From Zancudomyces culisetae HAW-14-8 (Eukaryota; Fungi; Kickxellomycota), in contig JBNJNM010000020.1 in assembly GCA_052426225.1 (NCBI GenBank), positions 21,848 to 85,847 of the forward strand: DNA of 64,000 nucleotides, in the 5' to 3' direction. Below, piece after piece: positions 1 to 64,000 of the stretch (its first letter is position 1; each line of letters begins with the position of its first letter). The position numbers were made by a program, and so were the translations under genes. The notes beneath the pieces were generated by a model. The model had not been told where the DNA came from. It saw nothing but the letters and a program-made list of their open reading frames with translations, and did no database searches.

Positions 1-11
1 ATGCGTATAGT

Positions 12-206
12 ATGTTTTCTTTAGCCTTGCCTTTAATGGTAATGCTTTCTCCCAACAAGTTTTCTAATATCGCTTCCTTAATGGTTTGAATTGTTACGCT
101 TATTATCCCTTTGGTAACGACTATTAGTATTTTCTACATTAAAATACGTAAGTTTGACCTTGAACTGCAAAGATTGGAATATGAGTTTAGGCTCTGGTGC
201 CATTGA
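12..206 (+). pseudogene. Possible relic of a small membrane-anchor + coiled-coil protein (in-frame TGA at 87-89)
   Basis: Manual translation MFSLALPLMVMLSPNKFSNIASLMV*IVTLIIPLVTTISIFYIKIRKFDLELQRLEYEFRLWCH*. Hydrophobic stretch followed by K/E/L heptads, as in the ORFs at 7305 and 12100. Confidence 0.3.
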
Positions 207-1454
207 AATTACCACAAGAAATGGAATTTCAGGTACACAAGATCCAAACTTTAAGTCATTCATGGATAATTCAACAAGGATCTAGCAACCTTCCTCCCGC
301 CTCCCCCTCACTCACCCCCCCTTTAATAGTAATTTGAAGAAATACTTTTAATACTTTTTGATTCACCAATTTATCTAGCCTACTTGTTTTTTTGTTTGTT
401 TGTTTTTTTGTTTTGATTTTTTGGTTCATTAACGATTGAATAAAGAGAATATCTACTCAAAGTTTATTCACTAGATCCTGGTTATTGTTTAATCATTTGG
501 AAAAAATAAAAACAAAACAACTTTACCATTCGTATCTAAGCTTATAACAACATCTTTTATTTTTTTTCTAGTTTTCAAAGCTGTATCAATAGATAAGGAT
601 ATAATCTTGGGGATGTAAAAACTTTGATAAATAAATACGACAACAATCCACTTTTAACTTGATTCGACCTGGATACCTCGGATCACATATTAAAAAGAGA
701 GAAAAAGATACAATACAAATCTCGACTTTTTTACAGGTAAAAGCTAGTCTAAATGAAACGATACACTCTAGTAGTTTGCATCTTTAGCACTATTTGAGTA
801 TTCCTTTTCAACTGTTGTCATTATTTACAGATTGATTAATAAATATTACTAGTGCTATTTAATTACACCTCAAAATTTACAACCCTTTCATTAACTGCTA
901 AAATCATATCGTAATAAACACACATCCAATTCCCACTCCCACCCTTCCTTCCCCAAAAAAATAAATTAAACTTTATATATATGTTTGTATACATGAAGCA
1001 GACGTGAATACCATCAAAGTGCGGAACTTTTTATACTGAAAAACGCACAGTACAAAGCAAATATCTCCAGGATCGGGTAAAAAGAGCCAATACATGTCCT
1101 TACAAGATCACAGTCACTCCCCATTCGTATGTCATGTTAATATGTCCCACTATTTTATTTTCTGTATTTTTACAAGTTTGGATTAACAAATTTCGGAATC
1201 CTCAACCTTATTTGGATTCCAGTAAAATAAATTCTATAATAGACTCACAAAAAAAAATAAGAATTATTCCAATCCAGACATACAACTCTAACCTGAATTA
1301 TTCAATGAACATCCCACCAAAAATGACAGAGATAGGATGTTCAGTATATGTTTTTGGTGAAAAATAGTGGAACTGGAACAACTTTATTTGTTGTCTATTT
1401 GATGAGGCTTTTTTTTGGTTGTTAGCAAATTCATCTTGTTTTCTTTAAAATGCA

Positions 1455-1792
1455 AAATTATTGGACTGAAAATAATCCAACTTTTCTGGTTTGATGCTTA
1501 ATCTTAAAAAAAACACAATAATCAGAATTATCAATGGTTTCATAGCTTATTTAAAAAATCCATGTGCAAAAAAAAATATAGAAATGCCCTGATGATTTTT
1601 CCAAATTACTCAGCAAACGACCATTCAAGCCAAAGTCTAAGAACCCGATAAATTGATCAAAAAAACCAAAAAAAGATAGTATAAAACAACCACATTATGC
1701 CTTTCGAGTTTATTAATCTTTATTCTTTACTTTAATACTCTAATGCCAAACAAAGCTATAAAGGCGGCAGCGATCATCCAACCTATAACAGA
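1455..1792 (+). promoter_or_regulatory. Conserved upstream region of the ankyrin gene family
   Basis: An ATTATTG..(C/T)T(G/T)AAAATA.TCCA...TTCTGGTTT.ATG block and an AGTATAAAAC TATA-like box recur before all three paralogs (~1455/1678, ~15178/15396, ~21631/21785). Confidence 0.55.
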
Positions 1793-4700
1793 ATGGATAA
1801 CACAAAACAACCAACACAATGTTTTCAACAAACTTCCAGCAAGTATTCTGTCCACCGTATTTGTGCTTGCCCAAAACCCCCAGTTATCACTCTTGAACAA
1901 AAATATGTACAAAGCCCTCTCAAAAAGTAGAAACCGTTAGCGATTACATTGTTCAATATGTCTCATCGGATACAGGAGATAGTTCCCAGTGGAACCTGAG
2001 AGGCATATTCGATAAATACAAAAGAATAAGTATGAACGAAACCATCGGAATGCTGGTATTGAGAAAAATCAAGAGTTTGGGACTATGAAACCGCTCTAGA
2101 TATAGCATTTGAATACAGGTGGAGAACATGCTAGATATAATTATCAAGATGTATGTAGTGATTGATAGAAATACTTCTACGGTCGTGCACAAGGGCACTT
2201 TATTCATGGACAAAGATGAGTACTTAGATATTGATATTGGAAAATTGTTTTCAGAGGATAACGAATCGCAAATAAAGAAAATAGACATTAAAAACTTCCA
2301 ATTCTCTTTATATCCGACCATTATTCAAGATGGGGTGGAGGTCTCAGAGAAGTTAATATGGGCAATGTACACTATCTCTGGGGAAAGAGATATAGAAATG
2401 CTAATAGATATTTGCAACACCAAACTTGAGTTTCCTCCAGAAATATGTGGTTCTGTTGGTAGAGAGGTTAGATGTATTGATGACAAATTTTTAGTAAGTT
2501 GTATATTGATAGCCGCATGTGAAAGCTGTAAATTGAACAATCTTGATTTCTTAACAAGAATTTTGGATCTAGAAACAGGCAAAAATCTTCCTTTCAGGAG
2601 CTAAACTCGAGTGTGAAAGCCAAGGGCTCGGGCTATTGATGATTCATTTAAAGACTTTTGTTTATACATATGGGTTATGGGGTAAAAACAAATTTATTGA
2701 TTTACACTATATGTGCATATTATTCAATTGAATGGGATAGGAAAGAGTTTGTATCATATATCGAAGATAACTACTCTGGTAGTAAACACGCACAGATAAT
2801 TTTTGATTTAGCCGTATTTCACAGAAGAGAGAGTTTGCTCAAAAAATATATTTTCAAAGTGCAAACAAGTTCAGAGAATATAAAAAAAATAACAGAAATG
2901 GCGTGTAGATTTGGTAGTGTCGATCTCATAAGATTTCTTATAAACAACAGTGATAGACTGGAGGAAGATTTAGACGAAAACGCTCTGAAAATAGCTATAA
3001 AAAAAAATAACCACGAACTAATACAGGAAATTATCAGCAAATATCCAAATACTATGAGTTTCTCCTGTTTAGAGGACGCAGTGAATACCAGAGATGTCAA
3101 AATTTTAAAACTACTTATCGAAGCTGGAGCTGATTTAAAATCACCTGCGTTTAAGGGAATACTAATTGCAAGCGAAAATAAAGATACGGATATGCTACGA
3201 TTTTTACTGGAGCATGGTGCTTCCATTGACCTCAGAACCACACAAGGGGTTCAAGAGTTATGTAGAATAAAGAGTCGTGATATGATAGATTGTCTATTAG
3301 CAGTCTTAAATGAAGGTAGGATCGAACTCAACGAATCAGAAACACAAGGCAATGTTGGAATCAATCTGAAATTTAACAAAACAATACTATTTCTGATTGG
3401 AGCAGGTCAAGATTATAACCAAGATCATTCTGGTCGCCATGTTGAAGTTGAAGATGTTTTTGGACATCTGGATTTACACGAGAAGTTAATGGTGATTATG
3501 AACTCCAGGAGAACAGATATGCCAAATGTGAGTTCAATATACTTAGCAAACCTTGCTGCCCATTCTCATGACAAGAACATTACATCAATTTGTAATGGTA
3601 GATTGTTAGAAATTATTTGTTATATTGCTCAAAACAAACTGCAGAATACATTGATGGATTTCAAATACGATGGAGCTATCAATGTAAAGCACATACAGCA
3701 AAACATAATGTTGAATGATAGACATTATGAGTTGGCAAAATCAGAACTGGTCAATCGAAACTTTGAAATCTTAAAACTATTGATAGAGTATGGAGTTGAT
3801 ATTAATTCATACGATAGTTTGATCTTAAGGACAGCGTACAAAGCAGGTGATATTAGTTGGATTGATTATTTTATCAGTAAAGGTGCAAAACTAAACGGAG
3901 AATCAGATGGGTTTGAGGAGGCGTGTAAATCGGATAAAGTTGAAGTGTTGGAACATTGGATCAAGAATGGTGGTGTGGTGCCCAATAACCCAAAATATGA
4001 GTGTATTAACGTTGCGTGTATACTGGGTAACTTTGATATGATTAAATTGTTGGTAGAAAATGGAGTTGATTTAAGTGATCCAAAACGGAATGGAGTCAGA
4101 ATTGCATGTAGATTGGGTCTCAAGAGAACACTGAAATACCTCTTGGAACACAATGCTGTGATAAAGGGTGTTCGTCATCACCAATTGGAATATGCATGCA
4201 TGACTGAAAATATTGAGTCGGTAAAAATGATACTTGATCACCATGATGGTTTAGGAGTGTTAGAAAGAAATGATAACATATATACAAAGGAAGGAGAGGA
4301 ATCACAAGATATTTCTTATCTTGATAGTGAAAATACTGATAGATCTGAAGAATACGAAATTACTAAAATCTTACTTGAAAATGGTGAACCTATCCAGAAT
4401 AGTGATTTGTTGGATGCAGTAATGGCGGCGGCTAGAATTAATAATATTAAAATACTGAAAATACTTTTAATCTATAAGATTGATCTCAACGGTGATTCTA
4501 AAATAATGGACGATGCTGTACTAATGGGAAATGTTGAGGCAGTGAAGTTTTTATTGGAGAATGGGGTAACCATTAACGACAAGCCTCATCTTGTAGAAAT
4601 AGCATTCCGATCAAAAAACCAAGAAATAATAAGTGTCTTAATGCAGCACTGCACAAAATTTGAAGGGCATGATCATATTCGGATGAATTTTTTATTTCGT

Positions 4701-5180
4701 TTAATGCTAATGCGCTGAAGTTGCTTTTGGATTTTTTTCTTGAGATTGATGGTTATTAAATCTATTCTACACCGTTATCGGAAAATCCAAACTGGTAGAT
4801 GTTAAATTATTTTTGAAAGATGCCATCAAGCTTTCACTTACTGTAACCTCCCTTGTGTACCCTGTACGTGCAGAAGCAATAATCTTGAGATTTTGAAATT
4901 GTTATTTTTGAAGAGAGAATAAATAAATGAAAACAAAAGTGAAGCAGTTTAGGTATGTTCAAATAGTTTACTAGAAATATAGAAACTTTTATTTAAAAAA
5001 GATCTGAAGTTGTTAATAAAAAAGGATATTAGACTTAAGGAGGCATGTAATCATAACTAATTAGAAATGATCAAGTTTTGATAAAATATGGTTCTGTACA
5101 AATTTGCGTAGTGTGACGGTTTTAAAGTTGCGAGTGATCTAAATTATCACAAACTAATAAGTATTTGTCAAAATGTGTGA
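1793..5180 (+). pseudogene. F-box-like/ankyrin-repeat protein, copy 1 (frameshifted 5' part, intact 2658-4718 core, nonsense-disrupted 3' tail)
   Basis: ORF pieces 1743-1940, 2119-2604 and 2658-4718 are collinear with the intact paralog at 21900-25319. Ankyrin motifs include LKLLIEAGAD, LRFLLEHGAS and VKFLLENGV. The 5' breaks are homopolymer indels; the tail has in-frame stops (e.g. TGG>TAG near 4949). Confidence 0.85.
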
Positions 5181-6839
5181 GGTAGAAACTAGGGATTTGG
5201 AAAGTTGGAGAATATGATTTATTTCAACAAATATGTTTGTCTTTAAAAAATGTTAGTTTAAAGTAAAATAAAGATAGTAAACCCTTTTAATCAATTACTA
5301 GTAGATTTTAAGAGCAGGTTAAAGTTGAATATTTTTTTCTGGATTGTACACAATGAGCAAAAGTTGGGAAAACGTACTTGATAAAAAACATTCCAAAAGT
5401 AACAAAAGCAGATGTGAAGCTTGGAAGGAATTTTTTTGTAGGGCGACTCCTTGGAGGGGAGTCAAAAAGAATGGTTACTCTCTCCGTTAAAAAGAGAGAA
5501 ACCGAAGTACAGTTCTTGATTGAGCTGGTAACAGCACAATTTTTGGACGGAATATGTCGAACGAGGATGCAAATCTTAGATCGACTCAGAGTTGAAACAA
5601 CCTACTTGAACTAACGCCCAGTGGGTATAGAGTCCCTAGAGGGACGGAGGGGAATTGGTTAGGTAGATATTTTATAGAATTATTTTTTGTAGTTTTATGG
5701 GATATTTATTTACTAAATAAATCTAAGCAAAAAAATAACTATCCCCAAACATTGTAGTTATTCGTATATTGGTGATATTGTTATATGGAATATATATTCT
5801 AGCTTATTTTAGAAAAATAAAGTGAATACACAAGAACTACAGTGTATAATAGTAAAATATATTATAATATTAATATTGGATAGACCAGCTTCTAGTATTT
5901 TCGGAGTATTGATATTTTGAGTTCAAGGGATAGCAGGATGGTAACTCTTTAGTAGGCTAGTCTAATATAGTTCAGTCAAAAAGTTTAACAAAATACAATA
6001 TAAATATTAAGAGGGGAAAAAAATATGGAATCTTAGTAGGTTCAAAAAATAATAAGTGGTTTTGGAGTCTGTGACTAGAAACGAGGTATAAAAGCTATTG
6101 TGATATCGAAATAAAAATAAAGCATAAAATGTTTTTTTAAAACTTTTTGAAATCATGGTAAACAAAATGTTAGATAGTCAGCTTATTATTCTCGGTTGAG
6201 TTGGATAGCAACTACTATGGTGAGCCAAACCTTGTTGGGTGCAACATAACTAAATTGTACTATAAAAAATATATAGTTAAAACAAAATGTATGTATAAAT
6301 TAACAAAGATCTAGTAAAGTCAAAAGTCAATTTGTTTTGACTTAGAATTATTCATAATGGTAATTGGATGTTTGTAGGTTGACTCTAGATCAATACCAGA
6401 TATATGTTTTTTGGGAGTATTTACCTTAAAGATCTGTGTTACGATACAGGAACCAAATTGTCTATAAACAAAGTAAATGTCTCTAAGATAATAACAATTA
6501 TAAAGGTGAAGAGAAAAGAAAAAAAGTTGTAAGAGCAAATAGATTTTTAGGGGCAAAACCTTCCTCAATATCTCGACCAAATTAGGTTTTGTTATTACAA
6601 AGGAAATGAACTCATCAGTATTTTTTGATATTTGTTTGTTAGACGTTTTGTAATAAAAAAAACATATTGACTTTTACATCTACACTGTTTATTTAACTTT
6701 CAAGGGAACAGAATCACAATTTATTGATTAATTTAAAGTTGTAGTCAATTACTATGATGATTTATCTTTTAACAAAAAGAAACATTTTACAATTATAGTA
6801 TTGGTATATGAAATTAAGACCACTGTTTGAAAAATAAAG

Positions 6840-7440
6840 TCAATATCAAGTACGCTTCTACTTTCCACTCCTTTTAACATTAGCAAAAAAATGAAACTGT
6901 CTTTGATGAATAATTTACTAATGCTAAATTTTCGCTAATTCGTAGCACTACAGAAAAACATAAACAACTATTCTACCTTTGTAACATCACATTTCAAAGT
7001 ATATTAAGCGTCTTATTTTTCTACCAGATATAATAAATTTGCTCATTCAATGCACAAAGAGTTTATTGAAATGTTTATAGATGTTGTTGATTTTCTTTGC
7101 TTTATGGATATATTATATAAATACCGAATAATTTACTGATGTTGAATTGACTTGATTTCTTTGCAAAGAATCATTAACCTTTGTATAGATGGTAATAAAG
7201 ACCATTATATTGAACATTATACCATTCGAATTTGTTTGTGATACTTGGAAAAACAAGTATAGAGTATATCTAGAATTGAAATAAAGACTTCACTGATACC
7301 GAATATGGCAACCTCTTCAAGTATAAAAAGACCATCGTCATCCACGATAAAGAGGCTAACAAACACTATTTCCATAATTATATTAGCCAGACCGAAATTA
7401 ATACTACAAACAGACTTTTTACTTGAAATAATTATGGAGA
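6840..7440 (+). repeat. Diverged direct duplication (partner ~11695-12230) containing decayed coding sequence
   Basis: Alignable blocks such as TCTTTGATGA(A/G)TAATTTACTAAT, ATCACATTTCAAA, CACAAAGAGTTTATTGAAAT and AAAGACCATCGTCA.CCACGATAA.GA.GCTAACAAACA. Confidence 0.8.
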
Positions 7441-7727
7441 GCTTTGTATTGAATAACATTACCAAGTTCGAATATTTTGGTCTCTTTATTATTTTATCCA
7501 TACAAATCAAAAACTTCTTTAGCGAGAAATGGAGTTATGAATTAGAGAAAGAAAAACTGGCCTTCGAGGAAAAAAAATTACAAGTGGAACAGGGTAATAT
7601 GATTGATAAAATTCTTTTAGAATACGAATTAAAAAATTCTAAGGGAGCTCTGGATATCGATAAACTGAGAAAGCGATATAAATCTAAACCAGAGCCAAAA
7701 AAATTATTATCCATAAACTCAGAATGA
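7305..7727 (+). CDS. Small hypothetical protein, hydrophobic anchor + coiled coil (probable start Met 7434)
   Basis: 140-aa ORF; FEYFGLFIILSIQI followed by an E/K-rich heptad region; same context as 12100-12705. Confidence 0.5.
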   Translation: MATSSSIKRPSSSTIKRLTNTISIIILARPKLILQTDFLLEIIMESFVLNNITKFEYFGLFIILSIQIKNFFSEKWSYELEKEKLAFEEKKLQVEQGNMIDKILLEYELKNSKGALDIDKLRKRYKSKPEPKKLLSINSE

Positions 7728-8783
7728 CTTTGCTGTTTGTTATTTTTTAACATTATTTTTTTTATCAAGTTACAGATTACCTTAGATTAACTTTTTCTAA
7801 TATTCAAGAATACAAATGAATAAATATAAATTAGTATCAATCTACCACCTTCATCATCCTCAAATTGAAAATTAGTTAATATTTATTTTTCATGAACAAA
7901 ATGAACCAAAATAATCTATACCTTACAATATATCGAATTTTGAAATTCAATCGAAACTCCCGGTTTTATTCTTCCAGATTCTTAAAAATGAACATGTATG
8001 AGTAAAATTTAATGAACTGAATTTGGTACAGACAATAAACGATGAATTTTGAATAATTGACGATTATCTTTTACTGGACCTAAAGTTAATATTAGGCCTA
8101 ATTCTGATTGAGTGGTTATTTGAGAGATACTCAAGTTTGCTTGGAGCAAGTAAGCACAGGGAAATATTTGAAAATTCGTAAAGTTGGGAATCAGTTCAAA
8201 AAATACTTTGGTAAGTACGGTGGAGGAAGCGAATTTCATGGCGACCACGGAGAAGATGCACAGTCCAACACCAATTTAAAGTCAATCGAAGAATAGGGAG
8301 CTAAGGGTAATACTGCAGTGGGAGCGCAACAAGTGAGATTTAGCACGATCCAGAATATTTTTTAAAAACAAGGCGCTCGGGATGAATGAAAGTCTTCCAA
8401 TTCAAAGAAGGGGGCTTGAGGGGTTTTTTTAGTTAAGAGAAAAGAAACAACCTAGTGTAATTGAATATGGGAGAATAAGTAAAAAAATAGAATTTGAAAT
8501 CAGTCTAAATGCTGAGGAGCTAACAATGGATATAATAGGTGTCGCTGTTGGTAGAGACGGTGGATGTGACAAAAACATAGTGGTGATAAGTGAAAATGGA
8601 TCAATACTTAGGTGGGATCTTGGAGTTTATAGAATAACTATGAAGAATTTTAGGAGCCTAGGTGTTGAATCGATTGTACAGAAGAAGCAAGAGACAGTTA
8701 GTGGCGGTAGTAAAGGGAAGTAAAAAGACAAGGAATGGGAAAGTGCGGAAGAGAGAGTTTCAAGTACACAGTTAAAAAATAGT

Positions 8784-10086
8784 TTGGCCAAGAATAGAAA
8801 AAAGATGGGATACCAGAGGGTGGTGACACAGAAAAAAACAGCAAGGTATTTGTGTTCAATCTCGAGTGTATGTGTAGGTGTATTGAGACCCAATTTGTGT
8901 GGATTCGATGAATTACGGTTTTCAAGTGTGAGTTTGGTTCAAAGTATTATAGAATCCTTCAGAACAGAAATGGGTGAGGCAGTGTTTAGCCAAATTAGTA
9001 GGTCTGGTGTTCCTGTCAAGTATGTTGATCCACAAATATTTCAAGAGGGAATAGTTGAAGCATGTGTTTTCAGTGACTATTCGGAATTTGTGGCAGCCAT
9101 CTCACAGTCGCAAAAGATAGGGGTATACAACACTAGTGATAGCAGCAAAGTCAATTCCAGTAATTTCGTATATCTGATTGATATGGTAGATACGCCAAAC
9201 TATCCAACGCTCCGAAAATTTGCTGTAGATTTTCAAAGAGACCATGGGAGTTTGTTCCGTAAAGGATTGGTTCCTAGCTACAAAATCCTGAACAAAAAAG
9301 CAAAAGCCCCGTGTTTTGAGTACTTGGGGTTGACATCTGATGAAATGACGACATTCCACACCTGCAATAATAAGAAAAGTCGATACCAAAGATAGTGTGG
9401 ATTTAATTCGTCCCGATTTATCACGATTCAAAAATTAATCACAAACATGAACACAATCACAAAAGTAATAAACTCAAATTGAACTCAAATACTACAGTAG
9501 AGGATTATGAAATTTCACCATATGAGAGTACCATTGATTCTTCATCAAGAAAAATGCTTCACCGTTAGGGCAACCTGTCTCTGATGCGTGGTACTGGCTT
9601 TGTGCGTTATCTAAGTTGATATACCGCACCATTTTCAATATCATCAAGCCACTCATTCTCTACCAAAAAATCGAATCGTAACATAAAAAACAGCCCAAGT
9701 TTAAGTTCATCCAAGTCGTTTACAACATTATGAGGGGATGGGGTTTTTTAGATTATGGTGATACTGATATTTATTTTCAAGCGACCAACAACAGCAATAC
9801 TTTTGGCAAACTAGGCCATCTTGGACTTCCAAATGACTTTGAACTGTCTAGTAGCAAAGGAGGTTATTCATCTAGGAGCAAAAATTCTAAGGCTGGTGGC
9901 GCTCAAAATGGCAGTTTAGGTGGTAACAATGCGGTTGGCTACCGTTCTACTTTTCAATTTTCTTGGGAGTTTTGGACATTTGATTTGTTTGTTTTGTTTG
10001 GTAACACGTTGTATACAAAGCCTGAATATCAGAACATTGATTCTTCTGTAAACAAACATTCACTGGCTTTGACTAGTGATAAATAA
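8784..10086 (+). pseudogene. Decayed gene or retroelement ORF1-like relic with two RNP1-like motifs
   Basis: 203-aa ORF 8784-9395, then broken frames containing RGTGFVRY (9587-9610) and RGWGFLDY (9733-9756), and a G/S/N-rich tail. Confidence 0.3.
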
Positions 10087-10283
10087 GTAATACTAATCTC
10101 AATACCAATAATGTTGGTAGTGTTAGTATTGACACCATTAGCGGTTGTAGCGATAAAAATAGTAGTAAGAATATTGGCAATAATAATGACAACGTTTCGT
10201 TACCCTCGAATTTCTACTCCTTAAACTCTCCATTCTTTTCTTTATTTATCCCCAGCCACCTTCAAAAACTCAACATTTTATCA

Positions 10284-11042
10284 ATGAACTTACCATTAAA
10301 CCTTTCAATTGAGCTACCATCATACTACAAATACCAATCTAAAACCGACTTTTTGACTCAATATTCTCCTCCAGATATTGTCGTTTACTCCACCTCTGAT
10401 ATCTGTATAGACTTTAACCCTGCACCCTTATTCGACTTGCTTCCTCTCCAATTTCAACACCACAGCGCTTTCTCACCCCTTGTTGAACCAATAGCACGTG
10501 CTGACGATGTATCTTCTCATTCTTCCTTTGATCCACTTTCCGATCATCCGTCCGTCAATTCTATGGCTACGAATATGAATCCTGCAGCCTCGAATAATTT
10601 GGATGCTTTTTTGGGTGATGGTCCATTTAATAGATTTCATTTTGATACCAATATTGGATTTATTATTATCAAGCCAATCAAGCTTGTTCAAAGTGGAACC
10701 CCTCGTAACTACTCTCGGTATCTCGATTCTATTTCCAACTTTAACAACATTGTGAATACAAGTGTGAATGCAACTGCAAACACACCTCTAAATACCAGCA
10801 CTAGTGTAAATAACAGCAACCTTGTAAATACAGATATTCTAAAAATACCAGTGGTATCAATGGTAGAAACCTCACTTCCAATTTATATCGTGGGTATAAT
10901 AGCGATGCCAGTCAGAAATCTACCACTCATGGACCCAAGAATCCCATTGATACCATCAAAGAGTGTTAGTCTTACACATTCCTTTTTGTACACTGTTTTA
11001 GCTGTGGCTTCTGGGAATACCATCAAGTTGATATCTGTCTAA
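10284..11042 (+). CDS. Hypothetical low-complexity (S/N/T/P-rich) protein
   Basis: 252-aa ATG-initiated ORF in AT-rich DNA; no recognisable domain. Confidence 0.35.
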   Translation: MNLPLNLSIELPSYYKYQSKTDFLTQYSPPDIVVYSTSDICIDFNPAPLFDLLPLQFQHHSAFSPLVEPIARADDVSSHSSFDPLSDHPSVNSMATNMNPAASNNLDAFLGDGPFNRFHFDTNIGFIIIKPIKLVQSGTPRNYSRYLDSISNFNNIVNTSVNATANTPLNTSTSVNNSNLVNTDILKIPVVSMVETSLPIYIVGIIAMPVRNLPLMDPRIPLIPSKSVSLTHSFLYTVLAVASGNTIKLISV

Positions 11043-12099
11043 CCTCATTGATCGCTTTCGTAAATATATTGTAGAAGTGATGCAATTATTAGATTGCTTT
11101 TTCTTTTTTAATTCCAACTTTTCTGTTTAGAATTTAGTTGGTTCTAGTATGCAAACTATTTTTTTTCTCTTTTTATTTTTTTTGGATTAGCGATTGATTG
11201 GGATTTATTTGGATCTATGCCTAACAGCACTATAATGTATCCAGTGGTTGTGATGAAATATTTGCATTTGATTAGGAAATAATCAGAAGGTTGAATATGA
11301 ACTATTAGGAGTTTCGGAGGTTTTGCATTGAACTAAAAAAATGATTCAAGAATGCGAACAACAAACGGGATGCATAGTAGTGATAGTTACATTCATCCGT
11401 TATATTCATGGAGTCAGCTCTATGTCTTTAGTTATAATGAAATTCAACTCATAGCATTATTTGGTGTATTTGCTATTTAGTTCAACACCCATAATCACTT
11501 TGATTTTTACTGCTTAAATGTTTATATTTGAGAGAACAAGTCCACGGCATTATACTAAGTTAAAACTATATTCAATGACTTTTATTAATTTCTTTCAAAA
11601 AATGAAAAATGAATTGTAGTACTTGGCACATAGTACTAAATTACATCAACCTGAATAATGGTTTACCAAATGTAAGTCAGCTGGTTAAAAAATATTCAAC
11701 TAATAAGTTTTATTTTCCATTCCTTTCAACACTAACGAAAAAAGTGAAACTTTCTTTGATGAGTAATTTACTAATACTAAACTCATACTGCATTCGTAAC
11801 ACTACAGTAAAATCGATGTAAATAACTATACTGCCTTTGGAGTATCACATTTCAAAAGCATATTTCATCTTTTTTTCTACCAGGTACAATACATTTCCTT
11901 ATTCATTTCACAAAGAGTTTATTGAAATATTTATTGATATCAAGCTAATGCTTTATCCTTTTTTTAAAATCATTGAAGTTTGAGTATAAACAATAAAGTC
12001 CATTATATTTTGCATTATAAACTCCAAGTCTATTTATTATAATGAAAATCAACTACAGAATATACCTACAACAGAAATAAAAACTTCACCAGTACTGAA

Positions 12100-12705
12100 A
12101 TGACAATCAGTTCAGATAAAAAAAGACCATCGTCAACCACGATAAGGAAGCTAACAAACATCATCTTCTTTATATCTTTAAAGCCTGAATTAATACTTTT
12201 TTTAGATTTTATTTTTGAAAATATGACTGAATCGTTTTGGAATAGTTACGTAGGATTGGAAATACTTCCATGTATAACTTCATGTTGGTGTGTGATTCTT
12301 TATGCGTATTACGCACACAAGATACATAAAATTCAGGTGAATAATGAAAAAACTCGAAAAGATAAAGAAGATGCCCGCAAGGATAGAGACCAGGAAATAA
12401 ATGCAGAATACAGCAAGTTAAAGCACCAAATGGAAGAAAATGAAAAAGTAAGGAGGGCAGAGATTGAGAAGATTAAACACGAAAATGAAGAAAAAGAAAA
12501 AAAAAGGAGATTCATGATAGAACAGTTAAAGACCGAATATGAGAATAAGCGAATAGAATACGAAAGATTTAATAAGTTAGTCTTTGAAAAGAGACTAAAA
12601 ATAGAGGAAAATAGGATAAAAGCTAACTCGGAGATTTATAAACTTGATATCAAGTTAAAACAAGACGAATTAAGGTTAAAATATTCTATGGAGCCCAGCA
12701 ACTGA
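12100..12705 (+). CDS. Small hypothetical protein, single TM + long coiled coil (probable start Met 12223)
   Basis: 201-aa ORF; ILPCITSCWCVILYAYYA hydrophobic segment followed by ~120 aa of E/K/R heptads; paralogous context to 7305-7727. Confidence 0.6.
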   Translation: MTISSDKKRPSSTTIRKLTNIIFFISLKPELILFLDFIFENMTESFWNSYVGLEILPCITSCWCVILYAYYAHKIHKIQVNNEKTRKDKEDARKDRDQEINAEYSKLKHQMEENEKVRRAEIEKIKHENEEKEKKRRFMIEQLKTEYENKRIEYERFNKLVFEKRLKIEENRIKANSEIYKLDIKLKQDELRLKYSMEPSN

Positions 12706-15518
12706 CAAAGAAAAGGATCAGAAGAAGCTTCTACTAGCAATGAGGATCTGCAAAGCACGGACAAAAGCATAATGTAGCAGTTTACATTCTTTGAAATATA
12801 TTTTCTTTAGGATTTTTTGTAACTTTTTTATGGTGCAATTTAGCCGTTAATAAAACTATTATTTGCACTTATTCAGATCAAATCTTTGTTTATATCTGTT
12901 AATTTATTAAAGCGAAGCTAAATAATAATCCAAGTCTATATTAATGATATTAAAATATCTATCAAAGCAGATCTTACACAAAATAAAACCAACTAAATAA
13001 GTTAATACTCCTTATTTACTGTCAACTTTTTAACATTCTGAGTAAGATATGGATGAGAATATGGTGAATTATTATTGCATCTGAATATCATATTATTCAA
13101 TCACATTCTATAAACTGTGGAGAATTTTAATGTCGATACAAGTAGAATTTCATCTAATAAAAACTAAATTGATTTTTCATAAGGAGTTTAAATCTTATAA
13201 CCTGTATTGAATATTTCAAAAAAGCCATATCCCAGTAATGATATTTCTCAACTAGTCAAAGATAACCTTATACCTAAAACCCAAATATAAAGTTAAAATG
13301 TTCTGACTATATCTTTTTTTAAACAGGTATCCACTGTTGAATGGGATTCGGCATAACCCCATTTTATGTCGGGTTCTTTCATTTGTAAAAAAGCATGATC
13401 TATGATACCGGCAAATGTATCGCTACCAGATGAGTATCATACCTCATCTCTAGCTGTCTGGATAAATGCGGTTCTTAGTTTATTAATGAAGCCTGACATG
13501 TTTGCTATGAGATTTTAACAGTTTTTGTTTTTGTCTTTACACTTAATATTTATTAACTAGCCGTAGCATTATTTCAAACCTGAACTTCAGTTCATAATTA
13601 ATATTTACTTATTTTAATCTTCTTTCTCTAACAAAACTATTAAAAGAGCTAGTGAATCCTCTAATTAGTCTTCGTTTGGCTTTATATATCTTATCTTTAT
13701 TTAAAATTGCTATAAATAACTATATTTAATCGTTCTACTATATCTATTTGGTTTTCTGTACTGTTAGATTGCTTCATTCTTCCTTTCATTTCTCATAGTT
13801 CATTTTGTACTTATTTAAACTTTTTATATATTAATGAATAGAAACTATTTTAATCTGGTTTTCCATAATTTCTTATTATTATTGGCTTTTGTTATTTTTC
13901 ATGATCAAAATAGTTGTCATTTTTAGTTATCAAGTCATGATTGTTATAATAATATGAAATTTTGTTTTCATATTTTCCCACTCCTTTACTTTAATATTAA
14001 TTTGAATAATGCCTTGCGTCCCGTATTAAAATTTGGGTACTCGAGAAAATATTAAGAAGAGTGTTTTTTAAAGTTTTAATGTATAATGAAAACTAATATA
14101 CCATTGAATTTTATGACAACCGATCTAGCACATTCCGTAATCAACCCTCATCGGTATGTGTTTACGTAGTCTATTCTAGTGATTATTATTTTGTATAGTA
14201 CTGTGTTTTTAAAAGTAGGGTTTATTTTTTAGAAAAACAAAAAGATTTTTATATATATCTTCCATCCATCTGCTACTTTTAGTCATTATAAGCTTCAAAA
14301 TACTTATTAAAAAACCTGTCATTTAGTGAATTGTATAAAACTGCTGTAAGAAATATTGTTCATAAAAGGTGTCATTATAATTTCCAGTCATTGTTTTTTA
14401 TCGATCATTTGCTTTGGTTAAGTAGGTCGTTTTGAACTGACATCTAAAAACATATAATTTAACTTTCCACATTATGTTTGATGTGAGATAGTAGTTGAAA
14501 CTACCCACTGCCATCATTTTCTCATTATATTGTATTCTGTATATCCAAGAATCACAAGTTTTATTTTACTGAGTATAAAGTAGTTTATATCTAATTCAAC
14601 ACTTCAGCATCTTTAACAAACCAGTTTTTGAATATTTATTATCACCAATTCCATCAAAATTAATATACCTCTCCAACCATATCCTATTTGAACTTCAATA
14701 CTCTCTTATATCCTTCTTCTTTTATTCTCTTTAGTACCAGTGCAACAACCGCTTTGTTTAATCGAAGAAATGAATATTATTCAACTGATTATACAACTTG
14801 GCGTAAAATAAAAGTACTTAAGTGGTTCTAGTATATTTCAATAAATAATAACGGATGTTACTGTGATTGTGTGAAGTCCGTTATATACACCTGCCTACCG
14901 AATTATCTCGTGAGATCTGTGAGTAATAATTATATTCCAGGTATGACATTAACAGGCAGATTGCTTATTCTCAAGTTTGTCAACTTTTTTTGGTAATCGT
15001 TTAGTTAGATATATATTCAGTTAGGTAGTGATAAAAGTACAATAACTTTAATGCATGTACTCAACTGGAGTATTTCTTGGTTGTTGAACTAAAATGTATT
15101 TGAACTCTCTTTATATACTTTTAATTACTTTTTTTTGACTAATAGCAAATCGTCCATAAATCTACAAAGGTGAATAAATTATTGTCTTGAAAATAGTCCA
15201 GCATTCTGGTTTGATGTAAATCTAACAGTAATACCCAATAATCTGAATTATCAATGGTTATATATTGCATTTATTTGGTAATTATGTGCAATAAAATAAA
15301 CAAATGATTTTGTTGAATTTATCAAATGGAAGCGAATGACAACTTGAATAATACTCAATGATTAGGTAAATAAATCAAAAAAATGAAGAAAAAATAGTAT
15401 AAAACCAATTTGATTCTATCATTCGGAGTTTATTCTTCTTTCCTCTTTACTTTAATCCACTAGCAAACTAATTAAACTTTAAAGGAAAGAAAATAAGAAC
15501 AACTCGAATTATGAAAGA

Positions 15519-17945
15519 ATGAATAACAACAATAACGACGATGTATTCAACAAACTTCCAGCAAGTATCTTGTCGACTATATTCGCATTTGCTCAAAACC
15601 CTCAACTATCACTCTTGAACAAAGATATGTACAAAGCCTCTCAAAAAGTGGAAACTATTGTTGAGTACATACTACAATATGTCTTGTCAAATAAAAAAGA
15701 CAGTCCCGAATCGAATTTAAAAAGTATATTCGATAAATACACCAGAATTAGTACGAATGAAACCGTTGGAATGCTAGTTCTGAGTAAAATCAAGAACTTG
15801 AACTATGGAATTGCTCTAGAATTGGCAGTCAAGTACAAGTGGAGAAACATACTGAATAAACTACTCAAAATGTATGTGGTGATTGATAGGAGTACTTCAA
15901 CGGTTGTACATAAGGGTAATTTATTCACAGAAGAAGGGGAGTACCTCGACATTGAATTTAGAAGTTTATTCTCAGGAAAAAACGAATTTCGAAGAAATTT
16001 GACAGACATCAAGATATCTGAATCTCTTTATATAAGGCCACTAGTAGCGACACTGAAGGAATTATGGCTACACTTACACTACTCAGATCGAGATTTTGAT
16101 AAAGAGAATGTGAAGGCCTTGATAGACCTTTGCTGTAGCAATATTGAGCTTCCTCAAGAATTATACAGTACTGTTATGAGGGAGGCTAAATTTATTGATA
16201 GCGTATTTATGGTATTTTGCATATTGGAGTGCACAGATAAAATCTGCAAATTGGGTAACCTTGAGCAGTTAGTACGAGTTTTGTATTTGAAAACCAATGC
16301 ATCTATTTCTTTTCGGAGACTGGAACGGATTAAAAATGAATTTTACATTGTCAGATTTTGGAGACTTGTTAATTTTATTGATGAATATGGATACACAACT
16401 AAAATGGATTTTTTGGTCTATATTGCATGCTCATACTTTTCGATTTATTGGGAAAAGGAAAAGCTGATAAAATACCTTGAGGATAATTACTCCAATAGCA
16501 CCTACAAACAGATACTATTTGATGCAGCTATACACCACAAAAAGGGAAGTTTAGTAAAAAGATATATGCTCGATGTGGAGTTGAACTCGGAAAATATCAG
16601 AAAAATAACAGAATTAGCATATAGACTGGATAGTATCGAACTTATTAGACTTTTGGTAGAGAACAATGATAAACTGAAAGGGGACCTAGATGAGAATGCA
16701 CTGAGAATCACTATAAAGAAAAAAAATTATCGATTGGCACAAAAAACTATCAAAAAGCATCCAAATGCGGTGAGTATTGCTATTTTACACGATCTAGTAC
16801 GCCTGGGTAATATTAACCTGTGCAAATCGGGTATCGAAGCTGGAGTAGATTTAAAATCACCAGAGTTCAAGGGAATTGTATTTGCTAGCAGAAATAGAGA
16901 TATGAATATGCTACAGTTGCTCTTGGAAAATGGTACCTCTGTTAACTCTAGCGCACAAGAGACCATTGAAGGGTTATGTTATGATTGTAATTATGAAATA
17001 TCGGAGCGACTACTTGAGTTTTCAGATATGTGGAAAAATAGAATTGAAACCAAAACTGTAGGAAGCAAGACCAAGGCTGTAAAGAGACCCAAATTCAACA
17101 AAACAATTCTATGCCTCGTTTGGGCATCTCTGCGTTATTGCGACCCCTATGCAAGTAGATATGTGGGATTCGAGGACTTTTTCGAACAATTGAATTTATA
17201 TTTGGATATAATGGTAGAGATAAACTCAAAAAGAAAAGATATCATTGGTTTTATTTTGTCGTATTTATCGGTATATTCCGCTCTCATAATACCAGAAGAT
17301 GATATAAGAGCCCGTTTTTATAAAGTTGTTGAAATTATAGGTTATATCATTGAAAATAATCCACAAAGCGTATTCAATGATACAGAATCCGATGAATCTA
17401 ATGAGTTGGAACACAAAAATGATATTGAAATGTTGAATGATAGACACTATGAGATAGTAAAATTAGAATTGGTGAACCGAAACTTTGAATTTCTTAAACT
17501 ATTGATAGAGTGTGGAATGGATGTCAATTCAGCTGATAGTCTAATTTTGAAAACAGCATACGAAGCAGGTGATATTGATTGGATAAATTACTTTATCAGT
17601 AAAGGTGCGAAATTTAGTGGAAAATCGGATGGGTTTGAGGAGGCTTGTAAATCAGATAAGGTTGATGTGTTGAAATACTGGATAAAGAATGGTGGTGTGG
17701 TACCAAAGATTCCAAAACGTTCCTGCATTAACAGAGCATGTTTATTGAGTAACTTTGGTATGGTTAAAGCATTGGTAGAGAATGGAGTTGATTTAAGTGA
17801 CCCAGAGCGTAATGGAGTCAGAGTCGCATTTAGGTTGGGTCTCAAGAGGATTCTGAAATATCTTTTGGATAACAATGCTGCGATAAAAGGCGTTCGTCAA
17901 AATCAGTTAGAAGTGCGTGTACTAGTAGGAATTTTTGGACGATAA
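15519..17945 (+). CDS. F-box-like/ankyrin-repeat protein, copy 2 (808 aa, C-terminally truncated relative to copy 3)
   Basis: N-terminal FNKLPASILSTIFAFAQNPQLSLLNK, ankyrin repeats, collinear with 21900-25319. Confidence 0.85.
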   Translation: MNNNNNDDVFNKLPASILSTIFAFAQNPQLSLLNKDMYKASQKVETIVEYILQYVLSNKKDSPESNLKSIFDKYTRISTNETVGMLVLSKIKNLNYGIALELAVKYKWRNILNKLLKMYVVIDRSTSTVVHKGNLFTEEGEYLDIEFRSLFSGKNEFRRNLTDIKISESLYIRPLVATLKELWLHLHYSDRDFDKENVKALIDLCCSNIELPQELYSTVMREAKFIDSVFMVFCILECTDKICKLGNLEQLVRVLYLKTNASISFRRLERIKNEFYIVRFWRLVNFIDEYGYTTKMDFLVYIACSYFSIYWEKEKLIKYLEDNYSNSTYKQILFDAAIHHKKGSLVKRYMLDVELNSENIRKITELAYRLDSIELIRLLVENNDKLKGDLDENALRITIKKKNYRLAQKTIKKHPNAVSIAILHDLVRLGNINLCKSGIEAGVDLKSPEFKGIVFASRNRDMNMLQLLLENGTSVNSSAQETIEGLCYDCNYEISERLLEFSDMWKNRIETKTVGSKTKAVKRPKFNKTILCLVWASLRYCDPYASRYVGFEDFFEQLNLYLDIMVEINSKRKDIIGFILSYLSVYSALIIPEDDIRARFYKVVEIIGYIIENNPQSVFNDTESDESNELEHKNDIEMLNDRHYEIVKLELVNRNFEFLKLLIECGMDVNSADSLILKTAYEAGDIDWINYFISKGAKFSGKSDGFEEACKSDKVDVLKYWIKNGGVVPKIPKRSCINRACLLSNFGMVKALVENGVDLSDPERNGVRVAFRLGLKRILKYLLDNNAAIKGVRQNQLEVRVLVGIFGR

Positions 17946-18872
17946 AAAGTATTCTCAAGTATTATGATGGTATAGGAGTGAGCGAAAAAAGGGACGACGG
18001 TGCAAATACTAATCAAGGTGAAAGAAGAATGCTTCTTCAGTGGGTCATAAAAACTCTGTTAGTTTTGAAGAGTTCAGAGTTTTTAAAACCCTGTTTGAAA
18101 GGGGTAAACCCACCCAGAATAGCGATCTGGTGGGATGGGATAAAGGCAGTAGTTGCAGCAGCCAATATTGAAGTATTGAGATTACTATTAACTTGTAACA
18201 TCGATCTCAATGGTGATTCTTAAATACCAAGTTATGGTGTGCAAATTTAATACATAGAAATAGTGGAGATGCTTTTGGAAAATGGTCTAAATGCTAAGAA
18301 CAACTCGGATATTATAAATTTAGTACTCAGAACAAAAAGTGTTGATGATAATCAGACCATTATTGACACATGGTGCAAAAGCTGATAAATATAAAATCAA
18401 GCTTAGAGAATATTTAAATCTAGACTATATTGAAATATTACAGTTAGTTCTAGCTTGTTGCCCAGTGATTGGTGGTGTATCCTACTTACTTGCATCTGCC
18501 ATTTGGAAAAGCAAGTTAGAGGCAGATAAATTTCTTTTGAAGGATATCGTTTCCTTAAGTAATAGCTGGTATATTTTTTTCTCCTGAAATGTAGTACCAA
18601 TAACCCAAATATTGAAAGATTTTTATTTGAAAAAGGAGCAAGGATAATAATCTGGAAATGTTGAAGCTTTTGTTGAAAAAAAAAATCCGAATTTGGTGCT
18701 AAATTGGAGGTGTGAGCTTAAAGAGGCTGCCAAAAATAAGATTGTGGAGATTATCAACCTGTTGATAGAGTATGATGCTGATCCAAGTGCGCACAGGGAA
18801 TAAATAATGAAAGTTGCGAACGACCTAAATTATCTCAAATTGTTCGAGTTTATTCAGAATATGGGAAGTTGA
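17946..18872 (+). pseudogene. Decayed C-terminal ankyrin tail of copy 2
   Basis: Fragments GIKAVVAAANIEVLRLLLTCNIDLNGDS and LLTHGAKAD...CPVIGGVSYLLASAIWKSKLEA match the copy 3 C-terminus but are split by frameshifts and stops. Confidence 0.8.
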
Positions 18873-20075
18873 AATCAAGAATTAATAAAATTGGAGTATA
18901 TGAACTATTTCAACAAATATACTTGCGATTCAAAGGAGGTAGTTTAATGTGAAAAAAGGCATCTTATGCATTTTAATAGATAAATGGTGGCTTTTAAGAA
19001 CAAAAAAAACCTTTGAACATATTTTTCTGGTCTGCATAAGATGGGTAGTACCGCGGTAATTGTTCTTGGAACGAATTTCAGATGTTTTAAATACAGGAGT
19101 TGAAGTATTACAGAATTATTTTTTTTTGTAGGTAGACTCCCTGGAAATAATACTGTCAAGACTGGATAAATACCTTGAACTAACACCTGGTGGGTGTAGA
19201 TTCATATTATGTAGGATTATTTTTATTATTAGTCTATTGTGGTATTTATTTGATAAATCCATCTAGCAAAAAATATAGATTAACCTTCTAAGTACAGAAA
19301 GTATTACGTGTACCAAAATCGGACTGCTCATTGACATAATAACACTAGCCATCCTTTTCAATATCTTTAATTACTTGTGTTGATACAAGCATCGACCAAG
19401 CATGTTGTATTAATTGAATACCATACTTGTGCTGGAGTGTGTGGCACATATCATACCACCTGACTGAGATGTGCTCTTGGCAGATAAAACCAAACCATAA
19501 AAAAAACAGCTCATCTTATACAATTCCAACCATGAGAGACCTAAAGATTTCCAGTGCACTATTCAGCAGATCTATTCTTTCTTGGTTGGTTTTTATTTGC
19601 TCTAAGAAATGAATATTACATGGCTTTCGGTTTTGATGATTCTCAAGATGTATTTTCCCTTCACTTGGCATATCTATTGGTCAGGTTGTTTGTTTTGCCA
19701 ACAAATATTCACTTATAATCTACGTAAATTACTTGCAAATAATCTACAAAGATGAATATTTTACAATCTACACCAAATATTTCTTGGGGTTGAGATTTGA
19801 TTGCTTGAAAACACAAAGAAAAATACATTCCAATATTTATGATAAATGAAACAAAGATGGTAAATACAATATTCATCAGTGTTTATGGTTTCATCAGTTT
19901 TTGTTCTTTTCCATTTTTAATCAGCAGTGAATTATAGGTGGAATTGATTCATGGGTATATAGGAAATACTATATAAACAGAGCAGCTTCATCATTAAAAT
20001 ACATAATTACACTTATTCTTAACTCCTTTTAACAATCGACAAATACAAGGCTAATATATAATAATAACAATAACA

Positions 20076-21134
20076 ATGAAATTAAACAACAAATCAATTT
20101 GTAAACATATCTTTACAGCACTATCGCTTGGGGGTATTGCTGCTGTACACGGTTCCTCAGTTGATAATGTAGACACAAATACTGGCATATCACAGAACGG
20201 AGTGAATAATCGTATTAACAATGCGAGAATCCTAAATGGGGAACCAGCAAAGAGAGAAGATTTTCCATATATTGGAAGAACAGGAATCTACGCGGGAAGT
20301 GCTTACACACAATGTAGTGTTTCACTATTATCTAACAAAATAGCAGTAACTGCAGCTAGTTGCTTCTTAGACAATCAAGGCAAATTAAAGCAAGATTCTA
20401 AGCAAATATATATTTCCATTGATATTGAAACAACAAAATACACTCGCGGTACTGCATATTCAGCACGTAAAGTATATTATCATCCTGAGTTTTCTCCCGA
20501 GTCATTAAAAAGTGACATAGCAATTATGGAATTGAATTCTCCAGTATTAAAAGATATGTTCACACCAGTAGCGATCTACAGTGGAAATATAACGGATGAT
20601 ATGGATTTGGTCACAGCGGGTTGGGGTCTCACTTCGACTGGGATATCAGGTTTACCAAATAATAAACTAAATACAGCTATACAATCACCCTCTTCTTCAA
20701 GTGTTTGTAAAAATTTCAACCCCAACTGGTCTGATAACAACAAAAACCTCATCTGTACACTAGTAAAGGATGGCAAAAGTTCGGCATATGAAGATGGAGG
20801 AAACCCCTTGGCGTACATGAATAATGGAGCTAATTTACTTGTTGGTGTTGCGAGTAACATAGGTAGATCTGAGAGTGGTGCTGATATTCGTCCAGAAAGT
20901 GCTGTGACGAATTATTATACCCATGTATACAGCTACATTGACTGGATTGTAAGTGTCACAGGACTTGAAAAGTCGTACTTATTAAATACAACCGCTCGGC
21001 CCTCTCCTGACTACTCAACGATTACCAATTTATCGGGATATTATGATTATGCACCTTCTGCCTCGACTATCTTGAAAAATACCGGATTCAAATTAGTGAT
21101 GCTCTTATCATTGGTATTGGTTTTACTATTTTAG
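20076..21134 (+). CDS. Secreted, probably GPI-anchored trypsin-fold serine protease homolog (catalytically inactive)
   Basis: Signal peptide; R|ILNG activation site; TAASC (His>Ser); DIAIMEL (Asp kept); YEDGGNPL in place of GDSGGPL (Ser>Gly); YTHVYSYIDWI; S/T/P linker and hydrophobic C-terminus. Confidence 0.9.
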   Translation: MKLNNKSICKHIFTALSLGGIAAVHGSSVDNVDTNTGISQNGVNNRINNARILNGEPAKREDFPYIGRTGIYAGSAYTQCSVSLLSNKIAVTAASCFLDNQGKLKQDSKQIYISIDIETTKYTRGTAYSARKVYYHPEFSPESLKSDIAIMELNSPVLKDMFTPVAIYSGNITDDMDLVTAGWGLTSTGISGLPNNKLNTAIQSPSSSSVCKNFNPNWSDNNKNLICTLVKDGKSSAYEDGGNPLAYMNNGANLLVGVASNIGRSESGADIRPESAVTNYYTHVYSYIDWIVSVTGLEKSYLLNTTARPSPDYSTITNLSGYYDYAPSASTILKNTGFKLVMLLSLVLVLLF

Positions 21135-21899
21135 ATTTTTTATTACTTTTTTAGCCAATTTATTGATATACAATTAATTTATTCCTATGAATGAGTTTAG
21201 TTCGTGACACTATAAATTATAAGTAACATATATCTGTAATTTATGTGTTAATAAAATCCAAAAATGGTATATTTTTCACTCACTAATAAGGTGTTTTGTA
21301 TTCCACAATTGAAATGGTTTGAACATAAAAGGGTAGTGAGATGATAGTGGTAGTTGGTGATAATTAGAGCGAGCAAAATCAGATGCAGTATTTTCTAATT
21401 GAGAAAAGTTATGCAGGTGGCTGCACTTCTGATTTAAACAGCTTACACACGGCCCATACCGATCGATCCATCACTTCGTTACTTACAATAAAATGTTTTT
21501 TATCCTTTGACCAACACCTTGTATGTAAGGAGTTCGTAGAAGGACACAGACTAGTTGGTTAGATGGATATTGAACCTAATTCTTTTTTGAATGTTAATAT
21601 TTACATCTTGAAACTCTTAAACAAGCATAAATTATTGGACTTAAAATAATCCAATTTTCTGGTTTCATGTTTTAAACTGAACAACATCCAATAATATAAA
21701 GACTTGATTTTTTCAAATTACGCAGCAAATTACAACATATTTATTCGAAAAATGAAATATATAAATACAAAAAACCAGTAAAAAAGTATAAAACAACCAC
21801 ATTATGCCTTTCGAGTTTATTAATCTTTATTCTTTACTTTAATACTCTAACGCCAAACAAAGCTATAAAGGTGGCAGCAATCATCCAACCTATAACAGA

Positions 21900-24800
21900 A
21901 TGGATAACACAAACAACCAACACAATGTTTTCAACAAACTTCCAGCAAGTATTCTGTCCACCGTATTTGTGCTTGCCCAAAACCCCCAGTTATCACTCTT
22001 GAACAAAAACATGCACTATGCCTCGCAGCAGGTAGACACTGTTTGTAAGTACATACTTCAATATATTTTATCCATTACAAAACATAGTTTTAATTCGGAG
22101 TTACGAAGTATATTCGAGAAATACACCAGAATAAACATGAATGAAATCGTTGGAATACTTGTATTTAGAAAAATCAAGAGTTTGGACTATGAAACCGCTC
22201 TAGATATAGCATTCGAATACAGATGGACAAACATACTAAACAAATTGCTCAAAATGTATGTTGTAATCGATAGAAATACTTCAGCGGTTGTGCACAAGGG
22301 CACATTATTTATGAACGAGGGCGAGCACCTGGATATTGATATTAGCGGTTTATTTTCAGAAAGAAATGAATCACGAAGTGAGGAAAATGATATCGATATA
22401 TCTGAATCACTTTATGTAAGACCATTATTCAGGGTGCGAGGGAACTCAATGGATTTGGAGTATCAAATTTTAGATATTTCTGAAGAAAGAGATGTCAAAA
22501 TGTTATTAGATATCTGCAACACCAGATTTGAGTTTTTTCCTGAAATATGTGGTTCCTTTGAAAGGGATATTATTTGTGTAGGTAAAGAATTTTTATTATA
22601 CTGTTTATTCACTGCTGGAGAAGTAATAGTTGACTTGGACAACCTTGAACTATTAAAACAGCTTTTGGATGTGAAAATCAACACAAAATTCTCTTTTCAG
22701 GATTTACAATCAATTACAAACTCCTACGGTGATTCCTATGATACGGAGTTTAATAATTTTGTTATGGATTATGGAAATGCAGATAAAATGGATTTGTTAG
22801 TTTATATGATATGTACATTTCATTCTATTCACTGGAACGAGAAAGAGTTGATAAAATTCCTTAAGGATAGCTACACTGGTAGTAGATACTCACAGATATT
22901 TTTCGATGCAGCGGTTTATAATAGATATGACAGTTTGGTACAAGAATATGTTTTCAAAGTCGAACTAAACCCGGGAAATATTAGAAAACTAACGGAAATG
23001 GCATACTGTAGAGGCGTTGTCGGTATTGTTAAGTTGCTTTTAATAAATAGCGATAAGCTGAAGGGAGATCTGGATGAAAATGCTCTAAAAACAGCGATAA
23101 AAACCAAGAACTACGAATTGGTACAAGAAATCATCAGTAAATATCCAAATACAATGAGTGTTTCTTGTTTAGGGAAAGCGATAGAGATCGGGGATACTAG
23201 AATTATAAAACAACTTATCGAAGGTGGAGTGAATTTAAAATCACTAGAGTATAAGGAAGTAAGAATCACATACGGATATAGCTATTTATATAATCTACGG
23301 TTATGGGGTGGGTCTAATGATTTGGATGAATCTGAGGTTCAACATATTATTGGAAAGCTATGCAGTATTAAAAATTATGACATAGCGAAACGGCTATTAG
23401 AGATCTCAAATTTAAGCGACGAAAAAACTAAATCCAAAACTTCAGAAAGCCTGGCCAAGACTGGGACAAGGCTGAGGTTTAGTAAAACAATTCTATGTCT
23501 TATTAAAGCCTGTCAGGATTTCAGATGCCAGTTTGTTCACAATGGTGTCGATTTTGATATTTCTTTTAAATACCTGGATTTATTCGAAAACGTAATAGCA
23601 ATTGTGAATTCAAGGAGGAAAAAAACGTTCGAGATTATTTACTCATATTTCCAAAAACTTTTTTCTTATAATCATATGGTTGAAGAAAGAAAATCTTGTT
23701 ATGAAGAATTACTCGAAATCATTAGATATATTATTGAGAATAATCTGCAAAATCCATTCGAATATACTGAACATGACGAAATTAACGAATTTGGATACAA
23801 AGTCAACATAGAGGTCTTGAATGATAGGCATTACGAGCTAGCAAAATCAGAGCTGGTGAATCGAAACTTTGAAATCTTAAAACTATTGATAGAGTATGGA
23901 GTTGATATTAATACGAAGAATAGTTTGATCTTAAGGACAGCGTGCAAAGCAGGTGATATTAGTTGGATTGATTATTTTATCGGTAAAGGTGCAAAACTAA
24001 ACGGAGAATCAGATGGGTTTGAGGAGGCGTGTAAATCGGATAAAGTTGAAGTGTTGGAACATTGGATCAAGAATGGTGGTGTGGTGCCCAATAACCCAAA
24101 ATATGAGTGTATTAACGTTGCGTGTATACTGGGTAACTTTGATATGATTAAATGGTTGGTAGAAAATGGAGTTGATTTGAGTAACCCAGAACTGAATGGG
24201 GTCAGGGTTGCATGTAGATTGGGTCTCAAGAGAACACTGAAATATCTCTTGGATAATAATGCTGAGGCGGGGAATATTTGTAGATACCAATTAGATTATG
24301 CTCGTTTAACTGAGGATATTGAGATGATAAAAATGATTCTAGAGTATTATGTTGGTTTGGGGGTGTTAGAGAAAAAAGACAACACAAATACAAAGGAAGG
24401 AGAATTACAACATTATTCACCTTTGAGCCATAATAATAGTGGTTGTTTTGATGAATACAAGATTACTAAAATCTTACTTGAAAAGGGTATGTCCATGGAT
24501 AATAGCGATTTGTTATATGGGATAAAGGCAGCAATTACTGTATCTAATATTGAATTATTGAATCTACTGTTAACGTATAAGATCAATCCCAATCATCATT
24601 CTAAAATAATGGAATTCGCCGTACAATTAGAAAACGTTGAGGCAGTAAAACTACTTTTGGAGAGTGGAATCAGTGTAGAGGGTAACACTAGTATTCTAGA
24701 TATAGCACTTGAATCAAAAAATGCAGAGATGTTCAGACTATTATTGGAAAATGGTGCAAAAGTGGAAAGTAAATCACATAAATTGTATTATTATTTTGAT

Positions 24801-25319
24801 TTAGATGACATTGAAACTATTCAGTTAATGTTGAATTATTGCCCTGAGATTGGTGGATTCTCTCGCTTACTTGAATCTGCTATCGAGAAAAACAAACTAG
24901 AGGCAGCTAAATTGCTATTGAAAGATACGACTACGCTTGAAAATAACGAATTGGATTTCGTATATTACGCCTGTAGAAATAATAATCTAGAATTTCTGAA
25001 GCTGTTATTTGAAAATGGGGTAAAGATAAAAAGGGGAAGTGGTAGTGGAGTGGTTTGGGCGTGTACAAATAACAATTTGGAAATGCTAAAACTCTTGTTG
25101 GAAAGAAATCCGAATTTGGTACTAAAAAAGGAATACGGGTTAAAGGAGGCTATCAAACATAAAAATGTCGAAATTATCAAACTGTTGATTAAACACGGTA
25201 TTGACACAAGTAGGCATATTGAATTGATCATAAAAGTTGCGAACGAACTAGATGATCAAGAATTGGTTGAGTTTTGCCAATATACAGTTGGGGGATTTAA
25301 AAAAGCTAAACAGTCATAA
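21900..25319 (+). CDS. F-box-like/ankyrin-repeat protein, copy 3 (intact, 1139 aa)
   Basis: Single-exon ORF; N-terminal LPASILSTVF..NPQLSLLNK F-box-like motif; many ankyrin repeats (e.g. ACRNNNLEFLKLLFENG, AIKHKNVEIIKLLIKHG). Confidence 0.92.
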   Translation: MDNTNNQHNVFNKLPASILSTVFVLAQNPQLSLLNKNMHYASQQVDTVCKYILQYILSITKHSFNSELRSIFEKYTRINMNEIVGILVFRKIKSLDYETALDIAFEYRWTNILNKLLKMYVVIDRNTSAVVHKGTLFMNEGEHLDIDISGLFSERNESRSEENDIDISESLYVRPLFRVRGNSMDLEYQILDISEERDVKMLLDICNTRFEFFPEICGSFERDIICVGKEFLLYCLFTAGEVIVDLDNLELLKQLLDVKINTKFSFQDLQSITNSYGDSYDTEFNNFVMDYGNADKMDLLVYMICTFHSIHWNEKELIKFLKDSYTGSRYSQIFFDAAVYNRYDSLVQEYVFKVELNPGNIRKLTEMAYCRGVVGIVKLLLINSDKLKGDLDENALKTAIKTKNYELVQEIISKYPNTMSVSCLGKAIEIGDTRIIKQLIEGGVNLKSLEYKEVRITYGYSYLYNLRLWGGSNDLDESEVQHIIGKLCSIKNYDIAKRLLEISNLSDEKTKSKTSESLAKTGTRLRFSKTILCLIKACQDFRCQFVHNGVDFDISFKYLDLFENVIAIVNSRRKKTFEIIYSYFQKLFSYNHMVEERKSCYEELLEIIRYIIENNLQNPFEYTEHDEINEFGYKVNIEVLNDRHYELAKSELVNRNFEILKLLIEYGVDINTKNSLILRTACKAGDISWIDYFIGKGAKLNGESDGFEEACKSDKVEVLEHWIKNGGVVPNNPKYECINVACILGNFDMIKWLVENGVDLSNPELNGVRVACRLGLKRTLKYLLDNNAEAGNICRYQLDYARLTEDIEMIKMILEYYVGLGVLEKKDNTNTKEGELQHYSPLSHNNSGCFDEYKITKILLEKGMSMDNSDLLYGIKAAITVSNIELLNLLLTYKINPNHHSKIMEFAVQLENVEAVKLLLESGISVEGNTSILDIALESKNAEMFRLLLENGAKVESKSHKLYYYFDLDDIETIQLMLNYCPEIGGFSRLLESAIEKNKLEAAKLLLKDTTTLENNELDFVYYACRNNNLEFLKLLFENGVKIKRGSGSGVVWACTNNNLEMLKLLLERNPNLVLKKEYGLKEAIKHKNVEIIKLLIKHGIDTSRHIELIIKVANELDDQELVEFCQYTVGGFKKAKQS

Positions 25320-26251
25320 TTTTATAAATACTCTCTTGATGGAATTATCAGTCTTTTATTTATTTGAGTACACCTTTGAAATGTGTTTCTTTTTAGTTTG
25401 TGATGTTCCTATTTTTTTTATACTGTTATTAACAATAAACGGAAAATTTTCAGGCATATACCAAGTGGATGGGTCTACATTTGTACAAGAACTGATTTGT
25501 TTATTCACATTTTAGAAAGGTTTAGTACAAGAGGGAGGCTGTCTATCAAGCGCAGTGAAGTTCAAATAAATACATACTAACACTAGAAACACGACAAATC
25601 TATAGTAAGAACACCAATACCTTTCCACTCTCCTCTACATCTTTGTTTTTCCAACTTCAATCCATATCCATCGAATATCGTGTGAATATATAATACATAA
25701 GCCTATTGATCCTGGCATTATACCTGTCAGTTAATCGCTTCTCTAGAAAGAAAGTTTTAAATCCAATGCCTAACACTAGGATAAAATATACTCAAACCAG
25801 CGTGTACATTTAGAATATGTATGCACCAACCAAGCCTCTACTGTGTTGGCCATGGTATGGACACCGAATCAAAGTGAAATAGAATCAGTTTCTCTACACA
25901 TCAGAAAAGGATCGAAGAATAAAATAAATAATATATCGAGACTGAAACAGAAACATTAAAGGTCGAAACGCTAAAATCCGAGCCCATATTTCTGATCTTG
26001 TCTTTTACCTGTGCTGGTCACGTCCTTAGAATCAAAAAAAAATGATAAATATATTTTGTCATTAACCTCATTTAAACAGGGTTTGGTTTGATAAGCAAAA
26101 AAAGAAAATAACAAGTGAAGAATGCTCGTTTGCGAGCAAATATACAGGGTGTATTAATTTAATAAAACGACTGTGGGTATTAAATAAGTATCATGTTTAA
26201 ATTAGACAAGGAAAACAAGGGTATACTAGTTTTGCACAGAAATTTATATCG

Positions 26252-27110
26252 CTAATAATCATCCTCATCGGAATACTCTATGGTTTTGTGTCTTTTTCTA
26301 TTCCTACTATGCCTTTCTTCCTCTTCTTCCTCTTCTTCATCCTCTGGCTCCTCTTCTTCGTCTTCTTCATCGCTACCAAATATACTAGCCGACTTTGATT
26401 TACTTTTGCCATTCCGATGACTACTTTTGATAGTGCCTCTATCTCTACCCCGCTCGGTATTTCTAAATGTTTCCTCTTCATCGTCATCCTCATCGTCGTA
26501 ATCCAACTGTTCTCTTCTTGAACCTCTCCCTGCTCTCGTACCGGATTCTTCGTCGTCATTTTCACTGTCAGTACCGCCATTTCTACCAGCAGAGCCTCCA
26601 GCAGCAGCGTTTGAAGAGGCGAGTTCCTCCTGCCGTTTGGCTTCATCACAAGCATCTATCCATTCGCTATATACATCAATTGGCTGACTCAAATCTATTT
26701 TTTTAAATAAATTTTCGATACTTTTCTTTTAGTATGACTTGTTGTATTTGTGATATAAAGATTTCTCTTTGTGTTTACAAATCAGAAACAAAAAAATGAA
26801 AAAAAAAAACTTGCGATTTATTGCTGCTTGGTATTTCGCTAGGCAAACTTTACAATTCAAAATCCCTATTTTTCGGGTCTTGTCCCTAGTTTACGAATTT
26901 CTGTTGTTATTTTTCTTTTTATGCGTGCAAAAGTGAATACAAAGGAGAGGTAGAGTAAGAGTGAAAAGAGTGGAAAAAAAAAGCTTATGGCTTTACTTAC
27001 ATTATTACATTAACCGACTTTTCGTGACTACAGAACAGGCAATCGAACACCTTGTCCAACTTGGGTTGTACCCTTTTGGCAACTTTTGTGGATGATTTTC
27101 TTTTTCCCAT
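26252..27110 (-). CDS. ELF1: Transcription elongation factor Elf1 with acidic C-terminal tail; exons 27110-27001, 26885-26815, 26694-26252
   Basis: Spliced translation MGKRKSS...LDKVFDCLFCSHEKSV...[33 protein letters not shown] gives the Elf1 zinc ribbon. The second intron has a GC donor. Confidence 0.93.
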
Positions 27111-27446
27111 GCTGTCTTTTACCCTTCCCTTTCCCTTTTTTCTTTTACTTTTGAAAATAATTAATATACAAGACAAAGTTTGTTAGTGTAATTAAAAAGA
27201 GACTTTTGGGATGAGAAAAAGTAAATGGCAAATTAAACGTCATTATAAATTATTGTATTCTATTTTTTTTTAGCTATTAAAAAATTACCCGAAAATGTTT
27301 CACCAAAAGAAAAAAGAGAAAAGAAAAAAATATAAAAAAATATCCGACAAACTCAGACACAATCCACTCTATAAATACACATCCATGTGCTTGAGATGGA
27401 TTATCCAACAACTACTTATAGGGTAAAACTATATGAGTACACATAT

Positions 27447-27480
27447 CCACCACCGCCACCGCCACCACCATCACCATCAT
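27447..27480. repeat. (CCA/CCG/TCA)n microsatellite
   Basis: ccaccaccgccaccgccaccaccatcaccatca. Confidence 0.8.
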
Positions 27481-27711
27481 ATCTGATATATTTTGCTTTC
27501 AACTTGCAATTGTTCTCATATCTTTCAAAGCCTCAGCTCTATATTCTCTATCGTCCTTCTTTTTTTTTTTTGCAGTACAACTTTGTTATAGATTTAGATT
27601 ATATTAATAAAATCAAATGAAAAATAATAGTGAAATACTAAATACGGATAAACAAGTAAAAAGGAATAGTATAATAATATATAAGGAATCAACAGCTAGG
27701 TCTTGACTGAA

Positions 27712-29460
27712 TTAAATCTTGGCACTAGCCTTTTTCCAATTGTATGCCAATACAGGTTTTACATAGCCACCAAAGACTTCCAAGAAGTTGGACTCACCTT
27801 CTGGACCACGAGATCCAAATCGGTATGGCAGAGGAGTGATATTTTCATTGTCGATTTGGTGCAACAGTGGAGTGAAAATACGCCAAGACTCATCGAGTTC
27901 ATCAGCTCTGACAAAGTTGGAGTGGTCGGTACCCAAGACGTCTAAAATCAAGCTTGCATAGGCATCGGGTATAGGAATGTGAGTGTATCTATCCTGGTAT
28001 GTAAGATCCAGCTCGCTGAGAGCGAGGTTGTTTGTGAGTCCAGGTTCTTTTACTACAGTTTTCATGTAGATGGCTTCGGCTGGACTGATGCGGATGACCA
28101 GCTCGTTTCTGGCCATGTTTGGGAAGAGTGGGTACTTCATATCCTTGAACTGGATTCGAACGGACACTCGGGCATCCTCTAGCGCCTTGCCGGCCTTTAC
28201 TACGAATGGAACACCTCTCCACCGGTCGTTATCGATGTGCAGAGTTGTCATTGCGAACGTTGGAGTGTTTGAGCCTTTTCGAACAGTTTCATCGTCCAAA
28301 TACCCGGGCTCTGAGCCATCCTCCGATGCGGTGTATTGACCAAGTAGGGTTTCATCAAGGGTTGCTGGTGGGATACATTTCAACACAGCGGCCTTGCAGT
28401 CACGGATATCTTCGGCGTCCAGTGATTTGGGTGTCTCCATGGCAATGATACTGAGTACCTGCATCAAGTGGTTTTGTATGACATCACGGATTATTCCAAA
28501 CTCATCAAAGTAGCCACCGCGGCCTTGTGTACCAATCTTTTCCTTAAATGTGATTTGTACATTTGAAATGTACTCCTTGTTCCAAACGGCATCGTAAAAT
28601 GTGTTTGCAAATCGCAAAGCCATCAAGTTTTTAACCATATCCTTGCCCAAGTAGTGGTCAGTTCTAAAGATCTCTTCTTCTCTAAAGTATTTGGAAATCT
28701 GGCCACCCAAAACCTTGCTGGAATCTCGGTCTGATCCGAATGGTTTCTCGATTACCAGGTGGTTTGTCACATCATTACTGTATAGGTTCTCCTTGATGTT
28801 TCCGGCAACCTCTACAAATGTAGTTGGTGGTAGTGCCAGGTAGTATATCCTCATAACACCGCAATTCTTCCCGCCACTTGCTGTGTCCATTTCGCCTTCT
28901 AGTTCTCTTACGCGAGCGTGCATTTGTTGGAAGTCATCTGGTTTTCCATATTCTCCGCTGCGGTATTCACAGAGCTCTTCAAAGGCAGCAATGTCATCTC
29001 CTGGTGACTTTATGTATTGTTTGATTCGCTTCAAAAAGTCTTCTCTGTTGAGTGGGCTCCGAGCATATCCAATAATACGTGTATGCTTTGGTAGCAGTTT
29101 TTTTGTAAACAACTCGTAGAGTGCAGGAAACGTCTTTCTTTTGGCCAAGTCTCCTGAAGCTCCAAAGACTATTCAAGTATTATTTTTATTTATTTGATTT
29201 TGTTTAGTTTAGTTTAGTTTTTATATCTTGAAAATTGTTTTTCTTGCTTCTTGGCATAATTTCAAAAGATATAAAAGAAATTTATACTATGGTTTACGTA
29301 TAGTGACACTATAATAGCTTCCACTATAACGTCCCTTTCCCAACTTTTAAGTGTCGTTGCAAGTAGGTTTTGTACTAAATATATGACACTATCTCTTACC
29401 TATAATGGTAGTCAGGTTTTGCTTTTTAATCATACTGGGATATTCTTCAAAGACTGTCAT
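27712..29460 (-). CDS. ZWF1: Glucose-6-phosphate 1-dehydrogenase; exons ~29460-29400 and ~29168-27712
   Basis: Splice restores IIVFGASGDLAKRKTFPAL; also IEKPFG, FRTDHYLGK and GRGGYFDEFGIIRDVIQNHL. Confidence 0.97.
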
Positions 29461-31987
29461 TTTTTGTTAGTTCTTTTTCCGTCGTTCTTAAGTATTTTTT
29501 TTAATGTCTGAGGTGTGATCTTGTGAGTGTGAGTGTGATATTTGTGTGAAATATTTCGTAAGTGCTCAGATATCTTTTTACTGTTAAAAGTCGGGACGGG
29601 GTTTTTACGTAGTTAGTTTGTCTTTGGCTGTTCCTTGTTTTCCTGCTGTTAACGTTTTTTTTTTAAAACTTTCAAGTTCAGCAAAATAAGGGGAGGAGCT
29701 GTATTTATACAAAACAATTCATGCATAGATTTGCATTTCCCCTACTTTATTTGTCTATTTTCCCCCTTTTTTTATTCTAACGTTATTGATTTCTAATATA
29801 AAAAAATAATGATTTGTAATGGGTTTAAATTGTTCGCTTTGCTGAGATTGGTTTGCTTTTTTTACAGTTCGATTAGATCAAATAAAATGATTTCCAGTAA
29901 TTTGCTCTCACCTACCTCTCTCACTCTTCCCCGTTCGCCATTTTATTAGCTGGTTGCTCATTTTCTCTCGCTAGGGTTTCCCTGCAACACAATCAATAAA
30001 GTCTAGCACCTGTTCCTTAGTTCCAACATTTTTGCATAATTTGCGTACGAATGACTGTGTTTGCCGAAAAATTCTATTTGCTTTTTTTGCTCACCAAACC
30101 TTTTCTTTTTTCCCAAATGTTTTTGTTTTCACGATTTATTATATGCAGTTATTGGTTCACAAGTTTGAACTGAAAAATGGGGCTAATGAACTAAAAAATA
30201 ATAATAAATTCAGCAACATTAAATCCAAGTTTGAAAAAGTGAGCTTTGGCTTTTTCGCTGTTTATTTTTATCTTTTACTTTCTGCTTGATTGTTTATTTT
30301 ATTTTACTAGTCACTCCAGGGATTTGAAATCAATATGATTATTAATTTGGGTTTTGCTTATTAATGCACTTGCTTTATCGTTTATTATCTCGGCTGTCAA
30401 ATATGAAAGTACTAACAGTAGTTCCAAATTTTCACTAATTGGAATCCCGCACTCGGGTTTACGGAATATCTTGAAACTCGGAAATTAAAAACCCACGAGA
30501 AAAAATATACAGTGTGTGGGTGTTGCTTTTCCAAACATATTTTAGTCTATTTGTTCTTGGCTTATTGTAATTGTTTCTAAATTCGAATATCAAAAAAGAA
30601 AAAGAATATTAAAAAAACGTGGACAAAGTGTTGATTTATATCTCTTTTCTTGAAGCTTCCCCCGCCTCGCTACAGTTTAAATGCCAACCTCCCCGCCTTC
30701 AAAAGTTCATTATACCATACCTATACTCATTAGCAGACCCTCCTTCTATTTTTTTATTTTTTTTTTTGGTTACGAGTTTAGCATGGGATTTTGTACTCTT
30801 GGTTTACCATGTTCTTGGTGATTAAAGCTGCAAAAAAAAATCCATTTTTTTTTAATGGTGAACTAAATTGACAAGTAACATTTTTTCCTTCCCGCCACCG
30901 GAGTTTACGTTTTAATTTATTAATACAATTAACATTTTCAATAATATACCATTCCCGCAAATAGATTCAAGTGATAAAGAAAGAAAAAAACGTGCGTTGA
31001 TACTCGCTTGTCAGATCACAACAGGTATATTTGGCTGTTTGAAACTAATGCACAGATCCCATGCTTTTATTATATCCACTTGCAGTATATCAGTAACAAC
31101 AGTACAAAGGAAAGAAAGAAAAATATTATAAACATGTACAGACACCTCTTTTTTGTTTTGTAACTGTACACGATCGACCAACTTTTATCTCAGGCTTTAT
31201 TAAAGGAGGCAAAAGTGACTCCATTTTTTTCTGGGGTGAGGGGGTGAAAGGTACACAGAAAACAAGTGCTTTTCGATTTCCACCACATACTCCAAATTTA
31301 AAATTTGTCGTATTTAGTGAACAGGCAGGCTTTTACGACGTTTGTTTAAAACATGTCACTTGGTAGTTGTATCACATGGCTGCATATGAAATAAACAGTA
31401 AAAGCACCAGGAAAGACCTTCGCCACCACTATTATCTGTTCATTTTATTTTCTTGCACGTGAAATAAACTATATACTGCATGATATCGGACCTCCAGAAT
31501 GTGGATAATTCCCATCTCAATAAATATACCAAACAATCCTCCAAAAACACGAGACACATCAAAGATATTGGATGGTAGAACCTGAGCAAGACAAAAGACA
31601 CCATCACAGCAGTCCTAAGGTGACTAGCACCGTGTGTATTTACCAAGATATGAATGTTTCTGAACAGCTACCCACACATCATTAAATAATCACATTAACA
31701 CTTTGCAACCTACTGTTTTTTTTTTGCACATCATCATGAGTCATATTTTTTTATACAAATTATTTATTTTTTTCAAATGTATCTTTTAGCATCAACCATA
31801 TTTTCAAGGATTACAGTTTAACGATCCTTAAAAGTAAAAAAAGTATATTCGCTTTTACTCCAATACTCCCAAATTAAATATAATATATTTTTTTATTGGA
31901 AAATAATAGGTATACTGAACTAAAATGCATAGTAAATATATTAACGAAAAAAACTAGATTAAAAACTTATCATCACTTGCTTCGTGG

Positions 31988-33475
31988 CTAGAAAATAGGG
32001 ATATAGTTGCCAATCTTATCCTTCTGTTTCTGGCTAATGCACTCGGCTATCCACACTACATTCCGAACTTCTTGTTCCTTCAATTTCAGCCAGGCATAAA
32101 ATATCCCAAAATGAAACTGTCTATCAAATGCAGTCTTGTTTAGATTAACTTGTCGCTCAAAGCACAGCTCTTCAAATGACAAATCCCTTGCCGATCCAGC
32201 GTGGTGGTCTTCCTCCACCAACAGTGAACGGTAATCAAGATATGCGCCCAGTGCATGCTTTACTTGCTCCACATCGTCGCATTTTGCCAAATTTGCATCG
32301 CCTCCAGGATACAAAATTCCGAGCTTTGGAAACAGTTTTGTACGGTCCTCTTTTGACAGTTCAGTTCCTATCGAGTTTATCGTAATACTGATTTTCCTGC
32401 GATCTGCCTCAAACTATTTGGATAATAACCAAAACTTTAAGCAACTTGGAACATGTGCTTTCTAGCTTAATTTCATTTTAGCTTAAAGCCAGAAATACTA
32501 AAACATAAACATACCATCAATATTTCACTCATAATCTCAAAGGTGGTGCCTCCAATCTCCTCACAATATCTGTAAAAATCTTCAATGTATGCCTTGTACA
32601 ACATATTTCTTATGATTTCTATGTTAACTTCGTTTAAATCCTCAGCTGAAAGACAGTCTCTAAAATACTCGGCTATTAATAATCAAAAGGATATTAGCTG
32701 AAGCGTATAGTTGTGACCCGGAGTGGATATCACTCGTATTTATATATACCTCGTTTTATACGCACTGTATCAAACATACCTATTGGGGAATCGACCAAAA
32801 CTGTGGTATATAACTCGGCAACATTTGTGGCTACGCAAAGTGCAGGCATTGTATCAAACCAACCCAGAGGGTGGCATCTTTCTAGTAGCTCATGTGTATC
32901 TCTTTCGTGTAGCGTTCCTGTTATCAATAATATTACATTGTCAATCATATACGAATATGTCAGATACTTGAGGAATTTCAAGCATTGAGAGTTTGAGTTT
33001 TCTCGAAGGTATCTAAATTCCTGTACTAGCACTTCGTTACACCTCGCACTCATGGTAGAGGTTGCTAATGGTGAAGGTTCGTTTTGTAGAAACAGGCCAT
33101 AATCCGTTGTTGCCAGCTGCATACGCAAATCTATGAAAAGTACATTTTTAATTTGCATTTATTTTCTCATTGTGTTTGAAGGCATGGATAAATGTCGGGA
33201 TTTAAATCAAGTATTATTTTTGATATTGTTGCAAAGCTTGTAAAGTATCAACAGCTTCATAGATATTTAATTTCATGCGGTTTTGACAAGATCCTCACCG
33301 ACCCAATTCCACAACCAATAAATACTTTACTGCAGATTCCAACAAACTTACCTTCTATTGTTTCACATTGAGTCATATTCAAGTACTGTTGTCGCGTAAT
33401 AAACCCATCCCTATATCCACGAACAATGCCCTCCAGGTACCCATTTTCAACGTTAAATTTTATTTCCTCCATCAT
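31988..33475 (-). CDS. VMA6: V-type ATPase V0 subunit d; exons 33475-33352, 33130-32780, 32672-32515, 32413-31988
   Basis: [44 protein letters not shown] and [28 protein letters not shown]; GT-AG introns in frame. Confidence 0.97.
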
Positions 33476-33999
33476 ATGCAGGCTTTGTTTAATATTTATT
33501 TTCTTCGTCGATGTTTTAAAAAGTATTTGAAACTAACAATACAAGTGCTGAGTTGTATTTTAATTTAATTGTAATTATTTTTTTTAGTGAATAAGGTTAT
33601 TAGCATTAATTTTTAAATGAAGAAAATAATTTTGCGCCACTCCAACGCTTCTAGGCATTACCGCCCTCCACTGAAATCGAAGAAATACAAACATCCAATA
33701 TAATATACTGTTAATTTACGCAGCGAGCCGTGGTGCTGGGTGCAGGGAATCGCTAGAGTACTATACAACTTATAAGAACATCACTAGTTGTTATATAGCT
33801 AGCAAACCTATCCTCGTCTAAACGCTCTGTGGTTTGTTGTCATTTTTTTACTTGAAACCTGCTGGTCTAGTGCATATGGGAAAAAATAAACACTCAAAAT
33901 AACAGATAGTCGAATAAAAGTAGGAAAATAATCAAGTGGTCGATTCCACTCGAGAATCCAATGTACCCTATATCCGTGACCAAGCTTTGGTGTCTCGGA

Positions 34000-34030
34000 A
34001 ACCACCACCACCACCACCGCCGCCGCCGTC
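34000..34030. repeat. (CCA)n(CCG)n microsatellite in the divergent VMA6 / RRM-gene promoter
   Basis: accaccaccaccaccaccgccgccgccg. Confidence 0.8.
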
Positions 34031-34272
34031 CCCAGTAACAAGCAATTAGTTGCGGATTTAGCTTTTAAGCAGTGCACCTCAATTGGCGTGTGTGGACTTT
34101 TTTTTCAACATTTTTTTGACAATTGTGCTAAATAACTAAAAAAAAAATTTTTTTTATAAAAGATCAAAATGTCTATTGTAAAAGTTTGAACCAAGAATTT
34201 GTAGTTATTTCGCCATATTCCGCTAATTTATCGATATCGTCGGTAGAGACCTGGTCGAAAACACAATTTATC

Positions 34273-35763
34273 ATGGAGGTAGAGCAAAAAAACGAACCTA
34301 ACAATCCAGTCACAGAGGATTCACAGGTTCAAGCAGTAGATGTTGATGCAGAAAAGGATATCAGAGTATATGTGGGCGGACTAAACCCCAGAACAATAGA
34401 TACAGACATACTTCAAAGATTCGAGCCCTTTGGGAGTGTTCACGACATTGAACTTGCAAAATTTGCAGATTCGGATGAATGTCGAGGTTTTGGATTTTTG
34501 ACGCTACACACGACTGACAAAAAGTGGAAAAAATGCCTGTCTGTATATAACGGAGCAAAATGGAGAGAGTGTGTTATGAAGGTGCAAGAAGCCACAGAAA
34601 ACTACAAAATTAGAATGGATAGAGAGCGAGAACAGGTTGTTGAAGAAACACCAAAGAAAACCCGCTACTCAAAAAACAGGTATGCAAAAGATATGACACT
34701 AGTTACTGATAAAAACGTTGATGAAAGAAGGGGGTGGAAAAGATCGAGATACGGAAGAGCAGTGGCTGTGATGAGGTTGCGGATGGAAGACAACAGGACA
34801 ATAAGAGTGGTTGATCCAACCCATTATAAAGATAATTTATTGAAACTCTTTGGAAGCGTGAGACCCAAAATAATTGAAGACCTGGCATATATTACGGACT
34901 ACGATTCTGAAAATGATGACAGCAGCGACGATAGTGACAAAGAAACTAGCAAAGGTGATAGTAAAGAAAAGCTCAAATACGGCTCTACATCCAAAAATGA
35001 TACAAGAGGTATTGAAAATGATAACGAGTCGGGTAACGAAAGTGACGCCAGCTATGATTTGGAGCAGGAAAAGCAAAGACATTTACAGATTTTGTACAGT
35101 ATGTTTGGTAAAAATAGTGTGCCAACAACCACCGAAAAGCCACTGGCAAGCCGGGCTGATGAAAGCTCGAGTATATCCGGCTCCGGCTCTGAAGATGAAA
35201 CTGATGCTGGAGACAACTTTGGTGAACTGGATGGGTCTGATGTGGATATGCCAAGTAAGGATAATATGGAGACATTTAGAGGACTGTTTGGACGCTCCGA
35301 AAGTAAGCCACAAGCAGGCGGATCAGATGCACCGTTTAGTTTGTTTGGTGGTGAATTGAATGAGAGTGTTATGACAAACAAACCCAACGCCTCTATCTCT
35401 GACGACTCGGTAACTAAATCCAGCGGGCTTGATCTGATTATTAAAAACTTATGCTTTTTCGACCATCCCAATGTTCCCGAAGTACATGAGAATTCACTAA
35501 TGCATTTTGTTGAAAAATCCGTGGCAAACACTCAGTCGGATTCCCAGGACGAGCAACAACTATCACAGGTTCCAGATATAAGCAGCTTCTCTCCGCTTTA
35601 TCCTGGCCAAACACCCTTTTCATTCTATAGAACTGAAAGCCTGGACAAGATCCGTGAAGGCTGGCTAAAAACAAGGCTGGACCTGACCAGAGAATACAAG
35701 CGGCTTTATAAAACTGCTGCGAAAACAGATAAAAGAATAAAGAAGAAATCCAAACTGTTTTAA
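34273..35763 (+). CDS. NOL8/Nop8-like nucleolar RRM protein
   Basis: N-terminal RRM (RVYVGGL; RGFGFLTL; YNGAKW...KVQEA), acidic low-complexity middle and basic C-terminus; first ATG at 34273. Confidence 0.8.
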   Translation: MEVEQKNEPNNPVTEDSQVQAVDVDAEKDIRVYVGGLNPRTIDTDILQRFEPFGSVHDIELAKFADSDECRGFGFLTLHTTDKKWKKCLSVYNGAKWRECVMKVQEATENYKIRMDREREQVVEETPKKTRYSKNRYAKDMTLVTDKNVDERRGWKRSRYGRAVAVMRLRMEDNRTIRVVDPTHYKDNLLKLFGSVRPKIIEDLAYITDYDSENDDSSDDSDKETSKGDSKEKLKYGSTSKNDTRGIENDNESGNESDASYDLEQEKQRHLQILYSMFGKNSVPTTTEKPLASRADESSSISGSGSEDETDAGDNFGELDGSDVDMPSKDNMETFRGLFGRSESKPQAGGSDAPFSLFGGELNESVMTNKPNASISDDSVTKSSGLDLIIKNLCFFDHPNVPEVHENSLMHFVEKSVANTQSDSQDEQQLSQVPDISSFSPLYPGQTPFSFYRTESLDKIREGWLKTRLDLTREYKRLYKTAAKTDKRIKKKSKLF

Positions 35764-36168
35764 CTGACTTTGGCATGAATGAATGGTTCTTATCAATGAC
35801 TACTTGTTTAGCATTTTGGTTCGTTGGTTTATGTTTTTTTCTTTTGTTTTTGACTTTTGTGTCTTGTAAATTGTATTTTTTCAGAACATCACACTTGTTG
35901 GGTTGATCAAGACATTTATATATAATTTTTTACATAGATATTGGCTGTTCAGATCTGAGTTCCCATTAATAAAAAAATAAACAAAATCAGCAAATGCAAT
36001 TGAACATCAATCAAACTTCATCTAGCAATCCTTTATTATACTCTTTTGAGGGATAAAATCCTAACTGCAAAAAGAAATATTTAGGCTGTATTTAGTTCCC
36101 ACTCCAGTTAGATCCAAGACAATAAACGAATATATACATATATTAGATATAGGCAACTGCACTAAAAG

Positions 36169-37632
36169 ATGGCGTTTTTCCAATCAAATCAACAAATTGA
36201 AAAAGAAAAACAAAGGCTTGTCAAGCTCCAGAATCTGCTCGAGAGAGATTTGGGTAAGACAGGTACAAATGTCAAGGCAAAGATCCTAAGTATGGCCAAA
36301 AGCTTGGACGATAGGAATAAAATGACTGTTTGGGTTGGATTGGGAGATTTTACAGCTAGAAAAATTTCAGTTGTAAGTACAGCTACTTTTCTTCTTTTTA
36401 GCCAAATCCAACTCTTTGGTGTCCACAGGCTTAACCTTTTTAACTATTAATGATTGTAGGGCGATGATAAATGCAAACAAATCGTATTAAGAGGACACAA
36501 AGGCCCGGTTACGTGCATTGGTGTAGTTCCAAAATATGCGAAGGGCAATACCGATAGTACAGAGCAGGAAGTGCCAGAATATGTATTGACTGGCTCGTGG
36601 GACAAAACAATCAGAATGTGGGACCCCCAAGTAAGTGTTTTCTTTAATCTATATATTTAGGAGAGCTTTTATTTTATTTTATTTTATTTTATTCTGGGGG
36701 TTGCTTTATGAAAGAGTGTGTTTATTTTAAAATGATAATAACAATTGCGTATAATAATAAAATTATTAATATAGACACAACAAACAGTGGCAGTATTCGA
36801 TGGTCACTCGGATTTTATAAAATGCTTAGAGGTGGATTTACACACCCAGACAATGTATTCAGGCTCTTCGGATAAGACCATCAAAGTTTGGGACTACAGC
36901 GCAGCTATACCCAGTAGCAGCACAGAGAACACAAATGCCAACAGCAAACCTGTTTCAATCCGGCCTATCCAAACGATTAAAGACGACCAGCTGATCAGAG
37001 GCCCCATTAACAAACTTCTCGTAAATGATGAGTTGTATTCTGTAGGGTCTGATTCTAAAGTAATACGATGGGAGCTTGAAAACCCAAATGATGAAAATAC
37101 AAACAGGCGTTTAACAAAGAAACACACCATATATTCCGGTCATTTGACCAGTGTTTACAGCATCAATGTAACTGATAACTCTATTTGGACAGGATCTGCA
37201 GATAAATTTGCATTGGAATTCGATAAACTTAACAATACTAAAGCCCAAACGAAATTTGAACACACCGATCCGATAAAATCCGTTTTGGTTATTCCTCAAC
37301 AACCTTACAACAACCTTTTTCTAGCTGGAGATAAAGAGGGAAACCTGCATATTTGGAAATCAGATAGTGACAAGTCTATGCTCGAGGCACACTTAGACTC
37401 CATCGAATCCATACTTCTTGTCAATTTGAATAAAAACGAACCCACTGTGCTTACAGGTTCCATTGATGGCTATGTAAAAGCGTGGAGTGTTCCTGATTTG
37501 TTTTCTTTCAAAAATGACGATGTGCCGGCAAACATACCATTGAATAACCAGGATATAGCACCAAACGGCTTGACGGCCGACGAAGATAAGGAGCTACAAG
37601 ACCTTTTAGATGAGCTGGATGACGATTACTAG
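36169..37632 (+). CDS. WD40-repeat protein; exons 36169-36372, 36460-36630, 36775-37632
   Basis: GHKGPVTC...TGSWDKTIRMWD, GHSDFIKCL...SGSSDKTIKVWD and TGSIDGYVKAW; in-frame GT-AG introns. Confidence 0.9.
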
Positions 37633-38018
37633 CCCTTTAGGTGTCTAGTTAATAGTATATTGATTTGCTCTATAGATTTTTCTTTCTTTTTTACAATATT
37701 TGTGATTAGAGTTGGTTTTCATGCTTACTAAATGATGGGGATGGTATAAGCGTCAACAGTGTTTCCAAAACCAGTTTCATTTTTTCCACTACCAATGAGG
37801 ATGCTTATCTGTGGGTTTTAGCTTTTTTTTTTTGTAAATTGTTGCAGAGAAAAAGTGATTTTGTTTAACTGGAATTCAAAAACGGTCTTAATTTATCTCT
37901 ACCGATTTACAAACCAAAACATTGAAATATCAAAGTATCGGAGTCTCAAAGCTACGATATTCAAAGAACAACAAGAGAAATTCAAGGAAAAGCGAGAGTA
38001 ATAAATAAATTTTGCAAA

Positions 38019-39419
38019 ATGCTCAAACTGCACAATCTTAAACGCCTCCAGGGCACTAGCATATGTTTAAAATCGCAGCTTGTGCAAGCTACAGAATTTA
38101 GACTTGGATCTACAAAGCACTTTTCTACATCAATCAGTTCAAGGATAAGTTCAACAAAAGCTGTAGTAATAGAAGTAGATGAAATACAGAAAAGTGACGG
38201 AGCTCGGGGCGAAAAAAGGCCTCTGAGCGAAAAAGTAAAAGTACTAAACATAAAACTGGACAGTTCGGGCAAAAATAAAGTGTTGATAAAGATGTTGGCA
38301 GCACCTATAAATCCCTCTGATATAAATCAAGTCGAAGGAGTGTACCCTATTAAGAAAAAACCACAGGAATACGTAGATGCCGATAGTGGCGAAAAGCTTA
38401 TGGGCTATATAGGGGGAAACGAGGGCGTTGCGCAGGTGGTAAAAATCGATTCGGCAATAAAGGATGAAATAAAAGTAGGTGACTGGGTGGCACCAAGGTA
38501 TCCTGGGTCCTTGGGGACATGGTCCGAATATGCGTACGCGGACGTTGAAGATCTTGTTAGAATCAGGCCCGCAGAAACGAATGAAATCGACAATAAAAGC
38601 GAATCCAGCACCATTGCTAGTGCTAAAACAGCCAAAATGATTACTCCTGAGGACCTATCGACAGTCAAAGTAAACGGTTCAACAGCGTATAGAATGCTAA
38701 GTGATTTTATGCAAGCAAAAAAGGATGGGAAGCAGGAAGACCAGTACGTAATACAAAATGGGGCCAACGGATCAGCGGGTCAGTATGTAATACAAATAGC
38801 TAAAGAACTTGGTCTCAAAACCATCAATGTGGTAAGGGATCGGGAAAACTTTGAGGAAACGAAGGCGCAGTTGTGTAAACTGGGGGCGGATATTGTGATT
38901 AAGGATTCTGAGCTGGTGGCAGGCAACAAATCGCCATCTGATACATATTTGCAAGTGTTGGCATTGTCAAAGAAAGGTTTGATCAAGCTGGGAATCAACT
39001 GTGTTGGAGGTGGAATAAAAAACAAAACCGGCTCAATCGAAATGGCCAAAATGCTGGCGAACAAATCCTACTATGTGACCTACGGTGCCATGTCAAAGCT
39101 ACCACTGGTTATTCCAGCGTCATTCCTGATTTTTAAGGACATCAGGTTTGTGGGATTCTGGGTTTCTCAGTGGTATGTTGAGCAACCTGTGCCAAAATGG
39201 CAGGAGATGTGGCAAGATTTGGGCCGTATGATTGCCGAAAATAAATTGAAACCCCAGCCCATGAATTCAATCGCTTGGCCAACTGTTTCCACAACCGCCA
39301 ACACCAGTAGCAGCCCACAAACTGAGAACACTAAACAATCCATTATGGGTATTCTATTCCCAACTTCAGTTGATGGCACTAAAAAGACGACTGCCAAGAA
39401 CTATTTCAAGTTTTATTAA
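38019..39419 (+). CDS. ETR1: Mitochondrial trans-2-enoyl-ACP/CoA reductase (MECR/Etr1)
   Basis: Basic presequence; LAAPINPSDINQVEGVYP, GGNEGV, TAYRML, IQNGANG and VTYGAMS...IFKDIRFVGFW. Confidence 0.93.
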   Translation: MLKLHNLKRLQGTSICLKSQLVQATEFRLGSTKHFSTSISSRISSTKAVVIEVDEIQKSDGARGEKRPLSEKVKVLNIKLDSSGKNKVLIKMLAAPINPSDINQVEGVYPIKKKPQEYVDADSGEKLMGYIGGNEGVAQVVKIDSAIKDEIKVGDWVAPRYPGSLGTWSEYAYADVEDLVRIRPAETNEIDNKSESSTIASAKTAKMITPEDLSTVKVNGSTAYRMLSDFMQAKKDGKQEDQYVIQNGANGSAGQYVIQIAKELGLKTINVVRDRENFEETKAQLCKLGADIVIKDSELVAGNKSPSDTYLQVLALSKKGLIKLGINCVGGGIKNKTGSIEMAKMLANKSYYVTYGAMSKLPLVIPASFLIFKDIRFVGFWVSQWYVEQPVPKWQEMWQDLGRMIAENKLKPQPMNSIAWPTVSTTANTSSSPQTENTKQSIMGILFPTSVDGTKKTTAKNYFKFY

Positions 39420-39442
39420 CAGTAAAAACGTAATAGAAATGG

Positions 39443-42277
39443 TTATAAAACACACCTATCTCTTAACCAACTCATAGTTGCCTCTGTTCCTTTTTCTAAA
39501 ATCTGTCTTTTAGGTACTCTGAATCTATTTCCTTCAAGTTGCAGGTGTTTTATACTAGCCACAAATCCTAGTTCTGGCGGAATTGCACGGATCTCATTAT
39601 CAGACAAGTCCACATTCACTAATCCCTCCAACACGCAAAAGTTATTTATATCTTCAATCATGTTCTTCTTCAATCGCAATGTTTCTAGTAGCCTAGTATT
39701 TAGTATTGTTTCTCTCAGTGTACATTTTGCGTCATCTTTGTCTTGGCTGTTTTCACGTGTTCGAATATCTGTTAATCTGTTGTTGCTCAAATCCAACTCT
39801 CTTAACTCTGGAAATACTTGTCCCAGTTTTAACACTCTTTCTTTGTTACCATAATGGTTCAAACCTCCAAAGTGTGATATCTTATTGTTTGATAGATTTA
39901 ACACCTTTGTTTTTGCTAGCTTTTGACCAACTAGACTCGTGTTTTCATTTCTCAAAACTTCATAAAGTTCGTCAACGTTCAACAGCTGATTGTTACTTAA
40001 ATCTATTTCTTCCAGTTCACCTGTGTTCATGATACATATTAATTCAACCACCTCCAGGGGTATTTTTTCTAATCGATTGTTCTTCAAAACCAATTTTCTA
40101 ACATCAACTCCAATATTCTGATTCTTTACCGCATCCAATAAAGTCTTGATACTGATATCTGAACCATTGGCTTCATCAAGCTTCAAAACATCCAGCTTTT
40201 CTGACAGATCCATGGTCTTTCCTCCAACACTTTCAACCAAAGCCTTTAGCTTTTTATCACACTTGTCTTCCATTGTTTCTTGAACCATTTCGTGCACACC
40301 TCCCCCACCACCTATCCTCTGTTCGTTTTTATCAATATCCATCCACTCAACATCGATATCACTTCTTCTTTCATCGCCCGCCCCCGACATCCCCTCAAAC
40401 CTTTTAAAGTGCGCCTCTAGATGGCTTCGTGTCGTTCCCTGTGGCCTAGCTGAAAGTGGGTTACCCTCAAAGTCAACTCCAATCAAATCGTCACACTGTT
40501 TTATCAACTCTCTCGGCAAGCGCTTTATACGATTGTTGGATATGTCAATCCTTCTCAACTTTAACTTTCCGTCACCATGCCGACTAAATATACCCGAAAT
40601 ATCCTCAATTCCATTCTCCGCGATAGAGAGTATGGTCAATCTTGGCATCTGCAACGGATTGATCACACATGGCATTTTTGTCATATTGTTTTTAGAAAGC
40701 ATTAATGTCGATAGATTTGGAAATCGGATTTTATCTTGGTTCGCCTCATCTTTAAAAAGGCTTCTCAGTTCATTTCCACTAGCATCTAGGTACACAATAT
40801 TATCCAGTCCAATTTCGCCATCAACAGAATCCCCAAATTCAAATAAATACTCAAGTTTATTGTTTGATAAACCTAGTTCTTCCACGCCTCTTAGCCAACC
40901 TACACCCCTTGGCATCTCAGTGATGGTGTTGTTGCTCAGCTCAACCTTCTTTAATACCTGCATACCTTCCAGTTGGCTCTTGACCTTCTCAATCTTGTTG
41001 TTCGAAAGATCTAGTATCTTCAAACTTTTCTTTAAGCCGCCCATATCACTAGGTAGAATGGATATCTCATTTTTTTGCAAATATACCTCCTCTATACCTT
41101 CCAGTTCTGTGAGTACACTTGGAAACTCAGTAAATTTGTTTCCTGCAAGAGATACAACAGTTAAGTAATTAAACTCGCCAAAACTCGTGGGTAGCTGTTT
41201 AATTAAGTTGTAACTGAGATCAAGATGCTCCAGAGAGTTGAATACATTTATTTTCTCCTCGACCATCTCAATCTCATTCCCTGAAAAGTTCATGTACGTC
41301 ATTGCCTCATTTTCCCACCATTTTTCGGTGGAATCTGTGCCCAAATCCATATCTATAGCGCTCCTCTGTGCTTCATACATGTCATACACTGCCTTGGGAA
41401 TTTCTTTCAAGCCTCTATTGCTTAAATTTAGCCTTCCTTCTTTCCGTGCTCTCTGTATCATCTGCTGGAATATTTCGCTTTCGTCCATCTTTCTCTGCTT
41501 TACTCTCCATGGCTTAACCACCTCGGTTTTCCCCTTATCAGTAGTAGATGTGTGCAAGCTTGCTGCTCCTGCCCTAAAATTATTTTTACTTTGCACTGAT
41601 CTCGTCGCCGTGTCACTAACGTTTTTATTTAAAGCGTTTATTGTGTTATTTCTTGTGTACCTCCGTTCCACAGCAAGGCCCTGTTGAGACGAAACTTTGT
41701 TTGTATTCAAAACAGGATTCTTTTTAAACTCTGGAGAAATCTTCGAGAGTGAGAGATTTGTGTCTTTAGATACCAGATCTCTACCTACCGTGGTACCTTG
41801 TGCATTTACCTGTTGAAAACCAACTCTGGTAACGTTTGCCCTAGTAGAAAAAACCGAGCGATCCACCTTTCCAGTGTCTGTACGCATCGATGAAGTAAAT
41901 GTATTCGTTACAGCCGTTTTTCGAACGCTGGGTTGAAATGTTTTTCTTTCTGTCCCGCTTGCACCTTTGGCTTTAAGATCGTCGGATGGTTTGGTATATG
42001 AAGCATCACCGTCACGTCGAATGGTAGGGATTTTTTTGATTGATGCTATGTTTGTTGTTGGTATTCCTGTCTTTTTAGTCTGATTATCGCCTCCATCACT
42101 TTTCTCTGGGATTTTGGGGCCAACTCCAATCAACGAGAGCTTTTGAGGCGGGATTGACTCGTCACTATCTTTAGTAGCCGTACCTTTCCTAGAATTTGTA
42201 TAGGTTGTGGGCGATCTAACCCCATACCCACTGCTCTTCACGTGTTGATATTTGTTTGTTCTTTTTACACCATCCAT
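39443..42277 (-). CDS. Leucine-rich repeat protein, LRRC40-like, with long basic disordered N-terminus
   Basis: ARKEGRLNLSNRGLKEIP..VY, KWWE, many LxxLDLSxN repeats, and C-terminal IPPELG...LEGNRFRVPKRQILEKGT...LRDR; first ATG at 42277. Confidence 0.88.
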   Translation of the reverse strand: MDGVKRTNKYQHVKSSGYGVRSPTTYTNSRKGTATKDSDESIPPQKLSLIGVGPKIPEKSDGGDNQTKKTGIPTTNIASIKKIPTIRRDGDASYTKPSDDLKAKGASGTERKTFQPSVRKTAVTNTFTSSMRTDTGKVDRSVFSTRANVTRVGFQQVNAQGTTVGRDLVSKDTNLSLSKISPEFKKNPVLNTNKVSSQQGLAVERRYTRNNTINALNKNVSDTATRSVQSKNNFRAGAASLHTSTTDKGKTEVVKPWRVKQRKMDESEIFQQMIQRARKEGRLNLSNRGLKEIPKAVYDMYEAQRSAIDMDLGTDSTEKWWENEAMTYMNFSGNEIEMVEEKINVFNSLEHLDLSYNLIKQLPTSFGEFNYLTVVSLAGNKFTEFPSVLTELEGIEEVYLQKNEISILPSDMGGLKKSLKILDLSNNKIEKVKSQLEGMQVLKKVELSNNTITEMPRGVGWLRGVEELGLSNNKLEYLFEFGDSVDGEIGLDNIVYLDASGNELRSLFKDEANQDKIRFPNLSTLMLSKNNMTKMPCVINPLQMPRLTILSIAENGIEDISGIFSRHGDGKLKLRRIDISNNRIKRLPRELIKQCDDLIGVDFEGNPLSARPQGTTRSHLEAHFKRFEGMSGAGDERRSDIDVEWMDIDKNEQRIGGGGGVHEMVQETMEDKCDKKLKALVESVGGKTMDLSEKLDVLKLDEANGSDISIKTLLDAVKNQNIGVDVRKLVLKNNRLEKIPLEVVELICIMNTGELEEIDLSNNQLLNVDELYEVLRNENTSLVGQKLAKTKVLNLSNNKISHFGGLNHYGNKERVLKLGQVFPELRELDLSNNRLTDIRTRENSQDKDDAKCTLRETILNTRLLETLRLKKNMIEDINNFCVLEGLVNVDLSDNEIRAIPPELGFVASIKHLQLEGNRFRVPKRQILEKGTEATMSWLRDRCVL

Positions 42278-42923
42278 TTGTACGATACTAACATTGAGCC
42301 TTGGCGCTTTAAAACGCAAACCAAAAGAGAAACAATAAGTATTTAAATAGAATACAATTTTTGGTTTCTTGGTTGGGTTGTATCCTTTATTTTTGGAAAA
42401 GTGGAGACAACAAATAAAGCGGGGTAAAGGTTTGAAATGCCAGAAATTCAATCCGGGAAAAAATAGTCAGAAAGGTGATAAGGTCACTAATCTCGTAAAA
42501 TGGTAAAGTGTACCAAAGATACGAATTTACACATGGTTCCTATAATAAATGGTGTAGAGTAGATCATGTTTAAGCCATGGACGTAATATGACACGCTGTG
42601 TTACTACTGAGTAGTAAAAGTCGCATATACCCACTACTCAGCAGTCATATTTCGGCTTAAATGTAAAACCAGGCGCTCAAGCTTATGTACTCGAGTATAA
42701 ATCAGTTTATTGATTATTTAAATACCTAACCTAAAACAAACATCAGATACAAAATAAATCAATTATGTGACATTCAGATAATGCTAAAACATGTAAAATG
42801 CCAATGTGATGATAATAGTCATAGTAATAGTCATAGTAATGGTCATAGTGTGTTGATGATACAGCGTTTCAAAAATCACACCCTCTCCATTCCCTTCTTC
42901 TTTTTGACTCATTCATTCTTTTA

Positions 42924-43286
42924 CTAAAGCCAGTAGTACAAGATTCTCGCTGAGCTGTAGTACTTGTATGTTGACCCCAATCTCTTTTGTAAGTGTGCCT
43001 GTTCTTCACTAAACATCTGGTCCAAGTACTGGACAACCTCTGCTGCCTTTTCTGATTTGCCTGTATCTGGTGACTGCATTTCCTCCTTCAACTTTGTCAT
43101 GATTGCACGATCACTGGCTGCTTCTCCGTTCCCAACCATAATTACTGGCACCATGTTTGAGTTTCCAGTAACTGGTGTGTCTCTTGGCAATCCGTTGTTG
43201 TCTTGGACATTGATTGGTGCCGCTGGCATAGAAAGCACCCCTGTAACCAAACCGGCGGTCATAAATGTAGCTGCTGAGATTCTCAT
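42924..43286 (-). CDS. Secreted prepro-peptide precursor, copy A (120 aa; KR-released C-terminal 18-mer)
   Basis: MRISAATFMTAGLVTGVLS signal peptide, ~80-aa pro-region, LQKR|LGSTYKYYSSARILYYWL*; TATAAATA ~130 bp upstream. Confidence 0.85.
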   Translation of the reverse strand: MRISAATFMTAGLVTGVLSMPAAPINVQDNNGLPRDTPVTGNSNMVPVIMVGNGEAASDRAIMTKLKEEMQSPDTGKSEKAAEVVQYLDQMFSEEQAHLQKRLGSTYKYYSSARILYYWL

Positions 43287-43429
43287 TTTTGTGGTTTTTA
43301 CTTGAGTGTAGATGGTGTTTTGTATTGTATTGTTTTGTTTTGTTTGTATCAAACGGTTTTGTATCAATTGATATTGTGTGTAGATGATAAAATAAAGGAT
43401 GTAGTGAAGGGTATTTATACCTGTTTTGG

Positions 43430-43563
43430 ATGTATGTGTATATTTGTGTATGTGTATGACTATGTGTATATTTGTGTATATTTGTGTATATTTGTGTATA
43501 TTTGTGTATATTTGTGTATGCGTATATTTGTGTATGCGTATATTTGTGTATGCGTATATTTGT
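43430..43563. repeat. Compound (ATATTTGTGT / ATATTTGTGTATGCGT)n repeat next to the TATA box of copy A
   Basis: Direct reading; the partner at ~58022-58140 has a different unit arrangement. Confidence 0.9.
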
Positions 43564-43790
43564 AATGCTATTTAATCTACATTTACTTTGCTTCTTAAAA
43601 CTCAGTTCATATCTTAAACCATGTACTTTTTAAAAGATCATTGTACCTGTTCCTTGAAATTATCCACTAATGTTTTATAAAGGCATCTTTTAGACAAACT
43701 GTTTGTGAGTAATGAAATATAACACATTGTATTCTCGATCCTTGTAACATTTTAACTTCCAAAGGTCTTTATAAGCATTGTTTCATTTTG

Positions 43791-43874
43791 CACTTTCCAC
43801 TTTCCACTTTCCACTTTCCACTTTCCACTTTCCACTTTCCACTTTCCACTTTCCACTTTCCACTTTCCATTTTC
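43791..43874. repeat. (CACTTTC)n heptamer array, 12 units
   Basis: 11 perfect units plus one CATTTTC. Confidence 0.95.
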
Positions 43875-46800
43875 CTCAGTGTAATTTATCTACTACTATG
43901 TCCATTTATATTCTTACCAAATCTTAGCTTTACCAATGACGTTTACTGGTTGAACTGCAGCAATCAAATGTGGTGGTTTTAAAGCCAGATAAAGTTTTGG
44001 TATTTAAAAAGGATCTTTGAAATTCTAAACCATCTTCAATTTCCATCACTTTTATAATGGGTCTTTTAATTTTGTGCAAAATACTAAGAGCTTTCTGTTT
44101 ACACGTTTGGATAATTAAGGTTGGTAAATGGATGTGTATTTGGACTAAATAGCCATAACGAATACATTTATGGATTACAAAACACTTAGTATACAATTTT
44201 TGATCTGTTTCTTCCTTCAAAACACGTACTCGAGTGTTTCACCAAAGAATATCAAAAGTAGATCAGTGAATAATGGTTGGTAATTAATAACTAATGGTCA
44301 ATGAGCTAGGATATGCACTAACAACCCAACAATATCTAACTCTTCTGTTTTTTTCAGTAACAAACTGATCCAAAAAATATACTTTTTCAAACAACCACCG
44401 TATCTACAACCAGCATTTCAAAATGTATTCTGTGACTTTTTCTGCATTTTTACATGGTTCAAATCAACCAAGTACCAGAATACACACCACATTGAACGTT
44501 GTTTAGTAAACAACGATATTGGCTGAGGTAGTAGTTGATATACCTCATTTTTAATTTCTATCGTCACTAAAAAGTAGCAAACAACAGAAAATGAACAAAA
44601 AAAGTACAAATGGACAAAACAAGATCCAATGCGCTACAACTACATACACTACTATTGAGAAATAGTCAAACATGAAATGGTATAGCATTAATGCCCAGAC
44701 TGTACTTTTATCGAGTGTTCTATTTACATGTTTGTATTTGAACATTATGCCATTTATTGGCTATCAAAACTGACAATATACTAGCAGTTAGTCATTATTA
44801 ATGCTATTATTATCACTCACAAACTCACAAACTCACAAACTCATAAAAATAGATACCACACAAATCTCCGAAACGCAGAGTGTGTCTGTAGTAATAGCGA
44901 AAAATACTGAATTGTAAGAGTAAAAAACTCAGGATTTATTACGACTGTGTAACATTTTGTACGCTTGTGGTATAAAAAAGTCAAACAAAGCAAGGTATGG
45001 TATAAGAGTGGAAATGAGATGGGAATAGATAAAGGCAAATAGTATCATATCACCCAACACCAAGTTTACAGAGTAGAAGCGAGTGAGGTGGAATTGAATG
45101 ATATTTCTATTAATGTGTCTGTCTAGAATGTCGTACAGTGGTGAATAAATTCACATATCGGATATCGGATATCGGATATTTGTAGAGCTACTAATTGACC
45201 AATACGTATATCACTCCTTTTTTTGACCATTCAATTATTTGTTTTTGTTATTATTTTAGAAATTCCCGACTCTCAATAGGAACGGTTGGGCATTAGCTAT
45301 TTTAAATTGATGTTGTTATTATTTTCAATGCAATTTTAGCACTTTCAGCCATGTGGAGTAATCTGGCATAATTTTTTTAGATTTCATAAACAAGCCAATC
45401 TAAACACAGAATTTTTACTATTTGCGTAAATTTGATCAAGAAAATTAATGAACATAATGTAGTTTGGGGCTCTTCGCAGTTTTATGTGAAGCTTTGAAAA
45501 ATAGACATCCGTCTTTTATTTTTGAAAATGATACTCAGGTTATAGCATTATTCTCAATCCTTATACATTTAGATGAATAGATTATCTGGATGCTTATTAT
45601 TTAATGGGTGATATGTCGCTTTCGATCACGTCCATATATTTTAATACAGGACTATGAATTGATAATCCTTGGGCAGACTGTTATTGTTATCTGGGTTCAG
45701 TTAAAGTGGGCTTATAGCTTGCCTGTTTTTTTCAATCAATTGATGTAAAAAATGAGATTATTATGGATTTAATGTGTTTACTTGTAAGTAAAATTTTATG
45801 ATACAGGAAACGATAATCACAAATGGGATAAAGGTACCAATTCAAGCTGACGATTTCCGAAAGAGTATTTCTAGTAACATGAAAGTAAGATGATGGATAA
45901 AAAAAAAGTTATTACTCTTGCTTATTGTTGTTATAGCGGCAAATAAGCAAATGAGCTATACGTGCTCCATGGTGAAAAAAAAATCAGTGTGAAACTAGAA
46001 GTGTAGTTTTTATTTGTTTAGTGTCCAAAGCCAAAGCAAATGTTGGTAACTAGAGACGTCTTTTGTGGAGATATCAGTACAAAAGCCATGTAACTATGAA
46101 AAGTTTTGGGAGGAGGAGGTAAAATAGCAAGCTCTGCGCTTATAACAGCAGTTATTAAAGTGATACAACACTTTTGGTATTTTTATCACTAATCTTTTTT
46201 TTGGGGGAGGCGGTGGTGGTGGTAATGATGAAATTCATGAATGGGTAGAGAGGAGGGAGAGGGGTTAGTTCAGCGAAACAAAAAGCTAGATGTATTATCA
46301 TTTTGTTTGATTTTGGGTATTTTATTACCAAATTAAATTATTTTTTGAACGAAAAAAGATAAATTGGGTAGAACCTGAGTGTAAATAATAATCGATGCGA
46401 TCTGTATGGTGAAAAATAGCAGTATTGTATTGGTGTGCTAATTTTCATTATTTTGTGTAGGTTTGAGTGTGGAAAGTTGTGAGAAGTTATAGAAAAGCTG
46501 AATATACTCATAAAATGTATGTATAATCCACAGATAAAAGAGTGTCTGGTGGGGATATTAGGGTTATTGCCAATTGCAAGTTGTTTCCTCAAATCTCATC
46601 ACATGGTGAATATGTATTTTGCTTATTTATAAATAAATTGAATAAGTTTGGACCTATTCACTTATTAGGCTGTTATTGGTGGAATAGTTATAAATTGCTA
46701 ATTGAAAGAAATAAAGTTTAAGTATGGCAATAGAATCATATGAGGATTTGTAATAAGTGCAGCTAAAGCAGATATTATGGCGCTATTAAATGCATGTCGA

Positions 46801-47018
46801 TTGTAAAATAATCATAATTATTAATATAAACGTAAACTGTTCTCCTCAAACAAGTATATGAAAAGAACATGTTGTTAGCACCAGCATTTTCAAATGTAAA
46901 ACAACAAGAGTTTAAGATCAAGAGAATAATCAAACTTGCTGCGGTATGCATCGAGGTTGAACGAGTGTGGAAATAAATAAATAGGTATTAGTGCGCGGGG
47001 ATAGGTAAGGAATAAGTA

Positions 47019-47085
47019 GGGGAATGGGTAGAGGAGTGGGTAGAGGAGTGGGTAGAGGAGTGGGTAGGGGTTAGGGTAGAGGGAG
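47019..47085 (+). repeat. G-rich (GGGTAGAGGAGT)n tandem repeat, possible G-quadruplex
   Basis: About eight GGG tracts within ~65 bp. Confidence 0.65.
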
Positions 47086-48066
47086 TATATATGTTGGTTG
47101 AATGTGTGAATGAATGAATGTAAAAACGATTTCCTTTGTTTTACTTGCAACCAAGGAAAATGAACCGATGAATGGTTTTAAAGTATTATTAGTAGTAATT
47201 GCGAGATTTACAAATCAAAGTTGATTTCAATCCATTTTTTTTTGTAATGGAATGCAAATTCCCAACCAAAAGGAGAATATTTGCAGAAAAAAATAGTTCA
47301 AAAGGCTGATTAAAATGCAGATTTAATAAAAGCAGCAAAAATAAAAAATATAAAAATAAAAAAGCTTGGTAAACCATTTATGGCATTTAGTCTTGTGCTA
47401 TACATTATTCTCGGCTTTTAATTATTTTGTTCAACTTCATCTTCCCTGCATACTTATTTAAGTATGGACCAAAAGTTTTGAAGTAAAAGGGAGCTTATTT
47501 CCAGATAAATAGATAGAAGAATATTTACGATAACTGTAGGCGTATACTGAACGAAATACTAAAAGCCTGAAGCTGTAAAAGTATATAATAAATGCAACAA
47601 TAAAAGCAAAAAAAAAGTAATAAACAGAGGGTTTAAGAGGAACAGATTTATGAATTAGATATATATAACGTCAAAAAACGGCTAATTTGGTAGAGTCCAG
47701 ATATTAATTGCAAATAGAATTTATGGTTTACTGCAAAAAAAAAAGCATAATAAGTTTGAACAAGAGCAGTTACATTCAGTACAAAGATTGTAAACAATAT
47801 ATGAATAACGACATTGGGGGATGCACACATAAAGGAACAGACATCATATTAAAGAAAATAGAGTAAAAAGGACAATATAATAATTTTTAGCAGCGCTACA
47901 CGACACGTAAAAGAGAAAGCAAAATAAGCGTGTGCAAAGAGTGGCAGAAATAAAGAAAGAAGCAAATATAGAAATAGAACTACTTAATTCAACGAATTCT
48001 CGGTACGTATAAGAGAAACTTGTAGAAAACTCATAAAGAATAGAAAAAGAAAAAAGAAGAAAAAAA

Positions 48067-49839
48067 ATGTTAAAAGCAACTGGCTCAGAGGAAAAAGCAG
48101 TGGTAGGAGAAACCAAGAATGAGGTTGATATCGGAAATAGAGTAGAGGTGAGTGAGGAACAGAGTAGAGAAGAGGCTAAGGCCAAGAATAGAAGAGAAGC
48201 ACTAGCAGCATTAACAGCAGATAAGGGTGCTGTAGGTTCAGACAGGGAAGAGCAAAGAGAGAGAGAGAAAGTGGGTAGAACAAACAGGAGAAATACTATT
48301 ATGACAATGCGAGGGTATTACGGAAAGGCGGGAAATGTAGGAGGAACCAATGGAGCGAGTGGAATGGGAAGAGGTATGGGGATGGGAATGAGTATGGGGA
48401 TGGGTATGGGTATGGGAGTAGGTGGAGGACGTAGACCAGAGGACTTGTCTGGGGAGGCGCTTGAGCTGATGACAAACCGACCAGCAGATGTGATTCCCAA
48501 TGCGATAGTGGTCAAAAACATAAATTTTGCGGTAAGCCGAGCAGAATTCCTTTCAATAATGACGAGTCTGGGGCTGCCACTGCCATATGCATTTGACTAT
48601 CATTACGAGAATGGCAACTTTAAAGGGCTTGCATTTGGAAATTTCCGAAGCAACGAAGATACAGCTAGAGTGATAGTTACAATGGATGGATACAAGTTGT
48701 TGGGCCGAGCAATCAAGGTAGAATACAAAAAAACATTGCCCATGCATGACGACGATGCACAACACAACAAGGAGAGCCGTGAGCGTGGAGCAGCAGACCT
48801 CAGAGGAATTGGAGACATGGGAATCCGAAAGCAGCATGCGATGATGGATGAAGGTGTAATGGGGCGGGGTCGGCCACCAATGGGATTTGGGGGAGACGAA
48901 GAATACCAACCTGGAAATCTGGAATTTGACGAGAATGATTTGTTGCGGTTTGTAGATTTCCGTGAAAAGGACCCCAAGCTGCTATACAACGTCATCAACC
49001 ATTTCAGAAGCGACAACAGTGTGTCGGAGATGGAACTGCCACCAGCACTTAACCATTACCAACGCCAACTGACAATGTTGCTGGCTGAGCATTTTAAGCT
49101 CAACCACGAGACCAAAGGTTCGGGTACCCAGCGAAGCATTCGACTGTACAAAAATCTGGAAACACTGCTTGAGGCTGCAGAGGTCCGTCCAACCATGTCA
49201 ACCATGCTCTCGCCACAGTTTTCGCATCTTAACATCAACCCACCAAGGCAAGCGCGTGGACGGCCAATGTCGATGATGGGCAACATGGCACCGCCACGTA
49301 ACTCCAACCGCAACTCGCTGCTGTCAACATCCAACCTGGCTCTCCTGGGTCAGCAATCGGGCTTGGATTTCGACGACACTGCTCCACTCGAGAGTCTGGC
49401 GTCTGGGTTTATGCGGTCGCGCAGCTCCACTGTCAGTGGTACAAAGGGTGGTTTTACTCCACGCAACCACTCAAACATCTACAACACAACCGCCAGCGGG
49501 CCTCATCAGCCTCACCAACCCTCTTCTCCTGCCCTGTATGCTAGTTCTTCCACTCAGAAAAATATCAACATGGCATCCGAGGACTCTCCAAACGCCAGCG
49601 GCGATGCTCCGTCACAGCGACAGCAGCAGATTCGTATTTTGCAGGAAAAACGCAACAATCGTATCTCTGCAATCTTCAATGCTCCTCCTGTTCCTATCCA
49701 TGCCACTACCCCTGATACTCCGCAAGTACCCATAATCAGTATCCATAAATCTGACAGTAAAGCCATTCCCATCATCAGTCCAACCAGTCGCAGTTTGGTT
49801 GTTCCCTCTGATGCTGAAAATGCTTCTAACTCTGATTAG
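48067..49839 (+). CDS. PIN4: Pin4/Cip1-Cip2-like RNA-binding protein (RRM + R3H-like domain)
   Basis: VIPNAIVVKNINFAV...LPLPYAFDYHYENGNFKGLAFGNF...GRAIKVEYKK RRM; MELPPALNHYQRQLTMLLAEHFKLNHETKG R3H-like region. Confidence 0.85.
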   Translation: MLKATGSEEKAVVGETKNEVDIGNRVEVSEEQSREEAKAKNRREALAALTADKGAVGSDREEQREREKVGRTNRRNTIMTMRGYYGKAGNVGGTNGASGMGRGMGMGMSMGMGMGMGVGGGRRPEDLSGEALELMTNRPADVIPNAIVVKNINFAVSRAEFLSIMTSLGLPLPYAFDYHYENGNFKGLAFGNFRSNEDTARVIVTMDGYKLLGRAIKVEYKKTLPMHDDDAQHNKESRERGAADLRGIGDMGIRKQHAMMDEGVMGRGRPPMGFGGDEEYQPGNLEFDENDLLRFVDFREKDPKLLYNVINHFRSDNSVSEMELPPALNHYQRQLTMLLAEHFKLNHETKGSGTQRSIRLYKNLETLLEAAEVRPTMSTMLSPQFSHLNINPPRQARGRPMSMMGNMAPPRNSNRNSLLSTSNLALLGQQSGLDFDDTAPLESLASGFMRSRSSTVSGTKGGFTPRNHSNIYNTTASGPHQPHQPSSPALYASSSTQKNINMASEDSPNASGDAPSQRQQQIRILQEKRNNRISAIFNAPPVPIHATTPDTPQVPIISIHKSDSKAIPIISPTSRSLVVPSDAENASNSD

Positions 49840-49956
49840 TTTTCTCCACCTCTTTTTTTTTTCTTATTTTTTTTTAATTTAATTTATTATATTATATTAT
49901 ATTATTACTATGCTATTGCGTATATTTAATGCTATAAATATCCCAGCCAACACAAC

Positions 49957-51039
49957 TTAAAAAACTTTTAATCTCTCTTCAATCATTCGGAGTGTAGCCA
50001 AGTCCATTGCCAAATACTTGTGTCTCAGTATATCAAACAACAGCGCATCTGTAGCCTCCTCCATTTTGATCCCCAGAATGTTTCTACATGCCAACTGCAA
50101 ATTCTTCAATTCGTTGCTTTCGCTGCTACATTGTCTCTCAGCATCTGTCAATACCATCATATGCCCATTTGTCTTCATTACATCCTCACTACGGCTCACT
50201 AGTCCATGCTCATGCATCAATTCGACAAAGTCTCTAGTCTTGAAATTTGCCAGCTTCAAATCTTCAAATACTACCAGTTCATTTTGCAGGAACTTGGCAC
50301 TTAGCAGACTACGGAATCCGAGCTGCCACACCTTGCGTTGAAGCTCAGTTGCATGCGACTGTGGCTGTGGCCCATGCGCCACTGCTCCTGTTCGGAACTG
50401 TGGTGCACGATGTGTACCAATTCTTGCCTTACCACGCCCCTTTTGTGATGCCTGTTTCTTGGCACTTCCACGTATATCGCTGATTGTCTTTGTGGAATGT
50501 GTGCCCTGTCGCAGACTGTTGCGCTCGTAGGTCACACATCGATGCAGTATATCCCCGCGGATTGTTGCATTGAACACTGTGCTGTCCAGCGCGATCATTT
50601 TGACTGGTGTGTATGGATTGTTGATATCCTGCACCATTGTATATACTGGCTGTGGAGTGAATAGTGGGTGGTCGTTGTGTTGTTTGAATCCATACTTGGG
50701 ATCATATTCTATTTACACATATATTGTTAGCACATCTTTTTTCTTTTCTTTTCTTTTCCTTTCTTTTCTCTCCTCTTGCTTGGGAAAAAAAATATAAAAC
50801 AAATATGATTTACCTAAATCTACTTGCTGTGCTATTCCACCATCTTTTACCCCTTCGTATTGTTCCCCTGTCGTTGTATTCGCCAGTACGCTATATCGTT
50901 GTTGTTGAGTTTTTTTTGAAACTTGGTTGGCTAATGCGCCCGAAAGAACGCTGTACGCTTTGCCGATCGGTTTAGAATTTTTGCTGAGGCCTTGCAGGGT
51001 TCTACTAGACTGCATCGAAAATAATCTATTCGGAATCAT
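49957..51039 (-). CDS. YML6: Mitochondrial large ribosomal subunit protein uL4m; exons 51039-50814 and 50708-49957
   Basis: Presequence; RGDILHRCV, RQGTHSTKT, QKGRGKARIG and GAVAHGP; intron GTAAAT...GCTAAC...AG in frame. Confidence 0.93.
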
Positions 51040-51867
51040 TTTAGCGTGTACAGTTCCCTCTATGTATTCGTTTTTTTATTATACTTTTGGTTAACTGATT
51101 GCGAATTCTGATTCAAATTCTAAAAGTTTGTATCAGACAGAAAAAAAACTAACCCAGGATTTAACAAAAACGAATTGCAATAAAATGATAACGATTCAGG
51201 TCTACTAGCTCATCCTATTCTCCAAAATACCAGAGAAAAGCTATCGTTTTCTGGTGTTTTTTTGATTTTTTTCCCTTACAAAAGCATGTTTACTATACCC
51301 GTCAAATCAAAATCAAAGAAGACAAAAAAAATTTTTTTTTAGCAATATGGTTTTTTGCTGCAACAAACTGATTCAACAGGCATATAAAGAGCCATCTGTT
51401 ATACAGAAGAACCTTGGTACATCTCAATGAGCAGAAGCGTAGGATGTGCTGGCTGGTTTCTAAAATATACACATTGGCACTTGTTCTCTACAAACCCTAA
51501 TACATTGTTCTAGCATATCTTTATTTTGCCAACAATTCCAGTTCGGCGAAAAATCACACTATTTTTTTCCCTGTCATTCTCACGCCAAATCCGTAAATTA
51601 ACAATTTAAATTATCGTGATTTTATCTTTTTTAGTTTAGTTATAATTTTTATTTACTCAATTAATTTTGCAGTCATTTAGTAAAACCTCACTACTTGGCA
51701 CATTTCAACATAACTCTTCATCGAGTATTATTTGAAACAGGTTTCTATTTTTGAAAGTTTGAAAACCATTTCAAATATCCTTCATAGGCATTCTCCCTGA
51801 TTAAACCTTAATATACCAACCTAACTACGAAAGATTTGCATCAAAAGTTCGCTTACGATTTTCCAAG

Positions 51868-54800
51868 ATGTTCAACTACCTATTGAATCTCAAGTCGGGG
51901 ACCGAGTTGGAAAATTTCATTTTCGGAATTGTTGTAGTACTGGTGTCTATCCTATCTGTTAAAGGTAAATCCGGTTACTCTTGCAACAAATGTTGCAGTT
52001 TGAAAAATTCTACAATCCTCATTTAGGGTATTTTGCCACCCGTATCTGTATTTTATTTGTGTTCTTGGTTACTGGAGGCGAATATTGTTATGAACAAGTA
52101 CCACTACTCAAAATAGAAGCGTATATTACCCATGATTTGACCAACGGTATCAATTTAGATTCGATGGCTTTGGTATTTTGTAAGTGACTGAATCGAGCTG
52201 TTATTACTTTGTTCCTTTATATTATGTACACTGAGAAATATAAACCCTGTCTTTTTATTGTATTTTTCTTTGGTCAGGATATTGGAGTTTATAGTGCAAC
52301 ATTGTTTAACTACACATGCTTATCTAAAAATGCCATTCTTTTTCCCGCAATAGCATTTTGCATGCTTTCAGGGTTGACTTTTTACATTGTGTACGGAATA
52401 CTAAACGGTGATTCAAACATTATCGAGCGAACAAACCCCATCGGTAGAAAACGTAACCATGTGCATAATCATATTCGACCAGAGTCCCAAGAAGCGTCGC
52501 TTTGGGGAATACCATGCCACAACTTCAGGTATTTTTTTTTAAACTTTTATATTGCAGCTTCTTTAGGCGCATTTGATGTTGCTTATGAGCGGGTTTTATG
52601 GCTGTTCTATTTGCACATCATGAAGTACTTATTAGCTAATCGGTGCACAAAATGGTCGCTAAAAAAACAAAACAAATAATTACCACAATAGGCCAAATGT
52701 CAACAATGGGTTGATATATGCGGTACTCCTTTCGCCTTTGGTTCTACTTTCAATGACGAGTTTGGAACATCGCCTTATCCAGCTGGATTTGGACAGACTG
52801 CACAACTATACATGTAAATACAACAAAAGATTATGTTTATTTTTTTTCTTTTTTTTCTTTGTATATTTAATGGAAATAATACACACCTGGACATATTTAA
52901 ACAGTAAATTGTACTAATCCATTTGTTTGGGTACTATTTCTATGACAGGGTGGTTGGTATCACTGCAAATACACGGATTTTCGACCCTAATGTCGATCTC
53001 CTTGGAAAAAAAGTTACACCCAGTATTCACGAGATTCCAAAAAATAATCACATTTGGCTCTGCATTGATCCCACTGTTATTGTTTAAGCTCATCTTACAT
53101 TTCGGTAATGTCCTTAATACACACAGTTGTGTATAGCCCAACTATTATATGTGTTTAATCACCAACAATGCTATTTTTTTAGTATCAGTGTTAAGCTTTG
53201 AAGAAGGATGTTCTAAGCTTGTACTTGTATATATCGCCTAATAGATTTTGCGATGATTCCCATGTTTTTCACAGTGACGCTGATGCAACTTTTTGTAATG
53301 ATGCTCCCAACCAAGATGGCTAAAAGCTTTTCTTTTGCAGAAACAACATTGATCTCGCAAGCTATCGTATTTTGTATTGTTACTTATATCTCAGGTTCCA
53401 TCGACAAGGTTAGTTGCTCTAAAACTAAAAATCAAGAATGATTGTTTTTAGCTTAATTTATCGCGATTCGAGCAATATAACAATTATTTCTATTGACTAT
53501 TTCTACGTGTTGTGGCTCTCTCATACTGAATCATGATTGATGTATACCTTATATTGAAAAATAAATAAATAGAATTCAAGTGCAAATAGTGAAGTGGCAA
53601 GAGTGCAGATATTTTTAATCTGTTCAGTTGTTTCAATGGTTGTCACCTCACTTCTTTTGCTCTTTATGAAGCCTAAATCGATTACCAACACTCTGGATGG
53701 TATAAGCACAGAAACCCACAAATTGCGAGTAAAAAACTTTTTAGGATTAACCCGCTATGTATTCTGCTATTTGGTCGGAATATTGGTGCTGTATATCGGT
53801 TTTTACCTCCATGCAAAGGTTGATCTTATACTATGGTAAGTATTTTAAACTACAAACTGTTTGTTTCTAGCTTACTCATACCTTTTACTGTGATACCCCC
53901 CTTTTTTTTGGCTAACGTTGTTGTCCAATCTTTCAAATATCGAAATACCAGGGTGCTCGAATTTACTTTTTTGGACGTGAGAAACTGCATCCTTTGTTTC
54001 TACTGGATCATATTGATATCTATTTCCGCTGGCCTGTACCTTTTACTTCCCAAATCATCACTATCCAACAACTCGTCACTGGCACTGCATCTTCGGCGAA
54101 AGTATTACCACCTTTTGATCATATTTATGCTCGTCCCTGCCATAAACCTATCAAGTAATTGGACCTCTCTTGGATTATCGGTGGGGCTGTTTGCCATGTG
54201 TATAGTCGAATCTATTCGTGTAATCGACATTCATCCTATTTCAAGTATTATTGATGGGTTTTTGGCCGACTTTGTTGATGAAAAGGATTCGGGTTTTAAC
54301 ATTACATCACACTTTTATCTCCTCTTGGGGTGCGCTCTCCCAATCTGGCTCAACTCGTAAGAACCTCTTTAAAAAAGTATTTGAATTATGCTTTGCGAGC
54401 GAATTGAGCTAAAATGGTTTTTTTTCTATGCAAATACGTAGATTTGGTTCCATAACTATGTACGCAGGTATAATCACACTCGGTGTGTCTGATTCTGTGG
54501 TAAATTTTTCTACTTCCACCTTGTATATGCTAGTGACTATTTCGCTTCCCAACACATGTTTTTTGACTAAGCCAAATCTCTGCAATAATATATAATATGT
54601 ACAATATTTACATAGGCTTCGATCGTTGGTCAGTTGTATGGAAAAAGTAAATGGTTTAGAACCAAAAAGACCGTTGAAGGTTCACTGGGATTTATTTTTT
54701 CAATGCATTTCATGTTTATCATTGTATACCTTGTCACATATGGCAGGTATTCGGTTTTTACATTCACTTTAAATGTAAGTTGCCAGCACTCAGCTATTAT

Positions 54801-55164
54801 ACTATGTTTATATTCAAACGTTTTTCTATTTTACTATAAATTCCAGTGTATCACAATCCAAACTGGAAGGTAAATATAAACCCTTGGATAAATACCTGTA
54901 GGTTTTGTGTATAACCTTTATATCATTGATTGTTGGTAAGTGAGACAGATTTAATTGCTAAAACTACTATACTTTTATATACTTTTCTATTGTCTTTGTT
55001 GAATCGCCCATTTCTCTCACTTTATAAATAGTAACATTACCACAATACTTTGTTAACAAAAACTAGGTCTGCTGGAAGCATTAACACTACAAAATGACAA
55101 CCTGATTATCCCCTTGGCTACACTAGTTTTGTTCAACTTCCTTTTTCCAATCCAGCCATATTAG
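51868..55164 (+). CDS. SEC59: Dolichol kinase (multi-exon polytopic membrane protein; internal exon limits approximate)
   Basis: LRRKYYHL, DEKDSG..ITSHFYLLLGCALPIW, GIITLGVSDS, ASIVGQLYGKSKW..TKKTVEGS and LLEALTLQNDNLIIP; stop TAG at 55162-55164. Confidence 0.88.
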
Positions 55165-55419
55165 ATTATTGATTAGAAGGTTTTACATGTATTTTAATAA
55201 ACATTGTCAAAAATAAACCGGATTATTTGAGCAAAAGATAAAAAGCGATATTAACGATTTTATCTATTGGAATAACAATGCATACTAGCCTAAATGAAAG
55301 CACCAAGGCCAAGTAAACTCGATATTGATAACGCAGTTGAAGTAGAGTAACAATCAATACACTTCTCCATGCACTTCTACAACAATACCTCTCCCCCAGC
55401 TTCTTTTTATACTATCTTA

Positions 55420-56126
55420 TTACTCGGATTTGGCGGTATCGAAGGAGTCTGATTGTTGGGGAACCGAAAGGCCCACTCTTCTCGCAGTTTTTTCAACAAG
55501 CTCCTTTTGTGTCATTCCTGGGTTGTAGAGTTTTATCAAGTCCTATTATTGCCATTCAAAAAAAATTAAACTACAAAACCCAAATCTGAGAGATTGATAT
55601 GATATGAATCAACAGTAAACTGCGAATGAAAGCTTACATTGTATTTTCTGCTGTTGTACAGGAATGTGTTCACATCGAGAGCATCTTTGAGCTTCAAATC
55701 CAGGTCATTGAATCTGAAATCTGAATAGTTATTCTGTTTAAGTTTAGATGCCGAGACACCGTTAAGTCTGTTCTCGATGGTGATCGCTCGAAGCTCGTTT
55801 TCCCAAAATTTGTTTTGATTCACCTTAGTAACCTATAAAAAAAGGGGAGGGAGATTTGTGATTAGTTTTGCAAAAATATAGCTATTACAGATAAAATAGC
55901 ATGAACTAAAACGCCAAGGTACTATTAGGTTTGGGGAAAAATACAGTAAGAGGCTGGCTTGGATACCAAACTGACGATAAAATATATCTAGCACAAAATG
56001 ACGATTTCAAACCACGAAAATCTCGATCATAAACCCATTCATACAACAAAAAGTAAAATATACCTGTTTTCTAAGACTCCTTTTAATTTGTCGGTATAGC
56101 TTGATGTCTTCTATAATTCTCCTCAT
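55420..56126 (-). CDS. FMC1: ATP synthase assembly factor Fmc1 homolog; exons 56126-56064, 55832-55638, 55542-55420
   Basis: Spliced MRRIIEDIKLYRQIKRSLRKQ...DALDVNTFLYNSRKYNDLIKLYNPGMTQKELVEKTARRVGLSVP. LYR-like N-terminus and the YNPG...TA.RVGL..P C-terminal signature of Fmc1. Confidence 0.85.
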
Positions 56127-57689
56127 TTTATGTTGGTATTTTATTGATTTTGGTCTGAATCTGAGTGTAAAAGAGAGTTTTGGTTTGATATTCGAGATTA
56201 AAAAGTGGGCACCAAAATCAAAGGACAAAATTTTTCAAATCACAAATCGAGTTTAAAACTATTGGTTGAGAAATAAGCTAAAAACGATGAAAGAAGGGAT
56301 CAAGAGGCTACTTAATCAGAAGGATATCATGGGTATAGATGTAGCCAAGAAAAGGAGTGATATACGTATTGGTCAATTAGTAGCTCTACAAATATTCGAT
56401 ATCCGATATGTGAATTTATTCACCACTGTACGACATTCTAGACAGACACATTAATAGAAATATCATTCAATTACACCTCACTCGCTTCTACTCTGTAAAC
56501 TTGGTGTTGGGTGATATGATACTATTTGCCTTTATCTATTCCCATCTCATTTCCACTCTTATACCATACCTTGCTTTGTTTGACTTTTTTATATCACAAG
56601 CGTACAAAATGTTACACAGTCGTAATAAATCCTGAGTTTTTTACTCTTACAATTCAGTATTTTTCGCTATTACTACAGACACACTCTGCGTTTCGGAGAT
56701 TTGTGTGGTATCTATTTTTATGAGTTTGTGAGTTTGTGAGTTTGTGAGTGATAATAATAGCATTAATAATGACTAACTGCTAGTATATTGTCAGTTGTGA
56801 TAGCCAATAAATGGCGTAATGTTCAAATACAAACATGTAAATAGAACACTCGATAAAAGTACAGTCTGGGCATTAATGCTATACCATTTCATGTTTGACT
56901 ATTTCTCAATAGTAGTGTATGTAGTTGTAACACATTGGATTTTGTTTTGTCCATTTGTACTTTTTTTGTTCATTTTCTGTTGTTTGCTACTTTTTAGTGA
57001 CGATAGAAATTAAAAATGAGGTATATCAACTACTACCTCAGCCAATATCGTTGTTTACTAAACAACGTTCAATGTGGTGTGTATTCTGGTACTTGGTTGA
57101 TTTGAACCATGTAAAAATGCAGAAAAAGTCACAGATTACATTTTGAAATGCTGGTTGTAGATACGGTGGTTGTTTGAAAAAGTATATTTTTTGGATCAGT
57201 TTGTTACTGAAAAAAACAGAAGAGTTAGATATTGTTGGGTTGTTAGTGCATATCCTAGCTCATTGACCATTAGTTATTAATTACCAACCATTATTCACTG
57301 ATCTACTTTTGATATTCTTTGGTGAAACACTCGAGTACGTGTTTTGAAGGAAGAAACAGATCAAAAATTGTATACTAAGTGTTTTGTAATCCATAAATGT
57401 ATTCGTTATGGCTATTTAGTCCAAATACACATCCATTTACCAACCTTAATTATCCAAACATGTAAACAGAAAGCTCTTAGTATTTTGCACAAAATTAAAA
57501 GACCCATTATAAAAGTGATGGAAATTGAAGATGGTTTAGAATTTCAAAGATCCTTTTTAAATACCAAAACTTTATCTGGCTTTAAAACCACCACATTTGA
57601 TTGCTGCAGTTCAACCAGTAAACGTCATTGGTAAAGCTAAGATTTGGTAAGAATATAAATGGACATAGTAGTAGATAAATTACACTGAG

Positions 57690-57794
57690 GAAAATGGAAA
57701 GTGGAAAATGGAAAGTGGAAAGTGGAAAGTGGAAAGTGGAAAGTGGAAAGTGGAAAGTGGAAAGTGGAAAGTGGAAAGTGGAAAGTGGAAAGTG
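57690..57794. repeat. (GAAAGTG)n heptamer array, 15 units
   Basis: GAAAATG, GAAAGTG, GAAAATG, then 12x GAAAGTG; three units longer than the left arm. Confidence 0.95.
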
Positions 57795-58284
57795 CAAAAT
57801 GAAACAATGCTTATAAAGACCTTTGGAAGTTAAAATGTTACAAGGATCGAGAATACAATGTGTTATATTTCATTACTCACAAACAGTTTGTCTAAAAGAT
57901 GCCTTTATAAAACATTAGTGGATAATTTCAAGGAACAGGTACAATGATCTTTTAAAAAGTACATGGTTTAAGATATGAACTGAGTTTTAAGAAGCAAAGT
58001 AAATGTAGATTAAATAGCATTACAAATATACGCATACACAAATATACACATACACAAATATACACATACACAAATATACACATACACAAATATACACAAA
58101 TATACACATAGTCATACACATATACAAATATATACATACATCCAAAACAGATATAAATACCCTTCACTACATCCTTTATTTTATTATCTACACACAATAT
58201 CAATTGATACAAAACCGTTTGATACAAACAAAACAAAACAATACAATACAAAACACCATCTACACTCAAGTAAAAACCACAAAA

Positions 58285-58647
58285 ATGAGAATCTCAGCAG
58301 CTACATTTATGACCGTCGGATTGGTTACAGGGGTGCTTTCTATGCCAGCGGCACCAATCAATGTCCAAGACAACAACGGATTGCCAAGAGACACACCAGT
58401 TACTGGAAACTCAAACATGGTGCCAGTAATTATGGTTGGGAACGGAGAAGCAGCCAGTGATCGTGCAATCATGACAAAGTTGAAGGAGGAAATGCAGTCA
58501 CCAGATACAGGCAAATCAGAAAAGGCAGCAGAGGTTGTCCAGTACTTGGACCAGATGTTTAGTGAAGAACAGGCACACTTACAAAAGAGATTGGGGTCAA
58601 CATACAAGTACTACAGCTCAGCGAGAATCTTGTACTACTGGCTTTAG
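58285..58647 (+). CDS. Secreted prepro-peptide precursor, copy B (120 aa; mature peptide 58591-58644)
   Basis: Same protein as copy A except A11V in the signal peptide; TATAAATA at ~58152. Confidence 0.85.
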   Translation: MRISAATFMTVGLVTGVLSMPAAPINVQDNNGLPRDTPVTGNSNMVPVIMVGNGEAASDRAIMTKLKEEMQSPDTGKSEKAAEVVQYLDQMFSEEQAHLQKRLGSTYKYYSSARILYYWL

Positions 58648-58917
58648 TAAAAGAATGAATGAGTCAAAAAGAAGAAGGAATGGAGAGGGTGTGATTTTTG
58701 AAACGCTGTATCATCAACACACTATGACCATTACTATAACTATTACTATGACTATACCATCACATTGGCATTTTACATGTTTTAGCATTATCTGAATGTC
58801 ACATAATTGATTTATTTTGTATCTGATGTTTGTTTTAGGTTAGGTATTTAAATAATCAATAAACTGATTTATACTCGAGTACATAAGCTTGAGCGCCTGG
58901 TTTTACATTTAAGCCGA

Positions 58918-58984
58918 AATATGACTGCTGAGTAGTGGGTATATGCGACTTTTACTACTCAGTAGTAACACAGCGTGTCATATT
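58918..58984 (+). other. Stem-loop downstream of the peptide gene (mirror copy 42585-42651, minus strand)
   Basis: ACTGCTGAGTAGTGGG (58924-58939) pairs with TTTACTACTCAGTAGT (58951-58966): 16 bp with 4 G-U pairs. An outer AATATGAC/GTCATATT pairing is also possible. Confidence 0.6.
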
Positions 58985-60573
58985 ACGTCCATGGCTTAAA
59001 CATGATCTACTCTACACCATTTATTATAGGAACCATGTGTAAATTCGTAAATTTTTGTACACCTGATTATTTTGTGTCGTATGTACACCTCAACTCTATC
59101 AATGTTTTTTATTACCAACCTTCTCACTTGTTGCTTTTCTGTTACTCTCTGTTTAGTTCTTAGTTCAGGGTACTCTAAAAATGACTTTCATGTCTCTCTG
59201 GATCAATATATAACATTATAACCTCTATTATGATACTACTCTATTTTTAGTATTACATGAACGTAACTTTTTTTTATAACACTACCTTTTTCCTTGGCGA
59301 CTTCATTCTGAGCCGGAGTTATCAGGATACTATTGCAGAGTTTGCAAATCAGCTATTTTTTCACCATTATTTTTATGCCACAGCTCGGTTAGTGATAAAA
59401 ATGTAAGCCTTTTGCACAGTAAAACATATACTTAGTTAATATACAACTCCACAAACACTCACTTCACCTGTAGTTCATATCCTTTTCAGTTTCTTATCCA
59501 TATTATCGCAAAATGGTCAGTAAAAAAATTAGTTTTTCTTAGTTTCGCTAATCTAGACTGCGTACAGTAGCTATTGGCTAGAAGCAAGTTTATGACCAAC
59601 CACATACCAGTAGAGGCAAGGATATAATTAAAAGGAACTACGTTAGAATACTTCACCATTCACCTTCAAGGGTCTGATAATATTATGTGGATAACTTTGT
59701 ATTTAGAACTACAATACTGATATACCTCATTTTTCATCCAATATAAGCGTATCCTATGGCTAGCATGGCGAATTGTTATATACTTTAAAATCTAGACACT
59801 TTAGGGGTAAATCCTAAATAAAAAAAGCGAGCTAGATCCCATATTAAACTCAATTTCTCAACCAAGCACCCAATTGCTGCTTTTCTGGTTCTACCACCTG
59901 TGGTTCCATTACTTTTTTTTTTGGATATTTATGCACCAAAGCAGTTATCAAAAAATGGGGGTATACTTGAACTAAAGAGCCAGTAGGAGCCCTTAAAAGA
60001 AAAGTGCCAGATATATTGCAGCTTAAATAATGATATTCATAGTACTATACCATAGTAAAAAGAGGTTATAACTAAAATTAATGTTAGACCCAGAACAAAG
60101 CTGGAATATATTATTGCATTTAGGTTATGTCTTGCTTTCATGAGTGAATTTGGATCTACAAAATGGTCCCAGCTTCCAAAGTTATGTTTTATGCCTAATA
60201 ACATATTTATTTTAAAAAAAAGTAGCAAGCGACTTGTTCAAACAGTCTAGAAAATTTAGCATTAACGTTTGAGTATTAAATGTTGATCAAAGTTACTATT
60301 TGAGGCATTCCTAAGTGGAAAATCTGACATAGAAAAATAGGCGATATAAGCTTTAGTAAAATTGTTTTTTTAGTTGCTATAAAAGCTCTATAAAAGAACT
60401 TTAGTCAAAAAAATCAATAAACGCCAGGAGTCAAAGAACAATATTAAGACTTATTTTTTTGTATTACCAGTTTTTCTAAGTGCCAGATTTTGAGTCAAAT
60501 ACATAATACTACTCAGATATAGAGGATTGCAGAACAAATATCAACCATAAGGGGGGGTAAAAGAAAAGTAAAT

Positions 60574-63500
60574 ATGTTGAAAAATATATCATTATTGGTT
60601 TCTTTCACTCTACTCTCGGCGCGGAGTGTCTAACCATTGATAATACAAATAAAAGTCACAATGATCTTAGCGAAAACCGAGATTTTAGTCCAAAGAGTCT
60701 AAAAAATACATGGCAAGATGAGAAAAGGAACTCTATTGAACCAGTATCCGTTGACACCTCAATATTAAATTCAGGAAAGGTAGATATCAGTCACAATGGC
60801 AACTACACAAAATCGGAGGAGCCATGATAATATATACTAATGACAAAATATTTGAGCCTACTTATGATGAGGCTATGCGAAAAAGTGCCGTTTCAGATAG
60901 AATAAACTGTGAATCGAGCAAATTAAATAACAATAAACACCTATCAAAAATATACTGTTTGGATGACACAACAGAACCTACAAATAATATTCCACTTAAC
61001 TATCTCTACCAAAGACTATGTAATAGAGCAACAGAGCAAGACAATACACAGCTCAAACAAATGTACTGTGATGTGCGAAAGCAGAATAACTACGGACCGC
61101 TTAGCGGAGCCAAGCTAGATGGTTTGATTGAAGAATATTTAAAGCTCGTTGAGTATACCGAAGACCCTGCAGACATGGCTGCAAATAAGCCTGTTAGAGA
61201 TGCTCTGAATAGCATAACATCCGCTGAAAACAGTGGTTCGAAAAATCAACACTCAGAAAAGATAAGTGACGCAGTAGAACACAGCAAAAATCAGAAAATG
61301 ATCAACAAGAAAAGTACAATAATATTCTTGTCGAAGCTTTGAGTGCAGCGGAAGAGAAAAACCCATTAGAGCAACTAGGTTCTCTTTGGACACAAGACAC
61401 GGATTCAGAGCTATCACCAAATTCCCTAACACATGGAAATGACCAGGTGGCAAAGATAGTTATGGTTAAGTGTGCCCTAGCACTAAGAAGTCAAAATAAG
61501 GATGCAAAATCAAAGTTCTGTAATAGTGCAAACATTGCATCTGCAAAAGCAATGAATCTAAACCGAATTCTTTCAGCTTTGTGTGGTCGTGCAAAAAATT
61601 TTTTAGACTATTATAGACTTTCTATATACTGTAACGAAATTATACAGGTATCTGATACCACCCCAGATATAGTCATTTCTACAGGCAATATCAGACGAAA
61701 ATGACCGAGTTAATAGACGCAGGGTTGCTTTAAGGACTATGGTACGTGGTTTCGATAAAAAGGCTAGATATTTGAACCCGTATCTCAGACTGTGTCTGGA
61801 GGCATCATACGTACATGATATCGAAGAATGCAAAGGTACTGCAGGGGAATTGTTCCAAGACCAAAAAAAACATGCATGTTGTGCATATTTTTAGAGTGCT
61901 TTGTGGATTCGGCCTAAAAAATCCTCCAGCAATTATGCTATAAAGCCAATACTGCAAACCGTTGGAAAAAGTAAAGGTTGAACCCCCACCTTTGGTAAAA
62001 ATATATGGGGAACTATGTAAACAGCAAAGAGAGAGAACAACAGCAAGGCTACTGCAACATATTGTAGAGAAATTGTCGGACAACCTTTTAGAATTATTCC
62101 ACGTAGAGAGTTAGAAGCAATCTTATGTAGAGAGGCATTTATGTTAGGAGCCCAGTCATTCACAACACATTTCTGCAGTGTAGCGGATAGGGATATGTTA
62201 GATTCATCAGATAAAAAAATGGTTGATACATATGAGACCAAATGCAAAGATGCAAAGAAGAGTAAAAATGCTTCAGGAATTGAAAAGTACTGCAAACCCG
62301 ACGATGTGAATGTAGGTTCAATAACGATTCCACAAATAAAAGATGTTTACAGAGTACACTGTAGCTTGGCTAGAATGAGCGGAGATAGTGCAGATATTAG
62401 AAAATACTGTCTTCTTGGAAAGGGTGTTGATTACACAAAACTTGATCTTATAATAACGGATGTTTACAAAAGGTTATGTCAACATGCAACAAGAAAAGCC
62501 ATAATAAAAAAGCACAATATTGCAGAGATCTAACACGTAAGACAGAGTTACCAATCTCGAAAGATGAGGTGATTCGTGCATTGTGTGTAGAGGCAAAGCT
62601 TAGAAATGACCGGAAAAAAATGCGTTTGTACTGCCCGATATTCAATAGTGCAGATAGTCAAAACGTGTACACAAAAATGTGTTTTGAGGCCATGTTAAGT
62701 GGTGACAACAAAAACAAAATGCTGTACTGTCATACCTCAAGCAATCCTAAGCCTCCCCTAGAGAGTGTTGAAAGGTTTATGTGCTCTTTGGCAAAAGCGT
62801 CAAAATCCCAAGCCGATATAGATAATTACTGCCCGAAATTTACAAACAATTCCTCTAAGCTGCTTGATATCAAAAAAATATACAGGCAACTCTGTGCGGA
62901 AGCCAAAAAGAGCAGAAACAAGGCTGAAATTGAGTTCTTCTGTGCTTCTCTAGAAAATACCGAAATCAAGGTTCCTCCACTAAAATATTTTTATAAAATA
63001 CAATGTCAAAATTCCAAACTCTGCTTTGATGTAAAAGGCGTTAGCCTGTACTGCGTTGATAAAAACTCTGTGAATCAAAACGACGTGTACTTTAGAAGAT
63101 GTCGTGCGGCCAAAATTTCTGGAAACAAAGTCGATATAAAGAGATATTGTACAGGATTGGCGGCTGGAAAACCATCCACTTCCCAAATTAACCGAATACT
63201 GTGTTCGATTGCTCGATCACGAAACAACGTTAAAAACATTATAAAGTATTGTAAAAACGTAGTTACAGTTATTGTTGTCGATAAGGTCTACTCAAACCTA
63301 TGCCTGAAGGCCAAGAGAGAGAAAAATCGTCGCGATATCAAAAAGTATTGCAAAGAGCCTTCAGATATTGGTCCAAACCACCCTCCATTGTGTGAAATAA
63401 CCAAAATGCTGTGTATTGAGGCCAGAATCGCAAAGGATTATCCAAAAATTAAAAAGTATTGCAGGGACTATAAACCAAGCGAAAAGTTCTACTATGATAC

Positions 63501-64000
63501 TTTATGCAGAAAAGCCAAAATCGAAAGAAACCCATACAACATAAACAGGTATTGTCCTCGACCTCCAAACCCACCACTGCCTAGTTATGATACAAACAAA
63601 ATTCTATGTCATTTGGGCAAACTACAGAAGGATAAGGTAAAAATAGCCATGTTCTGCAGACCAGATAAAAATGAAGGTTTGGGTTGCTCAATTAAAAAGA
63701 TATATAAATATCTGTGCAAGTACGCACAAATAACCAAAAACCCTAGCACAATCAAACTATATTGTCGAGATATTAGCCATAAAGATGACAAGCTTCCATC
63801 AATAGATGAAATATACAAAATACTCTGTGTTATAGCAGCCATAAAAAATGATGTAGCAGCTAAAAGAAAATACTGCAGACCATTCATACCACCTACACAT
63901 ATAAACAAATACAAACAGCTTTGTGAAAAAGCAAAAAAGGAAAAAAACAAAGCGGACATTGAGAAGTATTGTCCTTCAGATATTTCCAAATATCCTCCAT
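60574..64000 (+). CDS. Large putatively secreted Cys/Tyr/Lys-rich protein with tandem C-x15-C repeats; several frameshifts in 60.6-62.5 kb, open from ~62521 past the window end
   Basis: Signal-like MLKNISLLVSFTL; ORF fragments 60824, 61339 and 62141, plus a stop-free ~490-codon frame 62521-64000 that the ORF track omits, all carry (L)C-x2-A-x4-(N/D)-x3-I-x2-(Y/F)C. Confidence 0.75.

Follow-up and report, generated by a model that had tools for sequence, protein, structure and literature searches.

The inverted repeat and its twin peptide genes

Within the window, the 64,000-nucleotide stretch of Zancudomyces culisetae HAW-14-8 DNA analysed here, two 2.7-kb arms form an inverted repeat around a unique core of 11.1 kb (11,120 bp; positions 45226-56345). 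The left arm (42520-45225) is 98-99% identical to the reverse complement of the right arm (56346-59049), and the two are distinguished by 24 SNP columns and 6 indels, all of the latter falling in tandem repeats or homopolymers. No residual homology was detected between the outer flanks, and since their local alignment scores lie below shuffled means, the arm boundaries are sharp and the flanks unique. An earlier note on this DNA had placed the arms at 42520-45221 and 56350-59049, which agrees with the present ends to within about 5 bp. Its description of arms that differ by SNPs and repeat counts, have unique outer flanks and each hold about 1.9 kb of upstream DNA, one outward-facing 120-codon gene and about 0.4 kb of downstream DNA was also borne out, with measured lengths of 1,939 and 404 bp; its proposal that a whole expression unit was duplicated fits this anatomy.

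The twin open reading frames, each of 120 codons, lie at 42924-43286 on the minus strand and at 58285-58647 on the plus strand, and their predicted pre-pro-peptides are one residue apart (A11V, with V11 in the right copy). The predicted architecture comprises a signal-peptide-like hydrophobic N-terminus (judged by eye), a pro-region, a KR site at residues 101-102, and a Tyr-rich C-terminal 18-mer encoded at 42927-42980 and 58591-58644, respectively. The predicted mature peptide is present as a single C-terminal copy behind one KR, with no tandem repeats, and the protein ends in YYWL, lacking a CAAX box and any Cys in the C-terminal half. The genome has one kexin P-domain gene, on contig C15.

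With regard to relatives, the left protein is 98% identical to AX774_g3895 of Z. culisetae COL-18-3. A word-index search returned this protein only, and an exhaustive search of 1.84 billion representatives yielded the same protein and two marginal low-complexity matches. No relative was found in the PDB, and no Pfam match, including MF_alpha_N and MF_alpha, was obtained at E<=10. Based on language-model features, the nearest Atlas cluster is MF_alpha (score 0.80, 129 shared features). Shuffled proteins score as high in one third of cases, and an MF_alpha identity was rejected as lying within this chance range. The gene thus appears to be an orphan encoding a putative secreted peptide, with no relative outside Z. 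culisetae. Its call as a probable gene draws on sequence features, on the integrity of the ORF and on an earlier gene prediction by NCBI. The HAW-14-8 genome contains four copies only, and the ORF is intact in all six copies available from HAW-14-8 and COL-18-3, the last 66 codons, including the KR and the 18-mer, being invariant. Purifying selection is not demonstrated by these copies, in which the variable codons of the N-terminal half comprise 4 nonsynonymous and 3 synonymous changes.

The gene-free upstream part of the left arm (43287-45225, 1.9 kb) is rich in tandem repeats, including a 7-bp CACTTTC unit, TG/TA-rich units and ATATCGG, whose copy numbers vary from arm to arm. No gene is called in the matching region of the COL-18-3 annotation, a 96-aa ORF at 43930-44220 belongs to no Pfam family, and neither Rfam families nor tRNAs were found in the arms.

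Core and flanking genes

The earlier note had assigned four genes to the core, namely PIN4-like, uL4m, SEC59 and FMC1. The first two were confirmed by Pfam and the third is supported by Atlas, while FMC1 was not confirmed by Pfam. The PIN4-like RNA-binding protein (48067-49839, plus strand) contains RRM and R3H domains (Pfam RRM_1 and R3H) and is 100% identical to P0122, annotated as 'RNA-binding protein PIN4, partial'. Mitochondrial ribosomal protein uL4 is encoded on the minus strand at 49957-51039 (Ribosomal_L4, 3e-49), with a main exon at 49957-50637 and an approximate upstream exon region; in COL-18-3, it is represented by a 317-aa gene model. A run of hydrophobic ORFs on the plus strand, at approximately 53253-54873, corresponds to a multi-exon membrane protein that is probably dolichol kinase (SEC59/DOLK): Atlas DOLK clusters match 53833-54360 (score 0.93, 211 shared features). 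This candidate has no Pfam-A match, and PF01148, used as a proxy for SEC59, matched only an unrelated locus on contig C13.

In the left outer flank, the next gene after the left peptide gene, immediately downstream and likewise on the minus strand, encodes an LRRC40-like leucine-rich-repeat protein (39443-42295); in NCBI model P0002, it is fused to the first 108 codons of the peptide gene. Beyond a conspecific match, the search for relatives of this protein returned LRR noise only. Further out, repeats at 1.5-25 kb of the window had been considered as transposable elements, a reading set aside because Pfam shows a multi-copy ankyrin/trypsin gene cluster there instead.

PIN4 and uL4m are neighbours in Furculomyces as well, with G6PD nearby in both genomes. 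Judged by this conserved gene order, the core is ancestral chromosomal DNA. In Smittium mucronatum and Furculomyces, the 10 kb on each side of the PIN4 locus contain neither an inverted repeat nor a peptide-like ORF.

Copies of the locus in two strains

The window lies on an 86-kb contig (C20) of the HAW-14-8 genome (27.09 Mb, 25 contigs), a HiFi assembly described in PMC12611240. C20 is an approximately 99% identical copy of part of a second contig, C21, on which the arms of the inverted repeat occupy 2119920-2122609 and 2133780-2136469. The core is collinear and identically oriented in the two contigs, with single alignments spanning outer flank, arm and core on each side, and its SNP divergence is 18/6972. 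Elsewhere in the genome, arm sequence is absent. The start of C20 had no match when mapped onto C21. In this mapping, the matches of a 20-kb query were dominated by the ankyrin family.

Both arms are also present, with the same boundaries, in the older short-read assembly of strain COL-18-3, whose unique core differs from that of HAW-14-8 at about 0.6% of sites. Three COL-18-3 contigs cross these boundaries: L022 runs from the LRR flank into the outermost 849 bp of an arm, L023 carries the innermost 1.35 kb of an arm next to the PIN4 side of the core, and L017 continues from the opposite side of the core into 2.6 kb of an arm. The two COL-18-3 arms are distinct, with 17 mismatches in the inner 700 bp, and are 100% identical over the 773 bp in which L022 and L017 overlap. 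These contigs end inside the identical part of the arms; therefore, the orientation of the core in this strain is not resolvable from them. The occurrence of the structure on C21 and the crossing of the same boundaries by three contigs of an independent assembly rule out an assembly artefact, in line with the earlier argument against an assembly echo.

Concerted evolution of the arms

Six arms from three locus copies (C20, C21 and COL-18-3) in two strains were compared; they group according to genome and not according to position. At nine sites, the state is strain-specific, fixed between the strains and common to both arms of each strain. As the COL-18-3 arms come from a short-read assembly, identical stretches could represent collapsed consensus and inflate the number of such sites in the outer arm; four of the nine are located in the inner 1.35 kb, where two distinct COL-18-3 contigs are free of this problem. 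Only two sites, 42535 and 42552, are position-specific, and both lie within the outermost 33 bp; the left-arm state is common to the left arms of C21 and COL-18-3, and the left arm of C20 carries the right-arm state.

The remaining arm differences form a mosaic. In the left arm of COL-18-3, all 13 private substitutions fall within 44547-45106, so that a 700-bp stretch carrying them adjoins approximately 1.5 kb of assayed sequence with 99.4-100% identity to the right arm. The two C21 arms differ at 3 sites, all in the outermost 45 bp, compared with 24 for the C20 arms. Derived states were found in three of the four HAW-14-8 arms, and the four-gamete test was failed by one pair of splits, in which C20_R plus COL against the rest (44748, 44767) conflicts with C20_L plus COL against the rest (45175). 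Comparison of the three versions of the locus makes tract edges visible.

On sequence grounds, this six-arm pattern bears the mark of an old inverted duplication whose arms have repeatedly converted one another. The earlier note had proposed such conversion and had suggested asking whether arms are more alike within than between genomes, which is indeed the case across C20, C21 and COL-18-3; the grouping by genome, the derived states in three arms and the visible tract boundaries all speak for its proposal. Exchange between C20 and C21, which may be alleles, heterokaryon nuclei or a true segmental duplication, could add to the mosaic.

Origin of the locus and alternative explanations

The locus probably originated as an old inverted segmental duplication of the 2.7-kb peptide unit, followed by repeated homogenisation of the arms through non-allelic gene conversion. 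A unit comprising the peptide gene flanked by 1.9 kb upstream and 0.4 kb downstream would have been copied in mirror orientation across the 11.1-kb core, and intrachromosomal conversion would since have acted repeatedly on the arms, with tracts that usually cover the mid-arm and often end short of the arm edges. The net effect would be two near-identical peptide genes with independent promoters. Their product would enter the secretory pathway and be cut after KR by the single kexin-type protease of the genome, releasing the Tyr-rich 18-mer; the dosage-amplified signalling peptide of the earlier note is a putative role for it. Occasional resolution of the crossover type could invert the core, which would leave both peptide expression units intact and offers no evident switch logic.

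The high identity of the arms is by itself compatible with a recent neutral inverted duplication whose arms are alike from youth alone, without conversion. Such an event is very improbable here, being contradicted by an inverted repeat with the same boundaries in two strains that differ by about 0.6% in the unique core, by the nine strain-specific sites that both arms nevertheless have in common, by derived states in three of four HAW-14-8 arms, and by the abrupt change in the left COL-18-3 arm from privately diverged to near-identical sequence. Terminal inverted repeats around a cargo also resemble large DNA transposons, and at least one other inverted repeat of similar geometry is present in the genome, on contig C8, so that a mobile element deserves consideration, either as one composite transposon of 16.5 kb whose terminal inverted repeats measure 2.7 kb each or as two 2.7-kb insertions. 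This origin is extremely improbable: target-site duplications are absent at both the 2.7-kb and the 16.5-kb level, the core ORFs scanned contain no transposase or integrase domain, the arm occurs nowhere in the genome besides the locus and its C21 twin, the core appears ancestral given the PIN4-uL4m adjacency kept in Furculomyces, and the C8 repeat has only a microsatellite in common with the one described here.

Two further readings concern function rather than origin. A mating-related locus, with the twin genes encoding a peptide pheromone and the bracketed interval forming a MAT-like region, would agree with a precursor that generally resembles those of secreted, Kex2-processed peptides and with the MF_alpha cluster as its nearest Atlas neighbour, albeit at a score within reach of shuffled proteins. 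It is nonetheless highly improbable, as the precursor has no Pfam match to MF_alpha_N or MF_alpha, holds one mature peptide instead of tandem repeats, and lacks the Cys or CAAX box that a lipopeptide pheromone needs. Zygomycete sex loci are built on HMG (sexP/sexM) genes, and of 17 HMG-box matches in the genome, none lies on C20 or within 2.11-2.22 Mb of C21. Peptide pheromones are not known outside Dikarya. The receptors STE2 (PF02116) and STE3 (PF02076) gave no match in a six-frame genome search, a weak negative given that the controls could not give a match. The analogy with yeast mating-type and pheromone loci drawn earlier accordingly does not carry over to this Harpellales fungus, which is not a yeast. 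A flip/flop segment, in which recombination between the arms inverts the 11-kb core so that both orientations coexist in cultures or populations, perhaps with a regulatory effect, is less far-fetched and still unlikely; known examples of such inversion are Ogataea MAT and the FF region of S. cerevisiae chromosome XIV. Arms of 2.7 kb at 99-99.9% identity are an ample recombination substrate, the gene conversion proposed here uses the same intermediates that can resolve as crossovers, and an equally homogenised 4-kb inverted repeat in S. cerevisiae flips on evolutionary timescales (PMC9731477). However, the core lies the same way round in C20 and C21, the two copies that can be resolved, so the suggestion that the interval may exist in two orientations has gained no support so far; in addition, the complete peptide units inside the arms would be unchanged by inversion, the core consists of housekeeping genes without a MAT-type or HMG gene, and no recombinase-like ORF was recognised among the main core ORFs scanned. 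Inversion is mechanistically possible, with a single orientation seen in two copies of one strain.

Old duplication followed by arm-to-arm conversion is thus the preferred reading. Viewed alongside the C8 repeat, the locus suggests that secreted-protein genes are repeatedly doubled in this genome by inverted segmental duplication plus conversion. The peptide itself is a candidate species-specific secreted factor of a mosquito-gut symbiont. A bolder combined scenario, in which the core flips in Z. culisetae populations and the twin orphan genes encode a secreted Tyr-rich 18-mer that signals between cells or to the host in the mosquito gut, is a distant prospect. If true, it would establish a peptide signalling system in a zygomycete-grade fungus, a group from which none is known. 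As it stands, the importance of the locus is modest, that of a structural curiosity with a possible inversion and a putative function.

Comparison with known systems

At the level of the precursor, the putative peptide shares with alpha-factor and KEPs (PMC6339444, PMC7329392) a signal peptide, a pro-region and a KR directly before a short aromatic peptide. By definition, a KEP contains a peptide motif repeated two or more times, with dibasic sites between the repeats (PMC6339444), and KEPs have been reported in Zoopagomycota too (PMC6339444, PMC7329392). In contrast to the tandem peptide repeats of KEPs and alpha-factor precursors, the Z. culisetae precursor has one C-terminal copy and no Pfam match.

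At the level of the locus, the MAT flip/flop of Ogataea polymorpha and Komagataella (PMC5720833) similarly involves an inverted repeat of about 2 kb that brackets 10-20 kb. In those yeasts, MATa and MATalpha lie at the two ends, silencing is exerted by a centromere or telomere, and inversion is induced (PMC5720833), whereas the Z. culisetae repeat encloses a housekeeping core with no MAT or HMG gene. Since both of its arms contain complete, near-identical expression units, orientation cannot select between alternatives. The long inverted repeats of Candida albicans (Todd et al. 2019, PMC6591007) offer a broader parallel, being dispersed and often ORF-containing in a fungus that is mostly clonal and host-associated; both inversion and gene conversion can act on inverted pairs, and several pairs occur per genome, here including that on C8. 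Of the two fungi, only C. albicans has inversions, copy-number changes and loss of heterozygosity that were directly observed at repeat breakpoints (PMC6591007).

The closest case is the 24-kb flip/flop region of S. cerevisiae chromosome XIV with its 4-kb repeats (Salzberg et al. 2022, PMC9731477). In both systems, kb-scale repeats consisting of duplicated, fast-evolving and lineage-restricted genes surround ordinary genes, and the arms are homogenised within a strain or species, clustering by genome rather than by position. The yeast region differs in that its two orientations have each been recorded among strains and species and its arm genes act in sporulation (PMC9731477), while the Z. culisetae locus, with 2.7-kb arms around 11 kb, has been seen in one orientation and carries an orphan gene for a putative secreted peptide in its arms. 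In an early-diverging fungus associated with a host, the locus provides a clean natural example of an inverted gene pair that evolves in concert, and because it displays the same homogenised inverted-repeat pattern, the chromosome XIV type of architecture is not confined to Saccharomycotina.

Structure and age of the inverted repeat

Repeat search and MAFFT alignment delimited a 2.7-kb inverted repeat in the window, with a left arm at 42520-45225 and a right arm at 56346-59049 enclosing a unique core of 11,120 bp. Aligned with each other, the two arms of the window show 24 SNP columns and 6 indels, all 6 of which fall in tandem repeats or homopolymers. The arm boundaries are sharp, as the 600 bp beyond each boundary score under shuffled sequence in local alignment, and no target-site duplication was found there. 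Each arm contains a 120-codon peptide ORF (left, 42924-43286, minus strand; right, 58285-58647, plus strand) together with 1.9 kb of upstream and 0.4 kb of downstream DNA. Both ORFs read outward, and their products differ at a single residue (A11V). The picture in the earlier note of an inverted repeat bracketing a segment, with twin outward-facing peptide genes, is accurate.

Three contigs of a second Z. culisetae strain, COL-18-3 (GCA_001969505.1, a short-read assembly from 2016), were recovered by exact-protein look-up. The first, L022, links the LRR gene of the left outer flank, over the outer boundary, to 849 bp of arm in which the peptide ORF lies; the second, L023, begins 1.35 kb inside an arm and passes the inner boundary to reach the core on its PIN4 side; the third, L017, covers the 3' end of the PIN4-like gene, uL4m, the remaining core, the other inner boundary and 2.6 kb of arm. 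Since the boundaries in COL-18-3 coincide with those in HAW-14-8, the duplication arose once, before the strains split; the structure is real and old.

A second copy of the locus in the same genome

The assembly carrying the window comprises 27.09 Mb in 25 contigs, and the HAW-14-8 PacBio-HiFi assembly has been described as 27.2 Mb in 26 contigs including mitochondrial ones (PMC12611240). The window takes up the final 64 kb of contig C20, which is 85.8 kb long. A whole-genome search located four copies of the arm, two on C20 and two on the 3.4-Mb contig C21 (C21:2119920-2122609 and C21:2133780-2136469). A BLAST comparison of the window with 44 kb of C21 showed C20 and C21 to be collinear, in opposite directions, at ~99% identity; the window start matches C21 near 2.22 Mb, and the stretches compared are window 1-64000 and C21:2114971-2220359. 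Two long alignments each proceed from outer flank through arm into core, so the locus is present twice in the assembly, with the same core orientation relative to the flanks in both copies. HMG-box matches on contigs C6 and C12 are likewise paired with identical scores, which together with the C20/C21 collinearity indicates that the assembly holds several near-duplicate regions. C20 may be a haplotig left unpurged, one of two nuclear types in a heterokaryon, or a true segmental duplication.

Concerted evolution of the arms

Six arms were aligned, namely the left and right arms of C20, C21 and COL-18-3 (COL_L in two pieces, on L022 and L023; COL_R on L017). Nine sites (43126, 43239, 43268, 43269, 43334, 44034, 44470, 44866 and 44892) are fixed between strains and common to both arms of each; for the 4 shared sites in the inner part of the arm, which lie on two contigs assembled separately, the collapse problem of short-read assembly does not arise. 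No site in the alignment sets the three left arms apart from the three right arms. Positions 42535 and 42552, at most 33 bp from the outer boundary, have a state common to C21_L and COL_L, a true positional signal; C20_L shows the right-arm state at both, which means that this arm was overwritten up to its edge.

The COL-18-3 arms are distinct from each other. Their inner 700 bp differ by 17 mismatches plus gaps, the next 690 bp are 99.4% identical, and the 773-bp overlap of L022 and L017 is 100% identical, bearing in mind that identical stretches in this assembly may be collapsed consensus. Because the outer arm parts are identical, these contigs are silent on core orientation. Thirteen substitutions, all within 44547-45106, are private to COL_L and missing from the other five arms. 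This private block occupies the inner 700 bp of the arm (L023:704-1403, equivalent to window 44538-45225) and directly adjoins the sequence 99.4% identical to COL_R; it looks like an unconverted remnant of an older left/right divergence that has been erased in HAW-14-8, with what appears to be a conversion-tract boundary near 44540.

Within HAW-14-8, C21_L and C21_R differ at 3 sites, confined to the outermost 45 bp, versus 24 between C20_L and C20_R. Sites 44748 and 44767 join C20_L with both C21 arms, whereas 45175 joins C20_R with them, so that the two splits fail the four-gamete test; as each puts the derived state in three arms, at least one conversion is required. Divergence between C20 and C21 is higher in the arms (31 SNPs/5,360 bp) than in the unique core (18/6,972 bp; Fisher p = 0.006), as one would expect of non-coding DNA that is rich in repeats and exchanges its variants between arms. 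As a whole, the arm pattern is a textbook signature of repeated non-allelic gene conversion whose tract ends vary. The strain-specific sites and mosaic splits bear out the proposal that the arms are kept homogeneous by arm-to-arm conversion, and the two-strain comparison, with nine strain-fixed and no left/right-fixed sites, agrees with arms being more alike within than between genomes.

Copy number in the tandem-repeat arrays (43496-43510, 43791-43856, 45155-45161 and their right-arm equivalents) differs among all four HAW-14-8 arms; these upstream arrays mutate faster than conversion homogenises them.

The peptide gene

The encoded product is 98% identical to AX774_g3895, a hypothetical protein of Zancudomyces culisetae. 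Its N-terminus is hydrophobic and, by eye, typical of a signal peptide; a charged pro-region follows, then one KR (residues 101-102) and, at the C-terminus, an 18-mer that contains five Tyr and one Trp. The ORF is intact in all six copies. Seven codons vary among them, 3 synonymously and 4 nonsynonymously (counts too low to prove selection), and every one falls within codons 6-54; the final 66 codons are identical in DNA sequence. One kexin-type P-domain protease is encoded in the genome, making KR processing feasible. The genome holds four copies of the gene and no paralogue. A word index of 5.8 billion sequences yielded no relatives besides the COL-18-3 protein, an exhaustive search of 1.84 billion representatives returned that protein plus two marginal low-complexity matches only, and no Pfam family or PDB relative was found; the protein is an orphan. 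Its top Atlas cluster was MF_alpha (0.80, 129 shared features), a value within chance range. The best guess is a predicted secreted, Kex2-released, species-specific peptide.

The NCBI model of the LRRC40-like gene in the left outer flank (P0002, 961 aa; minus strand, window 39443-43286; L022:71-3672, COL-18-3 contig LSSK01000762.1) opens with codons 1-108 of the left peptide ORF before splicing into the LRR gene. This fusion is probably a prediction artefact; alternatively, it hints at read-through transcription from the left arm.

Core genes and the mating-locus analogy

Zancudomyces culisetae, a member of the Harpellales (Zoopagomycota), lives as a symbiont in mosquito larval guts and is not a yeast. 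The core encodes a PIN4-like RRM/R3H protein, the mitochondrial ribosomal protein uL4 and what is probably a dolichol kinase. Of the genes named in the earlier note, PIN4-like and uL4m were confirmed, SEC59 was supported as this kinase, and FMC1 was not confirmed. PIN4 and uL4m are also adjacent in Furculomyces boomerangus, with G6PD close by in both genomes, which identifies the core as ancestral chromosomal DNA rather than cargo. In Furculomyces (L025:8654-11982, L026) the two genes lie in tandem (+,+) with uL4m upstream, whereas in Zancudomyces uL4m lies downstream of PIN4 on the opposite strand, indicating a small local rearrangement inside the present core.

The suggested analogy with MAT and pheromone loci is not supported, given the housekeeping core, the lack of a linked HMG-box gene (0/17 genome matches on C20 or near the C21 copy) and a peptide without a CAAX box or tandem repeats. 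STE2 and STE3 profiles gave no six-frame match in the genome, a weak negative because the search controls were uninformative for fungal families. A complete expression unit lies in each arm, and the two are practically identical, so turning the core round would leave what the arms express unchanged. Core inversion, not seen in the C20 or C21 copy, is plausible as an occasional by-product.

Other repeats in the genome

Contig C8 carries a second inverted repeat, with 2.4-kb arms of 93% identity (C8:1487727-1490075 and C8:1501352-1503727; L010:3728-6076 and L011:5352-7727) bracketing 11.3 kb with porin- and MINDY-like genes; an architecture of similar geometry is therefore not unique in this genome. 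A CACTTTC microsatellite is the sole sequence common to the C8 and window arms, and each C8 arm contains a low-complexity 359-aa ORF reading inward. Elsewhere in the window, large genes for ankyrin-repeat proteins (686, 808 and 1139 aa) are clustered with a trypsin-like gene at 1500-25320; copies 70-91% identical lie on C7, C8, C9, C11, C15, C21 and C23. Transposons were considered for this region and rejected in favour of a dispersed multi-copy gene family.

Comparison with known systems

The Ogataea MAT locus (PMC5720833) has a switch logic, whereas the Zancudomyces locus has none of that kind. The nearest described system is the 24-kb flip/flop region of S. cerevisiae chromosome XIV. There, a 4-kb inverted repeat built of duplicated, fast-evolving genes undergoes continual homogenisation, and the region re-inverts over evolutionary time (PMC9731477). 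The Zancudomyces locus has the same architecture and homogenisation but has been seen in a single core orientation (C20 and C21). The long inverted repeats of Candida albicans provide a second analogue (PMC6591007).

Follow-up and report, generated by a model that had tools for sequence, protein, structure and literature searches.

Introduction

In the precursors of frog-skin antimicrobial peptides and of plectasin-type defensins, a signal peptide is followed by an acidic spacer that ends in Lys-Arg (KR) and then by a short basic peptide at the C-terminus, and acidic parts acting as neutralising carriers are seen in many pro-peptide precursors. In Candida albicans, Ece1 yields several peptides through cleavage at many KR sites, and its active product is an amphipathic helix of hydrophobic character. 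The classes of Kex2-processed proteins have been set out (PMC8528282), and the same source gives the preferences of the protease as Arg at P1, Lys or Arg at P2, an aliphatic residue at P4 and a residue other than Asp at P3. What defines a KEP is a series of tandemly repeated peptides with Kex2 sites at their borders (Umemura 2020, PMC7329392), and DUF3328, the domain of the UstYa oxidases, has been reported only in Ascomycota and Basidiomycota (PMC7329392). K2PP effectors, finally, carry a Kex2 motif in the first half of the protein, with a disordered pro-domain before it and a folded domain after it (PMC8528282).

Here we compare with these systems a small gene of the mosquito-gut fungus Zancudomyces culisetae HAW-14-8, a strain of which a PacBio-HiFi assembly has been published, with mRNA sequencing made alongside it (PMC12611240). 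The gene lies in a window (by which we mean the whole stretch of DNA analysed) of 64,000 nucleotides on contig 20, and it appears to encode a real, species-restricted and probably secreted small protein of this fungus. Its transcription, secretion, cleavage and function are all matters that we infer from the sequence.

Results and Discussion

The window holds two copies of the gene, of which the one on the forward strand (copy B) is laid out as follows.

58285 to 58647, forward strand: copy B, a 120-codon single-exon open reading frame (ORF calling and translation)
58285 to 58341, forward strand: residues 1–19, a signal-peptide-like N-terminus (hydropathy)
58342 to 58584, forward strand: residues 20–100, an acidic pro-part of net charge −6 (segment composition)
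58585 to 58590, forward strand: K101-R102 (AAG AGA), the sole dibasic site (motif scan)
58591 to 58644, forward strand: residues 103–120, the C-terminal 18-mer (composition and copy alignment)

The frame runs without interruption from the ATG at 58285 to a TAG stop at 58645–58647, which is followed immediately by TAA. The N-terminus comprises one Arg and then 16 uncharged hydrophobic or small residues, with V-L-S before Met20; residues 3–19 are uncharged and hydrophobic (9-residue Kyte-Doolittle means of 1.0–1.8), with V at −3 and S at −1, and a predicted signal peptide of 19 residues fits both this hydropathy and the V-x-S cut site before Met20. The 81 residues of the pro-part include 2 aromatics, and the one dibasic site of the mature chain stands in the context L99-Q100-K101-R102, followed by L103. 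The tail of 18 residues has 5 Tyr, 1 Trp and a net charge of +2, with the motifs Tyr-Lys-Tyr-Tyr and Tyr-Tyr-Trp; it holds five of the six Tyr residues of the protein, an enrichment with a Fisher p of 6e-4. Cys, N-x-S/T sequons and internal repeats were looked for over all 120 residues and none was found, VTG being the one tripeptide that recurs. The anatomy is thus as described, and the compositional split is non-random. An earlier note on this DNA had made out a 19-residue signal-like start, an aromatic-poor pro-region, a single KR and a terminal 18-mer, all of which we found again on re-reading the ORF; segment analysis returned the composition that it had given for the 18-mer (5 Tyr, 1 Trp, charge +2, no Cys), and its statement that the 18-mer is identical in the two window copies holds, the last 202 nt of the copies, 18-mer included, matching exactly.

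The genome has one kexin gene (on contig C15, with Peptidase_S8 at 4e-46 and P_proprotein at 3e-19), and L99-Q100-K101-R102 agrees with every one of the Kex2 preferences listed in PMC8528282. With the Class 1 Kex2-processed precursors, namely the KEPs and yeast α-factor, the protein has in common a pro-region and a Lys-Arg with an aliphatic P4 residue, to which its predicted ER signal may be added, and cleavage would release a short linear peptide bearing Tyr. It differs from the KEPs, however, in having one site, one peptide, no repeat and no homology to any KEP type, and from yeast α-factor in that the tandem copies with KR and spacer dipeptides and the glycosylated pro-region of the latter are absent. 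The dikaritins (ustiloxin, asperipin-2a, phomopsin) also have a Tyr-rich core behind KR, Tyr being the residue that is cross-linked in them, but they need a nearby UstYa/DUF3328 oxidase gene and repeated cores, whereas the core here is single and the window holds no such cluster. UstYa/DUF3328 (PF11807) found no match in the whole genome, window included, in agreement with its restriction to Ascomycota and Basidiomycota (PMC7329392). K2PP effectors such as SnTox3 have a signal peptide and a Kex2 motif, one of each, and a single cut parts their pro-part from a C-terminal product, a scheme that our protein with its predicted signal peptide would share; like it they are orphan and lineage-specific, and they are secreted. 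Here, in contrast, the motif lies as late as residues 99–102 of 120, and cleavage would leave an 18-mer.

The nearest analogy in layout is offered by the frog-skin and plectasin precursors, whose order of parts is the same. There is no sequence relation to them, and the tail is neither amphipathic-helical nor Cys-stabilised, so that the usual membrane-active and defensin modes do not apply. Ece1, the candidalysin precursor, is likewise the source of a Kex2-dependent secreted peptide in a host-associated fungus, but here there is one site, and the tail is polar-aromatic and non-amphipathic: its helical hydrophobic moment of 0.16 lies below the shuffle mean and is reached or exceeded by 64% of shuffles (mean hydrophobicity 0.18), which argues against a lytic amphipathic helix of the candidalysin or frog-peptide kind. 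The earlier note had read the gene as a Kex2-type precursor, and part of that reading stands, namely the layout of signal, acidic pro-part, LQKR and basic C-terminal peptide, the Kex2-type site and the presence of kexin. Each analogue that it named fails in a defining feature: the likeness to α-factor for want of tandem copies and of any MF_alpha match, that to the KEPs and dikaritins for want of repeated peptides and of UstYa/DUF3328 in the genome, and that to candidalysin in the non-amphipathic tail. Judged by its sequence features, the protein would work like a Class 1 Kex2-processed precursor, but outside the KEP, α-factor, dikaritin, Ece1 and K2PP groups.

The comparison with α-factor bears on one specific alternative, in which the 18-mer would act as a pheromone, diffusible and sensed by a GPCR, in mating or development. 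The general order of signal, pro-region, KR and aromatic peptide is that of such a precursor, and an MF_alpha cluster ranked first in a language-model look-alike search of the ESM atlas. [quoted passage not shown] MF_alpha and MF_alpha_N gave no match even at E = 10, there is one copy of the peptide without spacer dipeptides or glycosylation sequon, and STE2 (PF02116) and STE3 (PF02076) found no match in the genome in a profile search whose control genomes, being prokaryotic, do not validate these negatives. With no repeats, no MF_alpha signature and no STE2 or STE3 found, a pheromone of this kind is disfavoured, and we consider it very improbable.

A Pfam scan of the window bears out the further claim of the note that no tailoring enzyme or receptor gene lies there. 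It returned ankyrin-repeat proteins, a trypsin, G6PD, RRM/R3H proteins, a WD40 protein, an enoyl-reductase-like dehydrogenase, an LRR protein and a Ribosomal_L4-family protein. The large ankyrin-repeat protein is present as three diverged paralogues (2658–4718, 15519–17945 and 21900–25319) with a DNA identity of 67–96% depending on the segment, and the trypsin-family gene (20076–21134) lies between the second and the third of these. Downstream of copy B, at 60574–64000, abutting ORFs of 120–170 codons in different frames encode Cys-containing repeats with no Pfam match, and taken together they have the appearance of a single repeat-protein gene, spliced or frameshifted.

Whether the ORF is a gene at all was judged from its length, its surroundings, its codon usage and its variation. 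ATG-initiated ORFs of at least 120 residues number 31 in the window, where shuffled 64-kb windows lead one to expect 0.75. Around copy B the following elements were recognised.

58022 to 58140, forward strand: a 16-nt A/C-rich unit repeated some 7 times in tandem, ending immediately before the TATA box
58152 to 58159, forward strand: a TATAAATA box (TATA box), 133 nt upstream of the ATG
58858 to 58863, forward strand: AATAAA, a possible polyadenylation signal 211 nt past the stop (pattern only)

The leader 3′ of the TATAAATA box measures 135 nt, contains no ATG and has 3.7% G, against 17.9% G in the window, and, as far as their sequence goes, promoter and leader resemble what one would expect of a real gene. 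The 16-nt array differs by 14 nt in length between the two arms of the inverted repeat described below. A second upstream tandem array, (GGAAAGT) x 16, occupies 57689–57798, and an imperfect palindrome, CTGAGTAGT ... ACTACTCAG, is found at 58918–58984, about 280 nt past the stop and beyond the AATAAA, in both arms. The codon usage of the gene is closer to that of GAPDH, enolase and EF-Tu than is that of 11 of the 12 other window genes, in a test that is weakly informative in that antisense frames score alike. An antisense frame of 113 codons (58266–58607, reverse strand) is open as well; it starts with TTG, has no good ATG and is probably no more than a by-product of the sense ORF.

The gene is found in an inverted repeat, the arms of which, of 2.6 kb each and 93–99% identical by segment, surround 11.2 kb of DNA, with the gene copies facing outward.

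42515 to 45172, strand not assigned: left inverted-repeat arm, which carries copy A (self-alignment of the window)
42924 to 43286, reverse strand: copy A, with 2 nt differences from copy B (V11A and one synonymous)
56392 to 59054, strand not assigned: right inverted-repeat arm, which carries copy B (self-alignment of the window)

The 11.2 kb between the arms holds a Pin4-like RRM/R3H gene and the Ribosomal_L4-family gene. In all, the genome has four copies of the gene in two inverted-repeat loci, two in the window (contig 20) and two on contig 21, where the same layout recurs at a spacing of 15.4 kb; the two loci are ~98–99% identical, and a genome search with the gene at E <= 10 retrieved its own four copies and nothing else. 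This locus is not alone in being doubled: several normally single-copy genes (GAPDH, EF-Tu-like and an EF1A-like domain) also occur twice, each time on different contigs and with identical scores, the contig pairs concerned, that of this locus included, being C6/C10, C6/C12, C19/C21 and C20/C21. Such doubling may reflect large segments duplicated in the genome or haplotigs left unmerged in the assembly.

Variation was compared over five copies from two strains, that is, the four of HAW-14-8 and the one of Z. culisetae COL-18-3. Seven sites of the CDS vary; five fall in the 57-nt signal region and two in the pro-part, and the last 202 nt are uniform. Variation is concentrated in the signal-peptide codons, where 5 sites in 57 nt compare with a level of ~1% in the flanks. 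T7A and V11A are among the changes there, and the pattern is compatible with that of a coding gene whose predicted signal peptide evolves fast. The flanks have 16 substitution columns in 1,400 nt on the 5′ side and 2 in ~370 nt on the 3′ side; beyond the signal region the CDS has 2 substitutions in 306 nt, which is not below the flanks (~1%), and purifying selection is not demonstrated, the substitution density of the CDS being no lower than theirs. The ORF is intact and free of indels in all five copies, the six internal indels falling without exception in the flanks, which is not significant by itself, the number expected in the CDS being ~1.2. Residues 55–120 are invariant as one block, within which the 18-mer is not singled out.

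These observations weigh on the possibility that the ORF is non-functional, either as the passenger of a recently duplicated, gene-converted repeat or as an ORF that arose de novo in recent times and has no selected product. A species-restricted sequence with no homologue among 1.8 billion representatives, a CDS no more conserved than its flanks and an open antisense frame with similar codon scores are what such an ORF would show. ORFs of this length are nevertheless rare by chance, the TATA box and the G-poor, ATG-free leader are in place, every indel avoids the CDS, and a signal-like N-terminus followed by an ordered arrangement of charge and aromatics is not expected of noise. We hold a non-functional ORF to be improbable, and the gene is very probably real.

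Its known relatives are limited to copies that are 97–99% identical within Z. culisetae. The sole database relative is AX774_g3895 of strain COL-18-3, a "hypothetical protein" from an ab initio AUGUSTUS model, which has 97% identity and differs in 4 residues. The COL-18-3 contig, assembled from short reads, shares 98.9% DNA identity with the window. It aligns to both arms and breaks off within the right one, 340 nt past the gene and inside the repeat. A word-indexed protein search matched this copy alone, and an exhaustive HMMER search of 1.8 billion representatives gave nothing credible beyond it; neither Pfam (at E <= 0.01 and then at E <= 10), nor the PDB sequences, nor a JGI metagenome scan contained a match to the protein, and an exact-sequence look-up of three protein variants in public assemblies returned no record. 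Three weak HMMER extras are long repeat proteins, none of which extends to KR or the tail; the two that were aligned cover residues 9–88, signal peptide included, and we set all three aside as chance matches inflated by repeats. That the family could not be recognised, as stated in the earlier note, is therefore borne out by the word-indexed, HMMER and Pfam searches.

Searches of the genome by DNA pattern were equally negative. A pattern of KR with two Tyr-Tyr dyads after it matched 13 times in the whole genome and 8 times in the control, the matches outside the four gene copies being apparently due to chance and situated in trinucleotide-repeat runs. A pattern for Tyr-Gly-Tyr-Gly-Tyr matched 221 times, less often than in the control (306), and most of the matches were hexamer microsatellites. 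Near-identical TATGGYTACGGTTAC (Tyr-Gly-Tyr-Gly-Tyr) matches occur at C6:20533, C8:37501, C8:54565, C9:61330, C10:16181 and C11:31631, 16–61 kb from the starts of their contigs, and the first 10 kb of 20 contigs contained no ORF with a signal and a Tyr-rich stretch.

How would the protein be processed? As we picture it, residues 1–19 would take the chain into the ER and then be removed, and in the late Golgi the single kexin of the fungus would cut after L-Q-K-R(102). The cell would then export two products, an acidic fragment of ~81–83 residues and the 18-mer, free, basic and aromatic and with its ends unmodified; the role of the acidic part would have been to carry and neutralise the sticky basic tail. 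Taken alone, the single KR is weak evidence for a precursor. In composition-matched shuffles of the mature chain, KR turns up in 22% of cases, KR leaving a tail of 8–40 residues in 7.6% and L-x-K-R in 1.7%. The kexin-cut precursor is favoured because the site fits the Kex2 preference and because the charge and aromatic split falls exactly at KR, and we put the release of the 18-mer from the pre-pro-protein by kexin at somewhat short of an even chance. Homologues displaying a conserved site or tail were not found in the word-indexed, HMMER or metagenome searches. Structure prediction is of limited help, the single-sequence AlphaFold2 model being unreliable (pLDDT 41, and below 55 in the pro-part); it has helices at 56–70, 77–103 and 113–119, with K101-R102 at the end of the second of these, a position that might hinder cleavage.

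The same data can be read in terms of a protein that is secreted and stays whole, that is, a largely helical secreted or wall protein of ~101 residues in which KR would be incidental and the Tyr-rich tail would anchor or cross-link within the entire chain. The frequency of KR in shuffles fits this, as do the position of KR in or at the end of the low-confidence helix 77–103 and an invariant unit that spans residues 55–120 and not the 18-mer alone. It is countered by the full L-x-K-R, which is rarer by chance and equals the preferred Kex2 site, by a charge and aromatic split exactly at KR, and by the presence of a secretory-pathway kexin that would meet the site unless it is buried. We judge the uncleaved protein unlikely, though well within consideration. 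Decidedly less probable is a third arrangement, in which KR is cleaved, the acidic fragment of ~81 residues is the functional part and the 18-mer is discarded as a C-terminal pro-peptide with a sorting, folding or inhibitory task. Two of the predicted helices lie in the N-terminal fragment, and 46 of its residues before KR belong to the invariant block, but the fragment is poor in aromatics, devoid of Cys and modelled at low pLDDT, and the unusual, non-random composition sits in the tail.

Returning to release of the 18-mer by kexin, our preferred guess for the tail is a surface- or matrix-associated peptide, possibly oxidisable by tyrosinase, at the hyphal wall or holdfast. Such a role is preferred over a pore-forming toxin or a pheromone in view of a non-amphipathic tail that has Tyr beside Lys and Ser and no Cys; it is reached by the elimination of alternatives together with the Tyr, Lys and Ser content, and it is from composition that an adhesive or matrix function would be read. 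The 18-mer might instead be a diffusible signal or an antimicrobial. At least 8 tyrosinase-family genes are present in the 27-Mb genome, on contigs C8, C10, C11 and C23, and none turned up on contigs 20 and 21, where the gene described here resides. One member of the family (C23:487293–487889) carries internal stops.

Conclusions

The Harpellales, the group to which Z. culisetae belongs, are widespread as symbionts in the guts of mosquito and black-fly larvae, and to our knowledge almost nothing is known of the molecules that they secrete into the host gut or with which they attach. Fungal genomes contain many orphan small secreted proteins with a plausible convertase site; the gene described here is plausibly a new orphan in this broad class, and as such it is a lead and not a discovery. 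The most far-reaching reading, to which we give a slender chance, is that the 18-mer is released by kexin and, after oxidation or cross-linking by tyrosinase, acts as a building block of the wet adhesive or wall matrix that holds this fungus to the hindgut cuticle of mosquito larvae, or else that it is the first peptide signal described in Zoopagomycota. If the glue reading is true, it would be a fungal parallel to the Tyr/Lys-based glues of mussels. Under this far-reaching reading the four gene-converted copies would serve dosage. A processed, species-specific peptide from four gene copies would, if true, be a candidate for attachment, for competition with gut bacteria or for signalling.
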